Shown: positions 1 through 64,000 of the stretch, piece by piece | How the letters are laid out: the number at the start of each line of letters is the position of its first letter | Numbering within the stretch: the stretch's first letter is position 1 | Origin: an uncultured bacterium | GTDB taxonomy: Bacteria; Patescibacteriota; Minisyncoccia; Moranbacterales; UBA2206 | Reading direction: 5' to 3' | Length of the DNA: 64,000 nucleotides | Assembly: GCA_903937035.1 (NCBI GenBank) | Contig: CAIZXS010000005.1 | Location: 62,746 to 126,745, forward strand | Made by a program: the position numbers and the translations under genes | Notes under the pieces: generated by a model | What the model was told of the DNA's origin: nothing | Databases searched by the model: none | Seen by the model: the letters and a program-made list of their open reading frames with translations, nothing else

Positions 1-2277
1 TGAGAAATCTTTTTCCTTGCACTCATCCTTTGGAGCGCTGTCAGTGGAGTAGCCCTGGTCTTTGAGCCAATTTTTTATACCATCCTCCCAATTTTCAAAC
101 TGAGGATCATCTTTGGGGTTTTTAAGGGGATCTCCTCGAACATCATTCTTATTAATGTAATAAAGAATGCTATGTGCATCGGAAAATTTCTTCTTTTTTG
201 TTTTACTCTCTGGGCAAGCGTCATTAGCTAGGCAATATTTGTCATTTTCGCCAGGAATTTCACAAACCTTTAATTCCTTTTTCATTTCCAATTTACCATC
301 AAGGATGTCTTTGTTGGTTTCCTCTGGTTCATATTTTGGAAAATCCTCTGAGTTGTAGTTTTTTAGGGTTTGATCCATAAAACTACGCCAAATTGGAGCG
401 GCAACGAGAATTCCATCAGCACCTTGTTTCATCGTAGAATGATCATTGTTTCCCGCCCAAACTCCCACAGCTAATGATGGCGTGTATCCCATTGTCCAAC
501 CATCACGCCACTCATTGGTGGTTCCGGTTTTTGCAGCCACAGGACGATCGCTGAAGCTGAGGGGATTTTTGTCACCAAAAACCGGAGCGCGAAGACTGTT
601 TGTGGATAATATATAATCAATCATGGCAATATATTTTTCTTCTATTACTTTCTCTCCCTGACCTGTTGTGTATTTTTCTAGTGTGTTTCCTTTGCTGTCT
701 TCAATGCGTAGTATGGCTGTTTTATTATGGCGAATGCCACCTGTTGCAAAGGTGGAAAAGGCATTAACATGGTCCAATAGTTTAACTTCTCCACCGCCAA
801 GCACGAGGGATAATCCGTAGCGGTCAGGCTCATTTAGTGTTGTGATGCCCATATTTTTAGCTGTGGATACGGAGTCTTTTGCACCAGCTAAGTAGAGCGT
901 TTTTACTGCTGGAACATTTAATGACCTCGCTAAGGCATCTTTCATTTGCATGAGACCACTATTTTTCCCGTCATAATTTTTTGGATTGTAAACTTTTCCA
1001 TCTTCTGTGCTAAAGTTAGTGTCCGTGTCCCATATATTGGTTTCCGGGGTAAAGCCTTTTATAAAAGCAGTTAAATAGACGTAGGGCTTAAAGGATGAGC
1101 CTGGCTGCAAAAGGGAGTTGGCTACATTAACGTTTGGCTCAAAAAGGCAACTTTTTCCTGGTGTGCAGCCCTTTGGTTCACTTGGAGCAAAATAATCCTT
1201 ACTGCCAACCATTGCAAGTATTTGCCCGGTTTTGGGATCCATTGCAACTAAACCTGCATTGGATGCGCCATACGTTTTTGTGTTTTTATCCGCGCCTTCC
1301 TTAACAGCTTTTTCTGCTATTTGTTGTTTTTCCCAGTCAAGTGTTGTGTAAACCTTGAAACCGCCTTGTTCAACAGCTGTATCACCATATTTTTGTTGTA
1401 AATAATCTTTGATATACATCACAAAATGAGGAGCGGCAATGATATTTTTTTGTATTTGTATTTTACTCAAAGTTGACTCTTCTATTGCTGCATTAGCCTG
1501 GTCTTCTGTTATATAACCTAATCTCGCCATGGTTTTTAGGGCAAAGTTTTTTCTCCCAATGAGGGCGTCTGTGTGTGAACCATATGGAGAATAGTAGGCA
1601 GTAGCCTGTGGTAGGGCGGAAATGAGCGCTGCTTCATCGAGAGTCAGGTCTTTAGCTGGTTTTCCAAAGAATGTTTGAGCGGCGGCTTCAATGCCGTAGG
1701 CGTTTGAGCCATAGGGGATTTCATTGAGGTACATCGCCAAGATTTCATCTTTTGAGAATTTTGTCTCTACTTCAAGTGAAAGAATAACTTCCTTGATTTT
1801 TCTCACAAGTGTTTTTTCGTTTGAAAGAAGGGAGTTTTTGACAAATTGTTGGGTTATAGTTGACCCTCCTTGGGCCTTACCAAAATTAATAATGTCCTTA
1901 AAAATCGAGCGAAGAATGGAGGTTAGTTTTATTCCATGATGATTGTAAAAATCTTGGTCCTCAAGGCTGATGGTGGCATATTTTAGGACATCAGGCATTT
2001 CATTGAAAGCAATTTGAGTTCTTTTTTCTTCACCATGAACCTCATATAGTAAGTGTTCTCCGGTGCGGTCATAAATCTTTGTTGATTCGGCAATGAAGCG
2101 ATTGTTAATTTTTCCCGGATCGGGGAGATCTTTTGAAAAATAGGCAAATATACCGATAGTTGCCAAGAGGCCAACACCAGCGAGGATGCCAAAAAGTTTA
2201 AGGAGGAGTTTCCATGGAATATGGAATTTTCTCTCTTTCAAATAGGTAGAGTTTTTGGGTGAAAAAATATTTTGCAT
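1..2277 (-). CDS. Class A penicillin-binding protein (PBP1A-like transglycosylase/transpeptidase), C-terminus off window
   Basis: Manual translation of the minus strand from ATG at 2277..2275 gives MQNIFSPKNSTYLKERKFHIPWKLLLKLFGILAGVGLLA (N-terminal TM anchor). Around 1740 the same frame reads LAMYLNEIPYGSNAYGIEAA, the glycosyltransferase family 51 signature. The frame stays open to position 1, so it is absent from the ORF track (no stop in window). Confidence 0.8.
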   Translation of the reverse strand, partial: MQNIFSPKNSTYLKERKFHIPWKLLLKLFGILAGVGLLATIGIFAYFSKDLPDPGKINNRFIAESTKIYDRTGEHLLYEVHGEEKRTQIAFNEMPDVLKYATISLEDQDFYNHHGIKLTSILRSIFKDIINFGKAQGGSTITQQFVKNSLLSNEKTLVRKIKEVILSLEVETKFSKDEILAMYLNEIPYGSNAYGIEAAAQTFFGKPAKDLTLDEAALISALPQATAYYSPYGSHTDALIGRKNFALKTMARLGYITEDQANAAIEESTLSKIQIQKNIIAAPHFVMYIKDYLQQKYGDTAVEQGGFKVYTTLDWEKQQIAEKAVKEGADKNTKTYGASNAGLVAMDPKTGQILAMVGSKDYFAPSEPKGCTPGKSCLFEPNVNVANSLLQPGSSFKPYVYLTAFIKGFTPETNIWDTDTNFSTEDGKVYNPKNYDGKNSGLMQMKDALARSLNVPAVKTLYLAGAKDSVSTAKNMGITTLNEPDRYGLSLVLGGGEVKLLDHVNAFSTFATGGIRHNKTAILRIEDSKGNTLEKYTTGQGEKVIEEKYIAMIDYILSTNSLRAPVFGDKNPLSFSDRPVAAKTGTTNEWRDGWTMGYTPSLAVGVWAGNNDHSTMKQGADGILVAAPIWRSFMDQTLKNYNSEDFPKYEPEETNKDILDGKLEMKKELKVCEIPGENDKYCLANDACPESKTKKKKFSDAHSILYYINKNDVRGDPLKNPKDDPQFENWEDGIKNWLKDQGYSTDSAPKDECKEKDFS

Positions 2278-2359
2278 ATAATAAAATTAAACCTTTTAGG
2301 TCGCTTATAGTTTAATCTAGATTTAGGGAAATATCAAGAAGAGGGGAGGTTGGTTTGAT

Positions 2360-3319
2360 TTAGGTTTCTGATAGTTTTTTCTTGAAAATATCAAGAAGTT
2401 CTTGGTACATTTCTAGCATATAGGGTTTTTCTTCTGGGGTAAAAAATAGTCCAGGCATAGAGTTTAATTCAACTATCCAGGGTTTTTTGTTTTCATCAAA
2501 CATAAAATCAATAGAATATATGCGAGGGCTGAATGTGGCGAAAACGGTATGGGCATAAGTAATAATTGGCTGTAATGATTTGGGCAATTTTTCTTTGGGC
2601 ACAATAATAAGTGAGCCGCCTTGTGCAAGATTAGCTAGGAAGCTTCCATCTTTTGGTTCTCTGATATAGGCATAGATTAATTTATTATTAACAAAAACCA
2701 ATCTAAGGTCATGCATTTTTTTTGATACGCCCGGCACGCCACAAGAAGAGTCAATAAACTCTTGCACAATATTTTCTTTTTCTATTTTCTTAATTTTGCT
2801 AGTATTTTTTTTGCCCATGATTTGAACATCTTTCCCACCACTCTCACTAATCGGCTTTAGGACAATCTTTGTGGAATGAATTTGTGGGAGAATGTTTTTT
2901 AGTTCGCCTAAATTTTTTATGACCCAGCTTTTTTTTGACCATTTATCAAAAATTAGGCTAGTGGTCAGTTTATCATCAATAAGATTGGTAAATCTCAAGT
3001 CATTAATAAAGGGATATCGCTCACCAATCAATTCTTTTTTATAGTAAACTTCTAGGCGCGATTTTGTTTTATCATAAATCAAATCTGGCTGGATGTTTTT
3101 AACCTTTTTCCAATTAGCGCCCTCACCTTCAAATACCCAGGCATATTTAAAAAGCTGTTTCTTGTAATCGTACCACTCATAAGAGGCGCGATACATCTGG
3201 ATGTTATTTTTTTTACAAAGAGAGTAAAAATATTCATAAGAATATTGATAATCTTTATTGCTAAAGGGCTTGGCTTTTTTCCAATCGCTCTTACCAAAAA
3301 GGATCATTACTTTTTTCAT
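2360..3319 (-). CDS. ATP-grasp ligase, RimK-like (fourth of four tandem ATP-grasp genes)
   Basis: 319 aa. C-terminal motif IDFMFDENKKPWIVELNSMPGL matches the ATP-grasp E-x-N...PG signature. Overlaps the upstream gene by 4 nt (3316..3319). Confidence 0.6.
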   Translation of the reverse strand: MKKVMILFGKSDWKKAKPFSNKDYQYSYEYFYSLCKKNNIQMYRASYEWYDYKKQLFKYAWVFEGEGANWKKVKNIQPDLIYDKTKSRLEVYYKKELIGERYPFINDLRFTNLIDDKLTTSLIFDKWSKKSWVIKNLGELKNILPQIHSTKIVLKPISESGGKDVQIMGKKNTSKIKKIEKENIVQEFIDSSCGVPGVSKKMHDLRLVFVNNKLIYAYIREPKDGSFLANLAQGGSLIIVPKEKLPKSLQPIITYAHTVFATFSPRIYSIDFMFDENKKPWIVELNSMPGLFFTPEEKPYMLEMYQELLDIFKKKLSET

Positions 3320-4233
3320 ATATTTAAGGAAATTAGTTGAATTATTTTTTCAGCCACATTTATTTTTGGGTACACCGATTGGAATCCATCGAGTCCGAAA
3401 AATAAATTAACCTCAATTATTAAAAATCCATTGCTTGTTGATAGGATGTCCAGCCCAGCCAGCTCGAGACCCATTTTTTTGCACACGCCAACAGCAAAGC
3501 GGCTCATTTTTGAATTGCTATATTTTTCCACATGCCCTCCGAGAGAGTAGTTGTTTTTCCATTGTCCATTTTGAGCGCTCCTTTTCATTATGCCTAAACA
3601 TTTTCCGCCAACAACTAGCGCTCTGTAATCAGCTTCGTTTTTGACGTAGGGTTGAAAAATCGTATTGGTATTTCTTCGGTTTTCAATAAAGGCAGCTAGT
3701 TCTTTTTCATTTTTTAATTTCCACACACTACTTCCGCCGCCGCCATAGCTTTCTTTAGCAACAAGGGGGAAATGAAAGCCTTGGTTTTTTAAAAAATAAA
3801 AAACGCGTTCTTTTTTATTATCGCAAAAATGGATAGTTGGAATAGCTGGGATTTTTCGCGAAGCAAATATGTGCATCTGAGAAAACTTATTATAGAACGG
3901 ATATTGTTGAAAAAACTTAGAATTCGGAGTATAGATATTTTTATCTTTCAGTATGTCGAGCAAAACACTATATTCATTTTCCAGATTAAAGGGAATTTCT
4001 ACTCCGCTAGTTTTTTTTATGATTGGGAAGCGAAAGATGTCGAAAATAACGGAATTTATTTTTCTTAGGTTTAATTTATTTTTTCCAATATATACATCTT
4101 TTTTAAAAAAAGAAAGCTCGGACCATTTTGCGTATATATGGGGAATATTTGTTTTGTTCAAGGTAGGTATTATTTGCTGTTTTGAGCTAGATTCCTCACC
4201 AATACCTATTAACAGAATTTTTTTCATAGACAA
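3316..4233 (-). CDS. ATP-grasp ligase, RimK-like
   Basis: 305 aa. Glycine-rich loop ESYGGGGSSVWKL. C-terminal AGLDILSTSNGFLIIEVNLFFGLDG resembles RimK AGVDIL...MEVNASPGLEG. Confidence 0.65.
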   Translation of the reverse strand: MSMKKILLIGIGEESSSKQQIIPTLNKTNIPHIYAKWSELSFFKKDVYIGKNKLNLRKINSVIFDIFRFPIIKKTSGVEIPFNLENEYSVLLDILKDKNIYTPNSKFFQQYPFYNKFSQMHIFASRKIPAIPTIHFCDNKKERVFYFLKNQGFHFPLVAKESYGGGGSSVWKLKNEKELAAFIENRRNTNTIFQPYVKNEADYRALVVGGKCLGIMKRSAQNGQWKNNYSLGGHVEKYSNSKMSRFAVGVCKKMGLELAGLDILSTSNGFLIIEVNLFFGLDGFQSVYPKINVAEKIIQLISLNI

Positions 4234-4278
4234 GTCATATCTAATAAGGCCTTATTATTGTGTCCCAAGCTTTGGTCT

Positions 4279-5256
4279 TTATTTTTCAGATAGGTTACTT
4301 TTTTGTGTTGTACTGAGCTTTAAAATAAAATTGATAATATCCCTGATCACGTTTCTAGATTTTCCAGAAGTTGGATTATAATGGATGTAGATGTCGGGTT
4401 TTCCATTTATTTCTAGAATCCCAAATGTTTGATTAGCTGGGTCGGCGGAAATATCCTCGCAAATTATATCAATGCCGGCGAGATAATCGCCAATGGCGTC
4501 AGCAGCCTTGGAACAGATGGAGATAATTTTTGCATTAACTATATCCGTCACATCTCGAGTTTCTCCTCCTTCAGCTAGAGAGGAGCTTTTTTTAATTGAA
4601 GCGATTTCTCCTGCAGCCAGGATGTGATTAAGGGAAAATCCCTGCTCGCTTAATATTTTTTTCAAAGTTCTGTCTATGGGCGTCTTTCTGTGAGTGCTTT
4701 TTTGTTTTTCCTCAATGAGTTTTTCAATGGTAGAAAGGCCATCACCAAAAACTCTTGGCGGAATCATCTCTAATGCTCCAATAACCTTTTCATCTAACAT
4801 AAGAACGCGATATTCTTTGCCAAAAATCATCTCCTGGGCGATAAGAGTTCTGAAATTAGAAATCTCACTCGTTAATATGGAGATTGCTTCTTCTGAGTTT
4901 TTAATGTAAGGAAAAATTCCCTGGCTATTGGAGCCAGAGGAGTCTTTGATGATGATGGGAAATTTGAGGCCAGAAAGCTTGCTGGCAATATCTTTTTTTT
5001 GAAAGTTTTTTCTGAAAAAGAAAACCGTTTCTGGTGTTGGAAGGGAGCGTCTTCGCAGTAGTGTATAGGTTAAGTCTTTGTGTGTTGTTGCTCCTGCTAT
5101 GCTAATGAAGTTTTTGGCAATTCTGAATTTTCTTGTAATTAAAAAAGCCTTCCCTCGGACATGGATATAGTAGCAGCCTCGCTCAGGAATGACCTCCTCA
5201 AATGTTCCTCCCATTTCCTCGACAACTTTTCTGATCAGTGGTGGATTTTTTATCAT
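4279..5256 (-). CDS. ATP-grasp ligase, RimK/cyanophycin-synthetase-like
   Basis: 325 aa. LAGIDIICED...FGILEINGKPDI ATP-grasp signature. Directly abuts the upstream gene (5257). Confidence 0.6.
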   Translation of the reverse strand: MIKNPPLIRKVVEEMGGTFEEVIPERGCYYIHVRGKAFLITRKFRIAKNFISIAGATTHKDLTYTLLRRRSLPTPETVFFFRKNFQKKDIASKLSGLKFPIIIKDSSGSNSQGIFPYIKNSEEAISILTSEISNFRTLIAQEMIFGKEYRVLMLDEKVIGALEMIPPRVFGDGLSTIEKLIEEKQKSTHRKTPIDRTLKKILSEQGFSLNHILAAGEIASIKKSSSLAEGGETRDVTDIVNAKIISICSKAADAIGDYLAGIDIICEDISADPANQTFGILEINGKPDIYIHYNPTSGKSRNVIRDIINFILKLSTTQKSNLSEK

Positions 5257-6663
5257 TTACTTACTTGTATCAATTAAAAACTTTTTCAAATTAACCTTGC
5301 CAATAATCATTGGATATTGCATGTGGGATCGATCAACTATAGTCATCTTTGTGGAAGTAGTGATATTGTCCATGACAAATTCAATATTTATCATTGGGCG
5401 GTATGTATAGCCATGAGAGGATTTGACGGGAATAGCGGAAATGATATCGGGAATTTTTTCATATAATTTTCGACGCTCATCTCTGTTGGTATTTTTCAAA
5501 TCATCATAGGAAATGTTTAATTTTTCAAACTCCTCTAGCGCGCTGCCATAGCCCAGTTGTTGAGCCAATGCGTTGTCTATTGATGACCAATCAGCGCCTG
5601 TGTCAATCTTGGCTTCTATTTCGATTTCTTTTCCGTCCTTGCCAATAAGCCTTACTTTTTCTATTGCGCCGATTACTTTTTTTCCCGAAATTTCTTCCAG
5701 TTCTTCTTCGATTTCTCCTCCAAAGAGATCCATGCCAACGCGAATACCTTTTTTGACAGTTTTGATTTTGATACCAGCCGCTTTTTTCAATCGTCCCTTT
5801 AGTCCATCAAGATTAGCAACTTGAATGGCAAGGCCAGGGCGTGCATTTAATTCCAAAATTACTGGTCCTCGCTCTTTGTCTATTGCTACGTCAACCCCAA
5901 GAAAACCTAGGTTGGAAATTTCTTGTGAGCGAACAGCAATATTTAAGATGTCCATCCAATAGGGGATTTTGATTCCCGAAAGTAAGAGTCTTGTGCCAGG
6001 AACGTATTCAATAATTTTTTGTTTTCCAAGGACCGCTGTCGTTGTTACGCCAGAAGCAAGGTCGATGCCGACACCAATTGCACCTTGCGCCAGGTTAGCT
6101 TTTCCATGTGATTCTTTGGTGGGGAGGCGCAACATTGCCATGATGGGCATTTTATTGAAAACAATAATGCGAATATCTGGGATGCCTTTATATGCGTAGG
6201 GCTTAAAGAGTTTTAAAAGTTTTAAGCGTTCTTCGAAAAAGGCAATATCAGGAATCCCAGAAAGTGAATACGAGCCGTCTAGAATATTCCGTGTATGGTT
6301 TTTGAGGTCATTAATCGTAATAATTGAGCCATCGGCCTTCACCCAAGCATCATCTCTGCGCTTTTTTCGTCCATAAACAACGACAATGCCTTCACCGCCA
6401 AATCCGCGATTAGGTTTTAAAACAAAGCTATCGGGTAATTTTTGCCAATCAAAACCATCCAAATCTTCTAGAGATTTGATTTGAGAGATAAGGGCGGGAA
6501 CAGCAATATCATTTTTCTTGAGTACCCTTTTGCTCAGAAGTTTGTTGTCAGCCAGTCTTTTGGCGCTAACACGGTTGAATGGACGAATGTATTCCAGATT
6601 TCTGGCATTCATTCCGAGAATTCCCCGGCTTTTTTTGATAAATTCAAACATATAGTTTATCAC
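5257..6663 (-). CDS. Fusion protein: alpha-L-glutamate-ligase-like ATP-grasp (ATPgrasp_ST type) + C-terminal retropepsin-like RimB-type putative zinc protease domain (PF05618-like)
   Basis: 468 aa. N-terminus ILGMNARNLEYIRPFN and VILELNARPGLAIQ (ATP-grasp). C-terminus EIEIEAKIDTGADWSSID (D-T-G-A aspartic-protease-like motif) and YRPMINIEFVMDNITTSTKMTIVDRSHMQYPMIIGKVNLKKFLIDTS, matching the RimK-associated protease family pattern. Confidence 0.55.
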   Translation of the reverse strand: MINYMFEFIKKSRGILGMNARNLEYIRPFNRVSAKRLADNKLLSKRVLKKNDIAVPALISQIKSLEDLDGFDWQKLPDSFVLKPNRGFGGEGIVVVYGRKKRRDDAWVKADGSIITINDLKNHTRNILDGSYSLSGIPDIAFFEERLKLLKLFKPYAYKGIPDIRIIVFNKMPIMAMLRLPTKESHGKANLAQGAIGVGIDLASGVTTTAVLGKQKIIEYVPGTRLLLSGIKIPYWMDILNIAVRSQEISNLGFLGVDVAIDKERGPVILELNARPGLAIQVANLDGLKGRLKKAAGIKIKTVKKGIRVGMDLFGGEIEEELEEISGKKVIGAIEKVRLIGKDGKEIEIEAKIDTGADWSSIDNALAQQLGYGSALEEFEKLNISYDDLKNTNRDERRKLYEKIPDIISAIPVKSSHGYTYRPMINIEFVMDNITTSTKMTIVDRSHMQYPMIIGKVNLKKFLIDTSK

Positions 6664-6789
6664 ACACTAACTTCGTGCTGGCACAAAGTGCCAAATAGCT
6701 TTTTATAATAGGTAAATAATTTTTTTCCAACATTTTATTTAACCCCCCCAGTGGTTGCTGATAAAAGCATGGAGTTAGTGTGGGACCGG

Positions 6790-7455
6790 TTAGCTTCTCT
6801 TAATAATCTCCCCAAAGCGCAAATATTCACTGAGGCGCAGCCCTGTCCACTTACCAATGATAACGTTAAGCGGAATTGTGAGAAGAATAACCCATGGGTA
6901 AAAAGCGATAAAATGAATCAAGACTTCCCAGCTAGCAATATAAAAGCCGAGGATGGAAATTAGCAGTGTTTCTGTTGCCAGGAGAATGGCGGCGCGGTCG
7001 CCTTTTTCAATTTGAACGGCAATAAACTTTTCCACCAAAGTAATCATGATAAGAATAGGAAAAATCGAGACAGAGGCGAGTCCAGTTCTTTTTAAGCTTC
7101 CGCCAATCGCGAGCATCAAAAGAATGGAAAGAGCAACAATTGTAAGCATGATGGCCACTCGGGGAAGATAGAGAAGGCGAAAAGATTTAAGGGCAATTCG
7201 CATAAGCATCCCAATGAGAATGATCATTACAAAAATTAAAATCCCATATCTGAGCCCATCCGTCGCTAGAAAGGCGAAAGTGACCAAAAGCGGAGTGTAG
7301 ATTCCAAAAGCCTTAATCCCAATCACTTGGCGCAAAAAAGCGATAAGAGTGGCAATAATCGGTAGCATGAGGATTAGCTTGATTGTTTCAAAGGGCACGC
7401 CCTCATTTAAAAAGAACGTCAAAATAGGGCTAACACTGAAATTGATTTCATTCAT
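6790..7455 (-). CDS. Polytopic membrane protein, ~7 TM helices (possibly 7TM_transglut-like, no transglutaminase domain)
   Basis: 221 aa with seven hydrophobic segments. Start overlaps the ruvC stop by 4 nt (ATGA at 7452..7455), suggesting translational coupling. Lies immediately upstream of the ATP-grasp genes. Confidence 0.4.
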   Translation of the reverse strand: MNEINFSVSPILTFFLNEGVPFETIKLILMLPIIATLIAFLRQVIGIKAFGIYTPLLVTFAFLATDGLRYGILIFVMIILIGMLMRIALKSFRLLYLPRVAIMLTIVALSILLMLAIGGSLKRTGLASVSIFPILIMITLVEKFIAVQIEKGDRAAILLATETLLISILGFYIASWEVLIHFIAFYPWVILLTIPLNVIIGKWTGLRLSEYLRFGEIIKRS

Positions 7456-7946
7456 GATGCATTTTTTAAACTAATTATAGCTCGACTATTGGCGTGACAC
7501 ACAGCAATCGCCAGTGCGTCAGCCACATCATCAGGCTTAGGAATTGCGTTTAGGTGTAATACGCTTTTGATCATTTGTTGCATTTGCTTTTTTTCCGCCC
7601 GGCCATAGCCCGTGAGGGCTTGCTTGACTTGAAGCGGTGTGTAACCAAACACTCTAACACTATTTTGGCGTAAAGTCAAGAGAATTGCCCCGCGGGATTG
7701 CGCGACTTGAATGACGGTTTTTTGGTTCTTGAAAAAAAAGAGCGTTTCAATAGCGGCTTCTGTTGGTTGGTGCTCTCTGATTATTCCCGCTAAATCATCA
7801 GAAACCTCGAGAATTCGCTCATCATCACTGTCATTCTTTGAGGTGCTGATGTGCCCATAGGCCAAAGGCAAGAGTTTATCACCCCTAATTTCAATAATTG
7901 CCCATCCAGTAGTGGCTGTGCCGGGGTCAATTCCGAGAATTTTCAT
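7452..7946 (-). CDS. ruvC: Crossover junction endodeoxyribonuclease RuvC
   Basis: 164 aa. MKILGIDPGTATTGWAIIE...AIPKPDDVADALAIAVCHA, a typical RuvC resolvase fold signature. Confidence 0.9.
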   Translation of the reverse strand: MKILGIDPGTATTGWAIIEIRGDKLLPLAYGHISTSKNDSDDERILEVSDDLAGIIREHQPTEAAIETLFFFKNQKTVIQVAQSRGAILLTLRQNSVRVFGYTPLQVKQALTGYGRAEKKQMQQMIKSVLHLNAIPKPDDVADALAIAVCHANSRAIISLKNAS

Positions 7947-7951
7947 TGTTT

Positions 7952-8668
7952 TTAGCCTAAATTGCTATAAATTTCACTCACATCATCATGGTCATCCAGA
8001 AGTTCCATGAGATTTTCGTAGGTTTCACGCATTTTTGCGTCAACCGTTATGGTAGTTTTGGGTAGATAAATTAGACCCGAGTCAATTATTTTAAGGTTTT
8101 CCTCAGCAAGGCTTTCTCGCACTTTGGCAAAATCTTTCTGATCGGTGATTATATTCAATACGCCTTCTTCCAAAATCGTGTCTTTGGCGCCAGCTTCAAT
8201 GGCGAGCATTTCCAGCTCGTCCGCTTCTTTTCCCTCAAGATCAATGCTGATGTTGCCAACTTGTTCAAAGTTCCACATCGCCGAGCCTTTTTCGCCTAAC
8301 TTGGAATTGTTTTTAGTGAGAATTGTTTTAACTTCCGATACAGTACGGTTTTTATTGTCTGTTGTACAGGAAATGAGGAGCATGAGCTCTCCTGGTCCAA
8401 CCGCTTCATAGAGAATTGCTTCAATCATCGCCCCCTTGATTTCGCCCGTTCCACGCTTAATGGCTCTTTCAATATTTTCTTTGGGCATATTCATCTCTCG
8501 TGCGCGATCAACCGCCATTCTAAGCTGAAAGTTTGATTCGAGCTTCCCTCCACCGTCTCTTGCCGCAATTGTGACTAACTTTCCGTATTTAGTGAAAATT
8601 TTGCCACGCTTAGCGTCGTTTATGCCTTTTCGTTGTTTTATTCCCGCCCAGTGTGAATGTCCTGACAT
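7952..8668 (-). CDS. yebC: YebC/PmpR family DNA-binding transcriptional regulator
   Basis: MSGHSHWAGIKQRKG...KNRTVSEVK family hallmark. The ORF track extends to 8704, but the conserved family N-terminus MSGHSHW begins at 8668. Confidence 0.85.
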   Translation of the reverse strand: MSGHSHWAGIKQRKGINDAKRGKIFTKYGKLVTIAARDGGGKLESNFQLRMAVDRAREMNMPKENIERAIKRGTGEIKGAMIEAILYEAVGPGELMLLISCTTDNKNRTVSEVKTILTKNNSKLGEKGSAMWNFEQVGNISIDLEGKEADELEMLAIEAGAKDTILEEGVLNIITDQKDFAKVRESLAEENLKIIDSGLIYLPKTTITVDAKMRETYENLMELLDDHDDVSEIYSNLG

Positions 8669-9090
8669 AAGCTCATGAAGCATAAAACATATAGCATGTA
8701 ACAAAATACAAATTGCTAGGCGTTTTGCGCTTTTTCGTTAACTATTTTATAGTTCTAGCTTAGCACTTTAATATGAAAAATTCAAGCAAAAATGATTGAC
8801 AAGAATGGTTTTATGTGCTCGAATAAATAGTCTAAGTTGGTTTTTTAAGGCTTAGAACAAGGCTAGCTCAGTTAGTTGATAAAAAGGAGCTAGAGTTTTT
8901 TGGCAAGAATGCTTTTTTAGTTCAAGGCTTATAGCACAAAAACTAAACCTATTTCCCTTTTATTATTTTTAAGGGCAAAAATATTAAAATATTTTAAAAA
9001 AGTTTTCCGCTGTGGGCGGATTTTTTTGTGGGAACTTATCTTGGTTTGATTTGTGAGAATGAGAATTGATTTCTGTGATTAAAAAATTTA

Positions 9091-9123
9091 GAAATAAAAA
9101 AAGCCAGGGTTGTCATGCCTGGC
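9091..9123 (-). terminator. Rho-independent terminator downstream of 9177..9476 gene
   Basis: Hairpin gccaggg-tgtcat-gcctggc (9103..9123), preceded on the plus strand by an A run (a T run on the minus strand). Confidence 0.5.
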
Positions 9124-9176
9124 GTAGCTTCTTTGGGCTAATCACGATTTGCAGTTAAGAATAATAAATCTAAAGA

Positions 9177-9476
9177 TTATGCCCTAGAATAGATTTTAAT
9201 TTCCCATTTCTTCTCTGCGCATTCAGTGCAAAAATATTGACCATCAAATTTTTTCACCAGGATTTTTTTTATGGCGGCTCCAATTCTTGATCTGGTACTC
9301 ACAAGCTCCATCAAGGCCATATTTACGAGCTCCTTGATGGTGATGAAGGTTTGCCTGCCATCACCTCCGCAGTTGGCGCAGTTATGAAAAACTGATTTTT
9401 GCTCAAGCAAAACATCTGCCTCAAAGCAACTATTGTCGCAGGTGATACTAATCCTGTTTTTTATTTTTGGCATCAT
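9177..9476 (-). CDS. Small zinc-ribbon protein (CxxxC/CxxC x3), function unknown
   Basis: 99 aa with Cys pairs CDNSC, CANC and CTEC. Own terminator downstream. Confidence 0.45.
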   Translation of the reverse strand: MMPKIKNRISITCDNSCFEADVLLEQKSVFHNCANCGGDGRQTFITIKELVNMALMELVSTRSRIGAAIKKILVKKFDGQYFCTECAEKKWEIKIYSRA

Positions 9477-9585
9477 TGCTCCCTTATATTTCTAGCGTTG
9501 TAGGGGTATATGTTAAATAGCAATTCAATTTGATTCTAATAAGGTACTATAGTTTAATATTTAGTAGAAGTCAATAGTGAAAGGT

Positions 9586-11625
9586 TTAAAATATTAAAAT
9601 AATTTCATTCAACTTCGCATTTATTTTTTTCCAAAATTGGTTTGGTGATTTTGCGCTTGTCGTTTTTTGAGAAATATTTTTAGTGGTTGCGGCTCCCAAA
9701 ACTAGACCTTGATTCGGCAATAACTTTTTAGATGGAGAAATATTTGATCCGGCGAAAAGCAAGGCGATTTGTTTTTCTCGTTTTGCACTCCAGCTTGGGT
9801 TTTCACTATATTTTCCTAAATCAGATAGAGCGAAGTCGGCCTTTTCTTGTTCTAGCTCTGGTGTGCTGTTTGCATTGCCCTCTGAATTATTTAATTCTGT
9901 TTCCTGACCAATAGCTGCCACTTCTGTATTATTTTGTGAGATAATTTTAGTATTAGGTAATGTCTCTGTTTCTGCATTATTTTGATCATTTGTCCATTGC
10001 CAATCATTGCCGTCTTTTCGGTAGAGCTCATCTTCTAAGATCGAATCATCTTTGCGGTCATATTTGAGTTTGTCAGCCACCTTGCCATTAGGATATCGCA
10101 GTTCAATCTTGGCTTGCTTGTTGCCGAGGGAGAATGCACAGAAATCACGTGTCAGTTTTTTTATTTCTCCAGCTTTTAGAATAAATTTCTTGTTGATTGG
10201 ATGGTTGTAGAGATTTTTCCAGCCAGTGGCAATGCTCCAACCCTTGAGATTAACTTTTTTCTTGGTGTCGTTCCGAACTTCTAGCCACTCATATTTTGAA
10301 TCTTTTCCCTTGGGATTTGGCGAAAGAGAAATGATACGAACCTTGGCTTTGCCAAATTTTTCCACTACAACTTTAAAATTAAGCACATTATCTTCGCCAT
10401 CACCAGTGATTTTTAGTGAGGCCGCATAAGCACCTGCTTTTTCATATTTATGGCGGGTTTTTTGGAGATAGCTTTTGTGTCCATCACCGAAATCCCAAGT
10501 GAAATGTTTTGCTTTCTCATTAGCCTTTGCCTCAAAGTTGGCATAAATTCCAACATAGATCGTTTTATCTTTTTCAATTTGGGAGGATAAGAGCTCATCA
10601 AATTGATTTTCTACTCCTTTTGTGTCTTTGCTCGTCCATTGCCAAGCGGAGCCGTTCCAGGCATAGGCGTAGTCGTATTTTGGTTTCACATAACTTACGG
10701 AATCGATAGAATTTTCTTTTGTGCCATCTTTGGGCACAAGAAAAGCTGTGTCTGGCGAGGTGTTATTAAATTCGAAAGTTCCTTCCAGATAAACTAGCTC
10801 TTTTGGCGCAATTAGTTTTTCAGGAAAAGTAACTTTATGATTTTTTTCATCTTCAATCCACATCCCCGAAAGAGAAATAGTTTCATCTGAAATATTAACT
10901 ATCTCCACAAATTCTTTTTCAGCGTTTTTTGTTTTTGGTGCTGGAAAAATCTCGTTGATTTTGAGCTTGCCAGTGTAGGTATCTTTTTTTTCTTTGGTTG
11001 TATCATCTTTTGGCCCATCTGATTTTCCAGAATTTTTTCCCACTAAATTAGTGGGGGATGGATTGTTTTGTGACGAAAAATCCTTAATGTTATCACCCGT
11101 ATCTTGAAAGTTTTTTCTTTCAATACTTTCTCCCTCAGCAGGATTTATGGCTGGATTATTTTCATAATCCTTAGCTGTTCCAAATCCAACCTTATCAACT
11201 AGAACTGCGCTGGCATCATATAGGAGAATGGTGTTGTTGCTGGAAATTGAATAAGAAGATCCTGAATAAGGCAGATCAGCGGAAACAGTATCCCTATAGT
11301 CAGAATGAGCGATTAAGAAATATTTACGAGAAGATAGGATCCCTGAAAATTTGGATGAAGAAATTAGATTGCTTTCTGTTCCTGTTGAGGTTTTCTTAGT
11401 TAATTTGTAGCCGGAAAGATTAATTTCTAAATCAGTTGGGTTGTATAGCTCTATAAATTCTTCCGTTGATTTTCCTGTCCCGCCGCCAGTTTGAATTTCA
11501 CTAATGATCAGATGTGAAACAACTTCTTCAGCCAAACAGTTTTTCCCAAAACAAAAAATCGCCACCGCTAAAAAAGGTAAAAATATAAACAAACTTATTT
11601 TTGTTTTTATATTTTTATTTTTCAC
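9586..11625 (-). CDS. Secreted protein with three lamin-tail domains (LTD) and one PKD domain
   Basis: 679 aa. Signal peptide KISLFIFLPFLAVAIFCF. LTD motifs ISEIQTGGG..EFIELYNPTDLEINLSGYKL, KINEIFPAP..EFVEIVNISDETISLSGMWI and VRIISLSPNPKG..EWLEVRNDTKKKVNLKGWSI. PKD motif HFTWDFGDGH...YEKAGAYAASLKITGDGED. Confidence 0.7.
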   Translation of the reverse strand: MKNKNIKTKISLFIFLPFLAVAIFCFGKNCLAEEVVSHLIISEIQTGGGTGKSTEEFIELYNPTDLEINLSGYKLTKKTSTGTESNLISSSKFSGILSSRKYFLIAHSDYRDTVSADLPYSGSSYSISSNNTILLYDASAVLVDKVGFGTAKDYENNPAINPAEGESIERKNFQDTGDNIKDFSSQNNPSPTNLVGKNSGKSDGPKDDTTKEKKDTYTGKLKINEIFPAPKTKNAEKEFVEIVNISDETISLSGMWIEDEKNHKVTFPEKLIAPKELVYLEGTFEFNNTSPDTAFLVPKDGTKENSIDSVSYVKPKYDYAYAWNGSAWQWTSKDTKGVENQFDELLSSQIEKDKTIYVGIYANFEAKANEKAKHFTWDFGDGHKSYLQKTRHKYEKAGAYAASLKITGDGEDNVLNFKVVVEKFGKAKVRIISLSPNPKGKDSKYEWLEVRNDTKKKVNLKGWSIATGWKNLYNHPINKKFILKAGEIKKLTRDFCAFSLGNKQAKIELRYPNGKVADKLKYDRKDDSILEDELYRKDGNDWQWTNDQNNAETETLPNTKIISQNNTEVAAIGQETELNNSEGNANSTPELEQEKADFALSDLGKYSENPSWSAKREKQIALLFAGSNISPSKKLLPNQGLVLGAATTKNISQKTTSAKSPNQFWKKINAKLNEIILIF

Positions 11626-11659
11626 CCTCCTTACTCCTTAAAACTAAAAAGTCAAAAAG

Positions 11660-12247
11660 CTAACGCAATTCATCATGAATTTCCCTGCGGATTACCGCGC
11701 CAAGCTCATGAGCCTCCTTTTTCTCATAGGTCTTTTGCAGATTCATTATAAGATCTTTAATTGCATAGGGGTCGGGGACATTGTGGAAGACGAAGCGTTC
11801 TTTTTCTGCGGCAGTCTGAATGTATAGGTCGCCATAATTGAGAAAGGTGGGAATGATTCCAAGAACTTCTACTGTGATATCTTGGATATTTTCCAGTTCA
11901 AGTTCGCTCACGCCACGAGAAAAGAGGCCCCGTTGTTCGATATTTACGATTCGTTCGTTAGTAACAATCCAAACGTCGAAATAATAATCAATCCAAATCA
12001 CAAAAAAGAGCATCCAAGTGAAAGTCAGGAATGAATTTTGAATAAAATATAGCAGATTGGCACCGAGAATTTCATTGAATGATGGTAAGAAAAGAGGAAC
12101 GAAGGTGAAACTTCCAAAAAAAAGAAGCAGCATCGCAAAGATTATGACAAACTGGCTCAGAATATCAAACCAATGGCGGTGTACTACCATAAGAATCCCT
12201 TCATTTGGTTTTTGCCCTTTGAAATGGAACTGGTTAAAATTTTGCAT
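11660..12247 (-). CDS. YdbS/YdbT-like membrane protein with bacterial PH (bPH_2) domain
   Basis: 195 aa, two N-terminal TM helices followed by VWIVTNERIVNIEQRGLFSR.. (bPH_2-like). Confidence 0.5.
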   Translation of the reverse strand: MQNFNQFHFKGQKPNEGILMVVHRHWFDILSQFVIIFAMLLLFFGSFTFVPLFLPSFNEILGANLLYFIQNSFLTFTWMLFFVIWIDYYFDVWIVTNERIVNIEQRGLFSRGVSELELENIQDITVEVLGIIPTFLNYGDLYIQTAAEKERFVFHNVPDPYAIKDLIMNLQKTYEKKEAHELGAVIRREIHDELR

Positions 12248-12249
12248 AG

Positions 12250-12489
12250 TTAAAAAGTGTTGAAATTATTGGAAAATATTTGGGAGATGATGTTATTCCA
12301 GTCAACAGAAGAAAAGAGCACTACGTTTGAAATTAGTAGGAAAAATGAAATAACTGAAAAAACAGTTACAATAACATGGCTGAAATGAGGATTGATAGCG
12401 TATTTAATTAGATGATAGGCGATAAAAAAAGAAATTAAAAAAAAGCTCAAAAGAAAGACGGCATACAGGCAAAAAATAATAATAAGCAT
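12250..12489 (-). CDS. Small hydrophobic protein (2 TM), hypothetical
   Basis: 79 aa ORF filling the gap between ruvB and the bPH_2 gene. Purely hydrophobic. Confidence 0.3.
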   Translation of the reverse strand: MLIIIFCLYAVFLLSFFLISFFIAYHLIKYAINPHFSHVIVTVFSVISFFLLISNVVLFSSVDWNNIISQIFSNNFNTF

Positions 12490-12505
12490 GGTAAGGCTAA
12501 AAAAA

Positions 12506-13522
12506 TTAAACTATTTTTGTGGGAAATTTAATTCCAAGGTGATTATAGGCTGCTTCAGTGGCAATTCTTCCCCGTGGTGTGCGGTTAAGAAAGCCTATTT
12601 GTAAGAGGTATGGCTCATAAACATCTTCAATCGTTTTGATTTCTTCTGATGTAGCTGCGGCAACGGTTGACAGGCCAACTGGACCGCCGGAAAATTTCTC
12701 AATAATGGTGCGAAGGATGTGTTTGTCGGCTGGCTCAAGACCCAACTCATCAACATCAATCATTTCTAGTGCTTCTCTGGCTCGTACGCTGTCTATGGTG
12801 GGATAATTTTTGATTTGAGAGAAATCTCTTACGCGCTTCAATAGGCGGTTCGCTACGCGAGGTGTACAACGGGCACATTTGGCGATTTCTGAGAGCCCGG
12901 TATCTTCCATTGGAACATCGAGAATTTTTCCAGAACGCCTGAGGATTCGTTCAATTTCTCCTTTTTCATAAAATTCCAAGCGATGAATGGCGCCAAAGCG
13001 GTTGCGCAGGGGATTGGAAAGCGAGCCAAGTTTTGTTGTTGCGCCGATCAGGGTAAATTTTGGCAAATCAAGTTGAATTGTGCGAGCAGATGGGCCCTTG
13101 CCAATCACAATGTCCAACTTAAAATCTTCCATTGCTGGGTAGAGCACTTCCTCGATAGATTTGTTGAGCCTGTGAATTTCATCAATAAAAAGAATGTCAC
13201 CATCTTGCAAATTGGTTAGAATAGAACCAAAATCGCCCACGCGTTCAATGGCTGGGCCGGAAGTGGTCTTAATGCTCACTCCGAGTTCTTTTGCGATAAT
13301 GTTGGCGAGCGTTGTTTTACCAAGTCCAGCTGGTCCATATAAAAGAACATGCTCAATCTGCTCTTTTCTCTTTTTGGCTGCTTGAATGAGGATGTCGAGG
13401 TTTTTTTTGACTTTTTCCTGCCCAACATACTCAGAAAAGCTTTGTGGACGCAAAGTATTATCCAAATTCAGATCTTCAATTTGTTCGTGGGAGTTTGTGA
13501 TCATAATAAGGCTATTATACAC
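12506..13522 (-). CDS. ruvB: Holliday junction branch migration helicase RuvB
   Basis: 338 aa. Walker [18 protein letters not shown], sensor/arginine-finger regions, C-terminal winged helix. Confidence 0.92.
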
Positions 13523-13774
13523 CTATTTGACAAAAGTCCAAAGGTGTGCTAGATTAGGAAGTCAGTGATTTTATATTTTTAATATATTGGCATTGGCAAG
13601 CAGTAAATTGCAGGCAATTGGTGGCTTCTATCTTTTGTCATCAATATGGGGAACTTTTTTCAAGACATGGGTAAAATGGTTGGCTTACTCCTTGAGCATA
13701 CTGACTGCGTTATTCCTCGATTTTGTTTCTTTTCTTGGGCTCCTAGTTCGAGATTTTTGCCTGCAGATTAGTGA

Positions 13775-13804
13775 TAATAAAAAGTGGCTATAGCCACTTT
13801 TTAT
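13775..13804 (-). terminator. Bidirectional rho-independent terminator after the tandem GspE gene
   Basis: Perfect palindrome agtggctatagccact, flanked by an A run upstream and a T run downstream. Confidence 0.55.
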
Positions 13805-13827
13805 GTTGTCTTGAATTTTTAGATTTT

Positions 13828-16800
13828 CTATATCTCTGTTACTCTTTCCACTTCCTCCAAAGTAGTCTCACCCTCTAAAACTTTCAAAATTCCATCTTGT
13901 GGCATTGTGATCATGCCTTCTTCCATGGCTTTTTGATTGAGTTCAGATGTGACTGCTCCTCGCATGACAGCTTCTTGGATTTCGCGGGAGAATGTAAATA
14001 TTTCACTGATGGTTGTGCGGCCCTTATAGCCAATGTGATTGCATTTATCGCAGCCATTGGGTTTGTGAATCTCTGATATTTCCGGGATTTCTACGCCTGC
14101 TTTTAGACTGATCGTTTTTAGGACTTTTTCCATCTTCTGTTTCTTTTCTTCAGTCGGAGCGATTTTTATTTTGCACTCACAGAGTGTGCGGACCAAGCGT
14201 TGAGCGATAAAAGCGTTGACTCCAGAGACAATATCCTCCGGTGCAACGCCCATATTGAGCATTCTAGCTACTGCTCCGGCAGCATTGTTGGTGTGGAGGG
14301 TGGAAAGTACGAGATGCCCCGTGAGAGCGGCTTGAACGGCAATGCTCGCGGTTTCATTGTCGCGGATTTCACCAATCATCATTATGTCGGGATTTTGGCG
14401 AAGCAGGGCGCGCAGGGCTGTGGAGAAAGTATAACCATCTTTTTCGCTGACGGGAGTTTGCAAGATACCTTCCATCTGATATTCGATTGGATCTTCCACG
14501 GTGATGATTTTGATTTCAGGATTTTTAATTAAATTCAAAATAGCATAGAGTGTAGTGGTTTTCCCGCTGCCAGTCGGTCCAGTATTCAAGACGACGCCAT
14601 TTGGTTTTGATACTTCAATTTTTATTTTTTCCAAATTTTGCTTTCTGATTCCTAGCTTATCCAAGTTCAGCTCCACAGATGATTTACTGAGAAGTCGCAT
14701 TACAACTGTTTCTCCAAACCCACCCAAAATTATAGACACACGGATGTCAACAGTCTTTTCTTTTAATTCTGTTAACTCTTCATCAAAACTGATACTAAAG
14801 CGACTATCGATTACACCTTGCCTCGCTTCAGTTTTCACGCCACTGAGCAGCTTGATCTGGCCCAAAAAGGTCGTGTATTCAGTAAGAGGAAGAGAGGCGA
14901 TTGTTTGGAGGATGCCATCAATGCGGAAGCGGATTTTGACGCTTTCCTTTTCTGGTTCAATGTGAATGTCTCCTACACTCAAAATTTGAGCAGCGGAAAA
15001 AATGATCTTAATGGTGTCTGTGATTTTTGTTCCAACAAGGAGCGTTTGCATTTTTTCAAAATCATTAACATTGTCCTTGGTTTTGTCAAAAAACTCCTTT
15101 TTAATCGGCAAGGTACTGCCTAGGATTTGTGACATTAATTTTTCATAAATACTTTCCAAAAAGTCCCCTTGTCCAGTGACTTTTTTCACCTCGTCAATGG
15201 AGGTGACACCACTTACGGCTTTTAGGATTCCATCTTGGAGCATTGTTACCATGCCTTCTTCAAGAACGGCCATCGTTATTTCTGTTTCACCAGCCAAATC
15301 AAGAATCAGTTTTTCTGTTTCCGGACTAATTGTGAGAACTTCAAAAATACCCATTCGTCCTTTATAACCAGTATTACCACATTTAAGGCAACCTTTTGGG
15401 CGATAGAGTTGATCAATGCTTTTGGGAATTTCCACTTTCGCTCGTGGAGAAATGATGGATAAAATTCTTTTGATTGAATCAATTGTTTCTTTGGCGGGAA
15501 CATAGGATTCTTTGCAGCTACAAAGCTTGCGAACTAGTCGTTGCCCGATAACGGCGTTTACTGCTGGGGCGATGAAAGAAGGCTTGACGCCCATTTCAAC
15601 GAGACGGGGAATGGAGGCAATTGCACTATTGGTATGAAAAGTGGAAAGCACGAGATGTCCAGTGAGGGCAGAGTTGATGGCGATGTCAGCTGTTTCATCA
15701 TCGCGGATTTCACCAACTAGAATAATATCTGGATCTTGACGCACGATTGCGCGAAGACCGGTGGCAAAAGTGTAGCCACGAGCTTTTTCGATCTGAGTTT
15801 GGGAGACTCCTTTGACTTGGTACTCGATTGGATCTTCGATGGTGATAATCTTTTTATCTGGAGTGTTTAGCTTGCTGATAATGGCATAAAGAGTGGTAGT
15901 TTTTCCGCTGCCAGTTGGCCCTGTAGTGAGGATCATGCCATTTGGGGCTTCGATTTGCTTTTGAACTGTTTCATAGGCTAATCCCTGCAATCCGAGCTGC
16001 TCAATGTTGACATTGATCGAATCTGGATCAAGGAGTCGCATTACGATGGACTCTCCAAAGCTGCCAGGAATCGATGAAGCGCGGATAGCAATTTTTTTAT
16101 TTGATAGATTGACCTCAAAAGTTCCGTCTTGCGCCATATCAGAAAGATTGAGTTTCATGCCAGACATCATCTTGATTCTTGTCGCGATTCTTTTGTGGAT
16201 ATTGAGTGGAAAAAAAGCCACATCCTGGAGTACTCCGTCGATTCGATAGCGCAAGCGAAAATCTTTTTCTTCTGGCTCAATGTGAACATCGGATGCTCCT
16301 AGTGAATATGCTCCGGCCATGATGGTGTTCATGACGTCGGTTATAGGCATTTCCTTGATTCTGTCTTTTAGGACAATCAGGTTTTTTAGGGCTGTTTCAA
16401 ATTCACCAAGTTCGCTGTCATCAATTGTTAGACTTAACTGATCAAGGATTTCAGCGAAAACAATTTTTTTGTATTTTTCCAAAACTCGATCAAAGTTGTA
16501 ACTTGAAATAACAAAGAGTTTTGTTTGTATCCCGAGTTTTTCGGAAAAAGCTTTAAGGAATTCTCTCGTGTCTTCTCTCGTGGGGTCGGTGGTTACGATT
16601 GTGGCAAGCTTGCTTTTTCGTTGGATGGCGGCAATGCCGAATTTTCTGGCAGCACTTTCTTCAATCAATTTCAAGCTATCAATGGAAACGGGAACAATGT
16701 TGGTGTCAATATAGGGGAGTTCAAGTTGGGCAGCAAATTGCGCTGTCTTTTCCTCTTCTGATTGATGCTGCAGCTTGGAAACTAATTTGCTTGAAGTGGC

Positions 16801-16848
16801 TTTTTTTTCTTCTTCTGCCCCAACTGTTTTTTTTGTTATTTTTATCAT
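13828..16848 (-). CDS. Type II/IV secretion system ATPase (GspE/PilB family) with two complete tandem ATPase cores in one polypeptide
   Basis: 1006 aa. N-terminal T2SE_Nter-like region. Two Walker A boxes (TGPTGSGKTTTLYAI twice), two Asp boxes, two His boxes (LVLSTFHTN / LVLSTLHTN) and two tetracysteine motifs (CSCK..CLKCGNTGYKGR and CECK..CDKCNHIGYKGR). Confidence 0.85.
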   Translation of the reverse strand: MIKITKKTVGAEEEKKATSSKLVSKLQHQSEEEKTAQFAAQLELPYIDTNIVPVSIDSLKLIEESAARKFGIAAIQRKSKLATIVTTDPTREDTREFLKAFSEKLGIQTKLFVISSYNFDRVLEKYKKIVFAEILDQLSLTIDDSELGEFETALKNLIVLKDRIKEMPITDVMNTIMAGAYSLGASDVHIEPEEKDFRLRYRIDGVLQDVAFFPLNIHKRIATRIKMMSGMKLNLSDMAQDGTFEVNLSNKKIAIRASSIPGSFGESIVMRLLDPDSINVNIEQLGLQGLAYETVQKQIEAPNGMILTTGPTGSGKTTTLYAIISKLNTPDKKIITIEDPIEYQVKGVSQTQIEKARGYTFATGLRAIVRQDPDIILVGEIRDDETADIAINSALTGHLVLSTFHTNSAIASIPRLVEMGVKPSFIAPAVNAVIGQRLVRKLCSCKESYVPAKETIDSIKRILSIISPRAKVEIPKSIDQLYRPKGCLKCGNTGYKGRMGIFEVLTISPETEKLILDLAGETEITMAVLEEGMVTMLQDGILKAVSGVTSIDEVKKVTGQGDFLESIYEKLMSQILGSTLPIKKEFFDKTKDNVNDFEKMQTLLVGTKITDTIKIIFSAAQILSVGDIHIEPEKESVKIRFRIDGILQTIASLPLTEYTTFLGQIKLLSGVKTEARQGVIDSRFSISFDEELTELKEKTVDIRVSIILGGFGETVVMRLLSKSSVELNLDKLGIRKQNLEKIKIEVSKPNGVVLNTGPTGSGKTTTLYAILNLIKNPEIKIITVEDPIEYQMEGILQTPVSEKDGYTFSTALRALLRQNPDIMMIGEIRDNETASIAVQAALTGHLVLSTLHTNNAAGAVARMLNMGVAPEDIVSGVNAFIAQRLVRTLCECKIKIAPTEEKKQKMEKVLKTISLKAGVEIPEISEIHKPNGCDKCNHIGYKGRTTISEIFTFSREIQEAVMRGAVTSELNQKAMEEGMITMPQDGILKVLEGETTLEEVERVTEI

Positions 16849-16912
16849 ATTTTTACCATTAAACCCGAAAAAATTATTTTTTTATAGCTCTATTCTAGCA
16901 TGAAAAGAGAAA

Positions 16913-16949
16913 ACAAAAAAACAGCCTCAGACATTCGGGGCTGTTTTTT
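16913..16949 (-). terminator. Bidirectional terminator downstream of the DHH gene
   Basis: A run, then hairpin cagcctcagacattcggggctg, then T run. Confidence 0.5.
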
Positions 16950-16973
16950 CTGGAACGGTTTTTTGATACTAAA

Positions 16974-18116
16974 TTAAGTATTTATGAGTTGGGTACTTTC
17001 AATTTTGTCTCGAATGATTCTCGCGGTTAACATTAAATCGCTCTCGGTAGATTTAATTTCTAGCGCCTCATTGATTATGGGTTGTCCAAAAAGCAAGGAG
17101 ATTTTTCGAAGCAGCTCGTTGGTTGCTGCTTTGATAATAGCGATTGAGCTATTTGGGGCATTGCTATATATAATCATGAAAATTTGACCGTCGCTATAGT
17201 TCTCTTGTAGTTTTTCCAAAATTATCGGTAGGCTTTCTGGGCTGGTTCGGCTTTGAACAAAATCATCCAGAGAGAGGCTGGCCCAAGCTAGTTTGGTTTT
17301 TTCTTCCCAATTTAGCTTGCTCATGACTCTCCCGAGTAGTTTTAGGATTGATAGTGGCTGAGTTTTGTAGAGCCAGCGAATGATGCCTTGCTGATCGGCG
17401 CCTCGATCCATGAGATCGGCGGCGGCGAGTAGGGCTTTTGGCGTGGTGTTTTTCTTTTGGAAATTTCCAGTGGCACCAATGATTCCCGTCATGAGGCAAG
17501 TTGCTACATTTTTGTCAAAACTAGAAGGATCTACGCTTTCTAGTATTGGCTTTAAAATTTCTGCGCAAGATGAGGCTGTAATATCAACTAAATTGATTTG
17601 TCCAAAATTTTCATTGTTACTTCTGTGATCGATATTTATAATAGGAACCTCGAAGAATAGATCTGAGTTGTTGATGTAAACTGTTCCTAGGCTTTCTAAG
17701 TCTGGGCTATCTAAAATAACAATGAGGTCATATTTGAATTTGGCTAGGATGAAAGAAAAGTCTCTTGGATCAATTGAGCCTTTTTCAGGCGTAAGATAGA
17801 CGTTAAAAGAATCGCCAATTGTTTCTTGGCGCAGTCCCATGATTTTATTGCGACTAGTATCGAACGACAGGACGAATTCGCGCGCACCTGATATTTCTGA
17901 AATGATATTTTTCGGACCTGGGAGGAAGTCAATCTTTGCTTCAGAGGGTTTTTTATTTGAAACGATTGTGGCGGAAATGTTCTTGTTTTCCAAAAAAAAA
18001 TTCAATGCCCAGGCGCTTCCAATTGCGTCAAAGCTGGGATTTTCAGGAATGAAAATGAGCACATCCTTGGCGCCAGTGATGAATTTATAAAATTGTTCTT
18101 GTGGATCTAGGCTCAT
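16974..18116 (-). CDS. DHH-family phosphoesterase-like protein (NrnA-like architecture, motifs partly degenerate)
   Basis: 380 aa. VLIFIPENPSFDAIGSAWAL (motif I region) and NIDHRSN (DHH-like motif III reading DHR). C-terminal DHHA1-like region without a clean GGGH. Confidence 0.5.
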   Translation of the reverse strand: MSLDPQEQFYKFITGAKDVLIFIPENPSFDAIGSAWALNFFLENKNISATIVSNKKPSEAKIDFLPGPKNIISEISGAREFVLSFDTSRNKIMGLRQETIGDSFNVYLTPEKGSIDPRDFSFILAKFKYDLIVILDSPDLESLGTVYINNSDLFFEVPIINIDHRSNNENFGQINLVDITASSCAEILKPILESVDPSSFDKNVATCLMTGIIGATGNFQKKNTTPKALLAAADLMDRGADQQGIIRWLYKTQPLSILKLLGRVMSKLNWEEKTKLAWASLSLDDFVQSRTSPESLPIILEKLQENYSDGQIFMIIYSNAPNSSIAIIKAATNELLRKISLLFGQPIINEALEIKSTESDLMLTARIIRDKIESTQLINT

Positions 18117-18212
18117 AGAAAAAATAGGGGTTAGGTTTTTAGGTAGTATTTCAAGGTAGCAGGGATTTTTGTGAGTGTCAAATGGGAGTGTTTTGTGGAT
18201 ATTTTTCCGAAC

Positions 18213-18240
18213 AAAAAAGAGCCCTAATCAATAAGGGCTC
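18213..18240 (-). terminator. Rho-independent terminator after ispG
   Basis: Minus-strand hairpin gagcccttattgattagggctc followed by a T run. Confidence 0.55.
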
Positions 18241-18259
18241 CTAAAGGAGGGCTAATAAA

Positions 18260-19312
18260 TTATAATTTCTCGATTTCTTCCAAGAGTGTCTTGAGAATAT
18301 CCTTTTCCTGAACTGATTTAATTACCTTGCCTTTGGCAAATATCGCACCCATGCCTTTTCCGCCAGCCACGCCAATGTCGGCTTCACGCGCTTCACCAGG
18401 GCCGTTGACCACACAGCCCATAACAGCGATATGGATATCTTTGTCAATATTTTTCACCGCTGCTTCAACTTTTTCAGCCAAGTCGATGAGAGCAATTTGG
18501 GTTCGTCCACAAGTTGGGCAGCTGGTAACGGTTACACCTTTTTTTCTCAGTTTTAGTGATTTTAAAATCTCCCATGCCACTTTCATTTCTTCAACAGGAC
18601 TTGCCGTGAGTGAAACACGCAGAGTGGCGCCGATGCCTTCATAGAGGAGAATTCCAAGACCAATCGACGACATAATTGTTCCACGGAAAATTGTACCGGC
18701 TTCGGTGATACCAATGTGCATTGGGTAGTCAACTTTTTTGGACAAAAGGCGATAGGCTTCAACCGTTCTTTCAATGTCCGAGGCTTTCATGGAAATTAAG
18801 ATGTCTTTAAATTTATATTTTTCCAAAATTCGAATATGGCGCATGGCTGATTCAACCATCCCTGCTGCCGTGACCTTGTCTTTGTATTTTTTTAGTATGT
18901 CTTTTTCCAAAGAGCCGCCGTTAATGCCAATCCGAATTGGAATTTTGTTTTTCTTGCAAGCCATTACCACTGCCCTTATTTTGTCTTCTGTTCCTATATT
19001 TCCCGGATTGATGCGAACTTTGTCAATACCTTGCGCAATAACTTCGAGTGCTAATTTGTGATCAAAATGAATGTCGGCCACAAGTGGAATGTGAATTAGT
19101 TTTTTGATTTTCCCCACAGCTTTTGCTGCTTCCATGTCCAAAATGGCTACGCGCACAATCTCGCAGCCAGCTTTTTCTAGCTCCAAAATTTGTTTCACGG
19201 TTGCCTTGATATCTCGCGTATCGGTGTTGCACATTGATTGTACGCGCACAGGATTTCCACCGCCCAGCTTGTATGGTCCAACTTTGACGACGCGGGATTT
19301 GTATTTTTTCAT
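18260..19312 (-). CDS. ispG: 4-hydroxy-3-methylbut-2-en-1-yl diphosphate synthase IspG/GcpE
   Basis: 350 aa. MKKYKSRVVKVGPYKLGGGNPVRVQSMCNTDT.., C-terminal Fe-S cysteines CPTCGR. Confidence 0.9.
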   Translation of the reverse strand: MKKYKSRVVKVGPYKLGGGNPVRVQSMCNTDTRDIKATVKQILELEKAGCEIVRVAILDMEAAKAVGKIKKLIHIPLVADIHFDHKLALEVIAQGIDKVRINPGNIGTEDKIRAVVMACKKNKIPIRIGINGGSLEKDILKKYKDKVTAAGMVESAMRHIRILEKYKFKDILISMKASDIERTVEAYRLLSKKVDYPMHIGITEAGTIFRGTIMSSIGLGILLYEGIGATLRVSLTASPVEEMKVAWEILKSLKLRKKGVTVTSCPTCGRTQIALIDLAEKVEAAVKNIDKDIHIAVMGCVVNGPGEAREADIGVAGGKGMGAIFAKGKVIKSVQEKDILKTLLEEIEKL

Positions 19313-19334
19313 GTAATTAGGATGTTTTAAAAAT

Positions 19335-20204
19335 TTAGGCTATTTCTATAAAAAACTGTGGGTAATATTTTTGGAGAATCTCTCTTGCTCTGAGCACATC
19401 CCTCTTTGTTTCAAAAATTCCGAAGACCGTTGGTCCCTTGCCAGTAAGGGATACTCCAATTGCGCCAAAAGAAATGAGTGCTTTTTCTAGTGTTTCTGAA
19501 ATTGGGTATTTTTTCTTAGCTACGATTGAGAAGTCATTATACAGGCATCGGCTCATTTCATTCAGGTTGGAGCTATTTTTCACAAATTTAGCAGAAAGAT
19601 TTTTTCTTTTTGGGTTGTTCATAAAAAGCAAATCTTTGTCGAGCTCGGAGTATGCCCAGGGGGTGGAAATTTCTCCAGCAGGATTGATGACTAGAATATT
19701 AAGTTTTGGAAAACTTTTGATTTCTTTGATTTTCTCTCCCATGCCACAAATGAGGGCAGCGCGAGAATTTGAGATAAAAAAAGGGATATCTTTTCCGACT
19801 TCTGCGGCTATATCGATGAGCTCTCTTTGGGATAAAATATTTTTAAAATGAGTATTGAGGGTTAAGATAACCGCTGCGCCGTTGGAACTTCCCCCGGCCA
19901 TTCCAGCCGATAGTGGAATGTTTTTCTCGATGAATATCCTTAGCCCGACGGATTTTCCTGTTTTTTTAAAAAAACGTTCAGCAATTTTCCAGCAAATATT
20001 CTTTTCGTCAATCGGGACAGCAGGGATATTGCAAATGATTTCAATACCATTTTTATTTTCATCAAAAATAAGCTCAATTTTATCGAAAAGATTCTCTGTT
20101 TTTAGCATCACTGAGCGAAGTTCATGAAAACCACTAGGTAGTTTTTTTGTCACCTCCAGAGTCAAGTTTAGTTTAGCGGGTGATTTCACTTTAATTTTTT
20201 TCAT
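19335..20204 (-). CDS. ispE: 4-diphosphocytidyl-2-C-methyl-D-erythritol kinase IspE
   Basis: 289 aa. KVKSPAKLNLTLEV, GHMP kinase motif PLSAGMAGGSSNGAA. Confidence 0.85.
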   Translation of the reverse strand: MKKIKVKSPAKLNLTLEVTKKLPSGFHELRSVMLKTENLFDKIELIFDENKNGIEIICNIPAVPIDEKNICWKIAERFFKKTGKSVGLRIFIEKNIPLSAGMAGGSSNGAAVILTLNTHFKNILSQRELIDIAAEVGKDIPFFISNSRAALICGMGEKIKEIKSFPKLNILVINPAGEISTPWAYSELDKDLLFMNNPKRKNLSAKFVKNSSNLNEMSRCLYNDFSIVAKKKYPISETLEKALISFGAIGVSLTGKGPTVFGIFETKRDVLRAREILQKYYPQFFIEIA

Positions 20205-20679
20205 CCTTGACCAGACTAATAATTACAAAAACCTGGATTCCTTCACCTTTTCCGAAAGCGGTCAGTTTTTCTCCCGAAGTAGCATTGATTCCAATTTGAG
20301 ACTTTTCAATTTCTAGGAGCTTGGTTAAACTTTCCTTCATTTTTTCTTCTAGTGGGATTATTTTTGGTCTTTGGCATTCCAAAGAAATCCCAATATTATT
20401 AATCACATATCCTCTTTCTTTTATATGGCGCATGGCTACTTTTAAATATTCACGGCTATCATTAATTCCCGCTTGATTCATTTTATCCGCATAGATAGAA
20501 AAAGACTCTCCTCCAATTGCCTGTTCTAACGCGCGACAAATCGCGTGAATTACAGCATCGCCATCAGAATTTCCCTCAAGGCTGGGCTCATTTTCAATTT
20601 CAATTCCACCTAAAATTAATTTTTTGTCCGGATTCCCTGAAAATTTATGAGAATCTTGTCCTAGTCCAACTCGAAACAT
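20191..20679 (-). CDS. ispF: 2-C-methyl-D-erythritol 2,4-cyclodiphosphate synthase IspF
   Basis: 162 aa. MFRVGLGQDSHKF.. and GNSDGDAVIHA. Confidence 0.9.
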   Translation of the reverse strand: MFRVGLGQDSHKFSGNPDKKLILGGIEIENEPSLEGNSDGDAVIHAICRALEQAIGGESFSIYADKMNQAGINDSREYLKVAMRHIKERGYVINNIGISLECQRPKIIPLEEKMKESLTKLLEIEKSQIGINATSGEKLTAFGKGEGIQVFVIISLVKDEKN

Positions 20680-20683
20680 ATTT

Positions 20684-21385
20684 TTAATAGTTTTTTAGGA
20701 TTAATTTTGCCAATTCCAAATCTAGTGGCGTTGTTAATTTAAAGTTATTTTTTGAGGCTTCAATTATTTTCACTTTTTTCCCAAATCTTTCAACAAGGCT
20801 TACATCGTCAGTGCCCAGAAAATTATCAGAGTTGGCTTTTTGAAAAGCTTTTTTTGCCAGGGTAAATTGAATTGCTTGTGGAGTTTGCATGTTCCAAAGT
20901 TTTGATCTGTCGAGAACTTGGATGGAAAGGCCATATTTATTGACTTCTCGAATAGTATCCTTTGTTCTGTGGGCAACGGCGCAAGCGCCACGCTTTCTTG
21001 CTTCCATGACACAAGAATGCAACTCCAAATTAGTTACAAAAGGGTTCGCTCCATTGTGGAAAATCAATATTAGCCCTTGTTTGCCTTTGTTGTCAAACGA
21101 AGTGTCAATAAAGTCAATCCCGGCATAACTCGAATCTTGTCTCTCTTTTCCGCCAGGAATTATTCCCAGTATTTTTTTAAATTTATATTTTTTAACGATT
21201 TTCTCGAAAGTGTTTCGGTCTTTTTCTTGAGCTACCAAAACAATGCCGTCGATATCTTTCGATTTTTCGAATGCTTCTAATACATAAAAAATAATCGGTT
21301 TTCCTCCGAGAGTAATAAGCGTTTTATTTTTCCCCGCGCCCATTCTTTTTCCAATTCCAGAAGCGAGGATGATTCCAATATTCAT
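20684..21385 (-). CDS. ispD: 2-C-methyl-D-erythritol 4-phosphate cytidylyltransferase IspD
   Basis: 233 aa. MNIGIILASGIGKRMG N-terminal nucleotidyltransferase motif. Confidence 0.85.
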   Translation of the reverse strand: MNIGIILASGIGKRMGAGKNKTLITLGGKPIIFYVLEAFEKSKDIDGIVLVAQEKDRNTFEKIVKKYKFKKILGIIPGGKERQDSSYAGIDFIDTSFDNKGKQGLILIFHNGANPFVTNLELHSCVMEARKRGACAVAHRTKDTIREVNKYGLSIQVLDRSKLWNMQTPQAIQFTLAKKAFQKANSDNFLGTDDVSLVERFGKKVKIIEASKNNFKLTTPLDLELAKLILKNY

Positions 21386-21392
21386 AGGCGTG

Positions 21393-22535
21393 TTATTTTG
21401 AAAACTCTAAAAATTCTTTTGCCATTTCTCTTGCGTCAGTTATTGCTTTCTCAATATCAGTCAATTCTGGGCTAAAAACTGGATTATGTGCATCCATAAC
21501 TTTTTTAATTACAGTCTGGATGTCGAGGAACCGACACTCATGTTTTAGGAATTTTTCAACCATATAATCATTGGCTGCGTTCATGGCTGCCGGCAATGTC
21601 CCCCCAATTCTAGCAGCTTTGAGTGCAAATCCCAAGCAGGGAAATCTTTCGAGATCCGGTTCTTTGAAGGTTAGGCTCTTGGAAAAATCCCAACGCTTAA
21701 TGGGAGCATCCCAGCGTTCAGGATAGGAAAGTGCGTATTGGATTGGCAAGCGCATATCTGGATCAGAGAGTTGAGCAATAACGCTTGCATCAGAATATTC
21801 CACCATGGAGTGTATGATGCTTTCTGGATGGATAACTACTTTTATTTTTTCGATCGGCATGTTATAGAGCCACATTGCCTCAATCACTTCAAATCCTTTA
21901 TTCATCAGTGTGGCAGAGTCGATAGTAATTTTTTTGCCCATGCTCCATGTCTTATGTCCCAGCGCTTCTTCTACGGTCACGGACGGCATTTCTTCTTTAG
22001 TCTTGTCGCGCAGGGCGCCTCCTGAACATGTGATAATTAGCTGGTGAACTGTTTTTGGATTTTCTCCATTCAAACATTGAAAGAGGGCTGAATGCTCAGA
22101 ATCAATCGGCATCAGTTTGATGTTATTTTTTTTCACTTCTCGCATCACAAGCTCTCCTGCTGCGACCAGTGTTTCTTTATTGGCAAGAGCAATGTCCTTT
22201 TTGTGTTTGATAGCTTCCAATGTGGCTTTTATTCCTGAAAGGCTGACAAGGGAATTGATGAGCGTATCATATTCGGAAAGCGCGGCAATTTTAATTGAAG
22301 CATCCTCTCCTGAAAAAACAGGAATGTTTATCTGTTTTTCCAGTTCCTTGGCTTTTTTCTCATTAGCCACTCCAGCAAAAAGCGGATGATATTTTTCTAT
22401 TTGAGTCTTTAGTAGGGTAATATTATTATTGGCACTAAGCGCAATAATCTTGAATTTGTCAGGATATTGGTCCACCACGTCAAGCACTTGTGTTCCGACA
22501 TTTCCCGTACTACCAAGAATAGCGAGTTTTTTCAT
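21393..22535 (-). CDS. dxr: 1-deoxy-D-xylulose 5-phosphate reductoisomerase Dxr
   Basis: 380 aa. MKKLAILGSTGNVGTQVLDVV NADPH-binding N-terminus and conserved C-terminal domain. Confidence 0.9.
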   Translation of the reverse strand: MKKLAILGSTGNVGTQVLDVVDQYPDKFKIIALSANNNITLLKTQIEKYHPLFAGVANEKKAKELEKQINIPVFSGEDASIKIAALSEYDTLINSLVSLSGIKATLEAIKHKKDIALANKETLVAAGELVMREVKKNNIKLMPIDSEHSALFQCLNGENPKTVHQLIITCSGGALRDKTKEEMPSVTVEEALGHKTWSMGKKITIDSATLMNKGFEVIEAMWLYNMPIEKIKVVIHPESIIHSMVEYSDASVIAQLSDPDMRLPIQYALSYPERWDAPIKRWDFSKSLTFKEPDLERFPCLGFALKAARIGGTLPAAMNAANDYMVEKFLKHECRFLDIQTVIKKVMDAHNPVFSPELTDIEKAITDAREMAKEFLEFSK

Positions 22536-22661
22536 ATATTTTTGAAAAGTTTATATAGGCAGTTCAATTAGCTCCATTATAGCCGAACGGTTTCTTTTGT
22601 AAACTTGCTCAAAGAAAGGCGGGACGCTTTTCTTTTTTTCAAAATCCGCTAAACTTGAAAT

Positions 22662-23156
22662 ATGAAAACTGAATTTGTCACACAAAATTTTAAAGAAACA
22701 AGAGAACTGGGAAAACTCTTAGCAAATGAGCTTAAAGGCGGGGAAGTGATCTGTCTTTTTGGTGAGTTGGGAGCCGGCAAAACTACTTTTACCCAAGGGC
22801 TATTAGAAGGTTTGGGGGCGGAAAAACCCTACACTAGTCCAACATTTGTTGTTATGAAGGAATATAAGACAGAAGTCAGGAGACAGAAGTCAGTGAACAG
22901 TAGAATTGGCAATGTGTATCATTTTGATGCGTATCGGGTCGAAGCTGAAGATATTTTAAACCTGGGTTGGGAGGAAATAATCACGGAGGAGAGCAATGTT
23001 TGCATTGTTGAGTGGGCGGATAAGCTGGAAAAAATCGTTCCGGAGCGGGCGATTTGGATTGGCTTTGAGTGGCTGGATGACAAGAGACGAAAGCTATTGA
23101 TCGGGAAAAAGACCAAAAACTTGCTAAAATCCCAAAAGCATGCTAAAAATACTTAA
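22662..23156 (+). CDS. tsaE: tRNA threonylcarbamoyladenosine biosynthesis protein TsaE (YjeE ATPase)
   Basis: 164 aa. P-loop FGELGAGKTTFTQGLLEGLG and VYHFDAYRVE motif. Confidence 0.8.
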   Translation: MKTEFVTQNFKETRELGKLLANELKGGEVICLFGELGAGKTTFTQGLLEGLGAEKPYTSPTFVVMKEYKTEVRRQKSVNSRIGNVYHFDAYRVEAEDILNLGWEEIITEESNVCIVEWADKLEKIVPERAIWIGFEWLDDKRRKLLIGKKTKNLLKSQKHAKNT

Positions 23157-23196
23157 GTGTGAAGGAACTTAATTTATAAATAATCTAGAGAAAACT

Positions 23197-23469
23197 ATGC
23201 CAATTAAGAAATCAGCTAAGAAATATATGCGGGTGACTGAGCGGAAGACCGAGAAAAACCGCAAAATTAAAGGTGCTTTCAAGAGCGCAGTGAAATATAC
23301 CAAGGAAGCTCTTGCCAAAGCTGATGGCGCAAAAGCGACAGAATACCTTAAAAAATCCATCAAAGCGATTGATAAGGCCGTAGAAAAGAATGTAATGCAT
23401 AAAAATACTGCTGCCAGAAAAAAATCACGACTAAATAAGGCCGTGAAAGCCTTAGTGCTAAAGAAATAA
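23197..23469 (+). CDS. rpsT: 30S ribosomal protein S20
   Basis: 90 aa. MPIKKSAKKYMRVTERKTEKNRKIKGAFKSAVK.., lysine/alanine-rich S20 pattern. Confidence 0.9.
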   Translation: MPIKKSAKKYMRVTERKTEKNRKIKGAFKSAVKYTKEALAKADGAKATEYLKKSIKAIDKAVEKNVMHKNTAARKKSRLNKAVKALVLKK

Positions 23470-23493
23470 GTTTTTTTTACTTTGAAATAAAAA

Positions 23494-23523
23494 AACCATC
23501 CCAGGATTAGGGATGGTTTTTTG
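23494..23523 (+). terminator. Rho-independent terminator after rpsT
   Basis: aaccatccc-aggattag-ggatggtt hairpin followed by a T run. Confidence 0.6.
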
Positions 23524-23530
23524 TGTTTTA

Positions 23531-23679
23531 TGTCATCCTGAGCGTAGCGTAGTGGAGTCGAAGGATCTACCTTGCGCCATCTAGAGCCTGATTTATATTT
23601 GCAAAGCTTAGGGTGGTGACTAGCAGATCCTTCGACTGCATAAATTTCCTGGTGAAAATTTATTCCGCTCAGGATGACA
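23531..23679. repeat. Repeat family A, copy 1 (inverted-repeat element, ~149 bp)
   Basis: Starts tgtcatcctgagcgtagcgtagtggagtcgaaggatct and ends agatccttcgactgc...cgctcaggatgaca. The 14-bp termini are perfect reverse complements, and inner arms gtcgaaggatct/agatccttcgac are also complementary. Confidence 0.7.
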
Positions 23680-23699
23680 ATATTTTTTTTAGGATTGAT

Positions 23700-24674
23700 T
23701 TACAACTCCACAATAAACTTATCCAGCGATAACTTTATATCCGCTTGGCCAGTTTTTATTTTCGTATCAAGCGTACCTAGCTTTTTATAAATAGAGGTTA
23801 GCTTATTTTCACCAAAATTCTTAGCTTGCATGTAGCTCTTTTTCACTACAAAGGGATGAAGCTTGGTAATTTTGGCAATTTCAAACTCACTAAAAATGCC
23901 ATCTTCCTGAAGTGACGCGATGCGCAGGAGATTTCTGAATTGATAGACAAACATTGAAAAAAGATAGAAGGGATCGTCGCCATTATCGAGATGACGATGA
24001 AATAATTCTAGCGCCTTTTTCTTTCTATTGGCACTAAGCGCTTCAATTGTTTCGAAGATATTATTATCCAAATCAGCCTTAGTTAGGAGATCGATTGCCT
24101 CGGCGCTAATCATGGAAGACCCGGAGAAGCTGATTAATTTCTCCAGTTCTTGAGTGAGTAGTGCTGTGTCATTTCCGACGAAGGTAATTAATTTTTCTAG
24201 GGCGTCTTTGGCGATGGACGCTTCAGGGGAGGAGATTTTGATGCTATCTACAATCCATTGATTTAGCTTTGTGCCAGAGAGTTTCTCGAAATTTTGCTTT
24301 CTTGATTGCACTAAGAGAAATTTAAATAGAGCATTGTTTTTTCGAGGAATCCCTTCTTCCCAAAAAAGTACGACCAAATCGGGGTCAACTTTTATTTTTT
24401 CAGCGTGTTCTTTTAGGAATTTTAGTATCTTTGCTTGCTCGTCAGTTGGCGATTCTATGATGATTCTTTTGGCGATAAATAATTTTTTTGAAGAAAAGAG
24501 TCCTGAGGCAGAAAGGGTGGCTTTCATTTTCTCGTATGCACTATCCTTTGAATCTTTGGCATCAAACAAAGACAAACCCGCGCGGGATTTGTCATTGAGA
24601 GAAAACTTATTTTTTATTTCTAGTACTTTCTCATAGGATCTGAAAGTATCTTCACCGTAGAAAAAAATAATCAT
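23700..24674 (-). CDS. holA: DNA polymerase III delta subunit HolA
   Basis: 324 aa. MIIFFYGEDTF..SYEKVLEIK start and overall delta-subunit pattern. Identity from family-level resemblance only. Confidence 0.65.
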   Translation of the reverse strand: MIIFFYGEDTFRSYEKVLEIKNKFSLNDKSRAGLSLFDAKDSKDSAYEKMKATLSASGLFSSKKLFIAKRIIIESPTDEQAKILKFLKEHAEKIKVDPDLVVLFWEEGIPRKNNALFKFLLVQSRKQNFEKLSGTKLNQWIVDSIKISSPEASIAKDALEKLITFVGNDTALLTQELEKLISFSGSSMISAEAIDLLTKADLDNNIFETIEALSANRKKKALELFHRHLDNGDDPFYLFSMFVYQFRNLLRIASLQEDGIFSEFEIAKITKLHPFVVKKSYMQAKNFGENKLTSIYKKLGTLDTKIKTGQADIKLSLDKFIVEL

Positions 24675-24708
24675 TTGGTTTTTTTAGATTGGAGCGCTCT
24701 AGTGGGAA

Positions 24709-25806
24709 CTAGGCGGCTGGAACCCATTTTAGGGCTTGTCCTGGTTCTAGGATTTCAACCCAGATTTGTCCAGGAACGAATTGTACCTCTTGACCGCTTG
24801 CGTCATAGAAGAAAAGTTTATTTTTGGCGTCAGATTTATCCTTTTTCCATGTTCCGGTTTCTTGTTTGCCGTTCATGTAGTAGAAAGCTTCACCTGAATC
24901 TGAGGTATCAAACCATGGATCGCCAAGTTGTACATTGTTGTATTGCTCACCATCAATTAGTTGATCAGATTTTGCCATCAAGACAACAACATTTTTTGGT
25001 GCAAGTCTTTTGTTGTTATTTCTGTCCGTGTCGGCTACATCAGCCCATGTTCTTAGCCAGGAATTTGTTCCTTTGTCGTAATCATATTCAACATCATAGG
25101 GCTTGGCAAAGGCAACACGCAGGTGGCCTCCAGTTGGTCTTTGGTCAAGTGGCGCTTCTTCTTTATGCGCATAGCCAACAAATTTATTTTCCATATTAAA
25201 TCCGAAATTTTTTGCTCCTTCTAGTAATTTGGCAAATTTAGCATAGCCAGTATCTACGCCCCTTGCCATCCCGGTTTTTCTGTAACAATATTGTTCAGCT
25301 GATCTTCCTGCATCGTTGTTGCAGTTCATATCGTCATAAATCTTGCTATTTAAGACTTCCTTGAACTTTTCAATGTCTGAGCGTCCCCAATGCACGAAGA
25401 TCGCATCAAGTCCTTCTGCGAGATTAAGAAAATCGTGACGTGCGCTACGCATTGAACCGACATCCTCCGGGTCTCCGCAAACGTAAACTCCCATAAGGCG
25501 GGTAATTGAGGCGGTGATAACTGGCATTTCGAAAACCATATCTGCATCAGAGAAGCCTGATGCCGGGCGGGCAGAGACGTCTGCTGGTTGCATGACGGCT
25601 ACGGCTCGACGTTTACGATTTTCACAGGGTAGTCCAGAAAGGTAACTGACTTCCTCGGAGTTTTTCGGCGTGGTTGTGTCGATTTTTTGGTTAATATTGA
25701 TTTGCTTCTTTTCTGGCTGTTTTTTGTTTTTGATAAGCAAAAATGCACCAGCTGCAATAATGATTATTGCGATAATAGCAATAATGATTTTTGACTTTTT
25801 TTCCAT
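24709..25806 (-). CDS. DUF3048 (YerB-like) secreted/membrane-anchored protein
   Basis: 365 aa. N-terminal TM anchor, then RRAVAVMQPADVSARPASGFSDADMVFEMPV matching the DUF3048 N-terminal signature. Confidence 0.5.
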   Translation of the reverse strand: MEKKSKIIIAIIAIIIIAAGAFLLIKNKKQPEKKQININQKIDTTTPKNSEEVSYLSGLPCENRKRRAVAVMQPADVSARPASGFSDADMVFEMPVITASITRLMGVYVCGDPEDVGSMRSARHDFLNLAEGLDAIFVHWGRSDIEKFKEVLNSKIYDDMNCNNDAGRSAEQYCYRKTGMARGVDTGYAKFAKLLEGAKNFGFNMENKFVGYAHKEEAPLDQRPTGGHLRVAFAKPYDVEYDYDKGTNSWLRTWADVADTDRNNNKRLAPKNVVVLMAKSDQLIDGEQYNNVQLGDPWFDTSDSGEAFYYMNGKQETGTWKKDKSDAKNKLFFYDASGQEVQFVPGQIWVEILEPGQALKWVPAA

Positions 25807-25897
25807 GGGTATTTAGATTTAAAAATTACCTCACTATTATACAGTAAAATTTGAAAATAAGGAAAGGGTGGCATTTAAGGGGAATTTTATGTGCTTA

Positions 25898-25926
25898 TTG
25901 ACAATATTTAAGCATTTGCTATATTT
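25898..25926 (+). promoter_or_regulatory. Candidate sigma70-type promoter for the Cys-rich small-protein operon
   Basis: TTGACA (25898..25903), 16-17 nt spacer, TATATT. Lies ~240 nt upstream of the first ORF. Confidence 0.35.
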
Positions 25927-26160
25927 AGCGCATGCATAGTTTGATTTTTCAAACAACCAAGCGAGTCAATAATATGACCGGGATTACCCCAGGTCGGCTT
26001 TGGTTTTTGAAAAATGAAATGTAGCGCATAAAAAAGAATCTCATTTTTGAAAAATCTAAGCCGGTTCCCAGGGACTCGGTTTTTTGTTTTTTAACAACAA
26101 AAAATAGTGTAAATATTTGGTATATATTGCTTCAACCTTAAATGAAGAGGGGGATGGGCT

Positions 26161-26502
26161 ATGAATTGCACAACGTGCAAAAATTACAGTGGGACTTGCG
26201 GAAACTTTCCTCCATTATCGGAATGGAAAGGAGATGGCTTCGGGTGTTGGGATCCTCGTGATTGGGATGCTCCAGTGAGAAGGCTGTCAAAAAGCAAACC
26301 AATCGTGAGCTCAACTAGGCTCGCGTCTTTGTTTAATGCTGTGGACGCAACTAACGGCGACAACGTGGTAATGCCAGAAGCAATTTGTTCAAACATTGTT
26401 TGCTCAAAAAGAAGTTGGTGCTGTGAAGAAATCGCCGAAAGATGCAAAAAGTTTTCGCCAATGGTCGAAGTGAGAAAGATTTCATGTCAAAGAGAGGGTT
26501 GA
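26161..26502 (+). CDS. Small cysteine-rich protein (N-terminal CxxC), paralog 1 of 3
   Basis: 113 aa. MNCTTCKNYSGTCGNF...GFGCWDP with 11 Cys in total. SD-like sequence upstream. Confidence 0.45.
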   Translation: MNCTTCKNYSGTCGNFPPLSEWKGDGFGCWDPRDWDAPVRRLSKSKPIVSSTRLASLFNAVDATNGDNVVMPEAICSNIVCSKRSWCCEEIAERCKKFSPMVEVRKISCQREG

Positions 26503-26517
26503 GAAAAGGGGGTGAAC

Positions 26518-26700
26518 ATGATTAAGAGTTGCGCTGAATGCGAAATGGCAAATCCAGGCCATCCAAGAGGACTCTGGTGTCCCTTCTATGATCTGGTTGT
26601 AAAAAACCCTGACGAGTTATTTAAAACATGCAGCCTGAAAGACTGTTTGTTTCCAAGAAAGGAGGCAGCAAATGATGCTCTGCGGGAATTGTCGGTGTAG
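26518..26700 (+). CDS. Small cysteine-rich protein (N-terminal CxxC), paralog 2 of 3
   Basis: 61 aa from MIKSCAECEMANPGHPRGLWCPFYD. aagggggtgaac SD upstream. The ORF-track start at 26512 is 2 codons earlier. Confidence 0.45.
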   Translation: MIKSCAECEMANPGHPRGLWCPFYDLVVKNPDELFKTCSLKDCLFPRKEAANDALRELSV

Positions 26701-26881
26701 TAAGTTTGTGTGGTATATGTCAAAAAATATTTGTCGGGCTAATAGAAAAGAAAGAATTATCGAAAACCCAAAAAAAATGGCAGAAGAATGTGGTTATTTT
26801 GTTCCAAGGGATGATGAGGAGGATGGTTGCGGTGACCGCAGTCATTCTCCTCAAGTGAAAAGAGGTGGCCCATGGAACTAG
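26672..26881 (+). CDS. Small cysteine-rich protein (N-terminal CxxC), paralog 3 of 3
   Basis: 69 aa. MMLCGNCRCSKF... aggagg SD upstream. Overlaps the previous ORF by 29 nt. Confidence 0.45.
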   Translation: MMLCGNCRCSKFVWYMSKNICRANRKERIIENPKKMAEECGYFVPRDDEEDGCGDRSHSPQVKRGGPWN

Positions 26882-26896
26882 ACACCTTTCTAGTGA

Positions 26897-26939
26897 GGCG
26901 GGAATTCTGAATTGAGAATTCCCGCCGTTTATTTTTTTC
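26897..26939 (+). terminator. Rho-independent terminator after the Cys-rich operon
   Basis: ggcgggaattc-tgaattga-gaattcccgcc perfect 11-bp stem followed by gtttattttttt. Confidence 0.7.
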
Positions 26940-26979
26940 AAAGACTTTTCGTGCTAGAATAGGGCTATAAAAAATTAAA

Positions 26980-28785
26980 ATGAACTATATGAAAAAAATT
27001 GCTCTCGGTTTGATTTTAATGGCTTCTGTTTTTTTATCAAATAACGTTGAGGCGCGGACAAATGTCATGGACTGGTACCTTAAAAATTTTGAGTCAGAAA
27101 TTAAGGTCAATAAGGATTCAACACTTCTCGTTACGGAAAAAATCACCGCTGATTGTGGCAATGCCTCTGGTAAGCATGGAATTTTTCGGACCTTGCCGAC
27201 AGTTTTTCGAACGACAGATAAAACAATCGCAATGCCGATTGAGCTTCTCGGTATCACAGATTTTAATGGCAATAGTTTGCACTATTCCACGCAAACTGAT
27301 TATTCAAATAAAACAGTAACTTGGAAAATTGGTGATCCTAACCGAACGGTGACGGGTGAGAATAATTATCTCATAACGTATAAAGTTAAAAATGCCGTTC
27401 TTTTTGATAAATCCGATTTTGATGAATTATATTGGAATTTGAATGGTAATTTTTGGGATCTGGAAACCGACAGTTTCACTGGCAAAATAGTCCTTCCATC
27501 AGAAATCACAAAAAGCAACACTCAAGTTGATTATTATACTGGCAGCTTGAATAGTAAGGGAAAGGATGGGGCTAGCTATTCTTGGCTTACTAATAATATT
27601 TTACAGTTTAAATCCAATAAGACTTTGTTGGTTGGCGAAGGCATCACAGCCTCTATTGCGTTCCCCAAAAATATTATTATGCCGTATGTGCCAACTTTTT
27701 GGGAAAAGTATGCGTTATATTTATGGTTAATTATCCCGCTTGTAGCGTTTGCTATTTGTTTTAGTGTTTGGGATAGATATGGAAAAGATCCGGAAGGTAA
27801 AAAAACAATTATCGCTGAGTTTGATATTCCTGAGAAGCTTTCTCCTTTGGAGCTCGGAACACTTTTCACTAATGGAAAACTGAAGACGGAGTTTATATCT
27901 GCCTCTATCATTAACTTGGCAGTTAAAAAAGTAATTCAAATTGAACAGACGGAAGGACTAGATTCTCTCAATGTTGGTTTGGCGAAAGAGGGAATTTCGA
28001 AACTTTCCGATGGGCAAAAATCTTTTGCAGATAAAGCTTTGAATTTCTTTCATATTGGGGAAGATTTTCGCTTGAAAATTATCAATAGAGATTTGATTTC
28101 AGAACTGGCAAGTCCTGAAAAAAAGTTAATACAGGAAATGTTTGGTGCAAAGGATGAAATCATGCTTTCCGGACTCAAAAATGAATTTTACAAAAGCCTT
28201 CCTGAGATTAAAAAGGTGACGTTGGATAGTCTAGAAAAAAAGCAGTTGATTGAAAAAACCGGCCTGACTTTTCAGATGATTTTTCTGGTTGCCGGATTTA
28301 TTTTAGCCTTTTCAACCTTTATTTTTACATCCATCTCTCTTTCAATTTTGCCTGCCATGATTTTGACTACGATTATGGTTTTTATTTTTTCCTTTTTAAT
28401 GCCCAAGAGAACGCCTGCTGGAGCTGAGGTGTATTGGAAAACTAAGGGTTTTAAGCTTTATATGGAAACAGCCGAAAAATATCGCGAGCAGTTTAATGAA
28501 AGGGAAAATATTTTTGAAAAACTTTTGCCCTATGCCATTATGTTTGGCATGACGAAATTGTGGATCAAAAAAATGAAGGAAATTTATGGCGAAGACTATT
28601 TCAATGCCTATCACCCGATGTGGTTCGTAGGCGGCAGCATGGCAAACTTTGATGCCGACAGTTTTGCTTCGCGTGTGGACAGTCTTTCTTCGGCTATGGC
28701 TTCTAATGTTTCTTCTGGCTCAGGTGCTGGCGGCGGCGGAGGATCAGGTGGAGGCGGAGGCGGGGGAGGCGGGGGAGGATGGTAG
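26980..28785 (+). CDS. DUF2207-family membrane protein with C-terminal poly-glycine tail
   Basis: 601 aa. Signal peptide, large extracellular N-domain, TM helices near residues 240 and 440-480, C-terminus SGSGAGGGGGSGGGGGGGGGGGW, typical of DUF2207. Confidence 0.6.
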   Translation: MNYMKKIALGLILMASVFLSNNVEARTNVMDWYLKNFESEIKVNKDSTLLVTEKITADCGNASGKHGIFRTLPTVFRTTDKTIAMPIELLGITDFNGNSLHYSTQTDYSNKTVTWKIGDPNRTVTGENNYLITYKVKNAVLFDKSDFDELYWNLNGNFWDLETDSFTGKIVLPSEITKSNTQVDYYTGSLNSKGKDGASYSWLTNNILQFKSNKTLLVGEGITASIAFPKNIIMPYVPTFWEKYALYLWLIIPLVAFAICFSVWDRYGKDPEGKKTIIAEFDIPEKLSPLELGTLFTNGKLKTEFISASIINLAVKKVIQIEQTEGLDSLNVGLAKEGISKLSDGQKSFADKALNFFHIGEDFRLKIINRDLISELASPEKKLIQEMFGAKDEIMLSGLKNEFYKSLPEIKKVTLDSLEKKQLIEKTGLTFQMIFLVAGFILAFSTFIFTSISLSILPAMILTTIMVFIFSFLMPKRTPAGAEVYWKTKGFKLYMETAEKYREQFNERENIFEKLLPYAIMFGMTKLWIKKMKEIYGEDYFNAYHPMWFVGGSMANFDADSFASRVDSLSSAMASNVSSGSGAGGGGGSGGGGGGGGGGGW

Positions 28786-28791
28786 GAATTG

Positions 28792-28926
28792 TGTCATTCT
28801 GAGCGTAGCACAGCGGAGTCGAAGAATCTGCTTGCTATAATCCCAATTTTTACTATAAATCACTAAGTCAGTAATAATGGTCAGTAGGTCCTTCGGCTAC
28901 GTCTGAGTACAGATTTCGCTCAGGAT
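28792..28926. repeat. Repeat family A, copy 2 (3-prime end degenerate)
   Basis: tgtcattctgagcgtagcacagcggagtcgaagaatctg ... tcgctcaggat. It lacks the terminal gaca. Lies between the DUF2207 stop and the DUF1653 start. Confidence 0.6.
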
Positions 28927-28934
28927 AAAAAATT

Positions 28935-29153
28935 ATGCAACTCGGAAAATATCAACATTACAAAGGAAAATATTATGAAGTGTTAGGCGTGGCACATCAT
29001 AGCGAAACATTGGAGGAATTGGTTGTTTATCGTGCGCTCTATGTCAGCCCTGAATTTGGAGAAAATGCATTATGGGTTCGACCGAAGAAAATGTTTTTGG
29101 AAGAGGTTATTATTGAAGGCAAAAGAGTTCCGCGGTTTGAATTTATAAAATAG
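28935..29153 (+). CDS. DUF1653-family small protein
   Basis: 72 aa. MQLGKYQHYKGKYYEVLGVAHHSETLEELVVYRALY...WVRPKKMF matches my recollection of the DUF1653 pattern. Confidence 0.5.
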   Translation: MQLGKYQHYKGKYYEVLGVAHHSETLEELVVYRALYVSPEFGENALWVRPKKMFLEEVIIEGKRVPRFEFIK

Positions 29154-29162
29154 AATCACCAT

Positions 29163-29190
29163 AAAGACGTCCCACTGGGATGTCTTTTGT
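29163..29190 (+). terminator. Rho-independent terminator after DUF1653 gene
   Basis: aagacgtccca-ctg-ggatgtctt hairpin (one G-U pair) followed by ttgtt. Confidence 0.5.
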
Positions 29191-29213
29191 TATAAAACAG
29201 ACAGCCCGCCAAA

Positions 29214-29385
29214 ATCCACCTCACCCTTTTACCTTCAAGCCGTTGAAGGTAAAATCTCCTTAGCAAGGAGAGGGGACGGAACGCAGAGATGTTGGGTGTA
29301 TTTATGGTGATTTTAGAATGGAAAGATGCTGAAGTAGGCCTTCTCCTTATCAAGGAGAAGGTGGTCGAAGACCGGATGAGGTGAG
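29214..29385. repeat. Repeat family B, copy 1 (extended, opposite orientation to copies 2 and 3)
   Basis: atccacctcaccc ... ctccttagcaaggagagg ... ggccttctccttatcaaggagaaggtggtcgaagaccggatgaggtg, the reverse complement of the B3 consensus plus extra hairpin accttcaagccgttgaaggt. Confidence 0.65.
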
Positions 29386-29386
29386 T

Positions 29387-30325
29387 TTACTTCTGACACC
29401 CCGCGCAGTAAAATACACTCCTTTGCGCCATCTTTTTACGCAAAACTAATCCACCGCATTTGGCAGGACAAGGCAATTTATCTCGACGATAAACTTTAAG
29501 CATTTCTTGAAAATGTCCCGGTGCGCCGTCTGAATCGCGATAATCACTGTCCGATGTTCCGCGCATTTTGATGGCGAGCTTTAGAATTTTTTTTGTTGCA
29601 AGAAAGATTTTTTTTCGTTCAACTTTTTCGAGACTTTCATTTTTGCGCTCCGGCAGAACGCCAGCAGTAAAAAGAATTTCACTGCGATAGATGTTGCCGA
29701 TGCCCGAGACGATGCTTTGGTCGAGAAGAAAAATGCCAATGAGCATTTTTGGTTTTGCATCCAATAGTGCGTTAAATTTAGCGAGAGTGAAATCGGTGCT
29801 CATAGCATCAATCCCAATCTTTTTTTCCGCTAAATATTTTTCGAGCGCTTTGGTTTCCAAGAGTCGCATCGTGGCAAATTTCCGCAAATCAGAAAATTCC
29901 AGAGTCCTATTCTTATTCAAATACCAAATGTGATGAATATATTGATTAACTTTGTCGTCGAAGAAACTCACCTCATCCGCCCTACAGGCACCTTCTCCTT
30001 GGTAAGGAGAGGGGCTTTTTGTATTTTGTTCCCTCTTCTTACTGAGGAGATGGTTAGGGTGAGGTGGATTTGACTTCACGAGCAAATGCCCAGTCATCCT
30101 CAGATGAATATGCAAAGACTTTCCGCCAGAAAGATTGAGAAATATATTTTTTCCCACTCGCTCAGCCAAAAGAATTTTTTTGTTTTTCATCTCACGCTTA
30201 AATTTTTCCAAAACCGTACCTTTAATGGCAGATGGAAAATCAGACCAGAATTTTGTAATGGTAGCGCCTTTAATTTTCTTATTCAAATCCGCCACAACTG
30301 TTTCAACCTCAGGTAGTTCGGGCAT
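29387..30325 (-). CDS. mutM: Formamidopyrimidine-DNA glycosylase (Fpg/MutM) carrying an in-frame ~34-aa insertion derived from repeat family B
   Basis: 312 aa. MPELPEVETV N-terminus (catalytic Pro2, Glu3), H2TH region and C-terminal zinc finger CPAKCGG...CAGCQK. Residues ~83-116 (VKSNPPHPNHLLSKKREQNTKSPSPYQGEGACRA) are encoded by the repeat B copy. Confidence 0.8.
   Translation of the reverse strand: MPELPEVETVVADLNKKIKGATITKFWSDFPSAIKGTVLEKFKREMKNKKILLAERVGKNIFLNLSGGKSLHIHLRMTGHLLVKSNPPHPNHLLSKKREQNTKSPSPYQGEGACRADEVSFFDDKVNQYIHHIWYLNKNRTLEFSDLRKFATMRLLETKALEKYLAEKKIGIDAMSTDFTLAKFNALLDAKPKMLIGIFLLDQSIVSGIGNIYRSEILFTAGVLPERKNESLEKVERKKIFLATKKILKLAIKMRGTSDSDYRDSDGAPGHFQEMLKVYRRDKLPCPAKCGGLVLRKKMAQRSVFYCAGCQK
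29968..30068. repeat. Repeat family B, copy 2 (inside the fpg coding sequence, in frame)
   Basis: cacctcatccgccctacaggcaccttctccttggtaaggagaggggc...ccctcttcttactgaggagatggttagggtgaggtgga, with terminal inverted repeats cacctca/tgaggtgg and two internal palindromes. Confidence 0.7.
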
Positions 30326-30329
30326 AAAT

Positions 30330-31094
30330 TTAGCTTAATTGATTATTCAACTCTGGCGATTTGCTTGGAATCATATGCCACATCGTCCTGTGGATGCTCA
30401 AAAGGCTTTCATAAATCTTCTGGCTTTCGATAATTAGTCCAAACTGTTCTTCGAAAGACATGATGCCAACTTTATTATATCCATAAAGATTGATGCTGAC
30501 TGTAATTTTGAAAAATTCTGAATTGACCGCCTTGAACCGGCGGAATTGTACAGTATTCTTTTTGGCAATTTCTTTGAATTTTTCGGTGTCTGGATGGAGA
30601 CTATTGACCCAGACCTTATTCTTTATTCGAATAGGGATGTAAATATCATCAACCCATTTGGCATCAAAATTTGAGAGCCATGTTTCTGAATACCAAGAGT
30701 ATGTCTCTTTGACCGAGCTATTGGCGATAGCCCTAAATACCTCCTTGATTCCTTCTTCCCCTTCAAAAAAGCGAATGATTGGCTTTTTATCAATCAAGTT
30801 GGTGATGGAAAGCAGTTGTGGCATTAGTTTATCGACTGCTTCCATTTTTTCTACCAGCGTATGTTTAATTTTCTTAGGATTTTCGGCGTAGTATATTGAC
30901 TTCCCTTTCTTTTTATAGTGGCTAACCAGCCCCTTCTTGCCCAGTGAGGTCAAAACTAAATAGACCGTGGTTCTTTTGACTCCTGATTTTCTCGATAAGC
31001 GTTCGACGCTGGTCTCTCCTAGTTCCAAAGCGGCCAAATAGACTTTGGCCTCGTTGGCGCTGAGATCTAGCTTTTCTAGTTCATTAAAAAGCAT
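30330..31094 (-). CDS. TrmB-family transcriptional regulator (paralog 1 of 3)
   Basis: 254 aa. N-terminal wHTH LDLSANEAKVYLAALELGETSVERLSRKSGVKRTTVYLVL typical of TrmB. C-terminal effector domain. Confidence 0.6.
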   Translation of the reverse strand: MLFNELEKLDLSANEAKVYLAALELGETSVERLSRKSGVKRTTVYLVLTSLGKKGLVSHYKKKGKSIYYAENPKKIKHTLVEKMEAVDKLMPQLLSITNLIDKKPIIRFFEGEEGIKEVFRAIANSSVKETYSWYSETWLSNFDAKWVDDIYIPIRIKNKVWVNSLHPDTEKFKEIAKKNTVQFRRFKAVNSEFFKITVSINLYGYNKVGIMSFEEQFGLIIESQKIYESLLSIHRTMWHMIPSKSPELNNQLS

Positions 31095-31308
31095 AATTTG
31101 ATTTTATTGTTTATTTTGTCATCAAAAATGACAACAAATATAGTCTAGCATAGAGGCTTAATTGAAGCAAGTATAGTGCTATAGGAAAAGAGTATATCCA
31201 TAATCTATGGACAATTTAACAATTTTCTAGTATACTACGCTGTTAGGATAAATTGTCCAAAGGATCCAGATAAAATCTTAGCCAAAATAATTATTAAGCC
31301 AAAAACCT

Positions 31309-31509
31309 ATGCAAATGATCTTGAACAGCGGAATGCGGATTGATGATCCTCCGGATATGTCGGAAAAAACCAGAAAATATCTTAATCAGTTCTGGCACTT
31401 TCCTTCCAAGGAGGATGTGATAAAAGAAAAAGATAAGCACTATAACTTTGAATGCAAGAGAGAATGGCAAAGAAGAGATGATCAGACTGAAAATGAAATT
31501 AATCCGTAG
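31309..31509 (+). CDS. Conserved small protein (MSEKTRKYLNQFWHFPSKED family), paralog 1
   Basis: 66 aa. 52 of 66 residues align with ORF 33704..33907, including identical MSEKTRKYLNQFW.FPSKE. Conserved upstream context taagcNaaaaaccNatg. Confidence 0.5.
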   Translation: MQMILNSGMRIDDPPDMSEKTRKYLNQFWHFPSKEDVIKEKDKHYNFECKREWQRRDDQTENEINP

Positions 31510-31958
31510 ATTCTAGTGGAAGATAGAAAGCACTTCTGTCTTCCCTAGAGTTTATCTGGGTCTAGATGGCTCGCAGTTACTTAAAAACAGAATAATTCGA
31601 CCAAGGCTCGGATTTGCATAGTGCGGATTCATTTGGGAGTTATTTTGGCTGAGAAAACATTATCGCCTGTATCGGTGGGATAGAAATGGAGCAGGGGGAA
31701 AATGGGAAACAGAGAGGATGTGAGTAGGATGAATAGTCCAGAGTATTCAGCTTACTGTAGTTATTGGGTTAATTCTAATAACTCTTATTCAAAGAAAAGT
31801 AATAATAAGGACGAAGAGCCATGGCACCTGAGGGGCTATGATAGGGATGACCCCTATACGCGTCACCTCAAGGGGGAGGATTAATAACAGGCTTGAGGCA
31901 ATCAAGTGAGAATCATCACAATTTATTCGTTCCATTTAATTAATATAAGGAGGTGGTC

Positions 31959-32477
31959 ATGAAAAAAATGAAAATTCTTATTGTTGATGACAAGAAAGAG
32001 AATATTACCGCCGCAAAAGTTGCTGCGGAAAAGTTTGGTCTTTGCGATGTTACGTATGCCTCTAGTGCCAAAGAAGTGATGGAGATTATCGTGACAGTGT
32101 ATGAAACCGAAAAAACTTTTTTTGATCTCGTGATTAGCGATCTTGAGATGGAGGAAGAAGAAAGTGGGATGATGGTTATGATTAAAAGCGCTGAATATCT
32201 TGCGCTGGCCATTATTGTTACTGGACGGGAAAAGGGAGGGCACGGTCACGGACCAAGCACGAAAATTCAACCGACGGGAAGGGTGGTTGATGGTAGAAAA
32301 GATGATTGTTGTGTTTGGGAAAAGGTTTTTCATGAAATCGAGAAAACCTGCACAGAAGAGCCCTATAAGCAAATTCTTGAATCGCTACAAAGCTACAAGA
32401 AATTCGTCACCAGGCCGTCTAGCGAAATTGGCAAGCTGGTGTTGACCGATTATGGCGTATACTTCAAGCGCTATTAG
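31959..32477 (+). CDS. Orphan response regulator receiver domain protein with uncharacterised C-terminal extension
   Basis: MKKMKILIVDDKKEN...FDLVISDLEM (REC domain acidic pocket and phospho-acceptor Asp). SD taaggagg 5 nt upstream of ATG 31959. Confidence 0.55.
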   Translation: MKKMKILIVDDKKENITAAKVAAEKFGLCDVTYASSAKEVMEIIVTVYETEKTFFDLVISDLEMEEEESGMMVMIKSAEYLALAIIVTGREKGGHGHGPSTKIQPTGRVVDGRKDDCCVWEKVFHEIEKTCTEEPYKQILESLQSYKKFVTRPSSEIGKLVLTDYGVYFKRY

Positions 32478-32549
32478 AATCTACGAAGAATACGATTTTT
32501 AAAAGGGAACCGTCCATCACGACCGTTCCCTTTTTTCTATGTTCAAAAT

Positions 32550-33296
32550 CTATTTTTTTGCCATCTTCCAAAGTAAATCAAAATAGGATAGATAGGATTT
32601 GCGAAAATCTTCGTTTTTTATTTCAATGCAAAACATATCTTCACCACTGCCTGTGCCATAGGAATTGAGGGTGATGGAATCGTGCCAGATGTCAAAAGAT
32701 GTCGGTGAGGAATAGCCTTCCGGCAAAAAGCGATATTCCGAATTGGCGCGTTTCACGAGCTTCGCTTCTTCGGAGCCGATATTGCCAAAAATCAGCCTTG
32801 TTTTAATATTTTTTTTCGTGCGGATGCGATTGCTTCTTTCAAATACGCCGGATTTCTGCATCAATTCTTTGAACCGCATTGCTGCGCCAGTGACAACCAG
32901 ATATTCAGAATTGATTGGCATTAAATCATCTTTTCGCATAATCAATTCGCGATAAGCTTTTGCGCCTTCATAGATCCTGATTTCTTGGCCTTTCTTCTGG
33001 CCGACCAATTTTGCATTGATTTCTTCCATCAAATTCTTAGCCACAACTTCTTGTTGCCTAATGTTATCCAAAATATTTTGCGGATTGGCGATGCGAAAAA
33101 CCAAGCGGTTATTTTTGGTGGTTTTTAGCACCATTTTTTTATTCTCGAGTCCATCCAGCGCGTCATAGGCAACTTGTCGATGCATTCCTAGTTTTTTGAT
33201 TAAGGGGCCAACCGTATTTTCGCCCAATTCTAAAAGCGCATTATAGATTTTAATCTCATTGGGTGTGAGTCCAAGTTGTTTTAGTTCGTTTTCCAT
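32550..33296 (-). CDS. TrmB-family transcriptional regulator (paralog 2 of 3)
   Basis: 248 aa. LGLTPNEIKIYNALLELGENTVGPLIKKLGMHRQVAYDAL wHTH. C-terminus ends ..YFDLLWKMAKK like paralog 3. Confidence 0.6.
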   Translation of the reverse strand: MENELKQLGLTPNEIKIYNALLELGENTVGPLIKKLGMHRQVAYDALDGLENKKMVLKTTKNNRLVFRIANPQNILDNIRQQEVVAKNLMEEINAKLVGQKKGQEIRIYEGAKAYRELIMRKDDLMPINSEYLVVTGAAMRFKELMQKSGVFERSNRIRTKKNIKTRLIFGNIGSEEAKLVKRANSEYRFLPEGYSSPTSFDIWHDSITLNSYGTGSGEDMFCIEIKNEDFRKSYLSYFDLLWKMAKK

Positions 33297-33310
33297 AGAT
33301 TTTAATTAAA

Positions 33311-33414
33311 TCCACCTCATCCGGCCTACGGCCACCTTCTCCTTGGTAAGGAGAAGGGCTCTTTTTGCATTCGTTTCCTCTCCTTACTAAGGAGAGGGCT
33401 AGGGTGAGGTGGAT
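33311..33414. repeat. Repeat family B, copy 3 (intergenic)
   Basis: tccacctcatccggcctacggccaccttctccttggtaaggagaagggc...cctctccttactaaggagagggctagggtgaggtgga. Terminal inverted repeats plus two internal perfect palindromes (ccttctcctt-ggt-aaggagaagg and cctctcctta-ct-aaggagagg). Confidence 0.7.
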
Positions 33415-33703
33415 TCTAAAAAAGTCTTATTTAATTATCATCACCCCAAAACTGACCATATTTCAAAAATCCCTTATTCTGGCTTAATTATACATCAGTT
33501 TAAAACTTATGTCAACATCGTCGCAATAATACTGTTGACAATAATCGATTTATCTGGTAAGCTTTTGAGTCAAGTTGAGAGAGGGCTCTCGAGGAGACAG
33601 GGTAATTTAACCTTATTGTTGAGTCAAGATATTCAAAATAAGCCTTAAAAAGGGCATATGTGAATAGAGAAGCTTTACAATGCTAATCTTTAAGCTAAAA
33701 ACC

Positions 33704-33907
33704 ATGAAAATGCTCTTAAATAATGGAAGTGTAATCAATAATGCTCCAATTATGTCAGAAAAGACCAGAAAATATCTTAATCAGTTTTGGCGCTTTCCTT
33801 CCAAAGAAGAAACTGAAAAAGAGAAGGAGAAATATTATATCGTTGAATGTAGTAAAAAGTCGCAAACAACAGATGAATTTGTAGTTGAGCATGATATCTG
33901 CATATAG
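33704..33907 (+). CDS. Conserved small protein (MSEKTRKYLNQFWRFPSKEE family), paralog 2
   Basis: Aligned start MKMLLNNG matches MQMILNSG of paralog 1. The ORF track starts 8 codons earlier at 33680. Confidence 0.5.
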   Translation: MKMLLNNGSVINNAPIMSEKTRKYLNQFWRFPSKEETEKEKEKYYIVECSKKSQTTDEFVVEHDICI

Positions 33908-34008
33908 GTTCCAGTCGAAGACAGAAAAAGCTTCTGTCTTCCCTGGAGTTTATCTAAATTCTTAGGTAGCTCGTAGTTTTTGAACATTTAAAATTGGAGG
34001 AATGAAGA

Positions 34009-34572
34009 ATGCAGATTAAATCAGTAGGTTTCTTCGGCGGCACGAACCTGCAGGATGGTTCGGTGGGGTATCTAATCCTTGAAGACTTGGGGAAGCAGCT
34101 GGCGCTTATCGGAATTGAAGTAATAACTGGCGCGCTCAGTGGCGCCATGGAAGCGCCGGCAAAAGGTGCAACTTCTGTTGAAAACGGAAAGGCCAGAGGG
34201 TATACCTTTCTGGGACTGGGTTGCAACAAGTATATTAATGAGCCGGTTGATTGTTCCACTTTCTGCGGGGAGGCCCTGGTAATGGAGTTGCAGTACGGAG
34301 TTCGCTTAGGGTACCTACTCTCCTCTGATGCATTTGTTGTCACAGAGGGAAACGCGGGGACATTGGTTGAGGTCATGGCCATCATGAACTTTAACTCTCG
34401 GGGCTGGAAGCCCCAAAAAAAAGTGGCCTTCATTGACCCTAGTGGGAATTGGACTAAAACACTTAACATGCTCAAGGAGAATGGTTTTATCTCTGAGAGC
34501 GCGTTGTTGCCCGTTAAAATTTTTGAAAGTTCTAAGATTCAGGAGATTATCAACTGGATTTGCGAGAAGTAA
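34009..34572 (+). CDS. LOG/TIGR00730-like Rossmann-fold protein (lysine-decarboxylase-like family), noticeably GC-richer than flanks
   Basis: 187 aa. ITGALSGAMEAPAKGA (GGG-x-G-x-M-like loop) and VVTEGNAGTLVEVMAI (PGG-x-GT-x-EE-like motif). aggaatgaagaatg SD-like sequence upstream. Confidence 0.45.
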   Translation: MQIKSVGFFGGTNLQDGSVGYLILEDLGKQLALIGIEVITGALSGAMEAPAKGATSVENGKARGYTFLGLGCNKYINEPVDCSTFCGEALVMELQYGVRLGYLLSSDAFVVTEGNAGTLVEVMAIMNFNSRGWKPQKKVAFIDPSGNWTKTLNMLKENGFISESALLPVKIFESSKIQEIINWICEK

Positions 34573-34701
34573 ATAATTGTTCTTTTTGAAAGGAGGTGAT
34601 CGTAGAGTTGAAGTCTTTGATTGAACTAATCAAAGACTTCCTCACACTAGAGCTTGAAAAAATCGAGCTTTGATATGAGTTAATAATAAATTTAAATAAT
34701 T

Positions 34702-36108
34702 ATGAAAAAATTACACAGAAAGTCACCAAATAGCCATCTTTTCACTGAAGAGGATTTCCACTTGTGCGAGCTGACACAAACGTTTAGCGTCAGTAATATT
34801 TGGCTGGAAAAAGGCATGCAAAATCAGATTGCAACTTATGATTTAATGATTCGCGATATGCCGAAAAATAGGAGTTTTTTTGTGGCAAGCGGACTGGAAG
34901 AATTGGTCAGTCATGTTTTGAAAAATCGCTATTCCAAGGAGGATATTCGATACCTGCAAAAATTGAAAGTGATCACGCCAAAATTTGCCGCGTACCTGAA
35001 AAAGTTTAAATTTAGCGGAGACATTTGGGCGATGCCGGAAGGAACTATTTTTTTCCCCGGCGAACCGATTGTGCGCATTACCGGACCAATCATTGAGGGG
35101 AATATTATGACCATTCTTCTCATCAATTCGATTGTCAGTAATACTATTTTTACTTCTAAGGTAATCCGACCGCTTATTGCAGCTCAAGGTCGATTAGTGA
35201 TTGGCCCGGGGATGCTGCGAGCACAAAGTTTTGAGTCTGGCATGAAAGCCAGTCGCGCGTCATATATCTGTGGACTAGCACAAAATCTTATGGCACTTCA
35301 CAGGAAATATAATCTTAGGCAGTCTGCGCCAATGGCCTATTCCTATCATGCGTTCATGAAATCTTTTGATGGTGAAATTGAAGCCATGCGAGCAATGACC
35401 AACATCTTCCCAGCTGCCTATTTCATGGTGGATACTTATGATTTTGATGAGGGACTCAAAAATGCAATTAAGGTTGCCAAGGAATTGGAAATGCGTGGTA
35501 AACGACTAGCGGGGATAACGATTGATAGCGGAGATTTGGTTGCGCTTTCCAAAAAAGTCCGTCGCGAGCTTAATCGACATGGCTTGCAGTATGTCAAAAT
35601 TTCGGTGGCCAGCAATTTGGATGAGTATAAAATTGCCAAAATGATGAAGCAGGGAATTGCAGCCGATAGTTTTCTTTGTCAGACGGAAATGATTACCGTA
35701 ACAGATGAACCAAAATTGGAAGCTATTTTCAAGCTGGCCGAAATTCGTGATGGCAAAACAATTAAGCATATGGCCAAATTGACCCCAGGGAAATTATCAC
35801 TTCCCGGTCGAAAGCAAGTTTATCGGATCTATGACAAAAAAGGCAAATTTAAAAAAGATATCATCGGATTAGAAAATGAAAAAAATGGTGGCGTTCCGCT
35901 ACTATTGCCAATAATTCAAAAAGGCAAAGTAGCCTATAAATTCCCAACATTAGATGAAATCGCCCTGCACGTCAAAAACCAGATTCAGAAACTTCCTGAA
36001 AACTTGTTGGATGTGACGAAGACGAATCCGTATGAAGTGGGAATTAGTAGGAATGTTTTGAAAATATTGGATGATCTGAGAAAAAAACATCAAAGTCATA
36101 ATGGATAG
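34702..36108 (+). CDS. pncB: Nicotinate phosphoribosyltransferase
   Basis: 468 aa. FMVDTYDFDEG and GITIDSGDLVALS motifs of the NAPRTase family. Confidence 0.75.
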   Translation: MKKLHRKSPNSHLFTEEDFHLCELTQTFSVSNIWLEKGMQNQIATYDLMIRDMPKNRSFFVASGLEELVSHVLKNRYSKEDIRYLQKLKVITPKFAAYLKKFKFSGDIWAMPEGTIFFPGEPIVRITGPIIEGNIMTILLINSIVSNTIFTSKVIRPLIAAQGRLVIGPGMLRAQSFESGMKASRASYICGLAQNLMALHRKYNLRQSAPMAYSYHAFMKSFDGEIEAMRAMTNIFPAAYFMVDTYDFDEGLKNAIKVAKELEMRGKRLAGITIDSGDLVALSKKVRRELNRHGLQYVKISVASNLDEYKIAKMMKQGIAADSFLCQTEMITVTDEPKLEAIFKLAEIRDGKTIKHMAKLTPGKLSLPGRKQVYRIYDKKGKFKKDIIGLENEKNGGVPLLLPIIQKGKVAYKFPTLDEIALHVKNQIQKLPENLLDVTKTNPYEVGISRNVLKILDDLRKKHQSHNG

Positions 36109-36164
36109 TTGCTGTTTGTTGATAGGATAATAAAAACCCAGTACTTTAAAAAAAGGAGAGCAAT

Positions 36165-36482
36165 ATGTATAAAAAAGTTATTATTATGGCGGCTTTGGTA
36201 CTACTGTTGGTATTTGTCACGCAGTCTCAATTGCATGCGGAATCTAAGACATACGAAATTACTGGAATATTGCAAGACGTAATATTCAATTTTGATGGGC
36301 CATCATTCACTGCCTTTTGCCTTAAGGGTGGCAAGACTAGAATGATCGTAATTGCCGATGTTCCAAGGGAGATTGCTCTCGAAAGGGGAAAAATGTGTGT
36401 TGTGCGATATGCTGAGGGCGATGATGGATTCTATCATTTTTTAAGCATCGAATATAAAAGCGATGTGACAAAAGCACCATAA
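36165..36482 (+). CDS. Small secreted protein, hypothetical
   Basis: 105 aa. Signal peptide MYKKVIIMAALVLLLVFVTQSQLHA. aggagagcaat SD-like sequence upstream. Confidence 0.45.
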   Translation: MYKKVIIMAALVLLLVFVTQSQLHAESKTYEITGILQDVIFNFDGPSFTAFCLKGGKTRMIVIADVPREIALERGKMCVVRYAEGDDGFYHFLSIEYKSDVTKAP

Positions 36483-36498
36483 AAATTTAGGAGTAAAT

Positions 36499-37242
36499 AT
36501 GCCAAATAGACAAGACAGTATGTTTGCGGATACTGCCGCAATGTATGATGCTAAGGCTAATGAATATGCCGAGGCAGCAAGGCGAGAGTTGCGAGAGCTC
36601 ACGCTTCAACCAGCGTTGATCAAGCACCTGGGCAATCTGAGCGGAAAGAGGGTATTGGATATCGGTTGTGCAACCGGAAATTCGAGTCGCCTGGCTCTTT
36701 CGTGCGGAGCGCAGGAAGTGGTCGGTATAGATTTCTCAGAAAAAGAAATTGTTACCGCGAGAGAAATTGATAAGGGCAGGTCGATCAAGTATTTTGTTCG
36801 AAATGCTGCGGATGATTTGAGCGATTTGGGAAAATTTGATTTCGTAACAGCCATCTTGTCTGTGCATTACTGCACTGAACGAGCGATGCTGGAAAAAATG
36901 TTTCGTAATGTGCAAAAAGTGCGCAAGCCCAATGGAAAATTTCTGGCAGTCGTGGTCCCGTTCTCTTCTTATGATGGTTATGGAGTGAAAATCTCATCAC
37001 CAACCGGCCAAGAAGGCGAGCCTTCGAATGTTTCTCTTTCAGATTTTCAGGGCAAGAAGTTTTTGGACTTCGATGATATTTATTGGAGCGAGAAAACATA
37101 CCAGGAAGTCCTGAAAAAAATCGGTTTTTCTGTCGAGTGGCTTCCGTGCATTGTGTCGGGAGAGGGAATCCAAAAATACGGCGAAGGCTTTTGGCAGAAG
37201 TTTCTGGATGACCCAATCTATAAAATATTTTTGGCAAAATAA
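36499..37242 (+). CDS. Class I SAM-dependent methyltransferase
   Basis: 247 aa. Motif I VLDIGCATGNSS and post-I acidic residue IDFSE. Confidence 0.7.
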   Translation: MPNRQDSMFADTAAMYDAKANEYAEAARRELRELTLQPALIKHLGNLSGKRVLDIGCATGNSSRLALSCGAQEVVGIDFSEKEIVTAREIDKGRSIKYFVRNAADDLSDLGKFDFVTAILSVHYCTERAMLEKMFRNVQKVRKPNGKFLAVVVPFSSYDGYGVKISSPTGQEGEPSNVSLSDFQGKKFLDFDDIYWSEKTYQEVLKKIGFSVEWLPCIVSGEGIQKYGEGFWQKFLDDPIYKIFLAK

Positions 37243-37270
37243 GAAAGGAGAAAAAGATTTCTTTTGCAGG

Positions 37271-37312
37271 GAAAATTAAAAGGAGTTGCATGGCGTTGCG
37301 ACTCCTTTTTTC
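37271..37312. terminator. Bidirectional terminator between the convergent methyltransferase and polA genes
   Basis: A run, then ggagttgcatggcgttgcgactcc hairpin, then T run. Confidence 0.55.
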
Positions 37313-37340
37313 TTTGCTTTTTTTCTGGCGGAAGTGTGAG

Positions 37341-40067
37341 TTATAGTTCTCCCCAATTATCTCCAATTTCAACATTGGCGACTAGTGGAACGCGGAGTGT
37401 GTAGGCTTTTTCTAGAATCGTTTTGATTTTTTGTGCCACTTCCTCGGCCAGCTCTTCCTTTACTTCCAAAATAATTTCATCGTGCACTTGGAGAAGCATT
37501 GCGACATCAGAATTATTTTCAAATTCTTTCGCCACATGGAGCATGGCGATTTTCATAATATCAGACGCGAGGCCTTGAATAGGCATATTGATCGCCATGC
37601 GTTCGGCGGCACTTTGGACTTGAAAGTTGGATGAATTAATTTCGGGGATATAGCGACGCCGGCCGATTTCTGTTTCGACGTAGCCGAATTTTTTGGCAAA
37701 TTCTTTGGTTTCGCGCATGTAATTGGCGACACCTTGGAATTTTTCAAAATAGGCGTCGATAAATCGTTTAGCATCATCACGCGAGATGCCGGCGCGAGCG
37801 GAAAAACCAAATGAGCCCATGCCATAAATAACACCGAAATTTAATTCTTTGGCAGTGCGACGAATCTTGTCCGTTACTTGTGAAGGTGTCAAATTATTGA
37901 TTTCAGCCGCGGTGGCGCGGTGGATGTCTTCGCCATTGTGGAATAGCTCAATCATTTTTTTATCTCCACTTACATGTGCCACAACGCGCAAATCAATTTG
38001 TGAATAATCGGCGCTGACTAATTTGTAACCATCTTCGGCGACAAAAGCGGTGCGAAGAAGTTGTCCGAGATCGGTGCGTGTGGGAATATTTTGCAAATTT
38101 GGATCGGATGAGGAGAGACGACCAGTCGCTGTGACGGCTTGATTGAAAGTGGAATGCAAGCGTGAATTTTTGTCGACCATCAGTGGTAATGTGTCGAGAT
38201 AGGTATTTTTTAGTTTGGTGATTTCCCGGAATTCTTCAATTTTTTCAATAATTTTATGCTCACCGCGCAGTTTGTCTAGTTCTGCGGAAGCGGTGGAGAT
38301 GACGCCGGATTTCCCCTTTTTGATGTTACCGACAGGCAGCTGCATTTTTTCAAACAAAACTTCTGAGAGTTGTTTTGGCGAAGCAATATTAAACGTCGTG
38401 CCAGACATTAAATAAATATTTTCTTCCAGTTTTGCAATGCGTTTGGTGATCGTCTGCGAAATGCCGGAAAAAATCAGCGTGTTTAATTTGATACCCTTTA
38501 TTTCCATTTGTGCTAAAACCTTAGCAAGGGGGATTTCTAATTTAGCATAGACTTCACTGAGTGTATTTTTTACCGCATTATTATTTTCAACCTGTTCAGC
38601 ACTGATTTTTTCGATTGCCTCTTTATGGATTTTTTTTAGTTTGAAAATGTAGTCTGCGATAGCACAATTTTTCTGAACTATTTCTTGGGCACTTTCAATT
38701 TCAAGCCCGAGTTGTCCCTTTTTTAAATCCTCTTTCATTTCTTCTTGCAAAAATTCCGCCACAAGATCGGAAAGAGTTATTTTTCTGCCCGGACTGAGGA
38801 CATAGCTGCTAAGTAAGATATCAAAATAGTTTCCAGCTAAGTTGATCCCAGCCTTTTGCAAAATCTCAAAATCACTCTTAAGGTCAAAGCAAATTTTCTC
38901 CGACTGAGGATTTTCCAAGAGTTTTTTTATCTCGGAAAATATTTCTGTATTTTCTAGATCAAAATAAATTGCCCGGCCAGTTTTATAGCCAATGGCAATG
39001 CCGGAGAGGGTACTGGTATGGGCGGTCGCCCCGTTAGTTTTTAGTTTTATAGCTAATTCTTCTTGGTCCATCAAGCTTTTCATTAGTTCTCGGAAGTTGC
39101 TTTGGTTGGCTAGCTCAAATTTAAAGTCTTTTACGCCATCAGTTTTTTTCAAGGCGGGATTGCTATCGTTCGTTTTTGTTTCGGGGATATTGCCGAGCAA
39201 GCGTTTTTTGAGACTATGAAAATTCAGCTCAGTAAAAAGTGCCACTAATTTTTCTTTATCAAAATCTTTTGTTATGGACTTTTCCAGATCAAGCGTGACT
39301 GGAACCTCTCGGGAAATCGTGGCGAGACCCTTGCTTTGAATGGCAATCAAGCGATCTTTTTCTAATTTTTCGCGCACTGGTTTTTTGATCTCTTCCAAAT
39401 GGGCATAAACATTTTCCAATGTGCCATAGGTTTTTAAAAGATCAATAGCGGTTTTCTCGCCAATCCCTTTTACGCCAGGAATATTATCCGATGGATCACC
39501 GCGCAGACCCTTGTAGTCAATCAATTGTTCCGGCGCAAGTGAAAAGCGTTCAAAAATTTCTGCCTTGCCATAGAGCACGGAATCAGTCAGGCCTCGGCGC
39601 ATTGTGTAAACTTTTGTAACATCATCAACGAGTTGCAAAGTATCCATGTCACCAGTGACAATAATCGTTTGTAATTCTTTGCTGTTTTCTTTGGCTTGTT
39701 TTGCTAGCGTGCCAATCACATCATCAGCCTCAAAACCGCTGACAGCATAGATTGGAATGCCAAACGCCTCGGTCACTTCTTTGACACGGGGGATCTGGGC
39801 ATATAGTGCATCATCCGCCTTCACGCGCGTTGCCTTATACTCCGCATATTCGATGTGGCGAAAAGTTGGTCCGGCCAAATCAAAGGTGGCAATGATATAT
39901 TTCGGCTCGAATTTAGCAATAATGGAAAGCAACGTCGAAGCAAAGCCATAAACCGCATTCACTAGCTCGCCATTTTTCGTTGTGAAGGGGGGGAGAGCGT
40001 GATATGACCGATGAATGATGGCATTGCCATCAATGAGGATGAGTTTTTCGGGTTTGATTTCAGGCAT
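37341..40067 (-). CDS. polA: DNA polymerase I
   Basis: 908 aa. 5-3 exonuclease N-terminus LILIDGNAIIHRSYHA.., polymerase motifs RRTAKELNFGVIYGMG (motif B) and LLQVHDEIILE (motif C). Confidence 0.92.
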   Translation of the reverse strand: MPEIKPEKLILIDGNAIIHRSYHALPPFTTKNGELVNAVYGFASTLLSIIAKFEPKYIIATFDLAGPTFRHIEYAEYKATRVKADDALYAQIPRVKEVTEAFGIPIYAVSGFEADDVIGTLAKQAKENSKELQTIIVTGDMDTLQLVDDVTKVYTMRRGLTDSVLYGKAEIFERFSLAPEQLIDYKGLRGDPSDNIPGVKGIGEKTAIDLLKTYGTLENVYAHLEEIKKPVREKLEKDRLIAIQSKGLATISREVPVTLDLEKSITKDFDKEKLVALFTELNFHSLKKRLLGNIPETKTNDSNPALKKTDGVKDFKFELANQSNFRELMKSLMDQEELAIKLKTNGATAHTSTLSGIAIGYKTGRAIYFDLENTEIFSEIKKLLENPQSEKICFDLKSDFEILQKAGINLAGNYFDILLSSYVLSPGRKITLSDLVAEFLQEEMKEDLKKGQLGLEIESAQEIVQKNCAIADYIFKLKKIHKEAIEKISAEQVENNNAVKNTLSEVYAKLEIPLAKVLAQMEIKGIKLNTLIFSGISQTITKRIAKLEENIYLMSGTTFNIASPKQLSEVLFEKMQLPVGNIKKGKSGVISTASAELDKLRGEHKIIEKIEEFREITKLKNTYLDTLPLMVDKNSRLHSTFNQAVTATGRLSSSDPNLQNIPTRTDLGQLLRTAFVAEDGYKLVSADYSQIDLRVVAHVSGDKKMIELFHNGEDIHRATAAEINNLTPSQVTDKIRRTAKELNFGVIYGMGSFGFSARAGISRDDAKRFIDAYFEKFQGVANYMRETKEFAKKFGYVETEIGRRRYIPEINSSNFQVQSAAERMAINMPIQGLASDIMKIAMLHVAKEFENNSDVAMLLQVHDEIILEVKEELAEEVAQKIKTILEKAYTLRVPLVANVEIGDNWGEL

Positions 40068-40144
40068 AGTGGTTAAATAAAAAAGCCATTAAAATTTAAT
40101 GGCTTAATTATAGCAATTGAAACGAAAAAATGCACTATTGATTG

Positions 40145-40345
40145 CTATTCGCGTTCTTCAATAAATTCTTCTCCTGTCTCCGGGTCGACTCTGTCCAGAT
40201 ATTCTTGCTCTCTTTGTTGTTCTAGGGTAAATCCCTGAGCTTGTTTTTCGCGTAGTTGCGCTAAATCTTCCTCAGTTTTCTTTCTAGCTTTTTCTTCTAG
40301 TTGTTTTCTGACTTCGTCAGCTGAGGGCATTGATAATTCTCCCAT
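40145..40345 (-). CDS. Small acidic coiled-coil protein, hypothetical
   Basis: 66 aa (or 61 aa from the second Met, which has a ggaga SD 8 nt upstream). Same strand as, and immediately downstream of, TrmB paralog 3. Confidence 0.3.
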   Translation of the reverse strand: MGELSMPSADEVRKQLEEKARKKTEEDLAQLREKQAQGFTLEQQREQEYLDRVDPETGEEFIEERE

Positions 40346-40469
40346 ATGTTTTGTTGCTATTAATTATTTAAGACTAACTCTTAGCAATTTAAGTATAGCA
40401 GATTTTTACTCCCGAAGGAATGAGTTACGCTTCCTAGTTAAGGTGGAATAATTATAAAACGAAAGTCAA

Positions 40470-41279
40470 CTATGTAGGTGCCATCTTCCACAACGCTTCA
40501 AACCAAGCACGGTTCATCCCATAGATATTTTTGTCTTCGATGAGGATGGAGATGGTATTGCTTTTGTCAAAAATCTGGTAGGAAATTTTGCCGTCATAAA
40601 TTTGGATGTTGGATTTGAACGGATCAATAAGATCATTGAGATAGCGGATTTCTGTGATCGCGTCATATTTATCATCCGACGTGCCAAAGGTAATTTCCGG
40701 TTTTTTCCCCGCGCGTAGAATGCGTTTTTTGAGGCCTTTATATTTTCTTTTTCTTTTATACTCATCATTGATTGCCTTAAACTTTTCTTCCGTTTGCATG
40801 GCGTTGGTGTTTATGAAAAGCAAAATTTCTGTTTTGGAGGTGAGGGTATCGTCGAGAATTTTTTGCATCCCTTCTTCACCTTCATAGAATTTCACCCCAG
40901 GTTTATTGAGCGTAATGTTATAGCTGGAAATGAGACTGGGCAGAGTATCTTCAAAAGTTTTTTTATCTTGATTGAGTTCAGCTTCTTTGTTCTCCAGAAT
41001 TTTCTCCAAATTACGCGGATGAGTCGCGCGCCACTTCGCCACTTCTTTTTCCTTTTCGATTTTTTCCACCAGATTTAGCGCAAGCAGTTCTTCCAGGGCT
41101 TTATAGGCCACTCCGCGTGGATGGTTAGCAATCTTTGCCACATCGCTGGCCTTCGTTTCGCCATGCTCAAACAAGCAATCCAGCACAGCGGATTGGGTTT
41201 TGGTGAGGCCGAATTTTTGGAGTTGGTCGTTAAACATTAGGTTGTTCGCTTCATGAACCCCGCCTTCTAGCGGGGACAT
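40470..41279 (-). CDS. TrmB-family transcriptional regulator (paralog 3 of 3)
   Basis: 269 aa. FGLTKTQSAVLDCLFEHGETKASDVAKIANHPRGVAYKAL wHTH. C-terminus ..WFEALWKMAPT. Confidence 0.55.
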   Translation of the reverse strand: MSPLEGGVHEANNLMFNDQLQKFGLTKTQSAVLDCLFEHGETKASDVAKIANHPRGVAYKALEELLALNLVEKIEKEKEVAKWRATHPRNLEKILENKEAELNQDKKTFEDTLPSLISSYNITLNKPGVKFYEGEEGMQKILDDTLTSKTEILLFINTNAMQTEEKFKAINDEYKRKRKYKGLKKRILRAGKKPEITFGTSDDKYDAITEIRYLNDLIDPFKSNIQIYDGKISYQIFDKSNTISILIEDKNIYGMNRAWFEALWKMAPT

Positions 41280-41302
41280 ACGAATTAGTATTCGCCATGG
41301 AC

Positions 41303-41340
41303 AGGAGCTGAGCTTCTGGAGCTCCAGAAGCTCAGCTCCT
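41303..41340. promoter_or_regulatory. Perfect 19+19 bp palindrome immediately upstream of TrmB paralog 3 (candidate operator)
   Basis: aggagctgagcttctggagc|gctccagaagctcagctcct. No T run on either side, so it is unlikely to be an intrinsic terminator. Confidence 0.4.
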
Positions 41341-41386
41341 GTTTCGCTAGCTATTATTTAAGGTGCCAAATTGGAACCTTAGAAAT

Positions 41387-42088
41387 TTAATCCTTTTCTA
41401 TAGTATTGTCATAAAATCCAATTCTCTTTTTTGGCTCAGTATCTTCTTTCATCAGCCGCGCAATCATTTGAAAAACAACCTTGAAACTCTTGTCATATTT
41501 ATTTTCCATCAGCTCAACTTTTTCACGCAGTTGCTTGTGAGTGGACAAAATCTCTCGCAGTTTTACAAAAGTCCGCACAATTTGGATACTAACCGCCACC
41601 GCGCGCTTGCTTTTGAGAACGGCAGAAAGCATCGCGACGCCTTGCTCGGTGAAAACATAGGGAGCATATTTCAGATGTTGTCCACGACCTTTCTTCAAGG
41701 TCACAAATTGTGACCTTGAAGATTTGTTATTGTTTAAGATTCCATTTTGGAATCTTAAAGATTTTTTGTCACTTGAGGTCACAAATTGTGACTGCAAGTT
41801 TTCATCGTTCAAGGTGCCATTTTGGTACCTTGAAAATGCGGTAGCCTCTTTTTCACTTAATTGAAACATGAAATCTTTTGGAAATCGGTCAATATTTCTT
41901 TTAACAGCTTTATTTAAATTTCCTGTGATTACGCCATAAAGTTCAGCTAAATCTCGGTCAAACATCACCTTTTCCCCGCGAATAAAGTAAATTTGGCTCA
42001 TTATGCGTTCATCGGGGACTGCACTTGAGGTTCCATTTTGGAAGCTCAAGTTTTCTTTCTTGGCCATATTTTTTGATTTTTTAGACAT
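41387..42088 (-). CDS. ORF6N-domain protein (phage anti-repressor/Rha-like family) with internal in-frame duplication
   Basis: 233 aa. IYFIRGEKVMFDRDLAELYGVITGNLNKAVKRNIDRFPKDFMFQLSEKE is the ORF6N N-domain. C-terminal region has YAPYVFTEQGVAMLSAVLKSKRAV. There is an extra ~38-aa insert with FQNG/SQFVT repeats. Confidence 0.6.
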   Translation of the reverse strand: MSKKSKNMAKKENLSFQNGTSSAVPDERIMSQIYFIRGEKVMFDRDLAELYGVITGNLNKAVKRNIDRFPKDFMFQLSEKEATAFSRYQNGTLNDENLQSQFVTSSDKKSLRFQNGILNNNKSSRSQFVTLKKGRGQHLKYAPYVFTEQGVAMLSAVLKSKRAVAVSIQIVRTFVKLREILSTHKQLREKVELMENKYDKSFKVVFQMIARLMKEDTEPKKRIGFYDNTIEKD

Positions 42089-43336
42089 TTTATACTCTAA
42101 TTCTAGCAGGTTTTTGCATCTTTGTCAACATTGAAAATGACAATATGCAAGTTAAGATAAGCCAAAATAGTCTTTTATGTTAGGGGGAATGGTGACAAAA
42201 GTCTAAAAATGCCATAGTTTCTATGGACAAAATGGTGAAATTCTGATATACTACGCAGTCAAGATGAATCACCGAAAAGAGAAGGTGGTCGAAGAAGAGA
42301 GAATCTTCACTTGATAAACAAGAGTACCTTAAATCAAATAATGTATCCCAATTGTCCTGGAATCTCCCAATCTTCGAAAGAAGAAAAGGAATCCAAGACG
42401 AAACGGATCATTGAATGGCACAACGAAACAGCCGGCATACCAAAGTCCTATGCAATCCTAAAAGGATAAAGAAGAGAGAAAAGATAGTTCCATAAATCAA
42501 TATCATTGATTTGTAGAATTTCTTTAGGACACGGCCAACAAGGTTGTTTCACATTTCGCGAGCCATCGCGAGATGGAAAGTGGTCTCCGGTTCTAATTTT
42601 TTTTTGGAATCGGAAGCAGGCTTTCCAAAAAAAGCCTAAAGTACATTTGATTTACAAATAGTAAAGAAGAAGAGAGCTAAAGATGAATTTTTTTTCAAAA
42701 AAAATACCAATTCGTCTTTAGAAAAATGTCAGTGATAGTTCATTTTGATTTTTCGTCAAAATCTCTCTTCTTCGAAAATCAAAAGAGCTTGTCTCACAAA
42801 TGGTTTTCATCGCGAAAGTTTCCATTTTTGAGCGAAAATTGTGAAAGACGAGGAGGAATATTGAACATATTCCGACGAATCTTGAACAATTTGCAGCCAA
42901 AAATGGGAGCTTGTAGTAGGAAAGCATTTGCGAGACAGGCTCTATATCACTGGCATTTTTGTGAATTGAAGGAGAGAGCAATTCATAAAAAAAGAAATGT
43001 TCTTTAACAATTGAATAGAAATTAGATTGATTTTTCCCCGCAAGGTTCTTTTTCGAAAAGAATCTGACGGGGGAAATGTCAATTAAAAAAAACTCTTTTT
43101 TCGAAAGTAAAGTTGCGATAAATCCTTGAGTAATGGGACGCGACGAAGGCAATGGAGTTTTGTCGGAGTAATTGTTTAATAAAAGTCCACCAAAAAAAGG
43201 ACATAATAAAAGCGAGAAAGACGAGACAGAGGAGCCACGGGAAAAGGAAAAAAATTGGACTTTCAGTGAAGTGCTTAGTCAGCACTGAGAAAGTCCCGGC
43301 CACATAGCGGCCGTAATTCTTCGAAAGGAGGATGCT

Positions 43337-43921
43337 ATGAATACAATGAGAACAGTATTATTGAGATCCCACTGGACAGAGTTAGTCATTGGGGTTTGTA
43401 ACCTCAATGACCGCCCCGACCCCCTTTGGGCTACCGCCTCTGGTTGCGGTGGCTGGGAAACTGGTTTGGACGGGGGTGGAAATGTCCACTCCCCGTCAGA
43501 ATGGGGAGTTATTTTTTCTCGGGCCCACTGGGACCGGGAAGGGGTGGAGGACCTCTGGGTTCTCCGAGTTCATGAAAAATTTTCCCAGGAGCATAATGAC
43601 CACTCTTGGGAGGCGGTGTACCGGCACCGCAACCCAGCCAAGCTGGGAAAAAATCCTCCCAATTGGGAGGATGATGGCTTCTGGGAAGAAGCCGTCATGA
43701 ACAAAGAACTCTGGGAGCGGGTCGAAAACCCACCCCTGGATGTTCTGGGGGTGCTACAAAGGGCACTCGCTTTGTCCCGCCGGTCGTGGGGGCAAGGGAA
43801 TTTTGATAGACTCTTTGGCGAGGAGGAGTCACCTGCTTCGGCGGGTGATGTTGTTGAAGGAATAATCGTCGTACCTCGGGCAAAGTCCCGATACGACGAG
43901 GAGTATGAAAGCGAAGTTTAG
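43337..43921 (+). CDS. Hypothetical Trp-rich protein encoded in a GC-rich island
   Basis: 194 aa. Strong SD gaaaggagg 6 nt upstream. Composition visibly GC-richer than the surrounding genome. W/G/R/E-rich product with no recognisable motif. Confidence 0.4.
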   Translation: MNTMRTVLLRSHWTELVIGVCNLNDRPDPLWATASGCGGWETGLDGGGNVHSPSEWGVIFSRAHWDREGVEDLWVLRVHEKFSQEHNDHSWEAVYRHRNPAKLGKNPPNWEDDGFWEEAVMNKELWERVENPPLDVLGVLQRALALSRRSWGQGNFDRLFGEEESPASAGDVVEGIIVVPRAKSRYDEEYESEV

Positions 43922-44321
43922 CTTTCATGATCCCGACACTGACAAGTCGCTAAACTGTCACGAGAGAGCCACTTGTTAAAACTTCTTTGAACCGTCTTCA
44001 TAAAATTGTCCAGCGTTGAGTTATCCATACTCAAAGCACCATGGGACCCACGCCACCGATTCAGTCGGTCGGCAAGAAGGCGGCAAGGTAATTTCTTTTG
44101 TCTAGTTCTTTCCCAAAAAGAAACTAGACGCCCAATCCGAGTCGGGCAAAAGACTGGGATAGCTGGCTCCGGCGATCGGATGGGCAAAACCACAAATAGC
44201 GGAAAGGATGTCCACCATGACACTTTTCCGCTTTTTTATTGGGGAAAATTTAGAAATTTTGATAAATTGCGCTATTATAATAAAATTAGCTTGCAACAGT
44301 TTAATATTTAAAATAAAAAAT

Positions 44322-45524
44322 ATGTTTTCAAGAAAATTAGAATCCATTTCGCCGGAAGAGAGAAAAGAAATAAAAGAAAAAATAAAAAAAGAAACAGATG
44401 ATATGTTGGCAGGATTAAATGAACATGGTGCTATTATTGATATTAAGCTGGCAATGTCAAAACAGGCGATAAAAGATTCCAGAAAACGGGCCGATATTCA
44501 GAGAAAGATAAAAGAAATGGAAAATATTGGTCAACCAAATGAAAACGAACTGGAAGAAGCCATGGGAAAAGCAGAAGTTCTAGTCAGAAAAGAGGAACGG
44601 CTTAATTTTATTTTTCAAAAATATGAAGAATTGATTAGTTTGGCAAATAGAGGTGATCAGGCGCTAAGAAGAACTATCTTGAAAGATGGGCAAAAGAGCG
44701 TTCCTGCTCGTTTATCAGTGGTTGTTTTGGAAAAAATAAAAAAAGATTTTCAGTTTTTTCTTCCCTTCAAACAGGAGAACTTTTTTTTGAAAAAAGTGAA
44801 AAAGTTTTTTTCTGAAGCTAAGCTAGAAAACTCGAAAGAATTCAGCGAGCAGGAATTGGATGAATTGATTAAACAAATAAAGAAAAAAGAAACAGAGATA
44901 GAGCTTATTTCCGCCTTGCTCACCGCGACCAAAAAAGCCGGGGCGGAGCAGAATGTTTCGGGGATAAAAGGCGTGGAGTTGGAAGTTGTTGATGGAAAAA
45001 AATTGGCAGAAAATGAGCCGTTAGCGGAAAAATTAACAGTGATGTATCGTGCGAATAATTCGCATAAATCAGAAAAAGATCTGGAAAGATTGCTGGGTGA
45101 TTTTGAAAAACATAAGCAATATGAGCCAAAATTTAATTTAATTTATTTTGACAGGGAAAATAAAACTAATCCAAAAAAGTCTTTGGAAAATTTAGTCGGT
45201 TTTATGCGTTCATCCGGCTGCATTACAAAATTTGAAGAGCAGCCGCTCGTTGAATTGCCGGAAGGCGAGCGCTATCTCGGCGCGATGAATATTGACCCGA
45301 TTTTGCAAAAATTCTATTTCGGGGAAAACTTTTTGCGTGAGATTATGGAAAAAGAATTTTCCAGCGGTACGAAAAAACTGATCGCGCATGTGCCGGAAAA
45401 TGGACCGTCACATAAAATTGTTAAACTGCTGGGTTTTGAGACTGTGGCCGAAGAAGGGGATTATCGGGATGATGCCGGCGATATTATCGCGAAGAGATTG
45501 CGGGTGGAGTTGGCGAGAGACTGA
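44322..45524 (+). CDS. Hypothetical K/E-rich coiled-coil protein
   Basis: About 400 aa from MFSRKLESISPEERKEIKEK. The ORF-track start at 44208 lies inside an AT-rich promoter-like stretch, so ATG 44322 is the more plausible start. Confidence 0.45.
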   Translation: MFSRKLESISPEERKEIKEKIKKETDDMLAGLNEHGAIIDIKLAMSKQAIKDSRKRADIQRKIKEMENIGQPNENELEEAMGKAEVLVRKEERLNFIFQKYEELISLANRGDQALRRTILKDGQKSVPARLSVVVLEKIKKDFQFFLPFKQENFFLKKVKKFFSEAKLENSKEFSEQELDELIKQIKKKETEIELISALLTATKKAGAEQNVSGIKGVELEVVDGKKLAENEPLAEKLTVMYRANNSHKSEKDLERLLGDFEKHKQYEPKFNLIYFDRENKTNPKKSLENLVGFMRSSGCITKFEEQPLVELPEGERYLGAMNIDPILQKFYFGENFLREIMEKEFSSGTKKLIAHVPENGPSHKIVKLLGFETVAEEGDYRDDAGDIIAKRLRVELARD

Positions 45525-45677
45525 AATCAGTTTTATTTTATGTGAAATTCCTTTACTGGCCCTTTGTGCGTCCCCTCTCAGGGATGGAGGCTGATATGCA
45601 TGGAAATTATTAAGCCAGGGTATTTGCGTGCAATTTTTCTTTGTCTCATATATAATGCAAAATATGAAGCTAAAAAT

Positions 45678-46259
45678 ATGATTGGAAAAATCAGAGGAAA
45701 AATTGAATCAATCAAAGAAAGTTATGTCATTATTGATGTGCATGATATTGGCTATAAGGTTCAGATGAATAGCTATTCTTTGGCGAAAATTGCTGGCACT
45801 GAAGTGGTGGAGCTTTTCATCTACACGCATGTGCGTGAAGACGTGCTGGCGCTTTATGGCTTTATTACCGAAGAGGAGCAAGAGATGTTTGAGCTTTTGA
45901 TTTCGATTTCTGGTATCGGCCCAAAGGCGGCTTCGAGCATCTTGGCGATCGCCAGTCCAAAAACGATCAAAGCTGCTATTGTTAATGAGGATCCGTCAAT
46001 TTTGACTAAAGTTTCCGGTATCGGCAAGAAAACGGCTGGTCGGGTGATTTTGGAATTGAAAAATAAAGTGGGAACGATTTCGCAGGATGATCAAGATGAA
46101 ACGACGGGTGATTCTAATGCAATTGAGGCTTTGATGGCAATGGGGTATAGTGCCTATGAAGCGCGCGAAGCTTTGAAAGTTGTTCCGGCGGATGTTCAGG
46201 ATATTGGAAAGCGAGTGGGCATGGCACTAAAAAACATTGGTAAGAATAGAAAAAATTAA
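45678..46259 (+). CDS. ruvA: Holliday junction DNA helicase RuvA
   Basis: MIGKIRGKIESIKESYVIIDVHDIGYKV.. OB-fold N-terminus, HhH motifs ISGIGPKAA / VSGIGKKTA, C-terminal domain III. The ORF track starts 38 codons earlier. Confidence 0.85.
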   Translation: MIGKIRGKIESIKESYVIIDVHDIGYKVQMNSYSLAKIAGTEVVELFIYTHVREDVLALYGFITEEEQEMFELLISISGIGPKAASSILAIASPKTIKAAIVNEDPSILTKVSGIGKKTAGRVILELKNKVGTISQDDQDETTGDSNAIEALMAMGYSAYEAREALKVVPADVQDIGKRVGMALKNIGKNRKN

Positions 46260-46277
46260 TTTGTTAATATTAATAAA

Positions 46278-46817
46278 ATGAACAAGCAAAAAATTGCTAT
46301 TGGCGCGGTAACTTTTATTGCAATGCTGGTAATTTCTGGTTGCGGACCAGATTTGGGGAAAACAATCATAGAAAAAACGATTGAATCGCAAACAGGCGGA
46401 AAGGTGAGTATTGACTCTGATAAGGGTGAGGTAAATATTAAGTCAGATCAGGGAGATTTGAGTGTGTCTGGAAATGGAACAGCTTCATTGAACAAGGATT
46501 TTCCCAAAGATATCTATATTGCTCCAGATGCTAAAGTAATAATGTCGCTTGCAAATGGCGAGAATAAAAGCTATTCAGTTGTCTATACTACAGCTATGAA
46601 ATCAGATGAAATTTATGTGAAGTATAAAGAAGAACTAATGGCAAAAGGCTGGACAACTGATCCGCAAACAGAGATTGTTTTCCAGGATTCTAAGACAATG
46701 CAATATAAAAATGGAGCAAAGAGGTTGACTCTAATCATGGGGCTTAGCCAGGAGTCACAATTTGAAGGCAGGACGCATGTGCAGGTGATTGGTGCGGAAG
46801 ATCAGTCGGGAAATTAG
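46278..46817 (+). CDS. Lipoprotein, hypothetical
   Basis: 179 aa. Signal peptide with lipobox MLVISGC. Confidence 0.5.
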   Translation: MNKQKIAIGAVTFIAMLVISGCGPDLGKTIIEKTIESQTGGKVSIDSDKGEVNIKSDQGDLSVSGNGTASLNKDFPKDIYIAPDAKVIMSLANGENKSYSVVYTTAMKSDEIYVKYKEELMAKGWTTDPQTEIVFQDSKTMQYKNGAKRLTLIMGLSQESQFEGRTHVQVIGAEDQSGN

Positions 46818-46835
46818 TTTTTAGTTTTTTGTAGT

Positions 46836-47816
46836 ATGGAAGAGGAAAAAAAGGCAAAATCAGTGCAAGAAAATTCTCCCTCAGGAGAATTTTTGCAGTC
46901 GAACGAATGGCTGATGTTTCAGGAAAGTGTTGGGCGAAAAACTTTCAATCTTGCTGGCAAGAATTTTTCGGCGAACATCATTGAGCACAGGCTTCCAATA
47001 GCTGGAAAGTATCTATATATTCCTAAAGGGCCAATCTTTTCATGTAACATGCAGCATATAACATGTAGCATTGATGAATTAATAAAGCTTGCAAAAGAAA
47101 ATAAGGCGGGGTGGATTCGGATTGAGCTGGAGACAGAAGAAATTTTGGAAATAGTTAGGAAAAATATAGACTATAAAATTGTCAAAGCCCCGCATGATGT
47201 GCAGCCGAAAGAAATTTTTGTCATAGATATTTCTAAGAGCGAAGATGAATTATTGGCTGAAATGAAGCCCAAAACACGATATAATGTGAAGTTGGCGGAG
47301 AAGAGGGGTGTGATAGTGAGCAGTGGCCAGCGAACAGTGACCAGCAAAAATGTTGATGAATTTTTGAGACTTACGCAAGTAATGGCGAAGAGACAGGGGA
47401 TTGTTGCGCATCCGGCAGAGTATTATCGCAAAATGATTGAAAATATTTCTGGTGACATCTTGAAACTATATGTTGCGGAATATGAAGGAAGAGTTATTGC
47501 GGCTAATCTCGTTGTGTTTTTTGGTGAAGCTTGTGTTTATCTTCACGGTGCGTCGGATGATGATTATAGGAACGTCATGGCGCCCTACCTTTTGCAGTGG
47601 CAGCAAATTCAAGACGCGAAAGAGGCGGGTTGTGTGAGATATGATTTCGGGGGAGTTTCCGCGATCAATTGGCAGGGGATTACTAAATTTAAACTTGGCT
47701 TTTCGCCAAAAACAATGCCAACTATTTTCCCTGGTAGTTACGATATCGTTATTAGTATGACAAAATATCGATTATATCGAAGTATCCAGAGATTAAGGCG
47801 TCTGCGCAGGGACTGA
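46836..47816 (+). CDS. FemAB-family aminoacyltransferase (peptidoglycan interpeptide bridge formation)
   Basis: 326 aa. KTRYNVKLAEKRGV and YLHGASDDDYRNVMAPYLLQWQQIQDAKEAGCVRYDFGGV resemble FemX/FemAB acyltransferase-fold signatures. Confidence 0.6.
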   Translation: MEEEKKAKSVQENSPSGEFLQSNEWLMFQESVGRKTFNLAGKNFSANIIEHRLPIAGKYLYIPKGPIFSCNMQHITCSIDELIKLAKENKAGWIRIELETEEILEIVRKNIDYKIVKAPHDVQPKEIFVIDISKSEDELLAEMKPKTRYNVKLAEKRGVIVSSGQRTVTSKNVDEFLRLTQVMAKRQGIVAHPAEYYRKMIENISGDILKLYVAEYEGRVIAANLVVFFGEACVYLHGASDDDYRNVMAPYLLQWQQIQDAKEAGCVRYDFGGVSAINWQGITKFKLGFSPKTMPTIFPGSYDIVISMTKYRLYRSIQRLRRLRRD

Positions 47817-47872
47817 TATTTTCAGGCGTGTTGCCTTTTTGTCTAAGAGCAGAACTTTCTTGTTAGCTGGTG

Positions 47873-47900
47873 CTTTACAATTTTCATAAATACTATACAA
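47873..47900 (+). promoter_or_regulatory. Candidate promoter for the surface-protein cluster
   Basis: TTACAA, 16 nt spacer, TACAAT, located ~65 nt upstream of 47966. Confidence 0.3.
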
Positions 47901-47965
47901 TTTATATAGTAGTAGGTTTAGTGAAGACTTTGGTCTATTTAAAAAAAGTTTAAAATAAAAAAAAT

Positions 47966-48610
47966 ATGAAAAAGACGATTAAGATGACGTTGGCGAGTAG
48001 TGTGGTGCTAATGCTACTTTTTGTTATTCTTGAGCCACAACTAACAAAAGCCGTTAGTGATTCCGTTACTGTTTCTCAATCAGTTACCGCCGAGATCACC
48101 ATTTCTTCTCCGTCTGACGTGACAATGTCAAGTATTGCTGGTATCACTGGCGGAACCGGAACAGGGTCGGCCATTTGGAACGTCAAGACTAATAATTCCA
48201 CAGGATTTAATATGGCATTGAAGGCTGGCGCGGCCCCAGCACTTGCTAGCGGTGGAAATAATTTTGCTGATTACGGGGAGGCCACTCCCGATACACCTGA
48301 TTATACTTGGTCGATTGCAGCCACTGATTCAGAATTTGGTTATACGGTTGAACCAGCAACAGCTGGTGACGCTACAGTGATGTTCCGGGATAATGGGACA
48401 ACGACTTGTGGAACAGGAGCTAATCAGACTGCTGACAAATGTTGGATCAAGTTTAAGACAACTGATGTAATTGGGATTAACCGGTCTAGCGTAACAACTG
48501 CAGCTGGAGAAGACGAGGTGGTGAAATTCCAAGCTCAATCTGGCGCATCGCACTTTCAACCACAAGGAACATATACAGCTACCATTACCGCGACTGCCTT
48601 GGTTAACTAA
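47966..48610 (+). CDS. Secreted beta-rich surface subunit, SCPU/DUF4402-like (type 1 domain)
   Basis: 214 aa. Signal peptide. C-terminal strand GTYTATITATALVN resembles the G-x-Y-x-G-x-F-T-V-T-V-x-Y-N end of DUF4402/spore-coat-U-like fimbrial proteins. Paralogous to the C-half of 52762..53514. Confidence 0.45.
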   Translation: MKKTIKMTLASSVVLMLLFVILEPQLTKAVSDSVTVSQSVTAEITISSPSDVTMSSIAGITGGTGTGSAIWNVKTNNSTGFNMALKAGAAPALASGGNNFADYGEATPDTPDYTWSIAATDSEFGYTVEPATAGDATVMFRDNGTTTCGTGANQTADKCWIKFKTTDVIGINRSSVTTAAGEDEVVKFQAQSGASHFQPQGTYTATITATALVN

Positions 48611-48647
48611 GTAGATTTCAGATGCAGGGGGTCGGTCTAATATATCT

Positions 48648-49622
48648 ATGAAAAAACTATTACTTTTCTTTTTTGCGATTTGTCTTTTTAGCAAAATTGG
48701 GGCTGCCCCAGTTTTTGCTTATAAAATAGAAGCTTTGGACGACTCTGAGACTAAGGGTGATTTTGTTTTGGGACCAGGTAAGACGGAGCTTTTTATGAAT
48801 CCGGGAGAGACCTATACAAAGGAGCTGATGATAACCAATCGTCTAGGTCGTACGATGGAGTTTGGTGTAATCGTTGAGGATTTTAAGGGTTCGAAAAATC
48901 CAGAAGAGAGTGTAAATCTTTTGGGTGATGAGCGAGGACCATTTTCTTTGCGCGACTATATTAAACCGGAAATTACCAAATTCACATTGAAAAATAATGA
49001 AAGGATTCTTTTGCCGACAGTCATTGCGATTCCGGCTGGTTCTGAACCGGGTGGTCTCTACGCATCTGTTTTAGTGGTCACCAATCCATCGGAAGAGGAA
49101 TTGAAAAAAGAGGATGAGAATAAAGGAAAAACAAAACTTATTTCTCGCTTGGGCACGCTATTTTTTGTGCGCGTAAAGGGTACTGCTAAGGAAGAGGGAG
49201 TTCTCAAGAGTTTTAATGTTAAAGATAATAAGCTTTTTTTTGAAAAAGCACCAGTATCCTTGGAAGTTCTTTTTGAAAATACTGGCAGTGTTCATTTGAT
49301 GCCTTATGGCTCGATTGAGATCAAAAATATTTTGGGTCAAAAAATTGATGAGATTAATGTTGATCCATGGTTTATTATGCCCGGGTCAATGCGGTCACGA
49401 GTGATTGAGTGGAGCGGGAAGAAACTATTATTTGGTAGATATACAGCTGAATTGGTTGAAAATAGAGGGTATGGGGATATTTTAGATAAAAAATCAATTA
49501 GCTTTTGGATTATTCCTTGGAAAGTTGTTTTAGCTATACTTTTCTTTTTATTCCTACTTAGCTGGTTTTTTCGCTGGGTGGGACGTCAATTTCATTTTGA
49601 AGTCAAGAGAAAGAAAAAATAA
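48648..49622 (+). CDS. DUF916/DUF3324-like cell-surface protein with C-terminal TM anchor (CscA-like), paralog 1
   Basis: 324 aa. Signal peptide, EPGGLYASVLVVTNP and FENTGSVHLMPYGSIEIKN beta-sandwich motifs, C-terminal TM VVLAILFFLFLLSWFF followed by basic tail RKKK. Confidence 0.45.
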   Translation: MKKLLLFFFAICLFSKIGAAPVFAYKIEALDDSETKGDFVLGPGKTELFMNPGETYTKELMITNRLGRTMEFGVIVEDFKGSKNPEESVNLLGDERGPFSLRDYIKPEITKFTLKNNERILLPTVIAIPAGSEPGGLYASVLVVTNPSEEELKKEDENKGKTKLISRLGTLFFVRVKGTAKEEGVLKSFNVKDNKLFFEKAPVSLEVLFENTGSVHLMPYGSIEIKNILGQKIDEINVDPWFIMPGSMRSRVIEWSGKKLLFGRYTAELVENRGYGDILDKKSISFWIIPWKVVLAILFFLFLLSWFFRWVGRQFHFEVKRKKK

Positions 49623-49639
49623 ATAAAAAAACCTATTCA

Positions 49640-50344
49640 ATGAAGTATTATATTGCCGTTTTCTTTTTAGTGTTATTTGCTTTTGGCGCTCCCTGTTTTT
49701 CATTGGCTGGAATGAGCAGTCAAAATTTTTCCATCCAAGCTGATGCGATTGATGTTGGAGGTACGCGTTCTTCATCTGGGGGAGTTTCTTTGAATGATTC
49801 GCTCGATGAGCTGGCAACGGGAGAATCAAGGAGTCTTTCTTTTATGGCGGATATCGGTTTTTGGCCAATGGTGGGCAATGATGAGGTTATCTCTTTCACC
49901 GTGACAGACGCGATAGCTAGCTTGGGAACACTTAGTCATTCGGCAGTGAGATATGACACAGCTACTTTCCGCGCTGCAACAACAGCCAAGGGCGGTTATT
50001 CTATCCAGTTTTTTGGGGTACCATTAACTTCTGGGGGTAATTTGATTAGTGCGCTGAGCACACCAACGCCTTCTGCGACTGACACGGAACAGTTTGGGTT
50101 TAACTTAGTGGCCAATAATTCCCCAGCGGTGGGCGTTGACCCTGTGGGTGGATCAGGTCAAGCTGCAGTTGGCTATAATACGCCAGATAGCTTCAAGTTT
50201 GTCTCTGGTGAAACAATTGCTCAAGCAGCTTTGCCCTCTAACTTTACCAACTACACAATGTCAATCATCAGTAACATTACAGGAATAACTGACGCGGGAA
50301 ATTATGCCACAAACCTAACCGTTGTTGTGACAGGAAGGTATTAG
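49640..50344 (+). CDS. Secreted beta-rich surface subunit with N-module MSSQNFSIQAD.. (type 2 domain)
   Basis: 234 aa. Signal peptide. The N-module is shared with 52762..53514. C-terminal strand GNYATNLTVVVTGRY. Confidence 0.45.
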   Translation: MKYYIAVFFLVLFAFGAPCFSLAGMSSQNFSIQADAIDVGGTRSSSGGVSLNDSLDELATGESRSLSFMADIGFWPMVGNDEVISFTVTDAIASLGTLSHSAVRYDTATFRAATTAKGGYSIQFFGVPLTSGGNLISALSTPTPSATDTEQFGFNLVANNSPAVGVDPVGGSGQAAVGYNTPDSFKFVSGETIAQAALPSNFTNYTMSIISNITGITDAGNYATNLTVVVTGRY

Positions 50345-50436
50345 TTGATTTTGAAAAAAATAGCTTTACTCTTTTATTATTTTTGGTATAATAAAATAGA
50401 TGGAGAAAATATAAATAATATATTAGTAAAAACAAA

Positions 50437-51522
50437 ATGCAACAAAAAAAAGGATTCATTGTTGGCTTGGGGGTTATGGTGCTTATTACGCTTGGAGTGT
50501 TTATTCTGAAAGCTCAAGCCGCATCACTTACAACAGCAAGAGTTTATCTTAATCGAAATGCAGAAAATCTCACCACAGGCGTGGCACACGAAATCCAATT
50601 TACCCCAGCGACAGCTGTCTCTGGTGGGGCGGGAGTGAATAAAGTAATTTTGGTTTTTCCAGATGCTGATGATGGTAAGTGGTGTGCCACTGCGGGAGCA
50701 CTTGTTGTCACGACTACAGGACTAAAAGATACAGCTACTGCGCTTCCTGGCACTCCGACAGCTGCTTGCGTAAAAGGAGTGGGCGCTGCCAGCTACGACA
50801 CTATCACAATCAGCGCCGTTGATGATTTATCCGCTGCAACACTTTATGGTGTAAAACTGACAGATACTGGAGTGGGAAAACTCGGTACGCCGGCTAATAC
50901 AACATCAGGCATCATCACGATGAAAACCAATAACAATACGATTGACATTGATAGTACTAATTTTGTTATTGACATTCTTGCTAGCGATCAAATTTCTATC
51001 TCAGGTGTGGTTGACCCAACTTTGACTTTTTCTATTTCAGATAGCTCAATTGGTTTTGGAACAATTACTTCAGCTGCTGTGAGATATGTCACAGCAGATT
51101 TGCTGGGTAGCGCGACTGAAGCGACCAACGGGTTGCCATCGACAGTAACTGTTTCAACTAATGGTACTGGTGGTGTTGTAGTAGAAATCAAGGATACTAA
51201 TGCTAATTCAGCTTCTGGTCTCTATAGCAATGCTGGATCAGGAAAGACGATCGCTTCTGCTGCTAGTACTGCTGTTACCTTAGGGAATGAAGGTTTCGGA
51301 GTATATGGAAAAAATTCCAGCAACATTACGCTCAGCGAAGCGTTTGACAATGACAGCACCGCTGATCTGGCAATTAGCACAACTTTTCAAACTATTGCTT
51401 CAACAGCTGGTCCTGTTAGTTCCGGCTCATTTGATATCTCAGCCAAGGCTGGCGTGTCCGGTTCGACTCCTGCTGGTAGCTATGCCGATACGCTGACAGT
51501 TGTTGCAACAGGAAAATTCTAA
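50437..51522 (+). CDS. Secreted/anchored beta-rich surface subunit (type 2-like domain, larger)
   Basis: 361 aa. N-terminal TM/signal. Region TFSISDSSIGFGTITSAAVRYVTADL parallels ISFTVTDAIASLGTLSHSAVRYDTATF of the preceding gene. C-terminal GSYADTLTVVATGKF. Confidence 0.45.
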   Translation: MQQKKGFIVGLGVMVLITLGVFILKAQAASLTTARVYLNRNAENLTTGVAHEIQFTPATAVSGGAGVNKVILVFPDADDGKWCATAGALVVTTTGLKDTATALPGTPTAACVKGVGAASYDTITISAVDDLSAATLYGVKLTDTGVGKLGTPANTTSGIITMKTNNNTIDIDSTNFVIDILASDQISISGVVDPTLTFSISDSSIGFGTITSAAVRYVTADLLGSATEATNGLPSTVTVSTNGTGGVVVEIKDTNANSASGLYSNAGSGKTIASAASTAVTLGNEGFGVYGKNSSNITLSEAFDNDSTADLAISTTFQTIASTAGPVSSGSFDISAKAGVSGSTPAGSYADTLTVVATGKF

Positions 51523-51545
51523 ATTAATCCTTACTCTTAAATCAA

Positions 51546-52535
51546 ATGACTGCGAAAAATAAATTTCTTGCTTTTCTTAGAATCGGTGCATTTCTTTACT
51601 TTATTTTTCTGGGAAAAGGAGCATTTGCTCTCACAATTTCTCCTCCAGTGAGGGAGATGACAGGGGACCCAGGAACAAAAATCAGTGGGATTATAAAGCT
51701 TTACAATGAAACCAATAAGGACCTTTCCGTTACTCCTTCGCAGTCAGACTTTGGCGCCAAGGAAACTGGTGACGGCGAGCCAGAATTTTTTGAGTTGAGC
51801 GGAGAAAAATCAAAAGATTTAGCCAGTTGGATTAAGGTTCCCGCTGGTCCTTTTGCAGTTAGATCGCTTGATTGGCAAAATATTATTTTTGAAATTGATA
51901 TCCCAAAAGATGCTGAGCCCGGAGGTCACTATGCTGCAGTTTTCTTCAGTCCGCAGCAATCAGAGAAAGACAATAATGGATCAGTTAGTGTTGACTATAG
52001 AACTGGGACATTGATTCTTCTCACGGTTTCGGGAAAAATGAATGAAAGTGGAAATTTGAAAAGTTTCTCTCTGAAAGATGGCAAAAAATTCTATGATCAC
52101 ATTCCGGTTAATTTTGAATTGAATGTTGAAAACAAGGGCAATGTTCATTTTAAACCAGCGGGAAATATCATTGTTAAAAGTATGTTTGGCGGAAATATCG
52201 CTGAGCTGCCAGTCTTGAAGGTTGATTCTGGTGGAAATGTTTTGCCCAGAAGCAGCCGTCGATTTGAGATTGTTTGGGGTGATTCGGATGAAAAGAAAAT
52301 GCCTAAAACTTTTTGGGAAAAGGCTAGATATGAATGGGCTAATTTTTATGTCGGAAGATATAGTGCGCTTGCGAGTGTGACGCTTCCTGGAAGCGGTCAG
52401 GTGACTTCCAATGTTTCATTCTGGGTTTTTCCTTGGCAGTTGCTTATTGTGCTGGCCATTGGACTGGTTGTGTTATTGTTTGCGTTTAGAACGTATAACC
52501 GTTGGATTATCAAAAAAGCCAGAGAGAAAAAATAA
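51546..52535 (+). CDS. DUF916/DUF3324-like cell-surface protein with C-terminal TM anchor, paralog 2
   Basis: 329 aa. EPGGHYAAVFFSP, FELNVENKGNVHFKPAGNIIVKS, C-terminal TM LLIVLAIGLVVLLFAF plus basic tail. Collinear with 48648..49622. Confidence 0.45.
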   Translation: MTAKNKFLAFLRIGAFLYFIFLGKGAFALTISPPVREMTGDPGTKISGIIKLYNETNKDLSVTPSQSDFGAKETGDGEPEFFELSGEKSKDLASWIKVPAGPFAVRSLDWQNIIFEIDIPKDAEPGGHYAAVFFSPQQSEKDNNGSVSVDYRTGTLILLTVSGKMNESGNLKSFSLKDGKKFYDHIPVNFELNVENKGNVHFKPAGNIIVKSMFGGNIAELPVLKVDSGGNVLPRSSRRFEIVWGDSDEKKMPKTFWEKARYEWANFYVGRYSALASVTLPGSGQVTSNVSFWVFPWQLLIVLAIGLVVLLFAFRTYNRWIIKKAREKK

Positions 52536-52581
52536 AAAAGTATTAAGGATTTCTATTTATATAAAAAATAACCCCCCCTAT

Positions 52582-52720
52582 TGTCATTCTGAGCGTAGCG
52601 CAGCGAAGTCGAAGAATCTGCTATGAGTTATTCTAATCCTTGCTATATTATAGAAAGCTTATGGTAGTGGATGGCAGATCCTTCGACTGCGTCCGAGTAC
52701 GGACTTCGCTCAGGATGACA
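52582..52720. repeat. Repeat family A, copy 3
   Basis: tgtcattctgagcgtagcgcagcgaagtcgaagaatctg ... gcagatccttcgactgcgtccgagtacggacttcgctcaggatgaca. Preceded by a C7 homopolymer. Confidence 0.7.
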
Positions 52721-52761
52721 TTTTTATTTAAATGCGCAAGTCCTTTTTTCAAAAGTTCGCT

Positions 52762-53514
52762 ATGAAAATTTATTTTGCTCTATTTATTCTTTTCTTTGGT
52801 CTTGGGACTGCCTCGGTTTTTGCTGCAATGAGCAGTCCAAATTTTTCTATTCAAAGTGATGATGTTTCCGTGGCCGGTTCTCGTTCTGAATCGTCCAATT
52901 TTCGTGCTGAGGATACTTTGGGCGAGTTAGCTACCGGAGATTCATCTAGCGCTTCCTATCGCTTGCGATCGGGCTATCAAAGTATGCAAGAGGTGTATCT
53001 TGCACTAAGCGCTCCATCGGATGTGACGATGACCCCAACTATTCCTGGTGTGAGTGGTGGCTCTGGCAATGGTTCTGTTTTTTGGACTGTGACAACAGAT
53101 AATCTAGCAGGCTATTCTTTTTATGTTAGAGCAGGAGCAGCCCCAGCTCTCACTAAATTAGGTAACCCTGGCGTATTTTTTGATGACTATACTCCTGGCG
53201 CAGCTCCTGATTATGCCTGGCAAGTTGATTCGACAAAAGCCGAATTTGGCTTCACCCCGGAAGGGTCTGATATTGTGCAAAAATTTCGTGATAATGGATC
53301 ATCTTGCAACACAGGAACATTTGATACGCCAGATGCTTGTTGGTATAATTTTGTTGCATCTAACCCGGGCGAGCTGATTGCTCACTCAGCCGGTTCCAAT
53401 CATCCAACTGGCATTGCCACCACCGTCAAGGTGGAGGCTCAATCGAATTCTTCTCATTTGCAAGAGGCTGGGACCTATCAAGTAACAATCACCGTGACAG
53501 CATTGGCAAATTAA
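52762..53514 (+). CDS. Secreted mosaic surface subunit: N-module of the 49640 type + C-terminal domain of the 47966 type
   Basis: Start taken at MKIYFALFILFF (signal peptide). The ORF track starts 10 codons earlier at 52732. AAMSSPNFSIQSDD...GELATGDSSSAS parallels 49640. LALSAPSDVTMTP...GTYQVTITVTALAN parallels 47966. Confidence 0.45.
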   Translation: MKIYFALFILFFGLGTASVFAAMSSPNFSIQSDDVSVAGSRSESSNFRAEDTLGELATGDSSSASYRLRSGYQSMQEVYLALSAPSDVTMTPTIPGVSGGSGNGSVFWTVTTDNLAGYSFYVRAGAAPALTKLGNPGVFFDDYTPGAAPDYAWQVDSTKAEFGFTPEGSDIVQKFRDNGSSCNTGTFDTPDACWYNFVASNPGELIAHSAGSNHPTGIATTVKVEAQSNSSHLQEAGTYQVTITVTALAN

Positions 53515-53538
53515 AAAAATATTAAATTAAAATTTGAT

Positions 53539-54777
53539 ATGGATAAATTGAAATTATTCATTAGGCAAAAATCAGCAATCAGAAAATTAATGAGCTTAAC
53601 CTTTCTTTTAACCTTTCTTTGGATGGATTTTTTTGTTTTCGGTGTGATAATTGGAAAACCCCTAACCTTTGCTCAGGCAGAGAGCACGATTCGCGTTGGG
53701 CTAAGAGTTCTTCCTTCGAATCCTATTGAAAATACTGAAAAAATAATTCCAAATAATGAGAAGCATGAATCATTGTCAGACTTAAGATCTTCCAGTTTTC
53801 GCTTGATTTCTTCTGTTGAAAATACAGATAAGAGTCTTCAGCTAAATGAAACCTCTCAGCCTGGTGAAAAATCTGATCAAGTCATGGAGTCAGATGGAGT
53901 TGTTTTGGGGAAATCAATTGTGGATTTTCAGGGCAAGGCGATTTATCCAAATTCAAATGTGCTCCTAGAGATTAGATCTTCTCCATTTTTAACTTCAGTA
54001 ATCAGTGATAGTCAGGGAAATTGGACTTGGACTAACTGGTGTCATCCTCTTGAAGATGGAGAGCATTGGCTGGAAGCGAGCAATGTTTCCCCCTTTGACT
54101 TATCAGGAAAAAGAGATATTTTCATACAAAGGTTTAAATTTTTTGTCAAAAACCAAGTAGATAGTAAACTAACTGACCAATTAGCACTTGAGAAATTAAT
54201 ATCCACAGCGGGTACTGATGGTGTAGCCGATATATTGGGCAAGGGGAATGTGAAAGATTTGTATTTGTTTAATATTGCCCTCCTAAACAAGAAAGAATAT
54301 AATCCACAAGATGAAATGTTTTTGCAATTGCTATTTAATCCTCTTGGACAAATTTCCGATAAAGAAGCCTTGATAAAATATGAAATTTATGGCGTAGACG
54401 AAAATGGCAGTATCGACCAGCCTCTTTTGGAGCTAAATGACAAAATAGAGCTTGCCGAAAATAAGGCTTTTCTAAAAAAAATTAAGTTACAAAAAGAGAT
54501 CACTGGTAACGAGTATTTTATTAAGGTAATGGCCTATATTGGTGGCAATGAATACGTTCAATCAGCTAAATTTGGAATAGCTCCCAAGATATTGCTTCAG
54601 GTGGGTGAAGTGAAGATAGATCAAGATAAATTTAGTAAGATCATTGTCTGGAATTCTTTGGTGGTTGTGGGTTTTGCAATCATAGTCCTTCTGTTGATGA
54701 TTTTTGAGTATCACCAGATGTCTCAATCTGATCTGATTAACGCTAAGATGTTAAAAAAACGACACTATTTTTCTTAG
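53539..54777 (+). CDS. Membrane-anchored protein with Ig-like domain, hypothetical
   Basis: 412 aa. N-terminal TM/signal, KSIVDFQGKAIYPNSNVLLEIRSSPFLTSVISDSQGNWTW (bacterial Ig-like pattern), C-terminal TM IIVWNSLVVVGFAIIVLLLMIF. Confidence 0.4.
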   Translation: MDKLKLFIRQKSAIRKLMSLTFLLTFLWMDFFVFGVIIGKPLTFAQAESTIRVGLRVLPSNPIENTEKIIPNNEKHESLSDLRSSSFRLISSVENTDKSLQLNETSQPGEKSDQVMESDGVVLGKSIVDFQGKAIYPNSNVLLEIRSSPFLTSVISDSQGNWTWTNWCHPLEDGEHWLEASNVSPFDLSGKRDIFIQRFKFFVKNQVDSKLTDQLALEKLISTAGTDGVADILGKGNVKDLYLFNIALLNKKEYNPQDEMFLQLLFNPLGQISDKEALIKYEIYGVDENGSIDQPLLELNDKIELAENKAFLKKIKLQKEITGNEYFIKVMAYIGGNEYVQSAKFGIAPKILLQVGEVKIDQDKFSKIIVWNSLVVVGFAIIVLLLMIFEYHQMSQSDLINAKMLKKRHYFS

Positions 54778-54807
54778 TGAGTGTATTAATTTTTAATAAA
54801 TAAAAAT

Positions 54808-55110
54808 ATGGAACACGTGGCTTGTCTTATCAATCTATGTAATGCCCTGTTTTTGATGGCAATCATACTTTTTACCGTGATTATTATAATAAAAACAGAA
54901 AAAGAGCTGAAAAAAGTTTTTGAATTATTTTTTGTTTCTTTTTCGATTTTATTTTTATCAAGTGTTTTCGGGCTAAATCGTTTCTTTGAAATCATTACAC
55001 CGGTTGAAGCGGAGTTGGCGCTAGTTATTTCTCGGTTAATTTCTCTAATTTTTGTTTTTTTTGCGTGTTTTTTAATGATGAAATTGGTAAAAAATATGCA
55101 ATCAAAGTGA
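54808..55110 (+). CDS. Small integral membrane protein, hypothetical
   Basis: 100 aa, three hydrophobic helices. Own terminator downstream. Confidence 0.35.
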   Translation: MEHVACLINLCNALFLMAIILFTVIIIIKTEKELKKVFELFFVSFSILFLSSVFGLNRFFEIITPVEAELALVISRLISLIFVFFACFLMMKLVKNMQSK

Positions 55111-55209
55111 AAGTGATTAGTGTGGTAGTTGAGATGGGCTACCAGGCTTAACTTTTGGCCTAAATCTGCTATAATTAAAGAGTTATAAGTGTCTTCAAGG
55201 GGGATGCGA

Positions 55210-55240
55210 AAGACGGGTGAGCCCGTCTTTTTGTTTGTTC
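55210..55240 (+). terminator. Rho-independent terminator ~20 nt upstream of the giant gene start
   Basis: aagacgggtgagcccgtctt hairpin followed by tttgtttgtt. Confidence 0.55.
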
Positions 55241-55261
55241 CTTGAAAATTTGCACTAAAAT

Positions 55262-58200
55262 ATGCCGCCGCTAAAACAAAAAAATCAAAACACAATATCT
55301 TTTCAAAAGACCTCCTTCGTGTTGATTTTCTTGGCAGTTGTTTTCCTCGTTGGCGTGAAAAATTCTCAGGCGGTAATTTCTGAGAAGATTAATTATCAAG
55401 GAAAATTGACTGATTCGAGTAACGTAACTGTAGCTGACGGAGCATATGACATTGTTTTCAATCTTTACACGACTGCTGGTGGTGGTTCTCCAATTTGGAC
55501 AGAGTCTTGGACAAACTCAGCCCTTTTCACAAATTCTGGAACAACTTTCACAAATAATGGTTGCGCGGCAGGAGTGGATCGCATGGCCTATACTGGAGAC
55601 ACTAACGAGGGAACACTTTCAGCGGGACAATATCTTTGGAATACAACCAAAAAGGAATCAGCCGTAATTGAGTCTGTGAGCACTTCCGGTTCTGGCGGGT
55701 ATATTTGTTTTTATGATCCCTATTCAACTTGGGCAAGTAGTGATGCTATTTCTAACCGCATCTATGTCCGCAGTGGAATTTTTTCCACTATGCTTGGAAG
55801 CGTGCAAAGTCTCAGTGCAATTGATTTCAATCAAACGCTCTATCTAGGAGTGACAATCGGAGGTGATCCAGAAATGCAACCAAGAAAAGTGATTGGTTCT
55901 GCTCCATCAGCTTTTACAGCCAAAACATTGAATAATAATGGCACTGCAACAATAGCCACCAATGCCGGGGCGACAATTAGCATTGGCAATACAACTGGAG
56001 CAGCTACTGTGCTTTCCGGCGGAGCATCTTCTTGGGCTAACACGAGTGGAAACCTGACTGTTTCTACGGTGACTTCCGGAACGCTCGCTGTGACATCAGC
56101 TGGAGCACTTAATTTGTCTGCCGCTGCCGCTTCGACTGCAACGCTCGCCAATGTTGCTGATGCATTTAATTTTGATAGCAACACTCTTTCTGTTGATGCT
56201 CTGAATAATCGAATCGGAATTGGGACGGCTGCTCCAACCGCATTTTTGGACATAGCAGCATCCACAACTGGCGCTGCTAGCTTGCGTTTGCAAACAGGAG
56301 TTGCTCCGACAACTCCGAATATCGGTGATATGTGGTTTAATGGGACTAATCTATATTTCAGAAAAGATGGTACAACATCGCAAGACTTGTTGGCTTCAAG
56401 TGGTAGCGGACCTTGGACTGACGGCACTGGCGTTACATATATAACTGACACAGCAGAGGACTTGGCAATCGGCGCAGCAACATTGGTTGCGCCTTTTTCC
56501 GTTGATGTTTCCCTGAATACTGCTCGCATCGGTACTGGAGCGACTAATAATGGAATTCTAAACATGTATGCCTCAGATGGTGATACTGGTTCGCTTGCTT
56601 ATACCACCGACGATGCTTGGACTTTCACGGGTGGTAATGTGGGAATTGGCACTACTCAACCATGGAGTGCTCTTCATGTCACTAGTAGTGTATTGTGGGG
56701 TTCAAATGTTTATCTCGAAGCCACCAATGCTGGTGCGGATTTTCCAGTTTGGACATTTAAGAAATCCAGAGCAGGCGCTTCGGTGAATGCTTGGGATTCA
56801 TTGGGGGAGATGAAATTTGCTGGAGTCAACAGCACGGGAAGTTCAGATTCTGATTTTGGAACTATTATTGGTATTGCGGAAGATCCAACTTCGGGTTCAG
56901 AAGATGGAAATTTTATGTTTTCTGTTGTCAGAGGTGGTGCAATGATTGAACAAGCAAGATTTAGTGGGCCGGAGGGAGTTAATTTTAATTACCAGAACTC
57001 TCCCAATGTTGATTTTACGGTTTCAGGAGACACAATCAGTCAACTCATATTCGCTGATGCCAGCACAGACACAATTGGGATTGGTGTTGCTGCGCCAAAA
57101 GCTTTTCTGTCACTAGCCGGTGCTACGGCTGGAAAATCTTCCCTGAATATTGCTACTGGCACTGCTCCAACCGGCGGTAATCTCTATGATGGTGATATGT
57201 GGTATGAAACTGGGCATCTCTATTTCCGCGATACGACAACGAAAGACCTCTTAGCTGGAGGAGGAATGGCAATTGGAGGAACAATCTCAAATAGTCCCAA
57301 TGATACGTCAATACTATTCGTGAACGGTTCAGTTCTCGCCCAAGATACCAATTTTACTTGGAACACAACTAATGATGAATTGGGAATTGGAGTGGCTCCG
57401 ACATATAGAGTTGATGTTGCAACGGCGGTGGCAAGTGATCGTGGAGTTAATATTTCCAATACTGCTGCAACAGGAACAAACTATGGTATCTTTTCTTCCG
57501 TCACCGGCGCAGCGACTGCTAATTATGGTGGAAATTTTGCATCCAGTGGCGCTGTTACCAATTATGGCGTGAATATTGCTGGCATGACAGGGTCGGCTAC
57601 AGCTTTGAATAACTATGGCGTATATGTGGGAACCATTACGAGCACCAGCTCAACCAATGCGGTTAATTATGGAATATATGTCAATGGAATAACTGGAGTT
57701 ACAGCCGAGGATAATGCTACAAACGTTGACTTATACCTAGGAAATATCACTGGCTCAACCACAACTTCAAGTAATATTGGACTCAAGATGGGAACCATCA
57801 CAAGCACCTCTGGAACCGGATCGAACTACGGAATTCAATTAGGTGCCATTTCTGGCGCAACAAATAATTCCTATGGCATTTCACTTAATACCTTGACCGG
57901 AGGCGTTCTGACCAACACTCAAATTGCGACTGGCCAGATCACTGTAACAGGCGCAGTGACTGGAAGCTATGCTCTTAATCTGGGTGGGTTGACGGGAACA
58001 GCTAACGCAGCGACTAACGCTGGAATCAATCTTGGTGCAATAAATTCCGCCGGAACAACGAGCACAAACTATGGAATTCGCTTGAGCACAATGACCGGAG
58101 GAACAACCGCAAATTATCAAATTGCGACTGGCGCGCTCACAAACACTGGTACGACCAACATTCAGCTCGATTTAGGCGGACTTTCTGGTTCTGTTGCATC

Positions 58201-61200
58201 TTCGAATAATTATGGAATTAGACTTGGCGCAATCAGCTCAGCCGGAACCACTTCGAATAATTATGGAATTAGTCTTGGAACATTGACTGGTGGCACGACT
58301 TCCAACACGCAAATTGCCACAGGCGCAATCACAATTACCTCTGTTTCTAACTACGGATTAAATATCGGCGGACTTTCTGGCTCTGTTGCTTCTTCTAATA
58401 ATTATGGCATCAATGTTGGCGCAATCAGTTCTGCTGGAGCAACTTCCAATAATTATGGAATGAATATCACATCAATCACTGGTGGTGTAACGGCTAACTA
58501 TGGTTTAAATGTCGGCGCAATCACAACCACTGGTGCGACCAATTCTTATGGTTTGAATGTGGCTGCAATGACTGGCACGGGAGCATCTAGTTATGGATTA
58601 AATGTGATGGCGGCGACTGCCACGGGAACAAACGTGTTTGGTATGCAAATTAATGGAGCGACTGGTGGCTCAGCTAATAGTTATGGCTTAAACGTGACGG
58701 TGCCGATCAATGCTACTGGGCACAAGGCAGGCATTGAAATTGGAGCAGCTTCCACAGCAAGTGGAAATTGGGCGCTTTATTCTGGTGATACAAACGGATC
58801 ATATCTAGCGGGAAATTTAGGCCTTGGAACAGCAGTGACCACAACTTCATTTCTCAGTCTGGGTGCCCATACCACTGCAAAATCAAGTCTAAATATTCCA
58901 TCTTCTGGTGGCGCTGTTCTTTCTGCTCCTGTTATTGGGGATATGTGGTTTAATGGAACCAGTCTATATTTTAGGAAAGATGGTTCAACTTCGAGCGACC
59001 TTCTTGCTGCTGGGGCTGGAATGTCGATTGGTGGAAGTATTAGTAGCTCAACTTCTGGTTCTATTCTCTATGCTAATAGTTCCAACCAAATGGCTCAGGA
59101 TAATGCTAACTTTTTTTGGGATGCAACGAACAAGCGCCTAGGAATTGGAACAACTGCTCCATCACAAGCGTTGACAGTTAATGGAAGCATCAGGTTGGCT
59201 GCTGGCGTGACAAATAGCTTAGTCTTTCAAGATGGAACGACAATGACGACGGCTGCTGCCACCTCCACTGGCTATACGAGTACAACTGATTTGAACTTTG
59301 CGGCGGACAGTGATACTAATGGTTCTGGTACGATGTTTTTTGCTACTAATGGCCTGGAAAGAATACGTGTCACAAATGCTGGACTAGTTGGTGTCGGCAC
59401 AGCATCAGGAACCGCGCAATTAGCAGTCAATACAACTGGTACAAACAATCTTTTGCAATTGCAAAAAGCTGGACTGGATAAGTTTGTAGTGGATAATAAG
59501 GGTGGCGTGACAGTCAACGGAACATCAGCAAATAACGTCAAGACAACTACTGGAACAACCAATGTGACAGATTTTTCCTTTACTGGCTCAACCTTTACTA
59601 ATGTCACTTCGCAAAATGATGAAGTTGATATTGATGCCGGATCGGTGGTAACAACTTTCTCATCAGCCGCGGCTAATACTGCAGTCAATGCTGGAGCGGG
59701 ATCACATAGTATCGTGCGTGATGATGGCAGAGTAATTGTTGTTCATGGCGGTGGCGCAGCGACTGGATCATCGTGGGACGGATCATCTGCGACGATGACT
59801 TCAGTCACCGTTGCTTCGGCTGCTTCAGTTGGAGCAGGCGCAATCTCTCTGAAGCGTCCTAACGGAAGGTATCTTCTGGTGCACGGTAATGGTTCGGCTG
59901 GACTTTCTTCTGTTTATGACCCTTGGAATATTACAGCAGCCGCTGCTGGCCCAGCAGTTTGTGGAGGTGGGGCAACAACAACGGGAACTAATGCTTTTAT
60001 GCGACCAGATGGAAAATATGTCATTATGTGCGGAGGTTTGACAGCTTGGGGTGTCTATGATCCTTCGGCTGCTGTCGCAGCTGGATACACTGCAGGCACA
60101 GTAGTCGCTTCAGCTTTTGGCGCTGGCGCTTTTGCGATCCAAAGAGATGATGGAACGTTTTTAGTTTTTCGCGGAGGCAGCACAACCACACATTGGATTT
60201 ATAATCCTTTTGCTGGTGCGACTGGAACCTGGACAATAAACCCAATCACAACTAATATGCCAACAATTTCTACTGGAGCTTTTGCTATCCGTAGGAATGA
60301 TGGAAAATATTTGATTGTGGGAGGAGCGATTAATACTTCAACTATCTATAACCCAACGACAACGACTTCTAATTCTGGTGCGGGAGCTTTTGAGCTCATT
60401 AATGGTGGTGTAGCAGCAGCCGGTTTCGGGCCAATCACCACTGCTCTTGCAGACGCTGCTCAAGTAGTGCGTCGACAAGATGGGAAATATCTGATGGTGC
60501 ATGGTGGCGCTTCAACGCTAACTGATATCATTGATCCATCTGTCACGACCAATCAAATGTTTTTAGCTGGAACAGCCCTTAATAATGCCATGGGTGCTGG
60601 CGGACATTTTGTTCCGAGGCCAGACGGAAAATATGCCATCATTCGCGGAGGCGCTGCAACCCCAGTCGATACTTATGATATGGGCTTTGTGATGGGAGGG
60701 AATGGATCAGGATCGCAACTTTCGAGTTATGAAACGGAATGTATGACAGCGACCTCACTTAATCAATCTTCCACACTCAACTGGACAGCTAATATGGAAG
60801 GAACGCTTATTTTTCAGGTAAAAACAGGAACAGGTTCTTGTTCTGGAGCTTATAAGAACATTCTAAATAGTGGGGATTTAATTCGTCCTGTGGCAGGAGA
60901 TAATCGCGTTCAAGTTAAGGTTTTTTTCAAGCGCCCATTTTTTATCGGTTACGACCAGGAGTGGTCTTTGTGGCGTGGTCTTAGCCAGCCACGTTATCGT
61001 GCGAAAGTGGCCGATCCAACACTATATGACATTAAGGTTGATAATTCCTCTCAGCTACATCGCTCCCTGTTTGACTTTGGTATTGGAACAAATAATGCCA
61101 CTACCGATCCATCTGGACCAGTATCTTCGAATTTGAATGTGACTATGGATGGTAAATTACAGTTAGCAGCTGGTGTCGGAATGCAAAATCTTGCCCCAAC

Positions 61201-64000
61201 TACTGTTCCCTCTCCTACTCTTGGACTTGCTTATGGTGGCGCCTATGCAACACAGTCAGCTCTCACGACCGGTGCCTTAGAGGGCACTATCGTGATGAGA
61301 CGTCCAGATGGAACCTTTTTGGTTATTGCGGGTAATGCAGCGACAGCTAATGCGCAAGTATATGATCAAAATACAGGTGTATTTACCGCTAATGCTAATG
61401 GGGTGTATGGTGCTACTTGTAGTGGTAATTGTGTACCAACAACATACGCCAAAAGAGGAGCTCTTGCTTTCAAGCGTCCTGATGGAAAATATTTAGTGGT
61501 ACTTGGTGGTGCTTCTACTACGACAAACATATATGATCCAGTCGCAAGCACATTCACTGCTGGGCCAGCAGTTACTGCTAATGTTGCTCGTGGATCGCAA
61601 GTAATTCCACTACCTAATGGTCGGGTGCTTATTATTCATGGAAACACAACTGCAACAACATCTATTTATGACCCAATTCAAAATATAATGCTTATTGGTC
61701 CATCGTCGCCAGTGAATGTTGGTCCAGGATCATTAGTGATTCCTAATGTTAATGGTACTTGGCTTCTTATTCCTGGTCTTCCGGATACTGGTACGGACAC
61801 AGCAATTACCTGTGGAACGCCCGTTACAACATCAACCATCTTTGATTCATATTCTATGCTATTTTCTCCAACAGCTTCAGCGCCAACGATTGTTACGGGA
61901 ACTGGTCCGGGAGCGCTTGCTTTACAGCGTTCTGATGGGTTATGGGTTATCACAAAAGGTGGTGCCGTAGTGACGACATGCGCTACCACGGTACTTACTA
62001 CTCATATATACAATCCAACCACTGGAAAGATTGTTGCTGGTCCAAGTGTAATAACCCAAGCTCCTGGGCAAGGTAGTCATGTAATACAGCGCCCCGATGG
62101 AAATAGAATAATTGTAAATGGTGGAGGAACAGCGACATCGCAGGTATATATAGAAAAAGATATTGCAGCAACACATGCTTTTGGTGAACAAATTGGTCTT
62201 TTCGTAGCCGGCGGACCAGCTCCTGCTGCCATTGGATCAGGATCAGTTTCTTTTCAGAGGGATGATGGAAAGCAAGTAACGATTTCTGGCGGAACAACCA
62301 CTACTGCCATATCTGTTGGTACTGTCAATACGGGCGTGCAAATGCTTGATTTGGGCTGGGCGGCGACAGGGGCATATCGGACAGAACAAATCAATGTTTC
62401 TGATCTCAGCACCGACTCAACACTTAACTGGAAAGCGACACCAAATATGAACAACATTTCAGCTGAAGTGCGCACAGCCACAAGTCAGCTTGGACTTCAA
62501 TTGGCCACTTCTCGCGATATCACAACATCCGGTGGTCTCATTAATCCTGGCGGATCAGAAACTTGGATTCAGATTCAATTTAATTTCAAGCGAATATTCC
62601 CAAATAATCCTGGAATTTGGAGTGATGTGTGGTGGAATGGTGGCTCGACAATGGCATTTAATTTGCGTACTATTACTAATCCGACTCTCAGTGAATTCAA
62701 GGTAAGTAAGGATGTCGATTTGGTTAACTTAAAATCAGACGGTTTGTCGATGTTTCGGGTTGGAACTAATGGTAGCATCTATACTTCTGCGACTGGAGTG
62801 ATTAATTCTGGTGGCGCCGACTTGGCTGAAAATTATACTTCAAATGATGCGTTGGAAAAAGGCGAAATTGTGGCGATTGATCCATCTGATAATCATAATG
62901 TTAAACGTTCTGCGTTGCCATATCAAAATGATCTTTTGGGAGTGGTTTCGACTGCTCCGGGTTTTGTGGCTGGCTCATATACCAAGGATTCTCATCCAAT
63001 TGCGCTGGTTGGACGCGTGCCGGTCAAGGTTTCTTCCGAAAATGGAATGATTCGCGAAGGTGATCGCATTACATCAGCTTCAATTCCTGGATTTGGTATG
63101 CGCGCGACATTCAGTGGGCGAGTAATTGGAACTGCGCTTGAATCAATGGATTCGGTTAATCTGGAAACTTGTCCAGCTGGTGGATATATCATGCCCAATG
63201 CAAAATGTGGTGAGATTATGGTTTTTGTTAATCTGGTGGATTATTCTGGAATGTCAGTGGACACATTGATGGCTGAGTCGAATGATGACACTGAGTCTGA
63301 AACAGAAACAGTTGATCAAAGTTCGCCTTTTGCTCAATTTGCAACGCAAGGAAAAATCCTAAATTTCTTGAAGAAAATGCGAGCAACTCAAACTAATTAC
63401 CGAGGTAGCGATATTTTGACCAGCAACGTGAGTGCAATTGGTCAAGTCGTTAGCCCGCTTATTGTGACAGACACTTTGATTGCCAAAAATATCAAAGCGG
63501 AAAATATTGAAGGGTTGCAATTTATCCAAACCGGAATCACTGACGCACAAAATGGCGTCTCAACCAACGCCACGGAAGTCAAAAACTTGGGACAACAATT
63601 GATTGACCTGCAAACTATGATGAAAGCGTTGACTGACAAATCCAATGGTGTAGATGCTGACGCGGTCAAAGAGATGGCAGTTAGCTATGGCTTGGTGGAG
63701 AGTGGACCGGCAGAATTCAAAGGACAGGCAATATTTAAGGCGATTGCAGAGTTTGTTGACAAGGTAATTTTCAGAAACAATGTTGAATTTGCTGGTCAAG
63801 TGATCTTTAATGAGGATTCAGCCGGATATGCCATTGTGAATAAAGGTGAGAATAGCGTGAAAGTAGAATTTGCCAAGGAATATGCCAATGTGCCAATCAT
63901 CAATGCCAGCCTTTCCGTGCAAGACATTAAAGATGAGGAATTGCGCAGTGCGACAGAAGATTTGATTTTGGCAACAGATGTTAAATATTTAATCACGAAT
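55262..64000 (+). CDS. Giant secreted/surface protein (>2900 aa, C-terminus off window) with NYGI-type beta-helix-like repeats, recurrent IGDMWFNGTxLYFRKDG modules and >=14 Kelch-like repeats
   Basis: Manual translation from ATG 55262 (in-frame TAA 6 nt upstream) stays open to the window end. N-terminal TM/signal ISFQKTSFVLIFLAVVFLVGVKNSQA. Repeats such as GAISSAGTTSNNYGIRLG. Kelch-like units of the form R-x-DGKYL-V-x-GG ... IYDP. Conserved (N/K)xLGIGTxAP..L.V motifs. Confidence 0.8.
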   Translation, partial: MPPLKQKNQNTISFQKTSFVLIFLAVVFLVGVKNSQAVISEKINYQGKLTDSSNVTVADGAYDIVFNLYTTAGGGSPIWTESWTNSALFTNSGTTFTNNGCAAGVDRMAYTGDTNEGTLSAGQYLWNTTKKESAVIESVSTSGSGGYICFYDPYSTWASSDAISNRIYVRSGIFSTMLGSVQSLSAIDFNQTLYLGVTIGGDPEMQPRKVIGSAPSAFTAKTLNNNGTATIATNAGATISIGNTTGAATVLSGGASSWANTSGNLTVSTVTSGTLAVTSAGALNLSAAAASTATLANVADAFNFDSNTLSVDALNNRIGIGTAAPTAFLDIAASTTGAASLRLQTGVAPTTPNIGDMWFNGTNLYFRKDGTTSQDLLASSGSGPWTDGTGVTYITDTAEDLAIGAATLVAPFSVDVSLNTARIGTGATNNGILNMYASDGDTGSLAYTTDDAWTFTGGNVGIGTTQPWSALHVTSSVLWGSNVYLEATNAGADFPVWTFKKSRAGASVNAWDSLGEMKFAGVNSTGSSDSDFGTIIGIAEDPTSGSEDGNFMFSVVRGGAMIEQARFSGPEGVNFNYQNSPNVDFTVSGDTISQLIFADASTDTIGIGVAAPKAFLSLAGATAGKSSLNIATGTAPTGGNLYDGDMWYETGHLYFRDTTTKDLLAGGGMAIGGTISNSPNDTSILFVNGSVLAQDTNFTWNTTNDELGIGVAPTYRVDVATAVASDRGVNISNTAATGTNYGIFSSVTGAATANYGGNFASSGAVTNYGVNIAGMTGSATALNNYGVYVGTITSTSSTNAVNYGIYVNGITGVTAEDNATNVDLYLGNITGSTTTSSNIGLKMGTITSTSGTGSNYGIQLGAISGATNNSYGISLNTLTGGVLTNTQIATGQITVTGAVTGSYALNLGGLTGTANAATNAGINLGAINSAGTTSTNYGIRLSTMTGGTTANYQIATGALTNTGTTNIQLDLGGLSGSVASSNNYGIRLGAISSAGTTSNNYGISLGTLTGGTTSNTQIATGAITITSVSNYGLNIGGLSGSVASSNNYGINVGAISSAGATSNNYGMNITSITGGVTANYGLNVGAITTTGATNSYGLNVAAMTGTGASSYGLNVMAATATGTNVFGMQINGATGGSANSYGLNVTVPINATGHKAGIEIGAASTASGNWALYSGDTNGSYLAGNLGLGTAVTTTSFLSLGAHTTAKSSLNIPSSGGAVLSAPVIGDMWFNGTSLYFRKDGSTSSDLLAAGAGMSIGGSISSSTSGSILYANSSNQMAQDNANFFWDATNKRLGIGTTAPSQALTVNGSIRLAAGVTNSLVFQDGTTMTTAAATSTGYTSTTDLNFAADSDTNGSGTMFFATNGLERIRVTNAGLVGVGTASGTAQLAVNTTGTNNLLQLQKAGLDKFVVDNKGGVTVNGTSANNVKTTTGTTNVTDFSFTGSTFTNVTSQNDEVDIDAGSVVTTFSSAAANTAVNAGAGSHSIVRDDGRVIVVHGGGAATGSSWDGSSATMTSVTVASAASVGAGAISLKRPNGRYLLVHGNGSAGLSSVYDPWNITAAAAGPAVCGGGATTTGTNAFMRPDGKYVIMCGGLTAWGVYDPSAAVAAGYTAGTVVASAFGAGAFAIQRDDGTFLVFRGGSTTTHWIYNPFAGATGTWTINPITTNMPTISTGAFAIRRNDGKYLIVGGAINTSTIYNPTTTTSNSGAGAFELINGGVAAAGFGPITTALADAAQVVRRQDGKYLMVHGGASTLTDIIDPSVTTNQMFLAGTALNNAMGAGGHFVPRPDGKYAIIRGGAATPVDTYDMGFVMGGNGSGSQLSSYETECMTATSLNQSSTLNWTANMEGTLIFQVKTGTGSCSGAYKNILNSGDLIRPVAGDNRVQVKVFFKRPFFIGYDQEWSLWRGLSQPRYRAKVADPTLYDIKVDNSSQLHRSLFDFGIGTNNATTDPSGPVSSNLNVTMDGKLQLAAGVGMQNLAPTTVPSPTLGLAYGGAYATQSALTTGALEGTIVMRRPDGTFLVIAGNAATANAQVYDQNTGVFTANANGVYGATCSGNCVPTTYAKRGALAFKRPDGKYLVVLGGASTTTNIYDPVASTFTAGPAVTANVARGSQVIPLPNGRVLIIHGNTTATTSIYDPIQNIMLIGPSSPVNVGPGSLVIPNVNGTWLLIPGLPDTGTDTAITCGTPVTTSTIFDSYSMLFSPTASAPTIVTGTGPGALALQRSDGLWVITKGGAVVTTCATTVLTTHIYNPTTGKIVAGPSVITQAPGQGSHVIQRPDGNRIIVNGGGTATSQVYIEKDIAATHAFGEQIGLFVAGGPAPAAIGSGSVSFQRDDGKQVTISGGTTTTAISVGTVNTGVQMLDLGWAATGAYRTEQINVSDLSTDSTLNWKATPNMNNISAEVRTATSQLGLQLATSRDITTSGGLINPGGSETWIQIQFNFKRIFPNNPGIWSDVWWNGGSTMAFNLRTITNPTLSEFKVSKDVDLVNLKSDGLSMFRVGTNGSIYTSATGVINSGGADLAENYTSNDALEKGEIVAIDPSDNHNVKRSALPYQNDLLGVVSTAPGFVAGSYTKDSHPIALVGRVPVKVSSENGMIREGDRITSASIPGFGMRATFSGRVIGTALESMDSVNLETCPAGGYIMPNAKCGEIMVFVNLVDYSGMSVDTLMAESNDDTESETETVDQSSPFAQFATQGKILNFLKKMRATQTNYRGSDILTSNVSAIGQVVSPLIVTDTLIAKNIKAENIEGLQFIQTGITDAQNGVSTNATEVKNLGQQLIDLQTMMKALTDKSNGVDADAVKEMAVSYGLVESGPAEFKGQAIFKAIAEFVDKVIFRNNVEFAGQVIFNEDSAGYAIVNKGENSVKVEFAKEYANVPIINASLSVQDIKDEELRSATEDLILATDVKYLITN

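Follow-up and report, generated by a model that had tools for sequence, protein, structure and literature searches.

The window analysed here is a 64-kb stretch of a 145,961-bp metagenome contig from a CPR bacterium (Candidatus Moranbacteria/Moraniibacteriota). The genes dnaA, dnaN, rnpA and yidC are located 2-5 kb before window position 1, and the window adjoins the replication origin. GC skew is positive across the whole window, which together with the position of the origin indicates that the plus strand carries the leading-strand sequence. Three copies of a palindromic repeat of ~140 bp were found in the window, all of them intergenic and in one shared orientation (Table 1). A first-pass annotation had placed these copies in intergenic DNA just downstream of plus-strand genes. 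Its coordinates were retained for copies 1 and 3, whereas the end of copy 2 was moved from 28926 to ~28930. The intergenic location also stands, but copy 1 is not immediately downstream of rpsT and sits beyond the rpsT terminator in a convergent spacer. The identities of rpsT, the DUF2207 gene and the DUF1653 gene were verified, while the gene preceding copy 3 (51546-52535), formerly described as DUF916-like, had no Pfam match at E<=0.001. The outer 13-mer of the repeat, GTCATYCTGAGCG, matched the window eight times with up to two mismatches, compared with 1.94 expected matches, and none of 100 shuffles reached eight. Of these eight matches, six correspond to the repeat arms, two in each copy.

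Table 1. Positions of the repeat copies, their arms and the adjoining features (window coordinates)
Feature	Position	Strand	Description
rpsT intrinsic terminator	23490-23522		Upstream of copy 1
Copy 1, whole doublet	23531..23679	+	Convergent spacer, from rpsT terminator to stop of holA-like gene
Copy 1, left arm	23532..23567	+	GTCAT reads forward on plus strand; GTCATCCTGAGCG-TAGCGTAGTGGAGT-CGAAGGATC
Copy 1, right arm	23626..23678	-	GTCAT reads forward on minus strand; AAATTT-rich side hairpin inserted between GAGCG and AGTCGAAGGATC
holA-like gene	23700-24674	-	Stop 21 nt from copy 1
DUF2207 gene, stop	28785		Neighbour of copy 2
Copy 2, whole doublet	28792..28930	+	Fills the 149-nt DUF2207-DUF1653 spacer
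Copy 2, left arm	28793..28828	+	GTCATTCTGAGCG…CGAAGAATC
Copy 2, right arm	28887..28929	-	Degenerate; GTCAT head mutated to TTTAT; 2 mismatches to the 13-mer
DUF1653 gene, ATG	28935		Neighbour of copy 2
Copy 3, whole doublet	52582..52720	+	196-nt spacer between co-directional ORFs 51546-52535 and 52732-53514
Copy 3, left arm	52583..52618	+	GTCATTCTGAGCG-TAGCGCAGCGAAGT-CGAAGAATC; ATTCT…AGAAT type
Copy 3, right arm	52677..52719	-	GTCATCCTGAGCG-AA-GTCCGTACTCGGAC-GC-AGTCGAAGGATC; ATCCT…AGGAT type, with side hairpin

Each copy is a pair of inverted arms, (T)GTCATYCTGAGCG…CGAAGRATC, which are 36-53 nt long in the window and face each other across a centre of ~55 nt. Thus, each DNA strand has one properly oriented arm at its 5' side. 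The arm can be written as (T)GTC + ATYCT…AGRAT + C(T), and a detector defined as GTC + 5-bp palindrome + C was applied to the window arms. In its full form the arm reads GTCATYCTGAGCG-(N)AG-CGAAGRATC, and 135-138 elements among the matches listed in the family search (see below) have this modular construction. The interior is either GAGCG-NAG-CGA, which includes the GCGNAGC mini-hairpin motif, or an inserted variable hairpin; arms are often broken between GAGCG and AGTCGAAG, by such a hairpin or by repeated NAGCG pentamers. The left arms in the window are of the pentamer kind and the right arms of the hairpin-insert kind. A T occupies position -1 of GTCAT in 82% of the arms among the matches listed, and lone arms occur in tandem or nested arrays at four loci (L079, L083, L084 and L047). 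The centre had been regarded as freely varying, but it can be aligned among the Moranbacteria copies, and homology over the whole element, including the centre, was observed among 11 of them.

The outer 14-bp and the ~12-bp inner segments are reverse complements, as noted previously, and every copy is predicted to fold as a long branched hairpin with an outer 14-bp stem, a side hairpin on the 3' half, and an inner stem (GTCGAAGRATC/GATCCTTCGAC, ~12 bp) that runs on into the centre. The predicted energies of the plus-strand RNA are -66.1, -41.1 and -59.0 kcal/mol for copies 1, 2 and 3, respectively (z of -8.1, -4.0 and -5.5). The stem of the side hairpin varies from copy to copy yet stays paired (ATAAATTT…AAATTTAT, GTCTG…CAGAT and GTCCG…CGGAC). 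The long imperfect hairpin proposed in the first-pass annotation is not the sole unit, since each arm is a separate unit with internal covariation.

Covariation was found within the arms, as a single-unit reading of the arm implies, and also between the arms near the centre. Among the matches listed, the Y of GTCATYCT and the R of GAAGRATC form, within individual arms, C-G in 191 cases, T-A in 50 and a non-Watson-Crick combination in 9 (241/250 Watson-Crick), and the left and right arms differ in type in 31 of 141 elements. In alignment A3, a pseudo-alignment of 38 non-redundant rows, the intra-arm pairs 6-19 and 32-45 are CG in 26 rows and UA in 8, with 3-4 exceptions, and their inter-arm counterparts contain 10-14 wobble or unpaired cells. 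The left arm is of the ATTCT…AGAAT (T-A) type and the right arm of the ATCCT…AGGAT (C-G) type in 8 of the 11 Moranbacteria copies. Taken together, the Y/R covariation within arms and the mixture of left and right types indicate that the arm constitutes a self-contained unit of GTC, a palindrome and C. Inheritance of arms in blocks could account for part of this within-arm linkage. On the other hand, the inter-arm pairs close to the centre covary too (pair 21-30 is UA in 19 rows and CG in 8, and pair 23-28 shows four pair types), which implies that the long palindrome is also maintained. The published Ssn model (see below) leaves this unexplained, and it counts against the interpretation preferred here. 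RNAalifold analysis of the 11 Moranbacteria copies returned the outer and inner inter-arm stems only, with little covariation.

At the level of single-stranded DNA (ssDNA), the predicted fold of a simple arm has an energy of -1.9 kcal/mol (z ~0), and that of the canonical NTS hairpin -8.9 kcal/mol. The predicted minimum-free-energy folds of the window left arms are without the ATYCT/AGRAT stem, and the right arms of copies 1 and 3 are predicted to fold with an ATCCT/AGGAT closing stem (-6.2 and -6.9 kcal/mol, respectively). The low predicted stability of isolated CTGAGCG arms weakens the hairpin argument and is a real weakness of it. Standard nearest-neighbour parameters give no credit to the d(GCGNAGC) mini-hairpin or to a tandem G·A step. 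In the 1990s, Hirao and co-workers reportedly found that d(GCGNAGC) forms a DNA mini-hairpin of unusual stability, closed by a GNA loop, and the GAGCG-NAG-CGA interior contains this motif beside a tandem G·A/A·G step.

The family was searched in a collection of one genome per species with a pattern of two outer 13-mers 95-125 nt apart, from which the inner CGAAGRATC was left out. A count of copies had been suggested in the first-pass annotation, and the arms proved to belong to a widespread family with presence/absence polymorphism between related genomes. At least 120 genome loci were recovered, covering approximately 16 bacterial phyla among the matches listed (Acidobacteriota, Chloroflexota, Verrucomicrobiota, Bacteroidota, Bacillota, Planctomycetota, Actinomycetota, Pseudomonadota, Bdellovibrionota, Gemmatimonadota, Ignavibacteriota, Armatimonadota, Abditibacteriota, Nitrospirota, Eremiobacterota and Patescibacteria). 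The same pattern matched seven viral contigs. By a hand estimate, ~0.02 matches would be expected by chance in 596 Gb. The inner CGAAGRATC was absent from the search pattern, yet 112 of 135 elements among the matches listed have it on each side. The nearest kin of the window copies among these matches are in the Moraniibacteriota MAGs L077 and L112, and also in L105 and L032. A full-text literature search with the arm sequences gave chance matches only, and the canonical variant GTCATTCCCGCG led to the study of Chenal et al. 2025 (PMC11893778). The available parts of two papers on MITEs (PMC11602168 and PMC5896051) describe no relevant element.

A search for a possible autonomous parent had been suggested in the first-pass annotation. 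Such a relative exists, but it is a GIY-YIG gene (ssn) and not a transposase. By all-against-all clustering of ORFs in 919 kb of DNA from 127 loci with 138 elements among the matches listed, the sole recurrent small family was a GIY-YIG protein of 90-97 amino acids (PF01541). This protein occurs four times, and in three of these cases (L060, L071 and L022) CTGAGCG-type arms lie immediately beside its gene. At L060, GTCATTCTGAGCGAAGCGAAGAATC lies 16 nt before the ssn start codon, and at L071 and L022 whole doublets lie on both sides of the gene. Two more independent loci (the L219 and L228 groups), reached through homologues of the L060 protein, have CTGAGCG/CTGAACG-type arms in the canonical arrangement. 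Altogether, five independent ssn loci are bracketed by CTGAGCG-type arms, forward upstream and inverted downstream, and all of their proteins match PF01541. A search of viral contigs with the three CTGAGCG-flanked proteins yielded one locus with a hybrid arm variant.

The small GIY-YIG proteins of the Ssn family (cd10448) were described by Chenal et al. (Nat Commun 2025; PMC11893778). SsnA of N. meningitidis binds the NTS hairpin CGTCATTCCCGCGMAVGCGGGAATCYRG as ssDNA only, and not as dsDNA, RNA or the reverse strand (PMC11893778). Cleavage falls a few nucleotides upstream of the hairpin and requires GTC immediately 5' of the palindrome, while binding requires C immediately 3' of it (PMC11893778). 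Moreover, SsnA reduces transformation by NTS-bearing DNA, and the NTS-ssnA-NTS arrangement resembles an insertion sequence, while its mobility and its role beyond Neisseria were left open (PMC11893778). Relatives of the GIY-YIG protein were examined here at 80 metagenome loci, nearly all of which have GTCATTCCCGCGAAGGCGGGAATCCAG upstream and its inverse downstream. A GTC-palindrome-C hairpin lies within 150 nt upstream of ssn in 56/72 cases and inverted downstream in 49/70, with both in 39/62, against a background of 0.83 such hairpins per kb. These flanks reproduce the published pattern (PMC11893778), and those of one ssn locus, L216, agree with the NTS consensus at 27 of 28 positions. NCBIfam models gave sub-threshold matches to GIY-YIG intron endonucleases only, and a PDB sequence search with an Ssn homologue returned only spurious WD40 matches, with no matched stretch. 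Based on the Pfam match, the size, the single domain and the NTS-like flanks, the flanked GIY-YIG proteins are probably homologues of SsnA (cd10448).

Five of the six window arms keep the determinants of SsnA (GTC, palindrome and C), and the right arm of copy 2 is without GTC. With its construction of GTC, palindrome and C, the arm is of the same design as the NTS/SRM hairpins of SsnA. By a hand check, the window arms fail the published SRM search expression, HGTCWYN(0-2)YYVSBRHN(0-5)WNVSBRGN(0-2)RNCYNB (PMC11893778), because CCTGAGCG or TCTGAGCG after GTCAT violates YYVSBR at every allowed offset. No ssn homologue was detected in the 64-kb window (best E of 0.36) or in ~66 kb of related Moranbacteria DNA around orthologous genes, and the 5.7 kb beyond the window start contain dnaA/dnaN but neither an element nor ssn. 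Moraniibacteriota MAGs do encode ssn (P0126 and P0177), flanked by GTCATTCCCGCGAAGGCGGGAATCCAG … inverted copy. The Moranbacteria ssn genes found have canonical NTS arms and not CTGAGCG arms, which, like the mismatch to the SRM expression and the absence of ssn from the DNA searched, counts against the preferred interpretation.

Orthologous sites in related genomes were located through homologues of holA (77-84% identity), which gave three syntenic loci (L213, L214 and L215). A CTGAGCG doublet occupies the holA-rpsT spacer in the window and in L213; the spacer contains a canonical NTS doublet in L215 (GTCATTCCCGCGGAGGCGGGAATCCAG … GATTCCCGCCTGCGCGGGAATGAC), and another pair, GTCAT…GGGGATGAC (ATGAC), in L214; all four doublets end at one point beside the rpsT terminator. 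In the TrmB-Fapy spacer, L214 has 164 nt of element, whereas the window (4 nt) and L215 (44 nt) are empty. One site following a T2SSE-like gene and another following ruvB, both of them empty in the window genome, are occupied in L215 and L214. In addition, a copy in L215 (20513-20659) has an AAATTT side hairpin and a centre in common with copy 1. The differences between orthologous sites show that elements have been gained, lost and exchanged within the divergence time of these genomes, and gains and losses at holA identities of 77-84% point to recent turnover. The exact insertion junctions are blurred, since intergenic DNA is too diverged where the holA proteins are 77-84% identical. Among the matches listed, 118 of 130 elements have no direct repeat, and repeats of 1, 2, 3 and 4 nt were found in 3, 4, 2 and 3 elements, respectively; this distribution is about the same as in a shuffled-partner control, with no sign of target-site duplication.

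The reading preferred here, with a probability of roughly 0.6, is that the copies are gene-less doublets, comparable to REPINs and NIMEs, of a hairpin motif related to that of Ssn, which would act at the ssDNA level and require an Ssn-type GIY-YIG nuclease whose gene lies elsewhere. The doublets are probably mobile and non-autonomous. DNA could become single-stranded as the lagging-strand template, as incoming transforming or conjugative DNA, or during repair. An Ssn-type nuclease from another genome site would then recognise the arms and nick just outside each end; such nicks may flag the DNA for restriction of ssDNA or for control of recombination, and may supply ends with which the doublet is copied or excised as a non-autonomous unit. 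On this view, the window arms themselves would be Ssn substrates. Cutting outside both ends may underlie the spread or loss of doublets, and the biological role may lie in the control of incoming or replicating ssDNA. Effects at the RNA level are likely by-products. Examples are the large hairpin that polycistronic transcripts would contain at copies 2 and 3, and the AGGA of the decayed arm of copy 2 (28922-28925), located 9 nt before the DUF1653 start codon.

A broader form of this interpretation, in which the CTGAGCG-type doublets constitute a pan-bacterial non-autonomous mobile family that is copied or excised in trans by Ssn on ssDNA, is put forward only tentatively. In that case Ssn/SRM would be an unrecognised class of ssDNA transposons with REPIN-like derivatives, active even in tiny CPR genomes, and arm classes would be swapped at the same sites as the specificity of the nuclease evolves.

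Among the alternatives, the copies might be inert, decaying relics, that is, palindromes left by ancient Ssn cassettes or generated at recombination hotspots and tolerated in intergenic DNA. Decay is visible in the right outer arm of copy 2 (…CGCTCAGGATAAAA, also read as …CAGGATAAAA), which has lost its GTCAT, copy 2 is unchanged in 3/3 contigs encoding an identical DUF2207 protein, and the window contains no ssn gene. Moreover, unrelated palindromes occur in the same spacer of relatives, as at the copy 2 site in L215, where a family-B-like element, an unrelated palindrome, is present. However, the determinants that five of six arms have kept intact, the compensatory changes inside arms, which imply ongoing selection, and the recent turnover between genomes with holA 77-84% identical make this explanation unlikely.

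The possibility that the copies function as a structured RNA or REP-like transcript element at gene 3' ends, whether as a terminator, a stabiliser of mRNA 3' ends or a small RNA, was also raised in the first-pass annotation. It would fit the location of all three copies in intergenic DNA after plus-strand genes, with copies 2 and 3 in co-directional gene runs and probably transcribed, as well as the T-rich runs after copies 1 and 3, the very stable predicted folds (z of -4 to -8) and the presence in copy 2 of G·U pairs on the plus strand where the minus strand would have A·C. On the other hand, no Rfam match was found at gathering score in the window and 18 related loci, and even at E<=10, a threshold applied to copy 1, the matches were the neighbouring terminator or noise and none fell on the element; a tRNA/tmRNA scan of the window found none. 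A canonical rpsT terminator already precedes copy 1, and orientation to the flanking genes is not fixed, as elements are inverted between co-directional genes in L214 (6558-6723) and L215 (15617-15738); orientation relative to replication or transcription in the relatives is mixed in the few cases available. An A·C mismatch interrupts the inner inter-arm stem on the plus strand of 8 of the 11 Moranbacteria copies, whereas each of their arms is internally Watson-Crick. The primary stem sequence (GTCAT…, CGAAGRATC) is conserved beyond pairing over ~16 phyla among the matches listed, a nuclease gene is bracketed by the same ends, and SsnA does not bind RNA (PMC11893778). A role in RNA is quite improbable, and the terminator and structured-RNA options found no support.

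A further explanation, that a Y1 (HUH) transposase of either the RAYT or the IS200/IS605 type moves the copies as REPIN-type elements, with the GIY-YIG link being secondary, is considered very improbable. In its favour are the REPIN architecture of two inverted hairpin units and a spacer, the intergenic location and the lack of target-site duplication; a weak Y1_Tnp ORF also lies beside one Moranbacteria ssn locus (L217). Yet no recurrent Y1 transposase was found in the 919 kb around 138 elements among the matches listed, in which GIY-YIG is the sole recurrent small family; the heads of REP sequences are GTAG or CGTC in the available part of PMC3733652, compared with GTCAT here, and the element ends fit the experimentally defined substrate determinants of Ssn. 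The preference of the first-pass annotation for a MITE/REP-like element over a small RNA holds in its direction, but the element is not a classical MITE, as neither target-site duplication nor a DDE transposase was found. An internally deleted DDE insertion sequence with the outer arms as terminal inverted repeats is hardly credible. It would suit the terminal inverted repeats of 13-14 bp, the length of 120-150 bp, the intergenic placement, the occurrence in several copies and the presence/absence polymorphism. Yet duplication was not above the control in the 130 elements among the matches listed, no transposase gene with the same ends was found in 127 loci among those matches, some single arms stand in tandem or nested arrays, and a DDE terminal repeat would have no need of arm-internal covariation.

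The elements can be compared with several known systems. Classical MITEs (such as Correia elements and QMITEs) are similar in size, terminal inverted repeats, intergenic location and potential effect on the expression of neighbours, but differ from the present elements, which have no target-site duplication and no DDE parent, and whose arms are themselves structured. The dRS3/NIME sequences of Neisseria are short variable segments between inverted hairpins of the ATTCCC-N8-GGGAAT type, and the L215 doublet at the orthologous site fits this consensus (ATTCCCGCGGAGGCGGGAAT). The window arms do not match ATTCCCN8GGGAAT, their host is a CPR bacterium, and the role of such sequences in phage integration and transformation is known for Neisseria only. 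REP/REPIN-RAYT systems and BIMEs likewise consist of inverted hairpin doublets with a spacer; they are non-autonomous, intergenic and without target-site duplication, and one protein gene is bracketed by the repeats. The REP/REPIN-RAYT systems differ from the present family in having a Y1 HUH transposase instead of a GIY-YIG nuclease and a GTAG/CGTC instead of a GTCAT head, and arm sequences here are nearly identical across many phyla among the matches listed.

The closest parallel is the NTS/SRM-Ssn system (PMC11893778). In both cases the repeat is oriented, with GTC immediately 5' of a palindrome ATYC…GRAT followed by C; the repeats are 20-50 nt long and intergenic, with hundreds of related copies over phyla; and the motif brackets a single-domain GIY-YIG gene of ~95 amino acids. 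Both NTS doublets and ssn occur in Moranbacteria. The window arms differ in that a 5-bp stem (ATYCT/AGRAT) is followed by GAGCG…CGA, whereas NTS has a GC-rich 8-bp stem; they fail the SRM expression, and often contain an extra hairpin or reiterated NAGCG pentamers. The window elements, furthermore, are inverted doublets that carry no gene, share a homologous centre and show extended complementarity between their arms. SRM repeats and Ssn were already published in 2025 (PMC11893778), and the window elements are a variant of them. Neither the arm class missed by the published expression nor the pairing of arms into doublets that have a conserved centre and may include extra hairpins appears to be described in the literature searched. 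The same holds for the spread over ~16 phyla among the matches listed, the turnover, and the replacement of arm classes at orthologous CPR sites.

Compared with the published system, the present data add a new arm class, REPIN-like gene-less doublets, filled and empty sites in CPR genomes, and one site at which a CTGAGCG doublet alternates with an NTS doublet. The mobility of Ssn/SRM and the co-evolution of nuclease and hairpin thereby become directly testable questions, and more enzyme-site pairs become candidates for ssDNA tools. For the annotation of metagenome-assembled genomes, these elements also explain many long intergenic palindromes and many spurious ORFs labelled 'hypothetical protein'.

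The window begins beside the replication origin and follows one replichore, as indicated by the genes dciA, dnaN, dnaA, rnpA, yidC and jag, which lie directly upstream (2-5 kb before position 1), and by a GC skew that is positive across the whole 64 kb.

In other genomes, the gene for the small GIY-YIG nuclease Ssn was found in distinct neighbourhoods. In ten metagenome contigs (L228-L237), the gene order is sbcD - ssn - sbcC, and ssn carries CTGAACG/CTGAGCG-type arms; the nuclease encoded by sbcD and sbcC cuts hairpins in DNA. Another ssn, from a MAG of the Moranbacteria, is flanked by arms of the canonical NTS type; its neighbours are a DGR-like pair, in which a reverse transcriptase accompanies bAvd, and also a weak Y1_Tnp ORF.

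Several other repeats were observed. A perfect 42-bp palindrome with zero spacer (ACAGGAGCTGAGCTTCTGGAG / CTCCAGAAGCTCAGCTCCTGT) is followed by three copies of a hairpin repeat, TTAAGrTTCCAttTTGGAAyCTTAA. The very-large-ORF region at the window end, which contains 192-nt tandem repeats and further dispersed repeats, probably encodes a repetitive surface protein. The region of the gene for a T2SSE-like 1006-aa ATPase contains an internal duplication (~71% identity, 1.34 kb apart). Several palindromic elements of related Moranbacteria (L214 and L215) have a small hairpin, the GC-rich CCTGCCTGCCGGTAGGCAGG, inserted into an arm or into the centre. This hairpin seems to be a third, tiny repeat, with such elements as its targets.

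Coordinates of repeats and related features in the window and in other loci
Feature	Locus	Positions	Source
dciA, dnaN, dnaA, rnpA, yidC, jag	L211, reaching upstream of the window	15600-20978	
T2SSE-like ATPase gene region, internal duplication	Window	13838-14604 vs 15176-15945	
AGGA (28922-28925) from the decayed right arm of copy 2, through the DUF1653 ATG	Window	28922-28937	
Family B copies	Window	29326-29392, 29964-30070, 33304-33416	Repeat listing
Fapy/MutM-like glycosylase ORF, minus strand	Window	29387-30325	
Perfect 42-bp palindrome	Window	41301-41342	Repeat listing
TTAAG-type hairpin copies	Window	41358-41391, 41734-41767, 42025-42058	Repeat listing
192-nt tandem repeats	Window	57978-58485	
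Further dispersed repeats, large-ORF region	Window	56313-56395 / 58926-59008; 60008-62277	Repeat listing
CCTGCCTGCCGGTAGGCAGG hairpin insertions	L214	6600-6640, 11180-11260	
CCTGCCTGCCGGTAGGCAGG hairpin insertions	L215	6640-6830	
ssn in sbcD - ssn - sbcC	L228-L237	401-685	
NTS-flanked ssn, DGR-like pair, Y1_Tnp ORF	L217	7118-11311	

The window also contains a second palindromic repeat family, called B (consensus …CACCTCATCCGsCCTACrGsCACCTTCTCCTTGGTAAGGAGArGG…TAGGGTGAGGTGGATT), which is separate from the three CTGAGCG-type copies. Copy 2 of the latter lies in the DUF2207-DUF1653 spacer, and an AGGA from its decayed right arm, 9 nt 5' of the DUF1653 ATG, may have been co-opted as the ribosome-binding site of this gene. 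In L215, the orthologous spacer is occupied by a family-B-like element. The second family B copy lies within the glycosylase ORF, where protein alignment revealed an in-frame insert that exceeds L214 by ~21 aa and L215 by 11. Such an in-frame insert within an ORF is reminiscent of the Rickettsia palindromic elements.

Follow-up and report, generated by a model that had tools for sequence, protein, structure and literature searches.

Three consecutive small open reading frames (ORF1, ORF2 and ORF3), all rich in cysteine, lie in a 64,000-nucleotide stretch of a Candidatus Moraniibacteriota chromosome (hereafter the window). They raise the question of whether they are genes at all, what their products would do and how their expression would be controlled. 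From the sequence they had been predicted to form a tightly coupled operon of three paralogous CxxC proteins without recognisable family, and zinc-ribbon or other metal-binding proteins, redox-active proteins and RiPP or bacteriocin precursors had been named as candidates. The best explanation overall, to which we give about an even chance of being correct, is an attenuator-controlled, lineage-specific expression module of metal-binding mini-proteins.

The features of the locus are collected in Table 1. The data support a compact, co-oriented and translationally coupled operon closed by a strong terminator, as had been predicted: every ORF has its own Shine–Dalgarno (SD) site, the overlap between ORF2 and ORF3 is exactly 29 nt, and the intrinsic terminator after ORF3 has a 12-bp stem (26897-26926) with seven G-C pairs, directly followed by a T-rich tail. 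The predicted sizes of 113 and 69 aa hold for ORF1 and ORF3, while ORF2 has 60 residues from ATG or 62 from GTG instead of 61. Likewise, a third Cys 13-16 residues past the CxxC was predicted for all three proteins, and in ORF1 this spacing is six residues. Each module also has a fourth conserved Cys, which had not been listed.

Table 1. Features of the locus (positions in the window; strand in the third column)
Feature	Position	Strand	Description
DUF3048 gene	24709-25806	-	Divergent flank; synteny anchor, outside the module
Sigma-70-type promoter	25898-25925	+	TTGACA, 16-nt spacer, TATATT, TG extension; 11/12 consensus positions
Structured leader RNA	25932-26090	+	About 160 nt; bistable terminator/antiterminator; conserved; without Rfam family
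Upstream ORF (uORF)	25932-26024	+	30 codons; invariant ATG 7 nt past the -10 box; ends just past segment 2
Segment 1, anti-antiterminator strand	25940-25962	+	Pairs with segment 2
Hairpin P1	25976-25995	+	GACCGGG-AUUA-CCCCAGGUC; GAUUA loop invariant
Segment 2, switch strand	25992-26019	+	GGUCGGCUUUGGUUUUUGAAAAAUGA; pairs with segment 1 or segment 3; core invariant
Segment 3, antiterminator strand	26041-26066	+	Overlaps the 5' arm of the leader terminator
Leader intrinsic terminator	26058-26092	+	AAGCCGG..CUCGG, then U-tract
TTRACAA box	26091-26097	+	Conserved; right after the leader terminator; marks loss of between-strain similarity
Shine–Dalgarno sites	26149-26154, 26508-26512, 26660-26665	+	GGGGGA, GGGGG and AGGAGG; 5-6 nt upstream of the respective ATG
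ORF1	26161-26502	+	113 aa; two 4-Cys clusters: C3, C6, C13, C29 and C76, C81, C87, C95
ORF2	26518-26700	+	60 aa from ATG, or 62 aa from GTG at 26512; CX2C-X12-C-X16-C module
ORF3	26672-26881	+	69 aa; CX2C-X13-C-X18-C module, then acidic tail
Cassette-end intrinsic terminator	26897-26936	+	GGCGGGAATTC...GAATTCCCGCC, then T-rich tail; conserved
DUF2207 membrane-protein gene	26980-28785	+	Downstream; possible functional partner

Among related loci read through the end of the cassette, the closing terminator was seen by sequence in L007, L009, L010, L012, L013, L014, L047, L055 and L057. In L009 and L013 it is kept although the DUF2207 gene is missing downstream and tRNA genes come next. It is absent from L051, where the last gene, of ORF3 type, overlaps the DUF2207 start with its stop codon (ATGA). 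On the other side of the cassette, the DUF3048 gene and the leader are separated by three other genes in L047-L050. Genes neighbouring the cassette are DUF3048, holA, tsaE, rpsT, DUF2207, DUF1653 and fpg. In public gene calls, ORF3 is shortened to 54 aa and loses its CxxC; ORF2 is missing from the protein database and called on some contigs only. The present data correct this annotation for ORF2, where calls are patchy, and for ORF3, where the start was placed 15 residues too late.

Chance open frames in a long intergenic stretch could produce such a pattern, and some data agree with this. The Cys contents of ORF1, ORF2 and ORF3 are 8.8%, 8.3% and 8.7%, while 35 of the window's long genes have 0.66%; taken alone, such Cys richness reaches only about the 95th percentile of spurious ORFs. 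The codon-usage log-likelihood ratio is about 0, compared with 0.27 for the long genes. Moreover, gene callers skip ORF1 and ORF2 on most contigs and truncate ORF3. For every ORF the annotated frame scores highest among the six possible ones, and the codon-usage score is depressed because of the Cys-rich composition. Against a chance origin, each ORF is preceded by a strong SD site, and syntenic homologs occur in other genomes with the same gene order and invariant Cys positions at 22-45% identity to the window proteins. The Cys spacing is conserved in homologs, and its loss, which had been named as grounds for refuting the prediction, was not observed. The residues N2, C3, C6, C13, F16, P17, L19, W22, G24, W35, C76, C81, K83, A92 and C95 are invariant in ORF1, and C5, C8, H15, P16, G18, C21, P22, Y24, V28, P31, T37 and C38 in ORF2, homologs of which are present in L047-L050 and L057. 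Contigs of the same strain (L001-L005) show 100% identity or a single-base difference and for this reason carry no evolutionary signal. In the one testable pair (L009 versus L013), ORF1 is under purifying selection, with a dN/dS of 0.19 in frame versus 0.68-0.70 in shifted frames. This ratio refutes a spurious origin for ORF1, and conservation strongly disfavours it for ORF2 and ORF3, so that chance frames are an exceedingly improbable explanation.

Paralogy of all three genes is not supported. Only ORF2 and ORF3 are detectably related: hhalign placed all four Cys in register over 41 columns (E 7.8e-5, probability 62%), and in hmmsearch the ORF2 profile matched an ORF3-type protein with an E of 2.6e-4. 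BLASTP among the three ORFs gave no significant match, and profile comparison alone links ORF2 with ORF3. ORF1, with its two 4-Cys clusters, forms a family of its own; five representatives were its only matches among 1.84 billion proteins. A word-indexed search of 5.8 billion proteins returned self matches only. The predicted lack of a recognisable family was confirmed for the window proteins by Pfam (no match at E<=1), and nothing significant was found in searches of Pfam, PHROG, NCBIfam, PADLOC and PDB sequences, each covering part of the set formed by these and selected sister-cassette proteins. Matches to Cas2, YfhL, DUF6472 and S27a (E 0.02-0.1) were taken as chance. The window's ORF1, and no other member, matched phrog_25387, a phage T4 gp33-like late transcription accessory protein, with an E of 3e-4; 0/6 other members matched it and tblastn against phages gave an E of 0.7, and an assignment of ORF1 as late promoter transcriptional regulator was rejected. 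Viral origin was rejected as well: besides the non-significant ORF1 match, tblastn of ORF3 against phages and a BFVD structure search gave no match, and the leader motif was not found on viral contigs. A literature search on Cys-rich small proteins in Patescibacteria returned nothing. In these comparisons, the cassette protein families are orphans restricted to one sub-clade.

With four Cys per module, the operon probably encodes tiny iron-sulfur- or zinc-binding proteins. The ORFs are best read as having a role in metal binding or redox activity, and here the original prediction is supported; a classical zinc ribbon is not, as ORF2 and ORF3 have one CxxC knuckle only. The products would be cytoplasmic mini-proteins built of CX2C-Xn-C-Xn-C modules of about 40 residues, one each in ORF2 and ORF3 and two 4-Cys clusters in ORF1, and each module may ligate one metal centre. 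The likeliest ligand would be a [4Fe-4S] cluster of the cubane type, bound within a HiPIP-like fold, with structural Zn(II) as the alternative. Single Cys ligands 12-18 residues apart beside conserved aromatics typically mark cubane sites and are unusual for zinc ribbons. Conserved aromatics near Cys are F12, the W/Y/F before the CP motif, F16, W22 and W35 in our proteins. In AlphaFold2 models the core of the Cys module reached a pLDDT of 73-86, and a beta-hairpin and a helix are predicted for the conserved 40-residue domain; for ORF1, modelled from a five-sequence alignment, the pLDDT was 38 and the model unusable. The fold evidence for an Fe-S centre is weak.

With structural Zn(II), the proteins would be small adaptors or binders of nucleic acids, of zinc-finger, treble-clef-like or rubredoxin-like type, and operon and regulation would be unchanged. 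By sequence, Zn(II) fits the four invariant Cys of each module equally well. In addition, proteins of type F in L012, L048 and L055 have two CxxC knuckles, as in zinc ribbons, and weak, sub-threshold matches to zf-C4pol, L37e and DZR. Like zinc ribbons and rubredoxin-like mini-proteins, ORF2 and ORF3 are small, with four Cys and an N-terminal CxxC knuckle. However, a ribbon has two CxxC/CxxH knuckles on two beta-hairpins, and the ORF2 and ORF3 families conserve one, their third and fourth ligands being isolated Cys; no zinc-ribbon or rubredoxin-like structure was among the fold-search matches. We hold structural Zn(II) to be possible but doubtful.

On the side of the [4Fe-4S] reading, HiPIP (PF01355) shares the CxxC...C...C ligand pattern with flanking aromatics, and the ORF1 N-terminal GxC-xx-FP...G-x-C-W shows by eye a resemblance to the HiPIP core, which serves as a lead only. 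There was no Pfam match to PF01355 at E<=1 among the window proteins and ten sister-cassette proteins, or at E<=10 among ORF3-family members. HiPIPs are exported, periplasmic proteins with an N-terminal signal, whereas the ORFs, which have their first Cys at residue 3-5, possess neither signal peptide nor N-terminal extension. They also differ from HiPIP in Cys spacing, and the bacterium concerned, a member of the CPR, is an anaerobe and no phototroph. WhiB-like (Wbl) proteins, small cytoplasmic [4Fe-4S] regulators with four Cys that bind partners and also occur in phages, offer an analogy for the proposed role. They differ in Cys order (C-Xn-C-X2-C-X5-C) and are actinobacterial, and the ORFs have no Pfam Whib match. 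The Fe-S accessory subunits of glycyl-radical enzymes have HiPIP-like folds with a [4Fe-4S] cluster; in BSS-gamma the cluster is coordinated by a CX2CXnCXnC motif, and MASS-gamma also carries one (PMC12358834; PMC12590467). In contrast to these subunits, the present genes make up a cassette that varies between strains and is preceded by a putative attenuator. Pfam and PDB sequence searches, with profiles and single sequences, gave no link of the ORFs to the HiPIP, BSS and HPAD families, nor homology to BSS-beta/gamma, MASS-beta/gamma and HPAD-gamma (BssB/BssC, MasB/MasC, HpdC). Such subunits are encoded beside a glycyl-radical catalytic subunit and its radical-SAM activase. The +/-6 kb around the cassette contain neither of these, and a Pfam scan of window proteins, which took in 22.6-31 kb and 32.5-54.8 kb, detected no enzyme of the glycyl-radical or radical-SAM type.

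Small, Cys-rich and tandem ORFs would also suit RiPP or bacteriocin precursor peptides, the third of the predicted candidates. However, neither the +/-6 kb around the cassette nor the other window proteins that were scanned include a radical-SAM, LanM, YcaO, protease or ABC-transporter gene. The Cys module begins at residue 3-5 and therefore leaves no leader peptide, ORF1 has 113 aa with two clusters, and the conservation fits a folded 40-residue domain. A precursor role is very improbable.

How would these metal-binding proteins be expressed? Directly upstream of ORF1 lies a conserved leader; this leader and the replacement of cassettes between strains had both been overlooked in the original prediction. 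The promoter is kept in 11/11 distinct orthologous loci, and nhmmer found exactly one leader copy at each locus. Leader DNA is 72-91% identical to that of relatives, while the ORFs behind it cannot be aligned as DNA. Rfam 15 gave no match at the gathering threshold in the window, and at E<=10 only chance-level matches in 25780-27000, far below gathering scores. Across 11 sequences, the segment 1:2 helices are 89% and 95.5% paired, with two-sided changes at three pairs, and the leader terminator is 94.5% paired, with two such pairs. The 24-bp segment 2:3 helix is 96.2% paired in 11 orthologs versus 41-67% for slid partners (41-70% for terminator and antiterminator pairing together), and its double changes are two compensatory pairs. 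Covariation of the leader is modest, most pairs being simply conserved. The P1 stem is rebuilt in L009 and L013 (CCAGUC/GACUGG), and orthologs differ in which of the two states has the minimum free energy. With its conserved U-tract terminator hairpin and, overlapping the 5' arm of this hairpin, a mutually exclusive antiterminator, the leader has the generic make-up of an intrinsic-terminator attenuator.

The uORF at the start of the leader may be translated from a leaderless transcript, because its ATG is 7 nt after the -10 box. Its frame is open for 29-32 codons in 11/11 distinct leaders, with indels of -3, +3 and +6 nt; after shuffling, the frame would stay open by chance with a probability of about 0.1 for each sequence, and 1-4 stops interrupt the two remaining frames. 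Substitutions are even over codon positions (18/20/21), with a pN/pS of 0.85, and runs of regulatory codons are absent. These values argue against constraint at the peptide level, and a conserved peptide was ruled out.

In the regulatory mechanism we infer, the strong promoter would start the leader, and by default the leader would fold into its intrinsic terminator and transcription would halt. If 25992-26017 paired with 26041-66 instead, the resulting 24-bp antiterminator helix would let RNA polymerase read through into the three coupled genes, and this transcript would end at the second conserved terminator. The input signal could be a ligand or protein at the P1/GAUUA region, or the position of a ribosome on the leaderless uORF. 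Such an arrangement resembles trp-, pyr- and erm-type attenuators and riboswitch platforms in its four segments, exclusive 1:2, 2:3 and 3:4 pairings and U-tract terminator, and in the short upstream ORF over segments 1-2. It differs from them in having no Rfam family, no regulatory codon run and no peptide-level conservation, and in its apparently leaderless uORF.

Having its own promoter and terminator, the element of about 160 nt might otherwise be an independent small RNA, with the Cys-rich genes on a separate promoter in the spacer. The conserved TTRACAA box past the terminator and TATAAT/TATATT -10-like hexamers before the first ORF in the window, L055, L058 and L059 leave room for such a promoter, in which case the leader would be a separate sRNA. 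However, no second promoter with consistent spacing was found in the 47-75-nt spacer: the distance from box to hexamer varies from 9 to 31 nt in spacers read by eye, and the 47-57-nt spacers of L009, L012 and L013 have no credible -10. A promoter at the TTRACAA box was rejected on this ground. Moreover, an antiterminator helix that overlaps the terminator is a hallmark of a cis-regulatory switch, and the leader travels with the cassette, always directly upstream even where either flank is rearranged. An independent sRNA is accordingly unlikely in our judgement, and cis regulation remains the preferred reading.

Behind this putative switch, the genes themselves vary between strains. BLAST similarity to L055 (93%) and L007 (90%) stops at 26089-26098 and resumes from about 26893 (L057) to 27022 (L007), giving sharp breakpoints. 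Strains with 90-93% flank identity have different gene sets, and ten cassette architectures occur in about ten lineages. The proteins are tiny and fast-evolving, and between strains they are exchanged as cassettes in which an ORF3-type gene keeps the last place; on these grounds they may be docking subunits. They would dock on partners as small redox, accessory or regulatory subunits, comparable to Wbl-type regulators or to the Fe-S subunits that assist glycyl-radical enzymes, and would be neither enzymes nor exported peptides.

The same variability could reflect a conflict locus, in phage defence or anti-defence or between symbiont and host, where fast-diversifying inhibitors or decoys are exchanged between a conserved leader and terminator; either metal is compatible with this. 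The number of architectures, the unrelated gene sets between sharp breakpoints and the restriction of orphan families to one sub-clade are in its favour, as is a dN of ORF1 that is 14x that of the flanking gene (L009 versus L013). Nevertheless, there were no PADLOC or PHROG matches, viral contigs lack the leader motif, no integrase or mobile-element genes are adjacent, and the dN/dS of the one testable pair indicates purifying, not positive, selection. We regard a conflict locus as rather unlikely. The boldest combination of these elements would be a new CPR system, in which a cis-regulatory RNA (riboswitch or leaderless-uORF attenuator) controls a recombination-swappable array of at least six orphan HiPIP-like mini Fe-S families, serving as interchangeable redox or docking subunits in strain conflict or symbiont-host interaction; at present this is a speculative proposal and improbable as a whole.

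Genomes of CPR/Patescibacteria hold many lineage-specific orphan genes without a functional handle, and this locus offers a concrete and testable case. Its small proteins share invariant CX2CXnCXnC modules and offer a structural lead towards Fe-S accessory subunits, its candidate regulatory RNA is conserved and absent from Rfam, and its cassettes are clearly replaced between strains that are nearly identical. Should the Fe-S reading be right, HiPIP-like mini-proteins would no longer be confined to glycyl-radical enzymes and the electron carriers of phototrophs. The leader would be a new class of regulatory RNA, and its ligand could reveal what these episymbionts sense.

Codon usage and composition were equivocal on whether ORF1–ORF3 are genes. 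Cys makes up 8.3–8.8% of the three products versus 0.66% for 35 long genes of the window, a richness that ranks only near the 95th percentile among spurious ORFs, and the codon-usage test gave no clear coding signal; therefore, composition alone is no proof of coding. A word-indexed search of 5.8 billion proteins returned self hits only, and only four relatives of ORF1 beyond itself turned up when 1.84 billion representatives were scanned exhaustively with HMMER. Contigs of the window locus in other samples showed either 100% identity or a single-base difference. With the DUF3048 neighbour serving to anchor synteny, 41 loci were recovered, and further loci, two ORF2 homologs among them, came from the contigs of ORF1 relatives and from a metagenome scan with the motif of the upstream leader RNA. 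Where the flank was 81–84% identical, tblastn and ORF inspection placed ORF1-type and ORF3-type genes (homologs of the window ORFs) at the same position, with small proteins only 30–42% identical.

Family alignments left invariant N2, C3, C6, C13, F16, P17, L19, W22, G24, W35, C76, C81, K83, A92 and C95 in ORF1, C5, C8, H15, P16, G18, C21, P22, Y24, V28, P31, T37 and C38 in ORF2, and C4, C7, F12, C21, A37 and C40 in ORF3 (nine distinct members), so that Cys positions are kept in the homologs of each. For the closest ORF1-type pair, from comparison loci L009 and L013, dN/dS was 0.19 in frame and 0.68–0.70 out of frame, and dN was 0.183 versus 0.013 for the adjacent DUF3048 gene. On these comparisons, ORF1–ORF3 are real proteins under purifying selection and in very fast evolution. 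In public gene calls, ORF3 starts at Met16 (54 aa) and loses the conserved CxxC, ORF2 has no entry in the protein database and is annotated on just a subset of contigs, and ORF1 is called on short contigs only; comparison across loci backs the longer start of ORF3 as well as the existence of all three genes.

The locus lies on a chromosomal segment of Candidatus Moraniibacteriota (CPR/Patescibacteria), and its nearest genome records come from Moraniibacteriota MAGs with a flanking gene 97–98% identical. The operon structure in the original prediction was confirmed in the sequence: each ORF has its own G-rich Shine-Dalgarno site 5–6 nt ahead of ATG, ORF2 runs 29 nt into ORF3, and a terminator follows.

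Features of the Cys-rich locus and its leader (window positions)
Feature	Position	Description
DUF3048 gene	24709-25806	divergent to the three ORFs; one flank of the trio
Promoter	25898-25925	near-consensus TTGACA, 16 nt, TATATT; extended -10
Segment 2:3 antiterminator	25992-26017 with 26041-26066	24 bp; 96.2% paired in 11 orthologs
Leader intrinsic terminator	26058-26092	94.5% paired in 11 orthologs; two pairs changed on both sides
TTRACAA box	26091-26097	directly 3' of leader terminator; conserved at 11/11 loci
ORF1	26161-26502	+; 113 aa
ORF2	26518-26700	+; 60 aa
ORF3	26672-26881	+; 69 aa
Downstream terminator	26897-26926	after ORF3; 12-bp stem
DUF2207 membrane-protein gene	26980-28785	other flank of the trio

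The original prediction also took the three proteins as paralogs, which held for only one pair. BLASTP gave no significant match among them. Profile–profile comparison of the ORF2 and ORF3 families aligned 41 columns with all four Cys of each in register (E 7.8e-5, probability 62%), and the ORF2 profile matched an ORF3-type protein (E 2.6e-4); hence, a single CX2C-X12/13-C-X16/18-C module plausibly underlies both, which would make ORF2 and ORF3 distant paralogs. ORF1 has in common with them only the N-terminal M-x-x-C-x-x-C; it carries two clusters and forms a family of its own.

Pfam, PHROG, NCBIfam, PADLOC and PDB-sequence searches found no relationship for the window proteins or the scanned sister-cassette proteins; a weak PHROG match of ORF1 could not be reproduced and was discarded. 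The AlphaFold2 model of ORF1 had a pLDDT of 38, and that of ORF3, from a 7-sequence alignment, gave a moderate-confidence core (residues 1–45, pLDDT 73–86) of predicted beta-hairpin, short strand and helix. The putative Cys ligands are isolated, 12–18 residues apart, with conserved aromatic residues beside them, and ORF2 and ORF3 miss a second CxxC knuckle, a pattern that we take to speak for a cubane cluster rather than a zinc ribbon. Binding of Zn(II) by these modules is nevertheless a serious alternative. The fold match to HiPIP-like [4Fe-4S] accessory subunits of glycyl-radical enzymes (BSS, MASS, HPAD) is weak; the Cys-rich proteins would probably be like them in fold and in how they act, and they stand outside those families. 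Pfam scans of the window proteins at 22.6–31 kb and 32.5–54.8 kb brought up no glycyl-radical or radical-SAM enzyme, and therefore we speak of resemblance to these subunits and not of family membership. HiPIP-like Fe-S or zinc-binding docking subunits are the most likely reading of the three products, and in this respect the metal-binding part of the original prediction is supported. Another small Cys-rich ORF (9177-9476, minus strand, 99 aa) carries CxxC and CxxC-type pairs (…NCANCGGDG…FCTECAEKKW) and lies in the gap between a gene ending at 8704 and one starting at 9586.

The 350 bp upstream of ORF1 are 72–91% identical to relatives, far above the ORFs, and include, downstream of the promoter, a leader of ~160 nt without a matching Rfam family. 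In 11 distinct orthologs this RNA can take two alternative states. In one, segments 1 and 2 pair, and hairpin P1, with its invariant GAUUA loop, and the intrinsic terminator form; in the other, the predicted segment 2:3 helix occupies the terminator's 5' arm. Slid-partner controls for segment 2:3 paired at 41–67% versus 96.2%, and two pairs were compensatory. The predicted minimum-free-energy fold switches between both states from ortholog to ortholog. A uORF of 29–32 codons has an invariant ATG exactly 7 nt past the -10 box and is open in 11/11 sequences, with indels in frame (the chance of an open frame in shuffled sequence is ~0.1 each). Its substitutions spread evenly over codon positions (18/20/21) with pN/pS of 0.85, and therefore the conserved thing is the RNA and not the peptide; ribosomes on the uORF may or may not drive the leader switch.

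The leader adjoins the cassette, that is, the variable genes between it and the downstream terminator, even after flank change on the DUF3048 side (L047–L050) or the DUF2207 side (L009 and L013, where tRNA genes stand in place of DUF2207). In L047 (1385-3760), and likewise in L048–L050, RadC-like, PhdYeFM antitoxin-domain and HD-domain genes lie between DUF3048 and the leader, which shows that the leader goes with the cassette and not with DUF3048. The spacer to the first ORF is 47–75 nt and holds no consistently spaced -10. The leader is best read as a cis-acting attenuator, and an independent sRNA is possible. The TTRACAA box lies where between-strain similarity is lost, has no -10 hexamer at usable distance, and could be a protein-binding or recombination site.

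DNA similarity to L055 (93%) and L007 (90%) spans DUF3048 and the leader and ends at 26089-26098. It resumes weakly near the downstream terminator, from 26893 (L057) or 26897 (L007), and is solid again inside DUF2207, from 27022 (L007). Between these points, the window carries ORF1-ORF2-ORF3 types. A single gene lies there in L007 (ORF3-type) and in L009 and L013 (ORF1-type), and two types in L010 (ORF1 and ORF3) and L057 (ORF2 and ORF3). In L047–L050, ORF1 and ORF2 types are followed by a fusion with an ORF3-type module at its end; in L051, L055, L012 and L014, Cys-rich genes of other types precede a final ORF3-type gene. In L051, the ORF3-type gene and DUF2207 share an ATGA (4818-4821), stop of the one overlapping start of the other, with no terminator between them, so that there the cassette would be transcribed together with DUF2207 and coupled to it in translation. 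In L014 (~4660-4860, minus strand; 1166-1350 of the reoriented upstream region), the ORF3-type gene stops early (…EKEEILLIVVTSD), and an overlapping frame encodes …DSFDCSYLGLAER, matching the tail at the C-terminus of the L051 homolog (GSFDCSYFGLIERQA); a frameshift or misassembly at an A-rich run is the probable cause. Leader and protein families occur as one copy per locus and in this sub-clade only; the metagenome scan found the leader motif on just five contigs, and none was found in viral contigs.

An ORF6N-domain protein lies in the window (41387-42088, minus strand) and a Bro-N-domain protein near the L051 cassette (8070-8369). Both are phage-associated antirepressor-type domains, and no other prophage signatures were seen. 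Three paralogous HTH regulators of the TrmB family (30330-31094, 32550-33296 and 40470-41279, all minus) fall within 11 kb. On the plus strand, one open frame, 2,915 codons long or more, extends from 55259 to the window end at 64000 without a stop and probably encodes a giant surface protein, as is typical of CPR bacteria; just upstream, seven consecutive co-oriented genes (47966-54777, plus strand, 214–412 aa, no Pfam match at E<=1e-5) are a block of lineage-specific orphans.

ORF1–ORF3 form a real operon of orphan mini-proteins with four-Cys modules that is confined to this lineage, is arranged as a strain-variable cassette and most likely lies under a conserved, previously undescribed terminator/antiterminator leader.

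Follow-up and report, generated by a model that had tools for sequence, protein, structure and literature searches.

The 64-kb stretch of DNA analysed here (the window) contains three copies of a structured repeat, c1, c2 and c3, which lie in and near the gene for formamidopyrimidine-DNA glycosylase (fpg) and beside a TrmB-like gene (Table 1). c1 occupies the interval between the fpg stop codon (29387-29389) and the terminator hairpin that follows a convergent DUF1653 gene, c2 is lodged within fpg, and c3 separates the TrmB-like gene (32550-33296, - strand) from small + strand ORFs. The original prediction had placed the copies at 29214..29385, 29968..30068 and 33311..33414, the second of them inside fpg; the sequence and a covariance model confirmed these sites with slightly wider limits, and the 312-aa fpg ORF does run through c2 in frame. 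Terminal inverted repeats were correctly recognised in the copies, as was the extra hairpin of c1 (ACCTTCAA-cggc-TTGAAGGT). The two internal palindromes, described as perfect throughout, are perfect in c3 and c1 and degraded in c2.

Table 1 Repeat copies, their parts and related features (positions in the window)
Feature	Position	Strand	Basis or remark
c1, long variant	29211-29389	-	covariance model 89.9 bits; alignment A3
c1 purine tail GGGTGAGGTGG, third-strand mirror of the P4 purine arm and right terminal inverted repeat	29216-29226	-	sequence; alignment A3
c1 extra hairpin P5, TTTTACCTTCAA-cggc-TTGAAGGTAAAA, within second loop of right half	29227-29254	-	optional module in other copies
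c1 hairpin P4: pyrimidine arm, loop, purine arm	29255-29275	-	hairpin scan
c1 central insert, about 60 nt	29276-29338	-	alignment A3, columns 61-118
c1 left half, read on + strand	29339-29385	-	triads 9/9; P2 covariation
c1 hairpin P3	29339-29361		left half
c1 mini-hairpin P2, GGTCGAAGACC	29363-29373		left half
c1 left-half tail, GGATGAGGTGAG	29374-29385		
fpg, formamidopyrimidine-DNA glycosylase, 312 aa (host gene)	29387-30325	-	Pfam PF01149 and PF06831
c2, inside fpg and antisense to it	29963-30072	+	covariance model 108.7 bits; ORF reads through
c2 tail complement	29969-29978	+	
c2 P2	29979-29989	+	
c2 P3	29991-30013	+	
c2 spacer	30014-30030	+	
c2 P4	30031-30053	+	
c2 tail	30057-30067	+	
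c3, most intact copy	33307-33417	+	covariance model 119.5 bits
c3 left end	33312-33334	+	
c3 tail complement, CCACCTCATCC	33312-33322	+	
c3 mini-hairpin P2, GGCCTACGGCC	33323-33333	+	
c3 hairpin P3, CCTTCTCCTT-GGT-AAGGAGAAGG	33335-33357	+	sequence; hairpin scan
c3 central spacer, pyrimidine-rich	33358-33377	+	
c3 right half, BoxC/PIT type-A-like motif	33378-33413	+	8/9 triads
c3 hairpin P4, CCTCTCCTT-ACT-AAGGAGAGG	33378-33398	+	
c3 mirror purine tail GGGTGAGGTGG, after second loop GCTA	33403-33413	+	
17-mer GAGAAGGTGGTCGAAGA, exact, common to c1	42279-42295	+	sequence match

The repeat motifs are more frequent in the window than expected by chance. CACCTCATCCG has three exact matches and a one-mismatch site at 38105, compared with 0.42 matches expected at up to one mismatch, and CTCCTTNNTAAGGAG has 10 strand-matches, that is, five hairpins, all within c1-c3, compared with 0.09 expected. 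A scan of the 64 kb for pyrimidine/purine hairpins found no family member beyond the three copies. The 17-nt recurrence near 42278, which had been suggested to be a decayed copy, is indeed an exact repeat with 0.01 occurrences expected by chance; its flanks contain no arm, tail or hairpin of the element and the covariance model finds no match there, and it may be a fragment or remnant of the element.

Every copy consists of two half-sites in inverted orientation, and each half-site runs in the order pyrimidine arm, loop, purine arm, second loop and mirror-repeat purine tail, the second loop being either plain or filled by a mini-hairpin. The tails are directed outward and double as the terminal inverted repeats, which are 11-14 nt long; the unit of about 110 nt has no coding capacity and is present in both orientations. 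The right-half second loop is TTA in c2 and GCTA in c3, and the left-half second loop holds the mini-hairpin. Among 17 aligned copies the four helices were 91-96% paired, P2 showed compensatory changes (GC<->CG, CG<->UA), and stem covariation lay above all 500 shuffles and every slid control. P5 of c1 is an optional module that recurs, with compensatory changes, at three other loci (L029, L068 and L098). The central insert of c1, which the original prediction had not picked out, is shared with a copy in another Moraniibacteriota genome (L111) that abuts a DUF559 gene; we inspected this insert as a possible remnant of such a gene and saw no convincing similarity.

The tails match the purine arms as third strands would. 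The purine arm and tail form eight of nine purine-motif triads in the right half of c3 and nine of nine in the left halves of c3 and c1 (in c1, P3 purine arm against tail), and because each tail mirrors its own purine arm, tail GGATGAGG stands beside arm AAGG and tail GGGTGAGG beside arm AGGG. Thus, a single DNA strand of a half-site could fold into a hairpin with the third strand laid on top. DNA secondary-structure folding of isolated half-sites gave local hairpins with the tail unpaired; the single-strand fold z-scores of c3 were -7.5 to -8.8, and RNA folds of the copies were also very stable, with z-scores of -6 to -9. We considered two other folds and rejected them. An outer stem in which the terminal repeats pair through a conserved T.G wobble, as in a strand-specific RNA, explains the fixed difference between them less well than the mirroring of arm by tail. 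One long P3-P4 hairpin, the minimum-energy fold of the RNA, needs mismatched cross-pairing between palindromes that are each perfectly self-complementary, and it is further disfavoured by loops that lack covariation and by the local hairpins obtained in DNA folding. In a count of wobbles versus A.C mismatches, the local hairpins contained very few mismatches.

The copy inside fpg is translated as SNPPHPNHLLSKKREQNTKSPSPYQGEGACRADEVSF (codons 85-121) and lies in a loop of the N-terminal domain of Fpg. Residues 1-153 align to Pfam profile positions 1-117, and the protein therefore carries an insert of about 36 aa. In the structural model pLDDT is below 50 over residues 91-127, the blocks at 81-90 average 68, and confident strands (79-85 and 130-136) flank the region, so the segment encoded by c2 is predicted to be a low-confidence loop without a confident fold. 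The insert is absent from many Fpg orthologues and present at the same place in orthologues of 58-75% identity, and at least 15 contigs, from several samples, encode the identical Fpg protein. The search for a clean empty c2 site gave none that could be accepted, since the loop of the insert-free orthologues is a different, unalignable sequence; c2 may be a recent insertion, or an old insertion followed by loss elsewhere. A FemAB-like protein and a class I aminoacyl-tRNA synthetase contain in-frame copies as well, indicating that copies persist within genes where one reading frame stays open.

The repeat is not confined to this genome. Our genome scan matched at least 118 loci, 70 of which were true elements, and relatives were found in Moraniibacteriota, other CPR bacteria, Bacteroidota, Bdellovibrionota, Proteobacteria and Firmicutes. 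The proliferating repeat with hairpins and inverted ends that had been foreseen is thus borne out by many copies in related and unrelated genomes, CPR genomes included, and their presence varies between close relatives. The prediction lacked three points: the BoxC/PIT-type mirror-repeat ('intrastrand triplex') motif of each half, known before from E. coli, the tie to a DUF559 endonuclease gene, and the absence of target-site duplications. In relative L199/L200 the c1 site is empty, c2 is absent and a diverged partial copy stands at the c3 site; relative L201 keeps c2 as the only one of the three and has a different repeat at the c1 site. We rejected the L199 locus as an empty site for c3: it holds the partial copy and other related motifs at that spot, and c3 is therefore not a simple new insertion. 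A phage origin was likewise set aside, with six pattern matches in total in a viral collection. Either orientation towards the neighbouring genes is seen, and within operons most copies are antisense.

DUF559 proteins are small Vsr-like PD-(D/E)XK endonucleases with invariant D/E/D/H residues (alignment A4), and their family is very large. Genetic evidence implicates one member, from Caulobacter, in repair as a Vsr-like nuclease (PMC12907096). DUF559 genes lie between or right beside the half-sites far more often than chance, and this statistical association is strong and holds across phyla. Among loci chosen by the repeat, 11 of 70 had a DUF559 gene within 400 nt, compared with 1 of 48 chance loci. 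Among 80 loci picked by the DUF559 protein alone, a perfect pyrimidine/purine hairpin of at least 7 bp was present within 150 nt upstream in 62/76 and downstream in 52/69, compared with 0/23 upstream and 0/23 downstream of control ORFs and a background of 0.034 per 156 nt. At 32 of 65 loci the two flanks of the gene had in common an exact inverted repeat 10 nt or longer (0 of 62 after shuffling), and a perfect mirror tail was found in 108 of 318 instances, as against 21 and 5 in controls. All six CPR DUF559 homologues (71-91% identical to the L111 protein) have copies of the present repeat, family B, directly upstream (55-117 bits), and dnaK is near five of the six. In every case examined, including genes between paired copies, the repeat-flanked gene was DUF559 (PF04480). 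In Ferruginibacter it follows a conserved upstream gene, and in Chitinophagaceae it occupies precisely the central spacer of an element that is complete in other respects, the slot that corresponds to the c3 spacer. Two arrangements of gene and half-sites therefore exist, one with the tails beside the gene and one with the gene in the central spacer, and no single simple mechanism yet covers both. The 64-kb window holds neither a DUF559 gene nor dnaK, and hence the link between the nuclease and c1-c3 runs solely through membership of the repeat family.

The same pairing is found in Escherichia coli. BoxC/PIT (potential intrastrand triplex)/TMECO repeats are found in E. coli and other Proteobacteria (Bachellier 1999; Hoyne and Maher 2000; Holder et al. 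2015, PMC4666352). The DUF559 gene of E. coli K-12 is ycjD, which has a BoxC/TMECO copy at its flank; it is located between fabI and sapF, and TMECO no. 9 adjoins it. As a single copy, ycjD occurs in 3378 of 5426 E. coli genomes. In an evenly spaced sample of genomes, the median number of BoxC repeat places was 18 where ycjD was present (n=37) and 4 where it was missing (n=22), a contrast that is confounded by phylogeny because there are very few independent losses of ycjD, namely in one O157-like and one B2/Nissle-like clade. Next to a BoxC copy, E. coli also retains the remnant of the 3' end of a second ycjD.

Taken together, c1-c3 are copies of a small, selfish, structured non-coding DNA repeat, probably a REPIN-like non-autonomous element served by a DUF559 nuclease, the enzymology of which we infer. 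A resident single-copy nuclease would recognise and nick the folded half-sites, and nicking would start the copying or maintenance of dispersed copies. Such a system would resemble the REPIN-RAYT pair with a different enzyme, and the window copies would be its non-autonomous members, the enzyme gene residing elsewhere in the genome, by prediction close to dnaK and between family-B copies. To our knowledge, PD-(D/E)XK nucleases have no strand-transfer activity, and DUF559 is not a known transposase. The broader proposal, that BoxC/PIT-type repeats and DUF559 constitute a second REPIN-like replicator system, independent of RAYTs and extending from E. coli to Bacteroidota and CPR bacteria, in which a Vsr-like single-copy nuclease drives or maintains the spread, is one we put forward tentatively, as quite possibly correct.

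The most serious competitor, which we nevertheless regard as unlikely, is that DUF559 is a free-standing homing-type endonuclease gene that lands on palindromic repeats, while the repeats themselves arise or spread by a different route, for example through slippage during replication, through recombination or with the help of some other enzyme. A Vsr-like homing endonuclease (PDB 3r3p, PMC3424549) belongs to the DUF559 clade, and the Chitinophagaceae gene placed precisely within an element, as well as the second ycjD 3' end remnant, would fit such landings. However, DUF559 hardly resembles an invading gene, being single-copy and placed at a conserved chromosomal site (near dnaK in 5/6 CPR loci, behind a conserved gene in Ferruginibacter, next to fabI and sapF in E. 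coli), and target choice alone does not predict fewer repeats where ycjD is missing. It is improbable that the repeat recurs through its usefulness as a functional RNA or as a signal in transcription, be it a terminator, a hairpin that stabilises mRNA or a decoy ribosome-binding site. The stable RNA folds, the T-rich stretch after P3 in c2 and c3, the resemblance of the purine arms and tails to Shine-Dalgarno sequences, and the sense orientation of c1 at the fpg 3' end would suit this explanation, but the mixed and, in operons, mainly antisense orientation and the copies inside ORFs would not. As summarised by Holder et al., E. coli PIT elements had neither promoter nor terminator activity in earlier work, and purine-motif triplexes do not form in RNA (PMC4666352). 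A known RNA family was rejected as well, as Rfam returned no match at gathering score in the whole window and chance-level microRNA matches at permissive settings.

Slightly less probable still is a classical MITE, an internally deleted insertion sequence with terminal inverted repeats (AATCCACCTCA/TGAGGTGGATT) through which a DDE-type transposase would recognise and mobilise it. The length of these ends, the size of the unit, its lack of coding capacity and its two orientations are all MITE-like. As to a parent element, units with the same ends in Chitinophagaceae enclose a DUF559 gene. None of the genes examined between paired copies is a transposase, all being DUF559, and the 'inverted repeats' differ at a fixed position, a difference that follows from each end mirroring its neighbouring arm and not from transposase binding. 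Target-site duplications, which the original prediction proposed to look for at the copy boundaries, were absent from the 20 copies compared (mean flanking direct repeat 3.4 nt, versus 3.43 nt for permuted partners), and the element is therefore not a classical MITE. A protein-level module, with peptide NPPHPNPLLSKER..SPSPYQGEGGRRPDEV common to unrelated proteins, is scarcely credible: one peptide does occur in Fpg, the FemAB-like protein and the aminoacyl-tRNA synthetase, but this explanation fails because the stems co-vary at base-paired positions and intergenic positions account for two of the three copies in the window and for most of those elsewhere, and it is further opposed by the low confidence of the predicted Fpg insert and by the many Fpg orthologues that lack it.

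If the REPIN-like replicator reading is true, it would give DUF559/YcjD a function and the BoxC repeats an origin, both of which have been open since the 1990s. The cataloguing of BoxC/PIT/TMECO repeats in E. coli goes back some thirty years, and the association with ycjD in E. coli K-12 makes the role of DUF559 and the origin of BoxC approachable in a model organism. For CPR genomics, the present findings show that reduced genomes harbour an actively turning-over repeat, able to lodge in frame in repair and translation proteins. The repeat probably also breaks assemblies, because many DUF559 homologues are located on contigs of 1-2 kb.

Several known systems share features with the window repeat. 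Like Rickettsia palindromic elements (RPE; PMC10969869), which are palindromic repeats of 100-150 nt, it occurs in frame within unrelated housekeeping genes, and it adds a conserved peptide to a tolerant surface region, which in the Fpg model is the low-confidence loop. In contrast to RPE, with which it was compared by description, most of its copies are intergenic, and an associated nuclease is not mentioned for RPE (PMC10969869). The homing endonuclease I-Bth0305I (PDB 3r3p), which belongs to the PD-(D/E)XK clade of DUF559 (PMC3424549), offers the precedent of a small nuclease of the Vsr/DUF559 clade in selfish DNA. However, the DUF559 genes studied here are single-copy, syntenic and outside introns, and they are bordered by repeats that are also found alone in many copies.

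The likeness to the REPIN-RAYT system (Bertels and Rainey 2011, PMC3116915; bioRxiv 10.1101/2021.07.10.451892) lies in the repeat and in its relation to the gene. Both repeats are units of about 100 nt with two inverted palindromic halves, mostly dispersed between genes; in both, one chromosomal gene of fixed location is present as a single copy and has its cognate repeats at its flanks. The lower repeat numbers in E. coli genomes that lack ycjD may reflect a REPIN-like decay of the repeat population after loss of the gene, and they come from a few clades with few independent losses. The enzyme is different, being a Vsr-like PD-(D/E)XK nuclease (DUF559) and not a RAYT (IS200-like HUH tyrosine transposase). 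The window halves also bear a mirror-repeat tail and lack the conserved GTAG/CGTC head, with GTAG present in some P2 loops alone (c2 and c3) and GAAG in c1 and many other copies.

The closest likeness is to BoxC/PIT/TMECO, although the window copies depart from the strict TMECO consensus CCCTCNCCC-N3-6-GGGNGAGGG-N3-GGGNGAGGG (PMC4666352) in having arms CCTTCTCCTT/AAGGAGAAGG and CCTCTCCTT/AAGGAGAGG (CCYTCTCCTT) and tails GGATGAGGTGG and GGGTGAGGTGG. Their tails point outward, whereas those of E. coli doublets point inward, and the second loop of one half is enlarged to a co-varying mini-hairpin. TMECO has been reported as always intergenic, whereas the window family also occurs in fpg, FemAB-like and aminoacyl-tRNA synthetase genes, and its host is a CPR bacterium. 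Published work on BoxC/TMECO found no associated mobility gene (PMC4666352), in contrast to the DUF559 gene associated here, and Holder et al. observed no stable triplex in duplex DNA or in vivo (PMC4666352). Nevertheless, the half-site plan is shared, including a 3-nt second loop and the mirror purine tail (G*G, A*A or T*A triads); GGAGAGGG-TTA-GGGTGAGG of the window right half is nearly identical to TMECO type A CCCTCTCCCTTGAGGGAGAGGGTTAGGGTGAGGGT (PMC4666352); both families form inverted doublets that join a type A (TTA) half to a different half; and in both, presence or absence varies between close strains. Judged by sequence, the window repeat is thus best classed as a relative of the BoxC/PIT/TMECO family, distinct from the E. 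coli family itself.

Family B proved to be a genuine repeat; it adds a new CPR relative to a repeat class that is already on record but unexplained. The three copies originally predicted in the window (c1, c2 and c3) were recovered by a direct and inverted repeat search, in which 29964-30070 pairs with 33308-33415, and the opposite orientation of one copy was borne out by the reversed pairing of 29326-29392 with both of these stretches. When aligned, the copies have common ends and three hairpins, a small one and two larger ones. The sequence CACCTCATCCG has three exact sites and a single one-mismatch site at 38105 (0.42 expected at no more than one mismatch), the hairpin core CTCCTTNNTAAGGAG is confined to c1-c3 (0.09 expected), and neither the family-B covariance model nor a separate hairpin scan of the window found any further member. 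A decayed copy had been suspected at about 42278; the exact 17-mer repeat at 42279 exists and is improbable by chance, but every other feature of the element is absent there. Two extras distinguish c1, namely a hairpin, ACCTTCAA-cggc-TTGAAGGT, and an insert of about 60 nt in its centre; both were seen again in copies from other genomes, the hairpin there with compensatory changes. The stretch separating fpg from the DUF1653 gene consists mostly of c1, and a TrmB-like regulator gene has c3 on its upstream side.

Family-B copies, neighbouring genes and other repeats
Feature	Position	Strand	Remark
c1	29211-29389	-	covariance model limits
c2	29963-30072	+	covariance model limits
c3	33307-33417	+	covariance model limits
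fpg	29387-30325	-	convergent with DUF1653 gene
DUF1653 gene	28935-29153	+	convergent with fpg
End of DUF2207-family membrane protein	28720-28785		glycine run (..GSGAGGGGGSGGGGGGGGGGGW)
Second-family repeat	23531-23596, 28792-28926, 52582-52716		three copies
Duplicated TrmB-like module, first	30330-31557		TrmB-like 254 aa, small ORF 66 aa
Duplicated TrmB-like module, second	32550-33955		TrmB-like 248 aa, small ORF 75 aa
Hairpin TTAAGATTCCATTTTGGAATCTTAA	41358-42058		three copies, spacing 376 and 291 nt
Internal/paralogous coding repeats	57978-58485; 13838-15945; 49703-52892; 56313-59008; 60008-62277		192-nt tandem units, duplicated blocks 1.34 kb apart, recurring DGKY-type motifs
Mini-palindrome CCTGCCGGCAGGCAGG	L024:3237-3375; L088; L115 (loci of other genomes)		also Fpg orthologues P0002, P0007, P0008, P0011, P0014

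Other repeats share the window. The second family, TGTCATTCTGAGCGTAGC..GAAGAATC with a second conserved block about 20 nt further, is probably the family A of the original prediction; one copy lies between the DUF2207 and DUF1653 genes, about 290 nt from c1, and a related repeat, GTCATTCCCGCGAAGGCGGGAATCC..GGATTCCCGCCTTCGCGGGAATGAC, stands at the c1 site in the relative L201. Each duplicated module comprises a TrmB-like regulator, a conserved hairpin-like block and a divergent small ORF that includes MSEKTRKYLNQFW.FPSKE; c3 is within the second module only. The TTAAGATTCCATTTTGGAATCTTAA hairpin differs from family B, and no long ORF was found in two examined sub-stretches of its region. Rfam searches of both strands of the whole 64 kb returned no family at gathering score, hence not a single tRNA, rRNA or riboswitch.

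On the strand starting with CACCTCATCC, a family-B copy runs through AATCCACCTCATCC, the 4-bp mini-hairpin P2, hairpin P3 (CCTTCTCCTT-nnn-AAGGAGAAGG), a pyrimidine-rich spacer, hairpin P4 (CCTCTCCTT-nnn-AAGGAGAGG), a short loop (TTA or GCTA) and GGGTGAGGTGGATT. Across 17 copies, pairing reaches 91-96% in four helices and the compensatory changes in P2 are genuine; covariation in the helices exceeds that of all shuffled and slid controls. The terminal arms had been described as inverted repeats, which they are, but with one fixed position mismatched, T versus G. This difference is not noise: each purine tail mirrors the adjoining purine arm, tail GGATGAGG adjoining arm AAGGAGAAGG (9/9 purine-motif triads) and tail GGGTGAGG adjoining arm AAGGAGAGGG (8/9). 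Each half thus combines pyrimidine and purine arms with a mirror purine tail, and the two halves of a copy lie one on each strand.

The idea of a proliferating repeat was also supported. Species-representative genomes scanned with the pattern CACCTCATCCN{8,14}CCTTCTCCTT gave at least 118 loci, against about 8 expected by chance (our own estimate from collection size), and 70 loci among the matches listed have the closing purine arm and count as true elements. Nearly identical elements of full length were found in several Moraniibacteriota MAGs, other Parcubacteria/Patescibacteria, one Bdellovibrionales MAG, one unclassified proteobacterial MAG and Runella, and half or shorter forms in Chitinophagaceae, Bacteroidales, Lachnospiraceae and Saccharibacteria. 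Two syntenic relatives were obtained via Fpg orthologues. The first (L199/L200; Fpg about 80% identical) has an fpg-DUF1653 gap of just 8 nt and an fpg without the insert; the second (L201/L202; 86%) keeps the fpg copy intact (127 bits), lacks c1 and c3, and holds an unrelated repeat at the c1 site. The c3 site in L199 contains a partial diverged copy and further related motifs, so this intergenic region is a long-standing repeat home and no fresh insertion site. No target-site duplication was found at family-B copies.

The fpg ORF stays open through c2, whereby the N-terminal domain gains about 36 residues, and contigs from several samples, at least 15 in all, encode the identical insert-bearing Fpg; the insert is therefore no assembly artefact. 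In-frame copies also occur in a FemAB-like protein and a class I aminoacyl-tRNA synthetase, all antisense to the element and all with the peptide NPPHPNPLLSKER..SPSPYQGEGGRRPDEV. The five closest Fpg orthologues carry the insert, a further one has it half-deleted, and it reappears at 75%, 62% and 58% identity; the rest are without it, some with other mini-hairpin peptides at the same loop. In the AlphaFold model, pLDDT is below 50 for residues 91-127, which span most of the insert (codons 85-121), and averages 68 in the 81-90 block; confident strands 79-85 and 130-136 flank the low-scoring stretch, so the insert is predicted to hang from a loop of the N-terminal sandwich. Rickettsia palindromic elements behave similarly within genes (PMC10969869). 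Separate from family B, the mini-palindrome CCTGCCGGCAGGCAGG (peptide LPAGRQ / PTGRQ) sits at the same Fpg loop in other lineages and also within the second loop of one family-B copy, indicating that small palindromes nest in one another.

The chief worth of family B is that it points to a candidate enzyme partner. In 4/4 loci from MAGs of four assigned lineages, the small ORF between two nearby repeat copies is DUF559 (PF04480), a Vsr-like PD-(D/E)XK nuclease domain. Of the 70 true-element loci among the matches listed, tblastn placed a DUF559 ORF no more than 400 nt from the repeat in 11, and one more such ORF adjoins another copy; chance loci give 1/48. The usual layout on the gene's sense strand is hairpin and purine tail, DUF559 gene, then tail complement and hairpin; in Chitinophagaceae, by contrast, the element is otherwise complete and the gene stands in its central spacer, the site being syntenic between Ferruginibacter species. 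In the reverse test, 80 metagenome loci were picked solely by DUF559 protein similarity. A perfect pyrimidine/purine hairpin, 7 bp or longer and no more than 150 nt from the gene, was found upstream in 62/76 and downstream in 52/69, against 0/23 control ORFs on either side and a background elsewhere in these loci of 0.034 per 156 nt. An exact inverted repeat of at least 10 nt is common to both flanks in 32/65 (shuffled, 0/62), and a perfect 8/8 mirror tail stands 3' of the hairpin in 108/318 hairpin-strand instances (controls, 21/318 and 5/305). Flank sequences vary by DUF559 lineage (e.g. CCCCCT..AGGGGG..GGGGGAGTT), indicating that each nuclease lineage has its own cognate motif. Among six homologues with DNA, 71-91% identical to the DUF559 protein of the Moraniibacteriota locus L111, a family-B copy (55-117 bits) ends 15-100 nt upstream of the start codon in all six, another lies at or over the stop codon in three, and the gene is directly downstream of dnaK in five. 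In this lineage, family B is thus the cognate repeat of a DUF559 gene that is syntenic and apparently single-copy; the 64-kb window contains no such gene and no dnaK. Close homologues (P0121-P0219) are mostly on contigs of about 1-2 kb, as expected if flanking repeats break metagenome assemblies, so DUF559 genes with repeats may be under-represented in MAGs. Locus L023, from a MAG labelled Bdellovibrionales, combines near-identical family-B copies with a DUF559 protein that shares about 70% identity with its Moraniibacteriota counterpart, either as a misbinned CPR contig or as a transferred unit.

Structure, family, turnover, lack of target duplication and tolerance within genes are established for the repeat, and its association with a conserved nuclease gene is tight and lineage-specific. 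The likeliest reading is that the DUF559 nuclease recognises half-sites, folded or duplex, and nicks them; the nick could start copy-and-paste through repair synthesis or gene conversion, or alternatively lead to biased repair keeping repeat copies intact. Twelve diverse DUF559 proteins share invariant D, E-x-D, H, D and R residues, which speaks for an active enzyme; the sole solved relative by sequence is 3HRL, an uncharacterised Neisseria protein. In the main rival reading, DUF559 would be a homing-type gene and the repeats its landing pads; the DUF559 clade includes Vsr and a homing endonuclease (PMC3424549). Each of the remaining readings (classical MITE, functional RNA, protein module) conflicts with one test or more.

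The family-B plan is that of E. coli BoxC, later named PIT elements and then TMECO, with the pattern CCCTCNCCC-N3-6-GGGNGAGGG-N3-GGGNGAGGG, a TTA second loop in type A and frequent inverted A+B doublets (PMC4666352). Type A GGGAGAGGGTTAGGGTGAGGG is almost identical to GGAGAGGGCTAGGGTGAGGTGG of the window. The window family, with outward-pointing tails, one second loop enlarged to a mini-hairpin and copies within genes, is a relative outside the strict E. coli consensus. K-12 ycjD carries a DUF559 annotation. Its start codon lies inside a 16-bp hairpin (outer 8 nt, CACCTCAT/ATGAGGTG), its final codons continue into CCCTCTCCC, and downstream follow a remnant of a second ycjD 3' end and then CCCTCGCCCCTCTGGGGAGAGGGTTAGGGTGAGGGG, TMECO no. 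9 of Holder et al. The remnant (GAGACGGTGCTGGAGAATATTC.., about 60 nt, L214:5250-5400 in K-12) looks like a relic of a second DUF559 gene. Holder et al. list fabI and ycjD as neighbours of no. 9 in their supplement, uncommented, and state that a mobility function near these motifs was never found (PMC4666352); full-text searches, with most subscription journals outside their scope, found no literature linking BoxC/PIT/TMECO-type repeats with DUF559. The gene is single-copy, nearly always chromosomal and present in 3378/5426 complete E. coli genomes, and motif places per genome have a median of 18. Among 59 evenly spaced chromosomes searched with the whole fabI-sapF interval, the 37 with ycjD have 10-25 repeat places (median 18) and the 22 without it 2-13 (median 4; 11-13 in seven O157-like genomes, 2-4 in 15 B2/Nissle-like ones, one with 9), a difference that rests on very few independent losses. 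REPIN populations show the same pattern after loss of their RAYT transposase (bioRxiv 10.1101/2021.07.10.451892).
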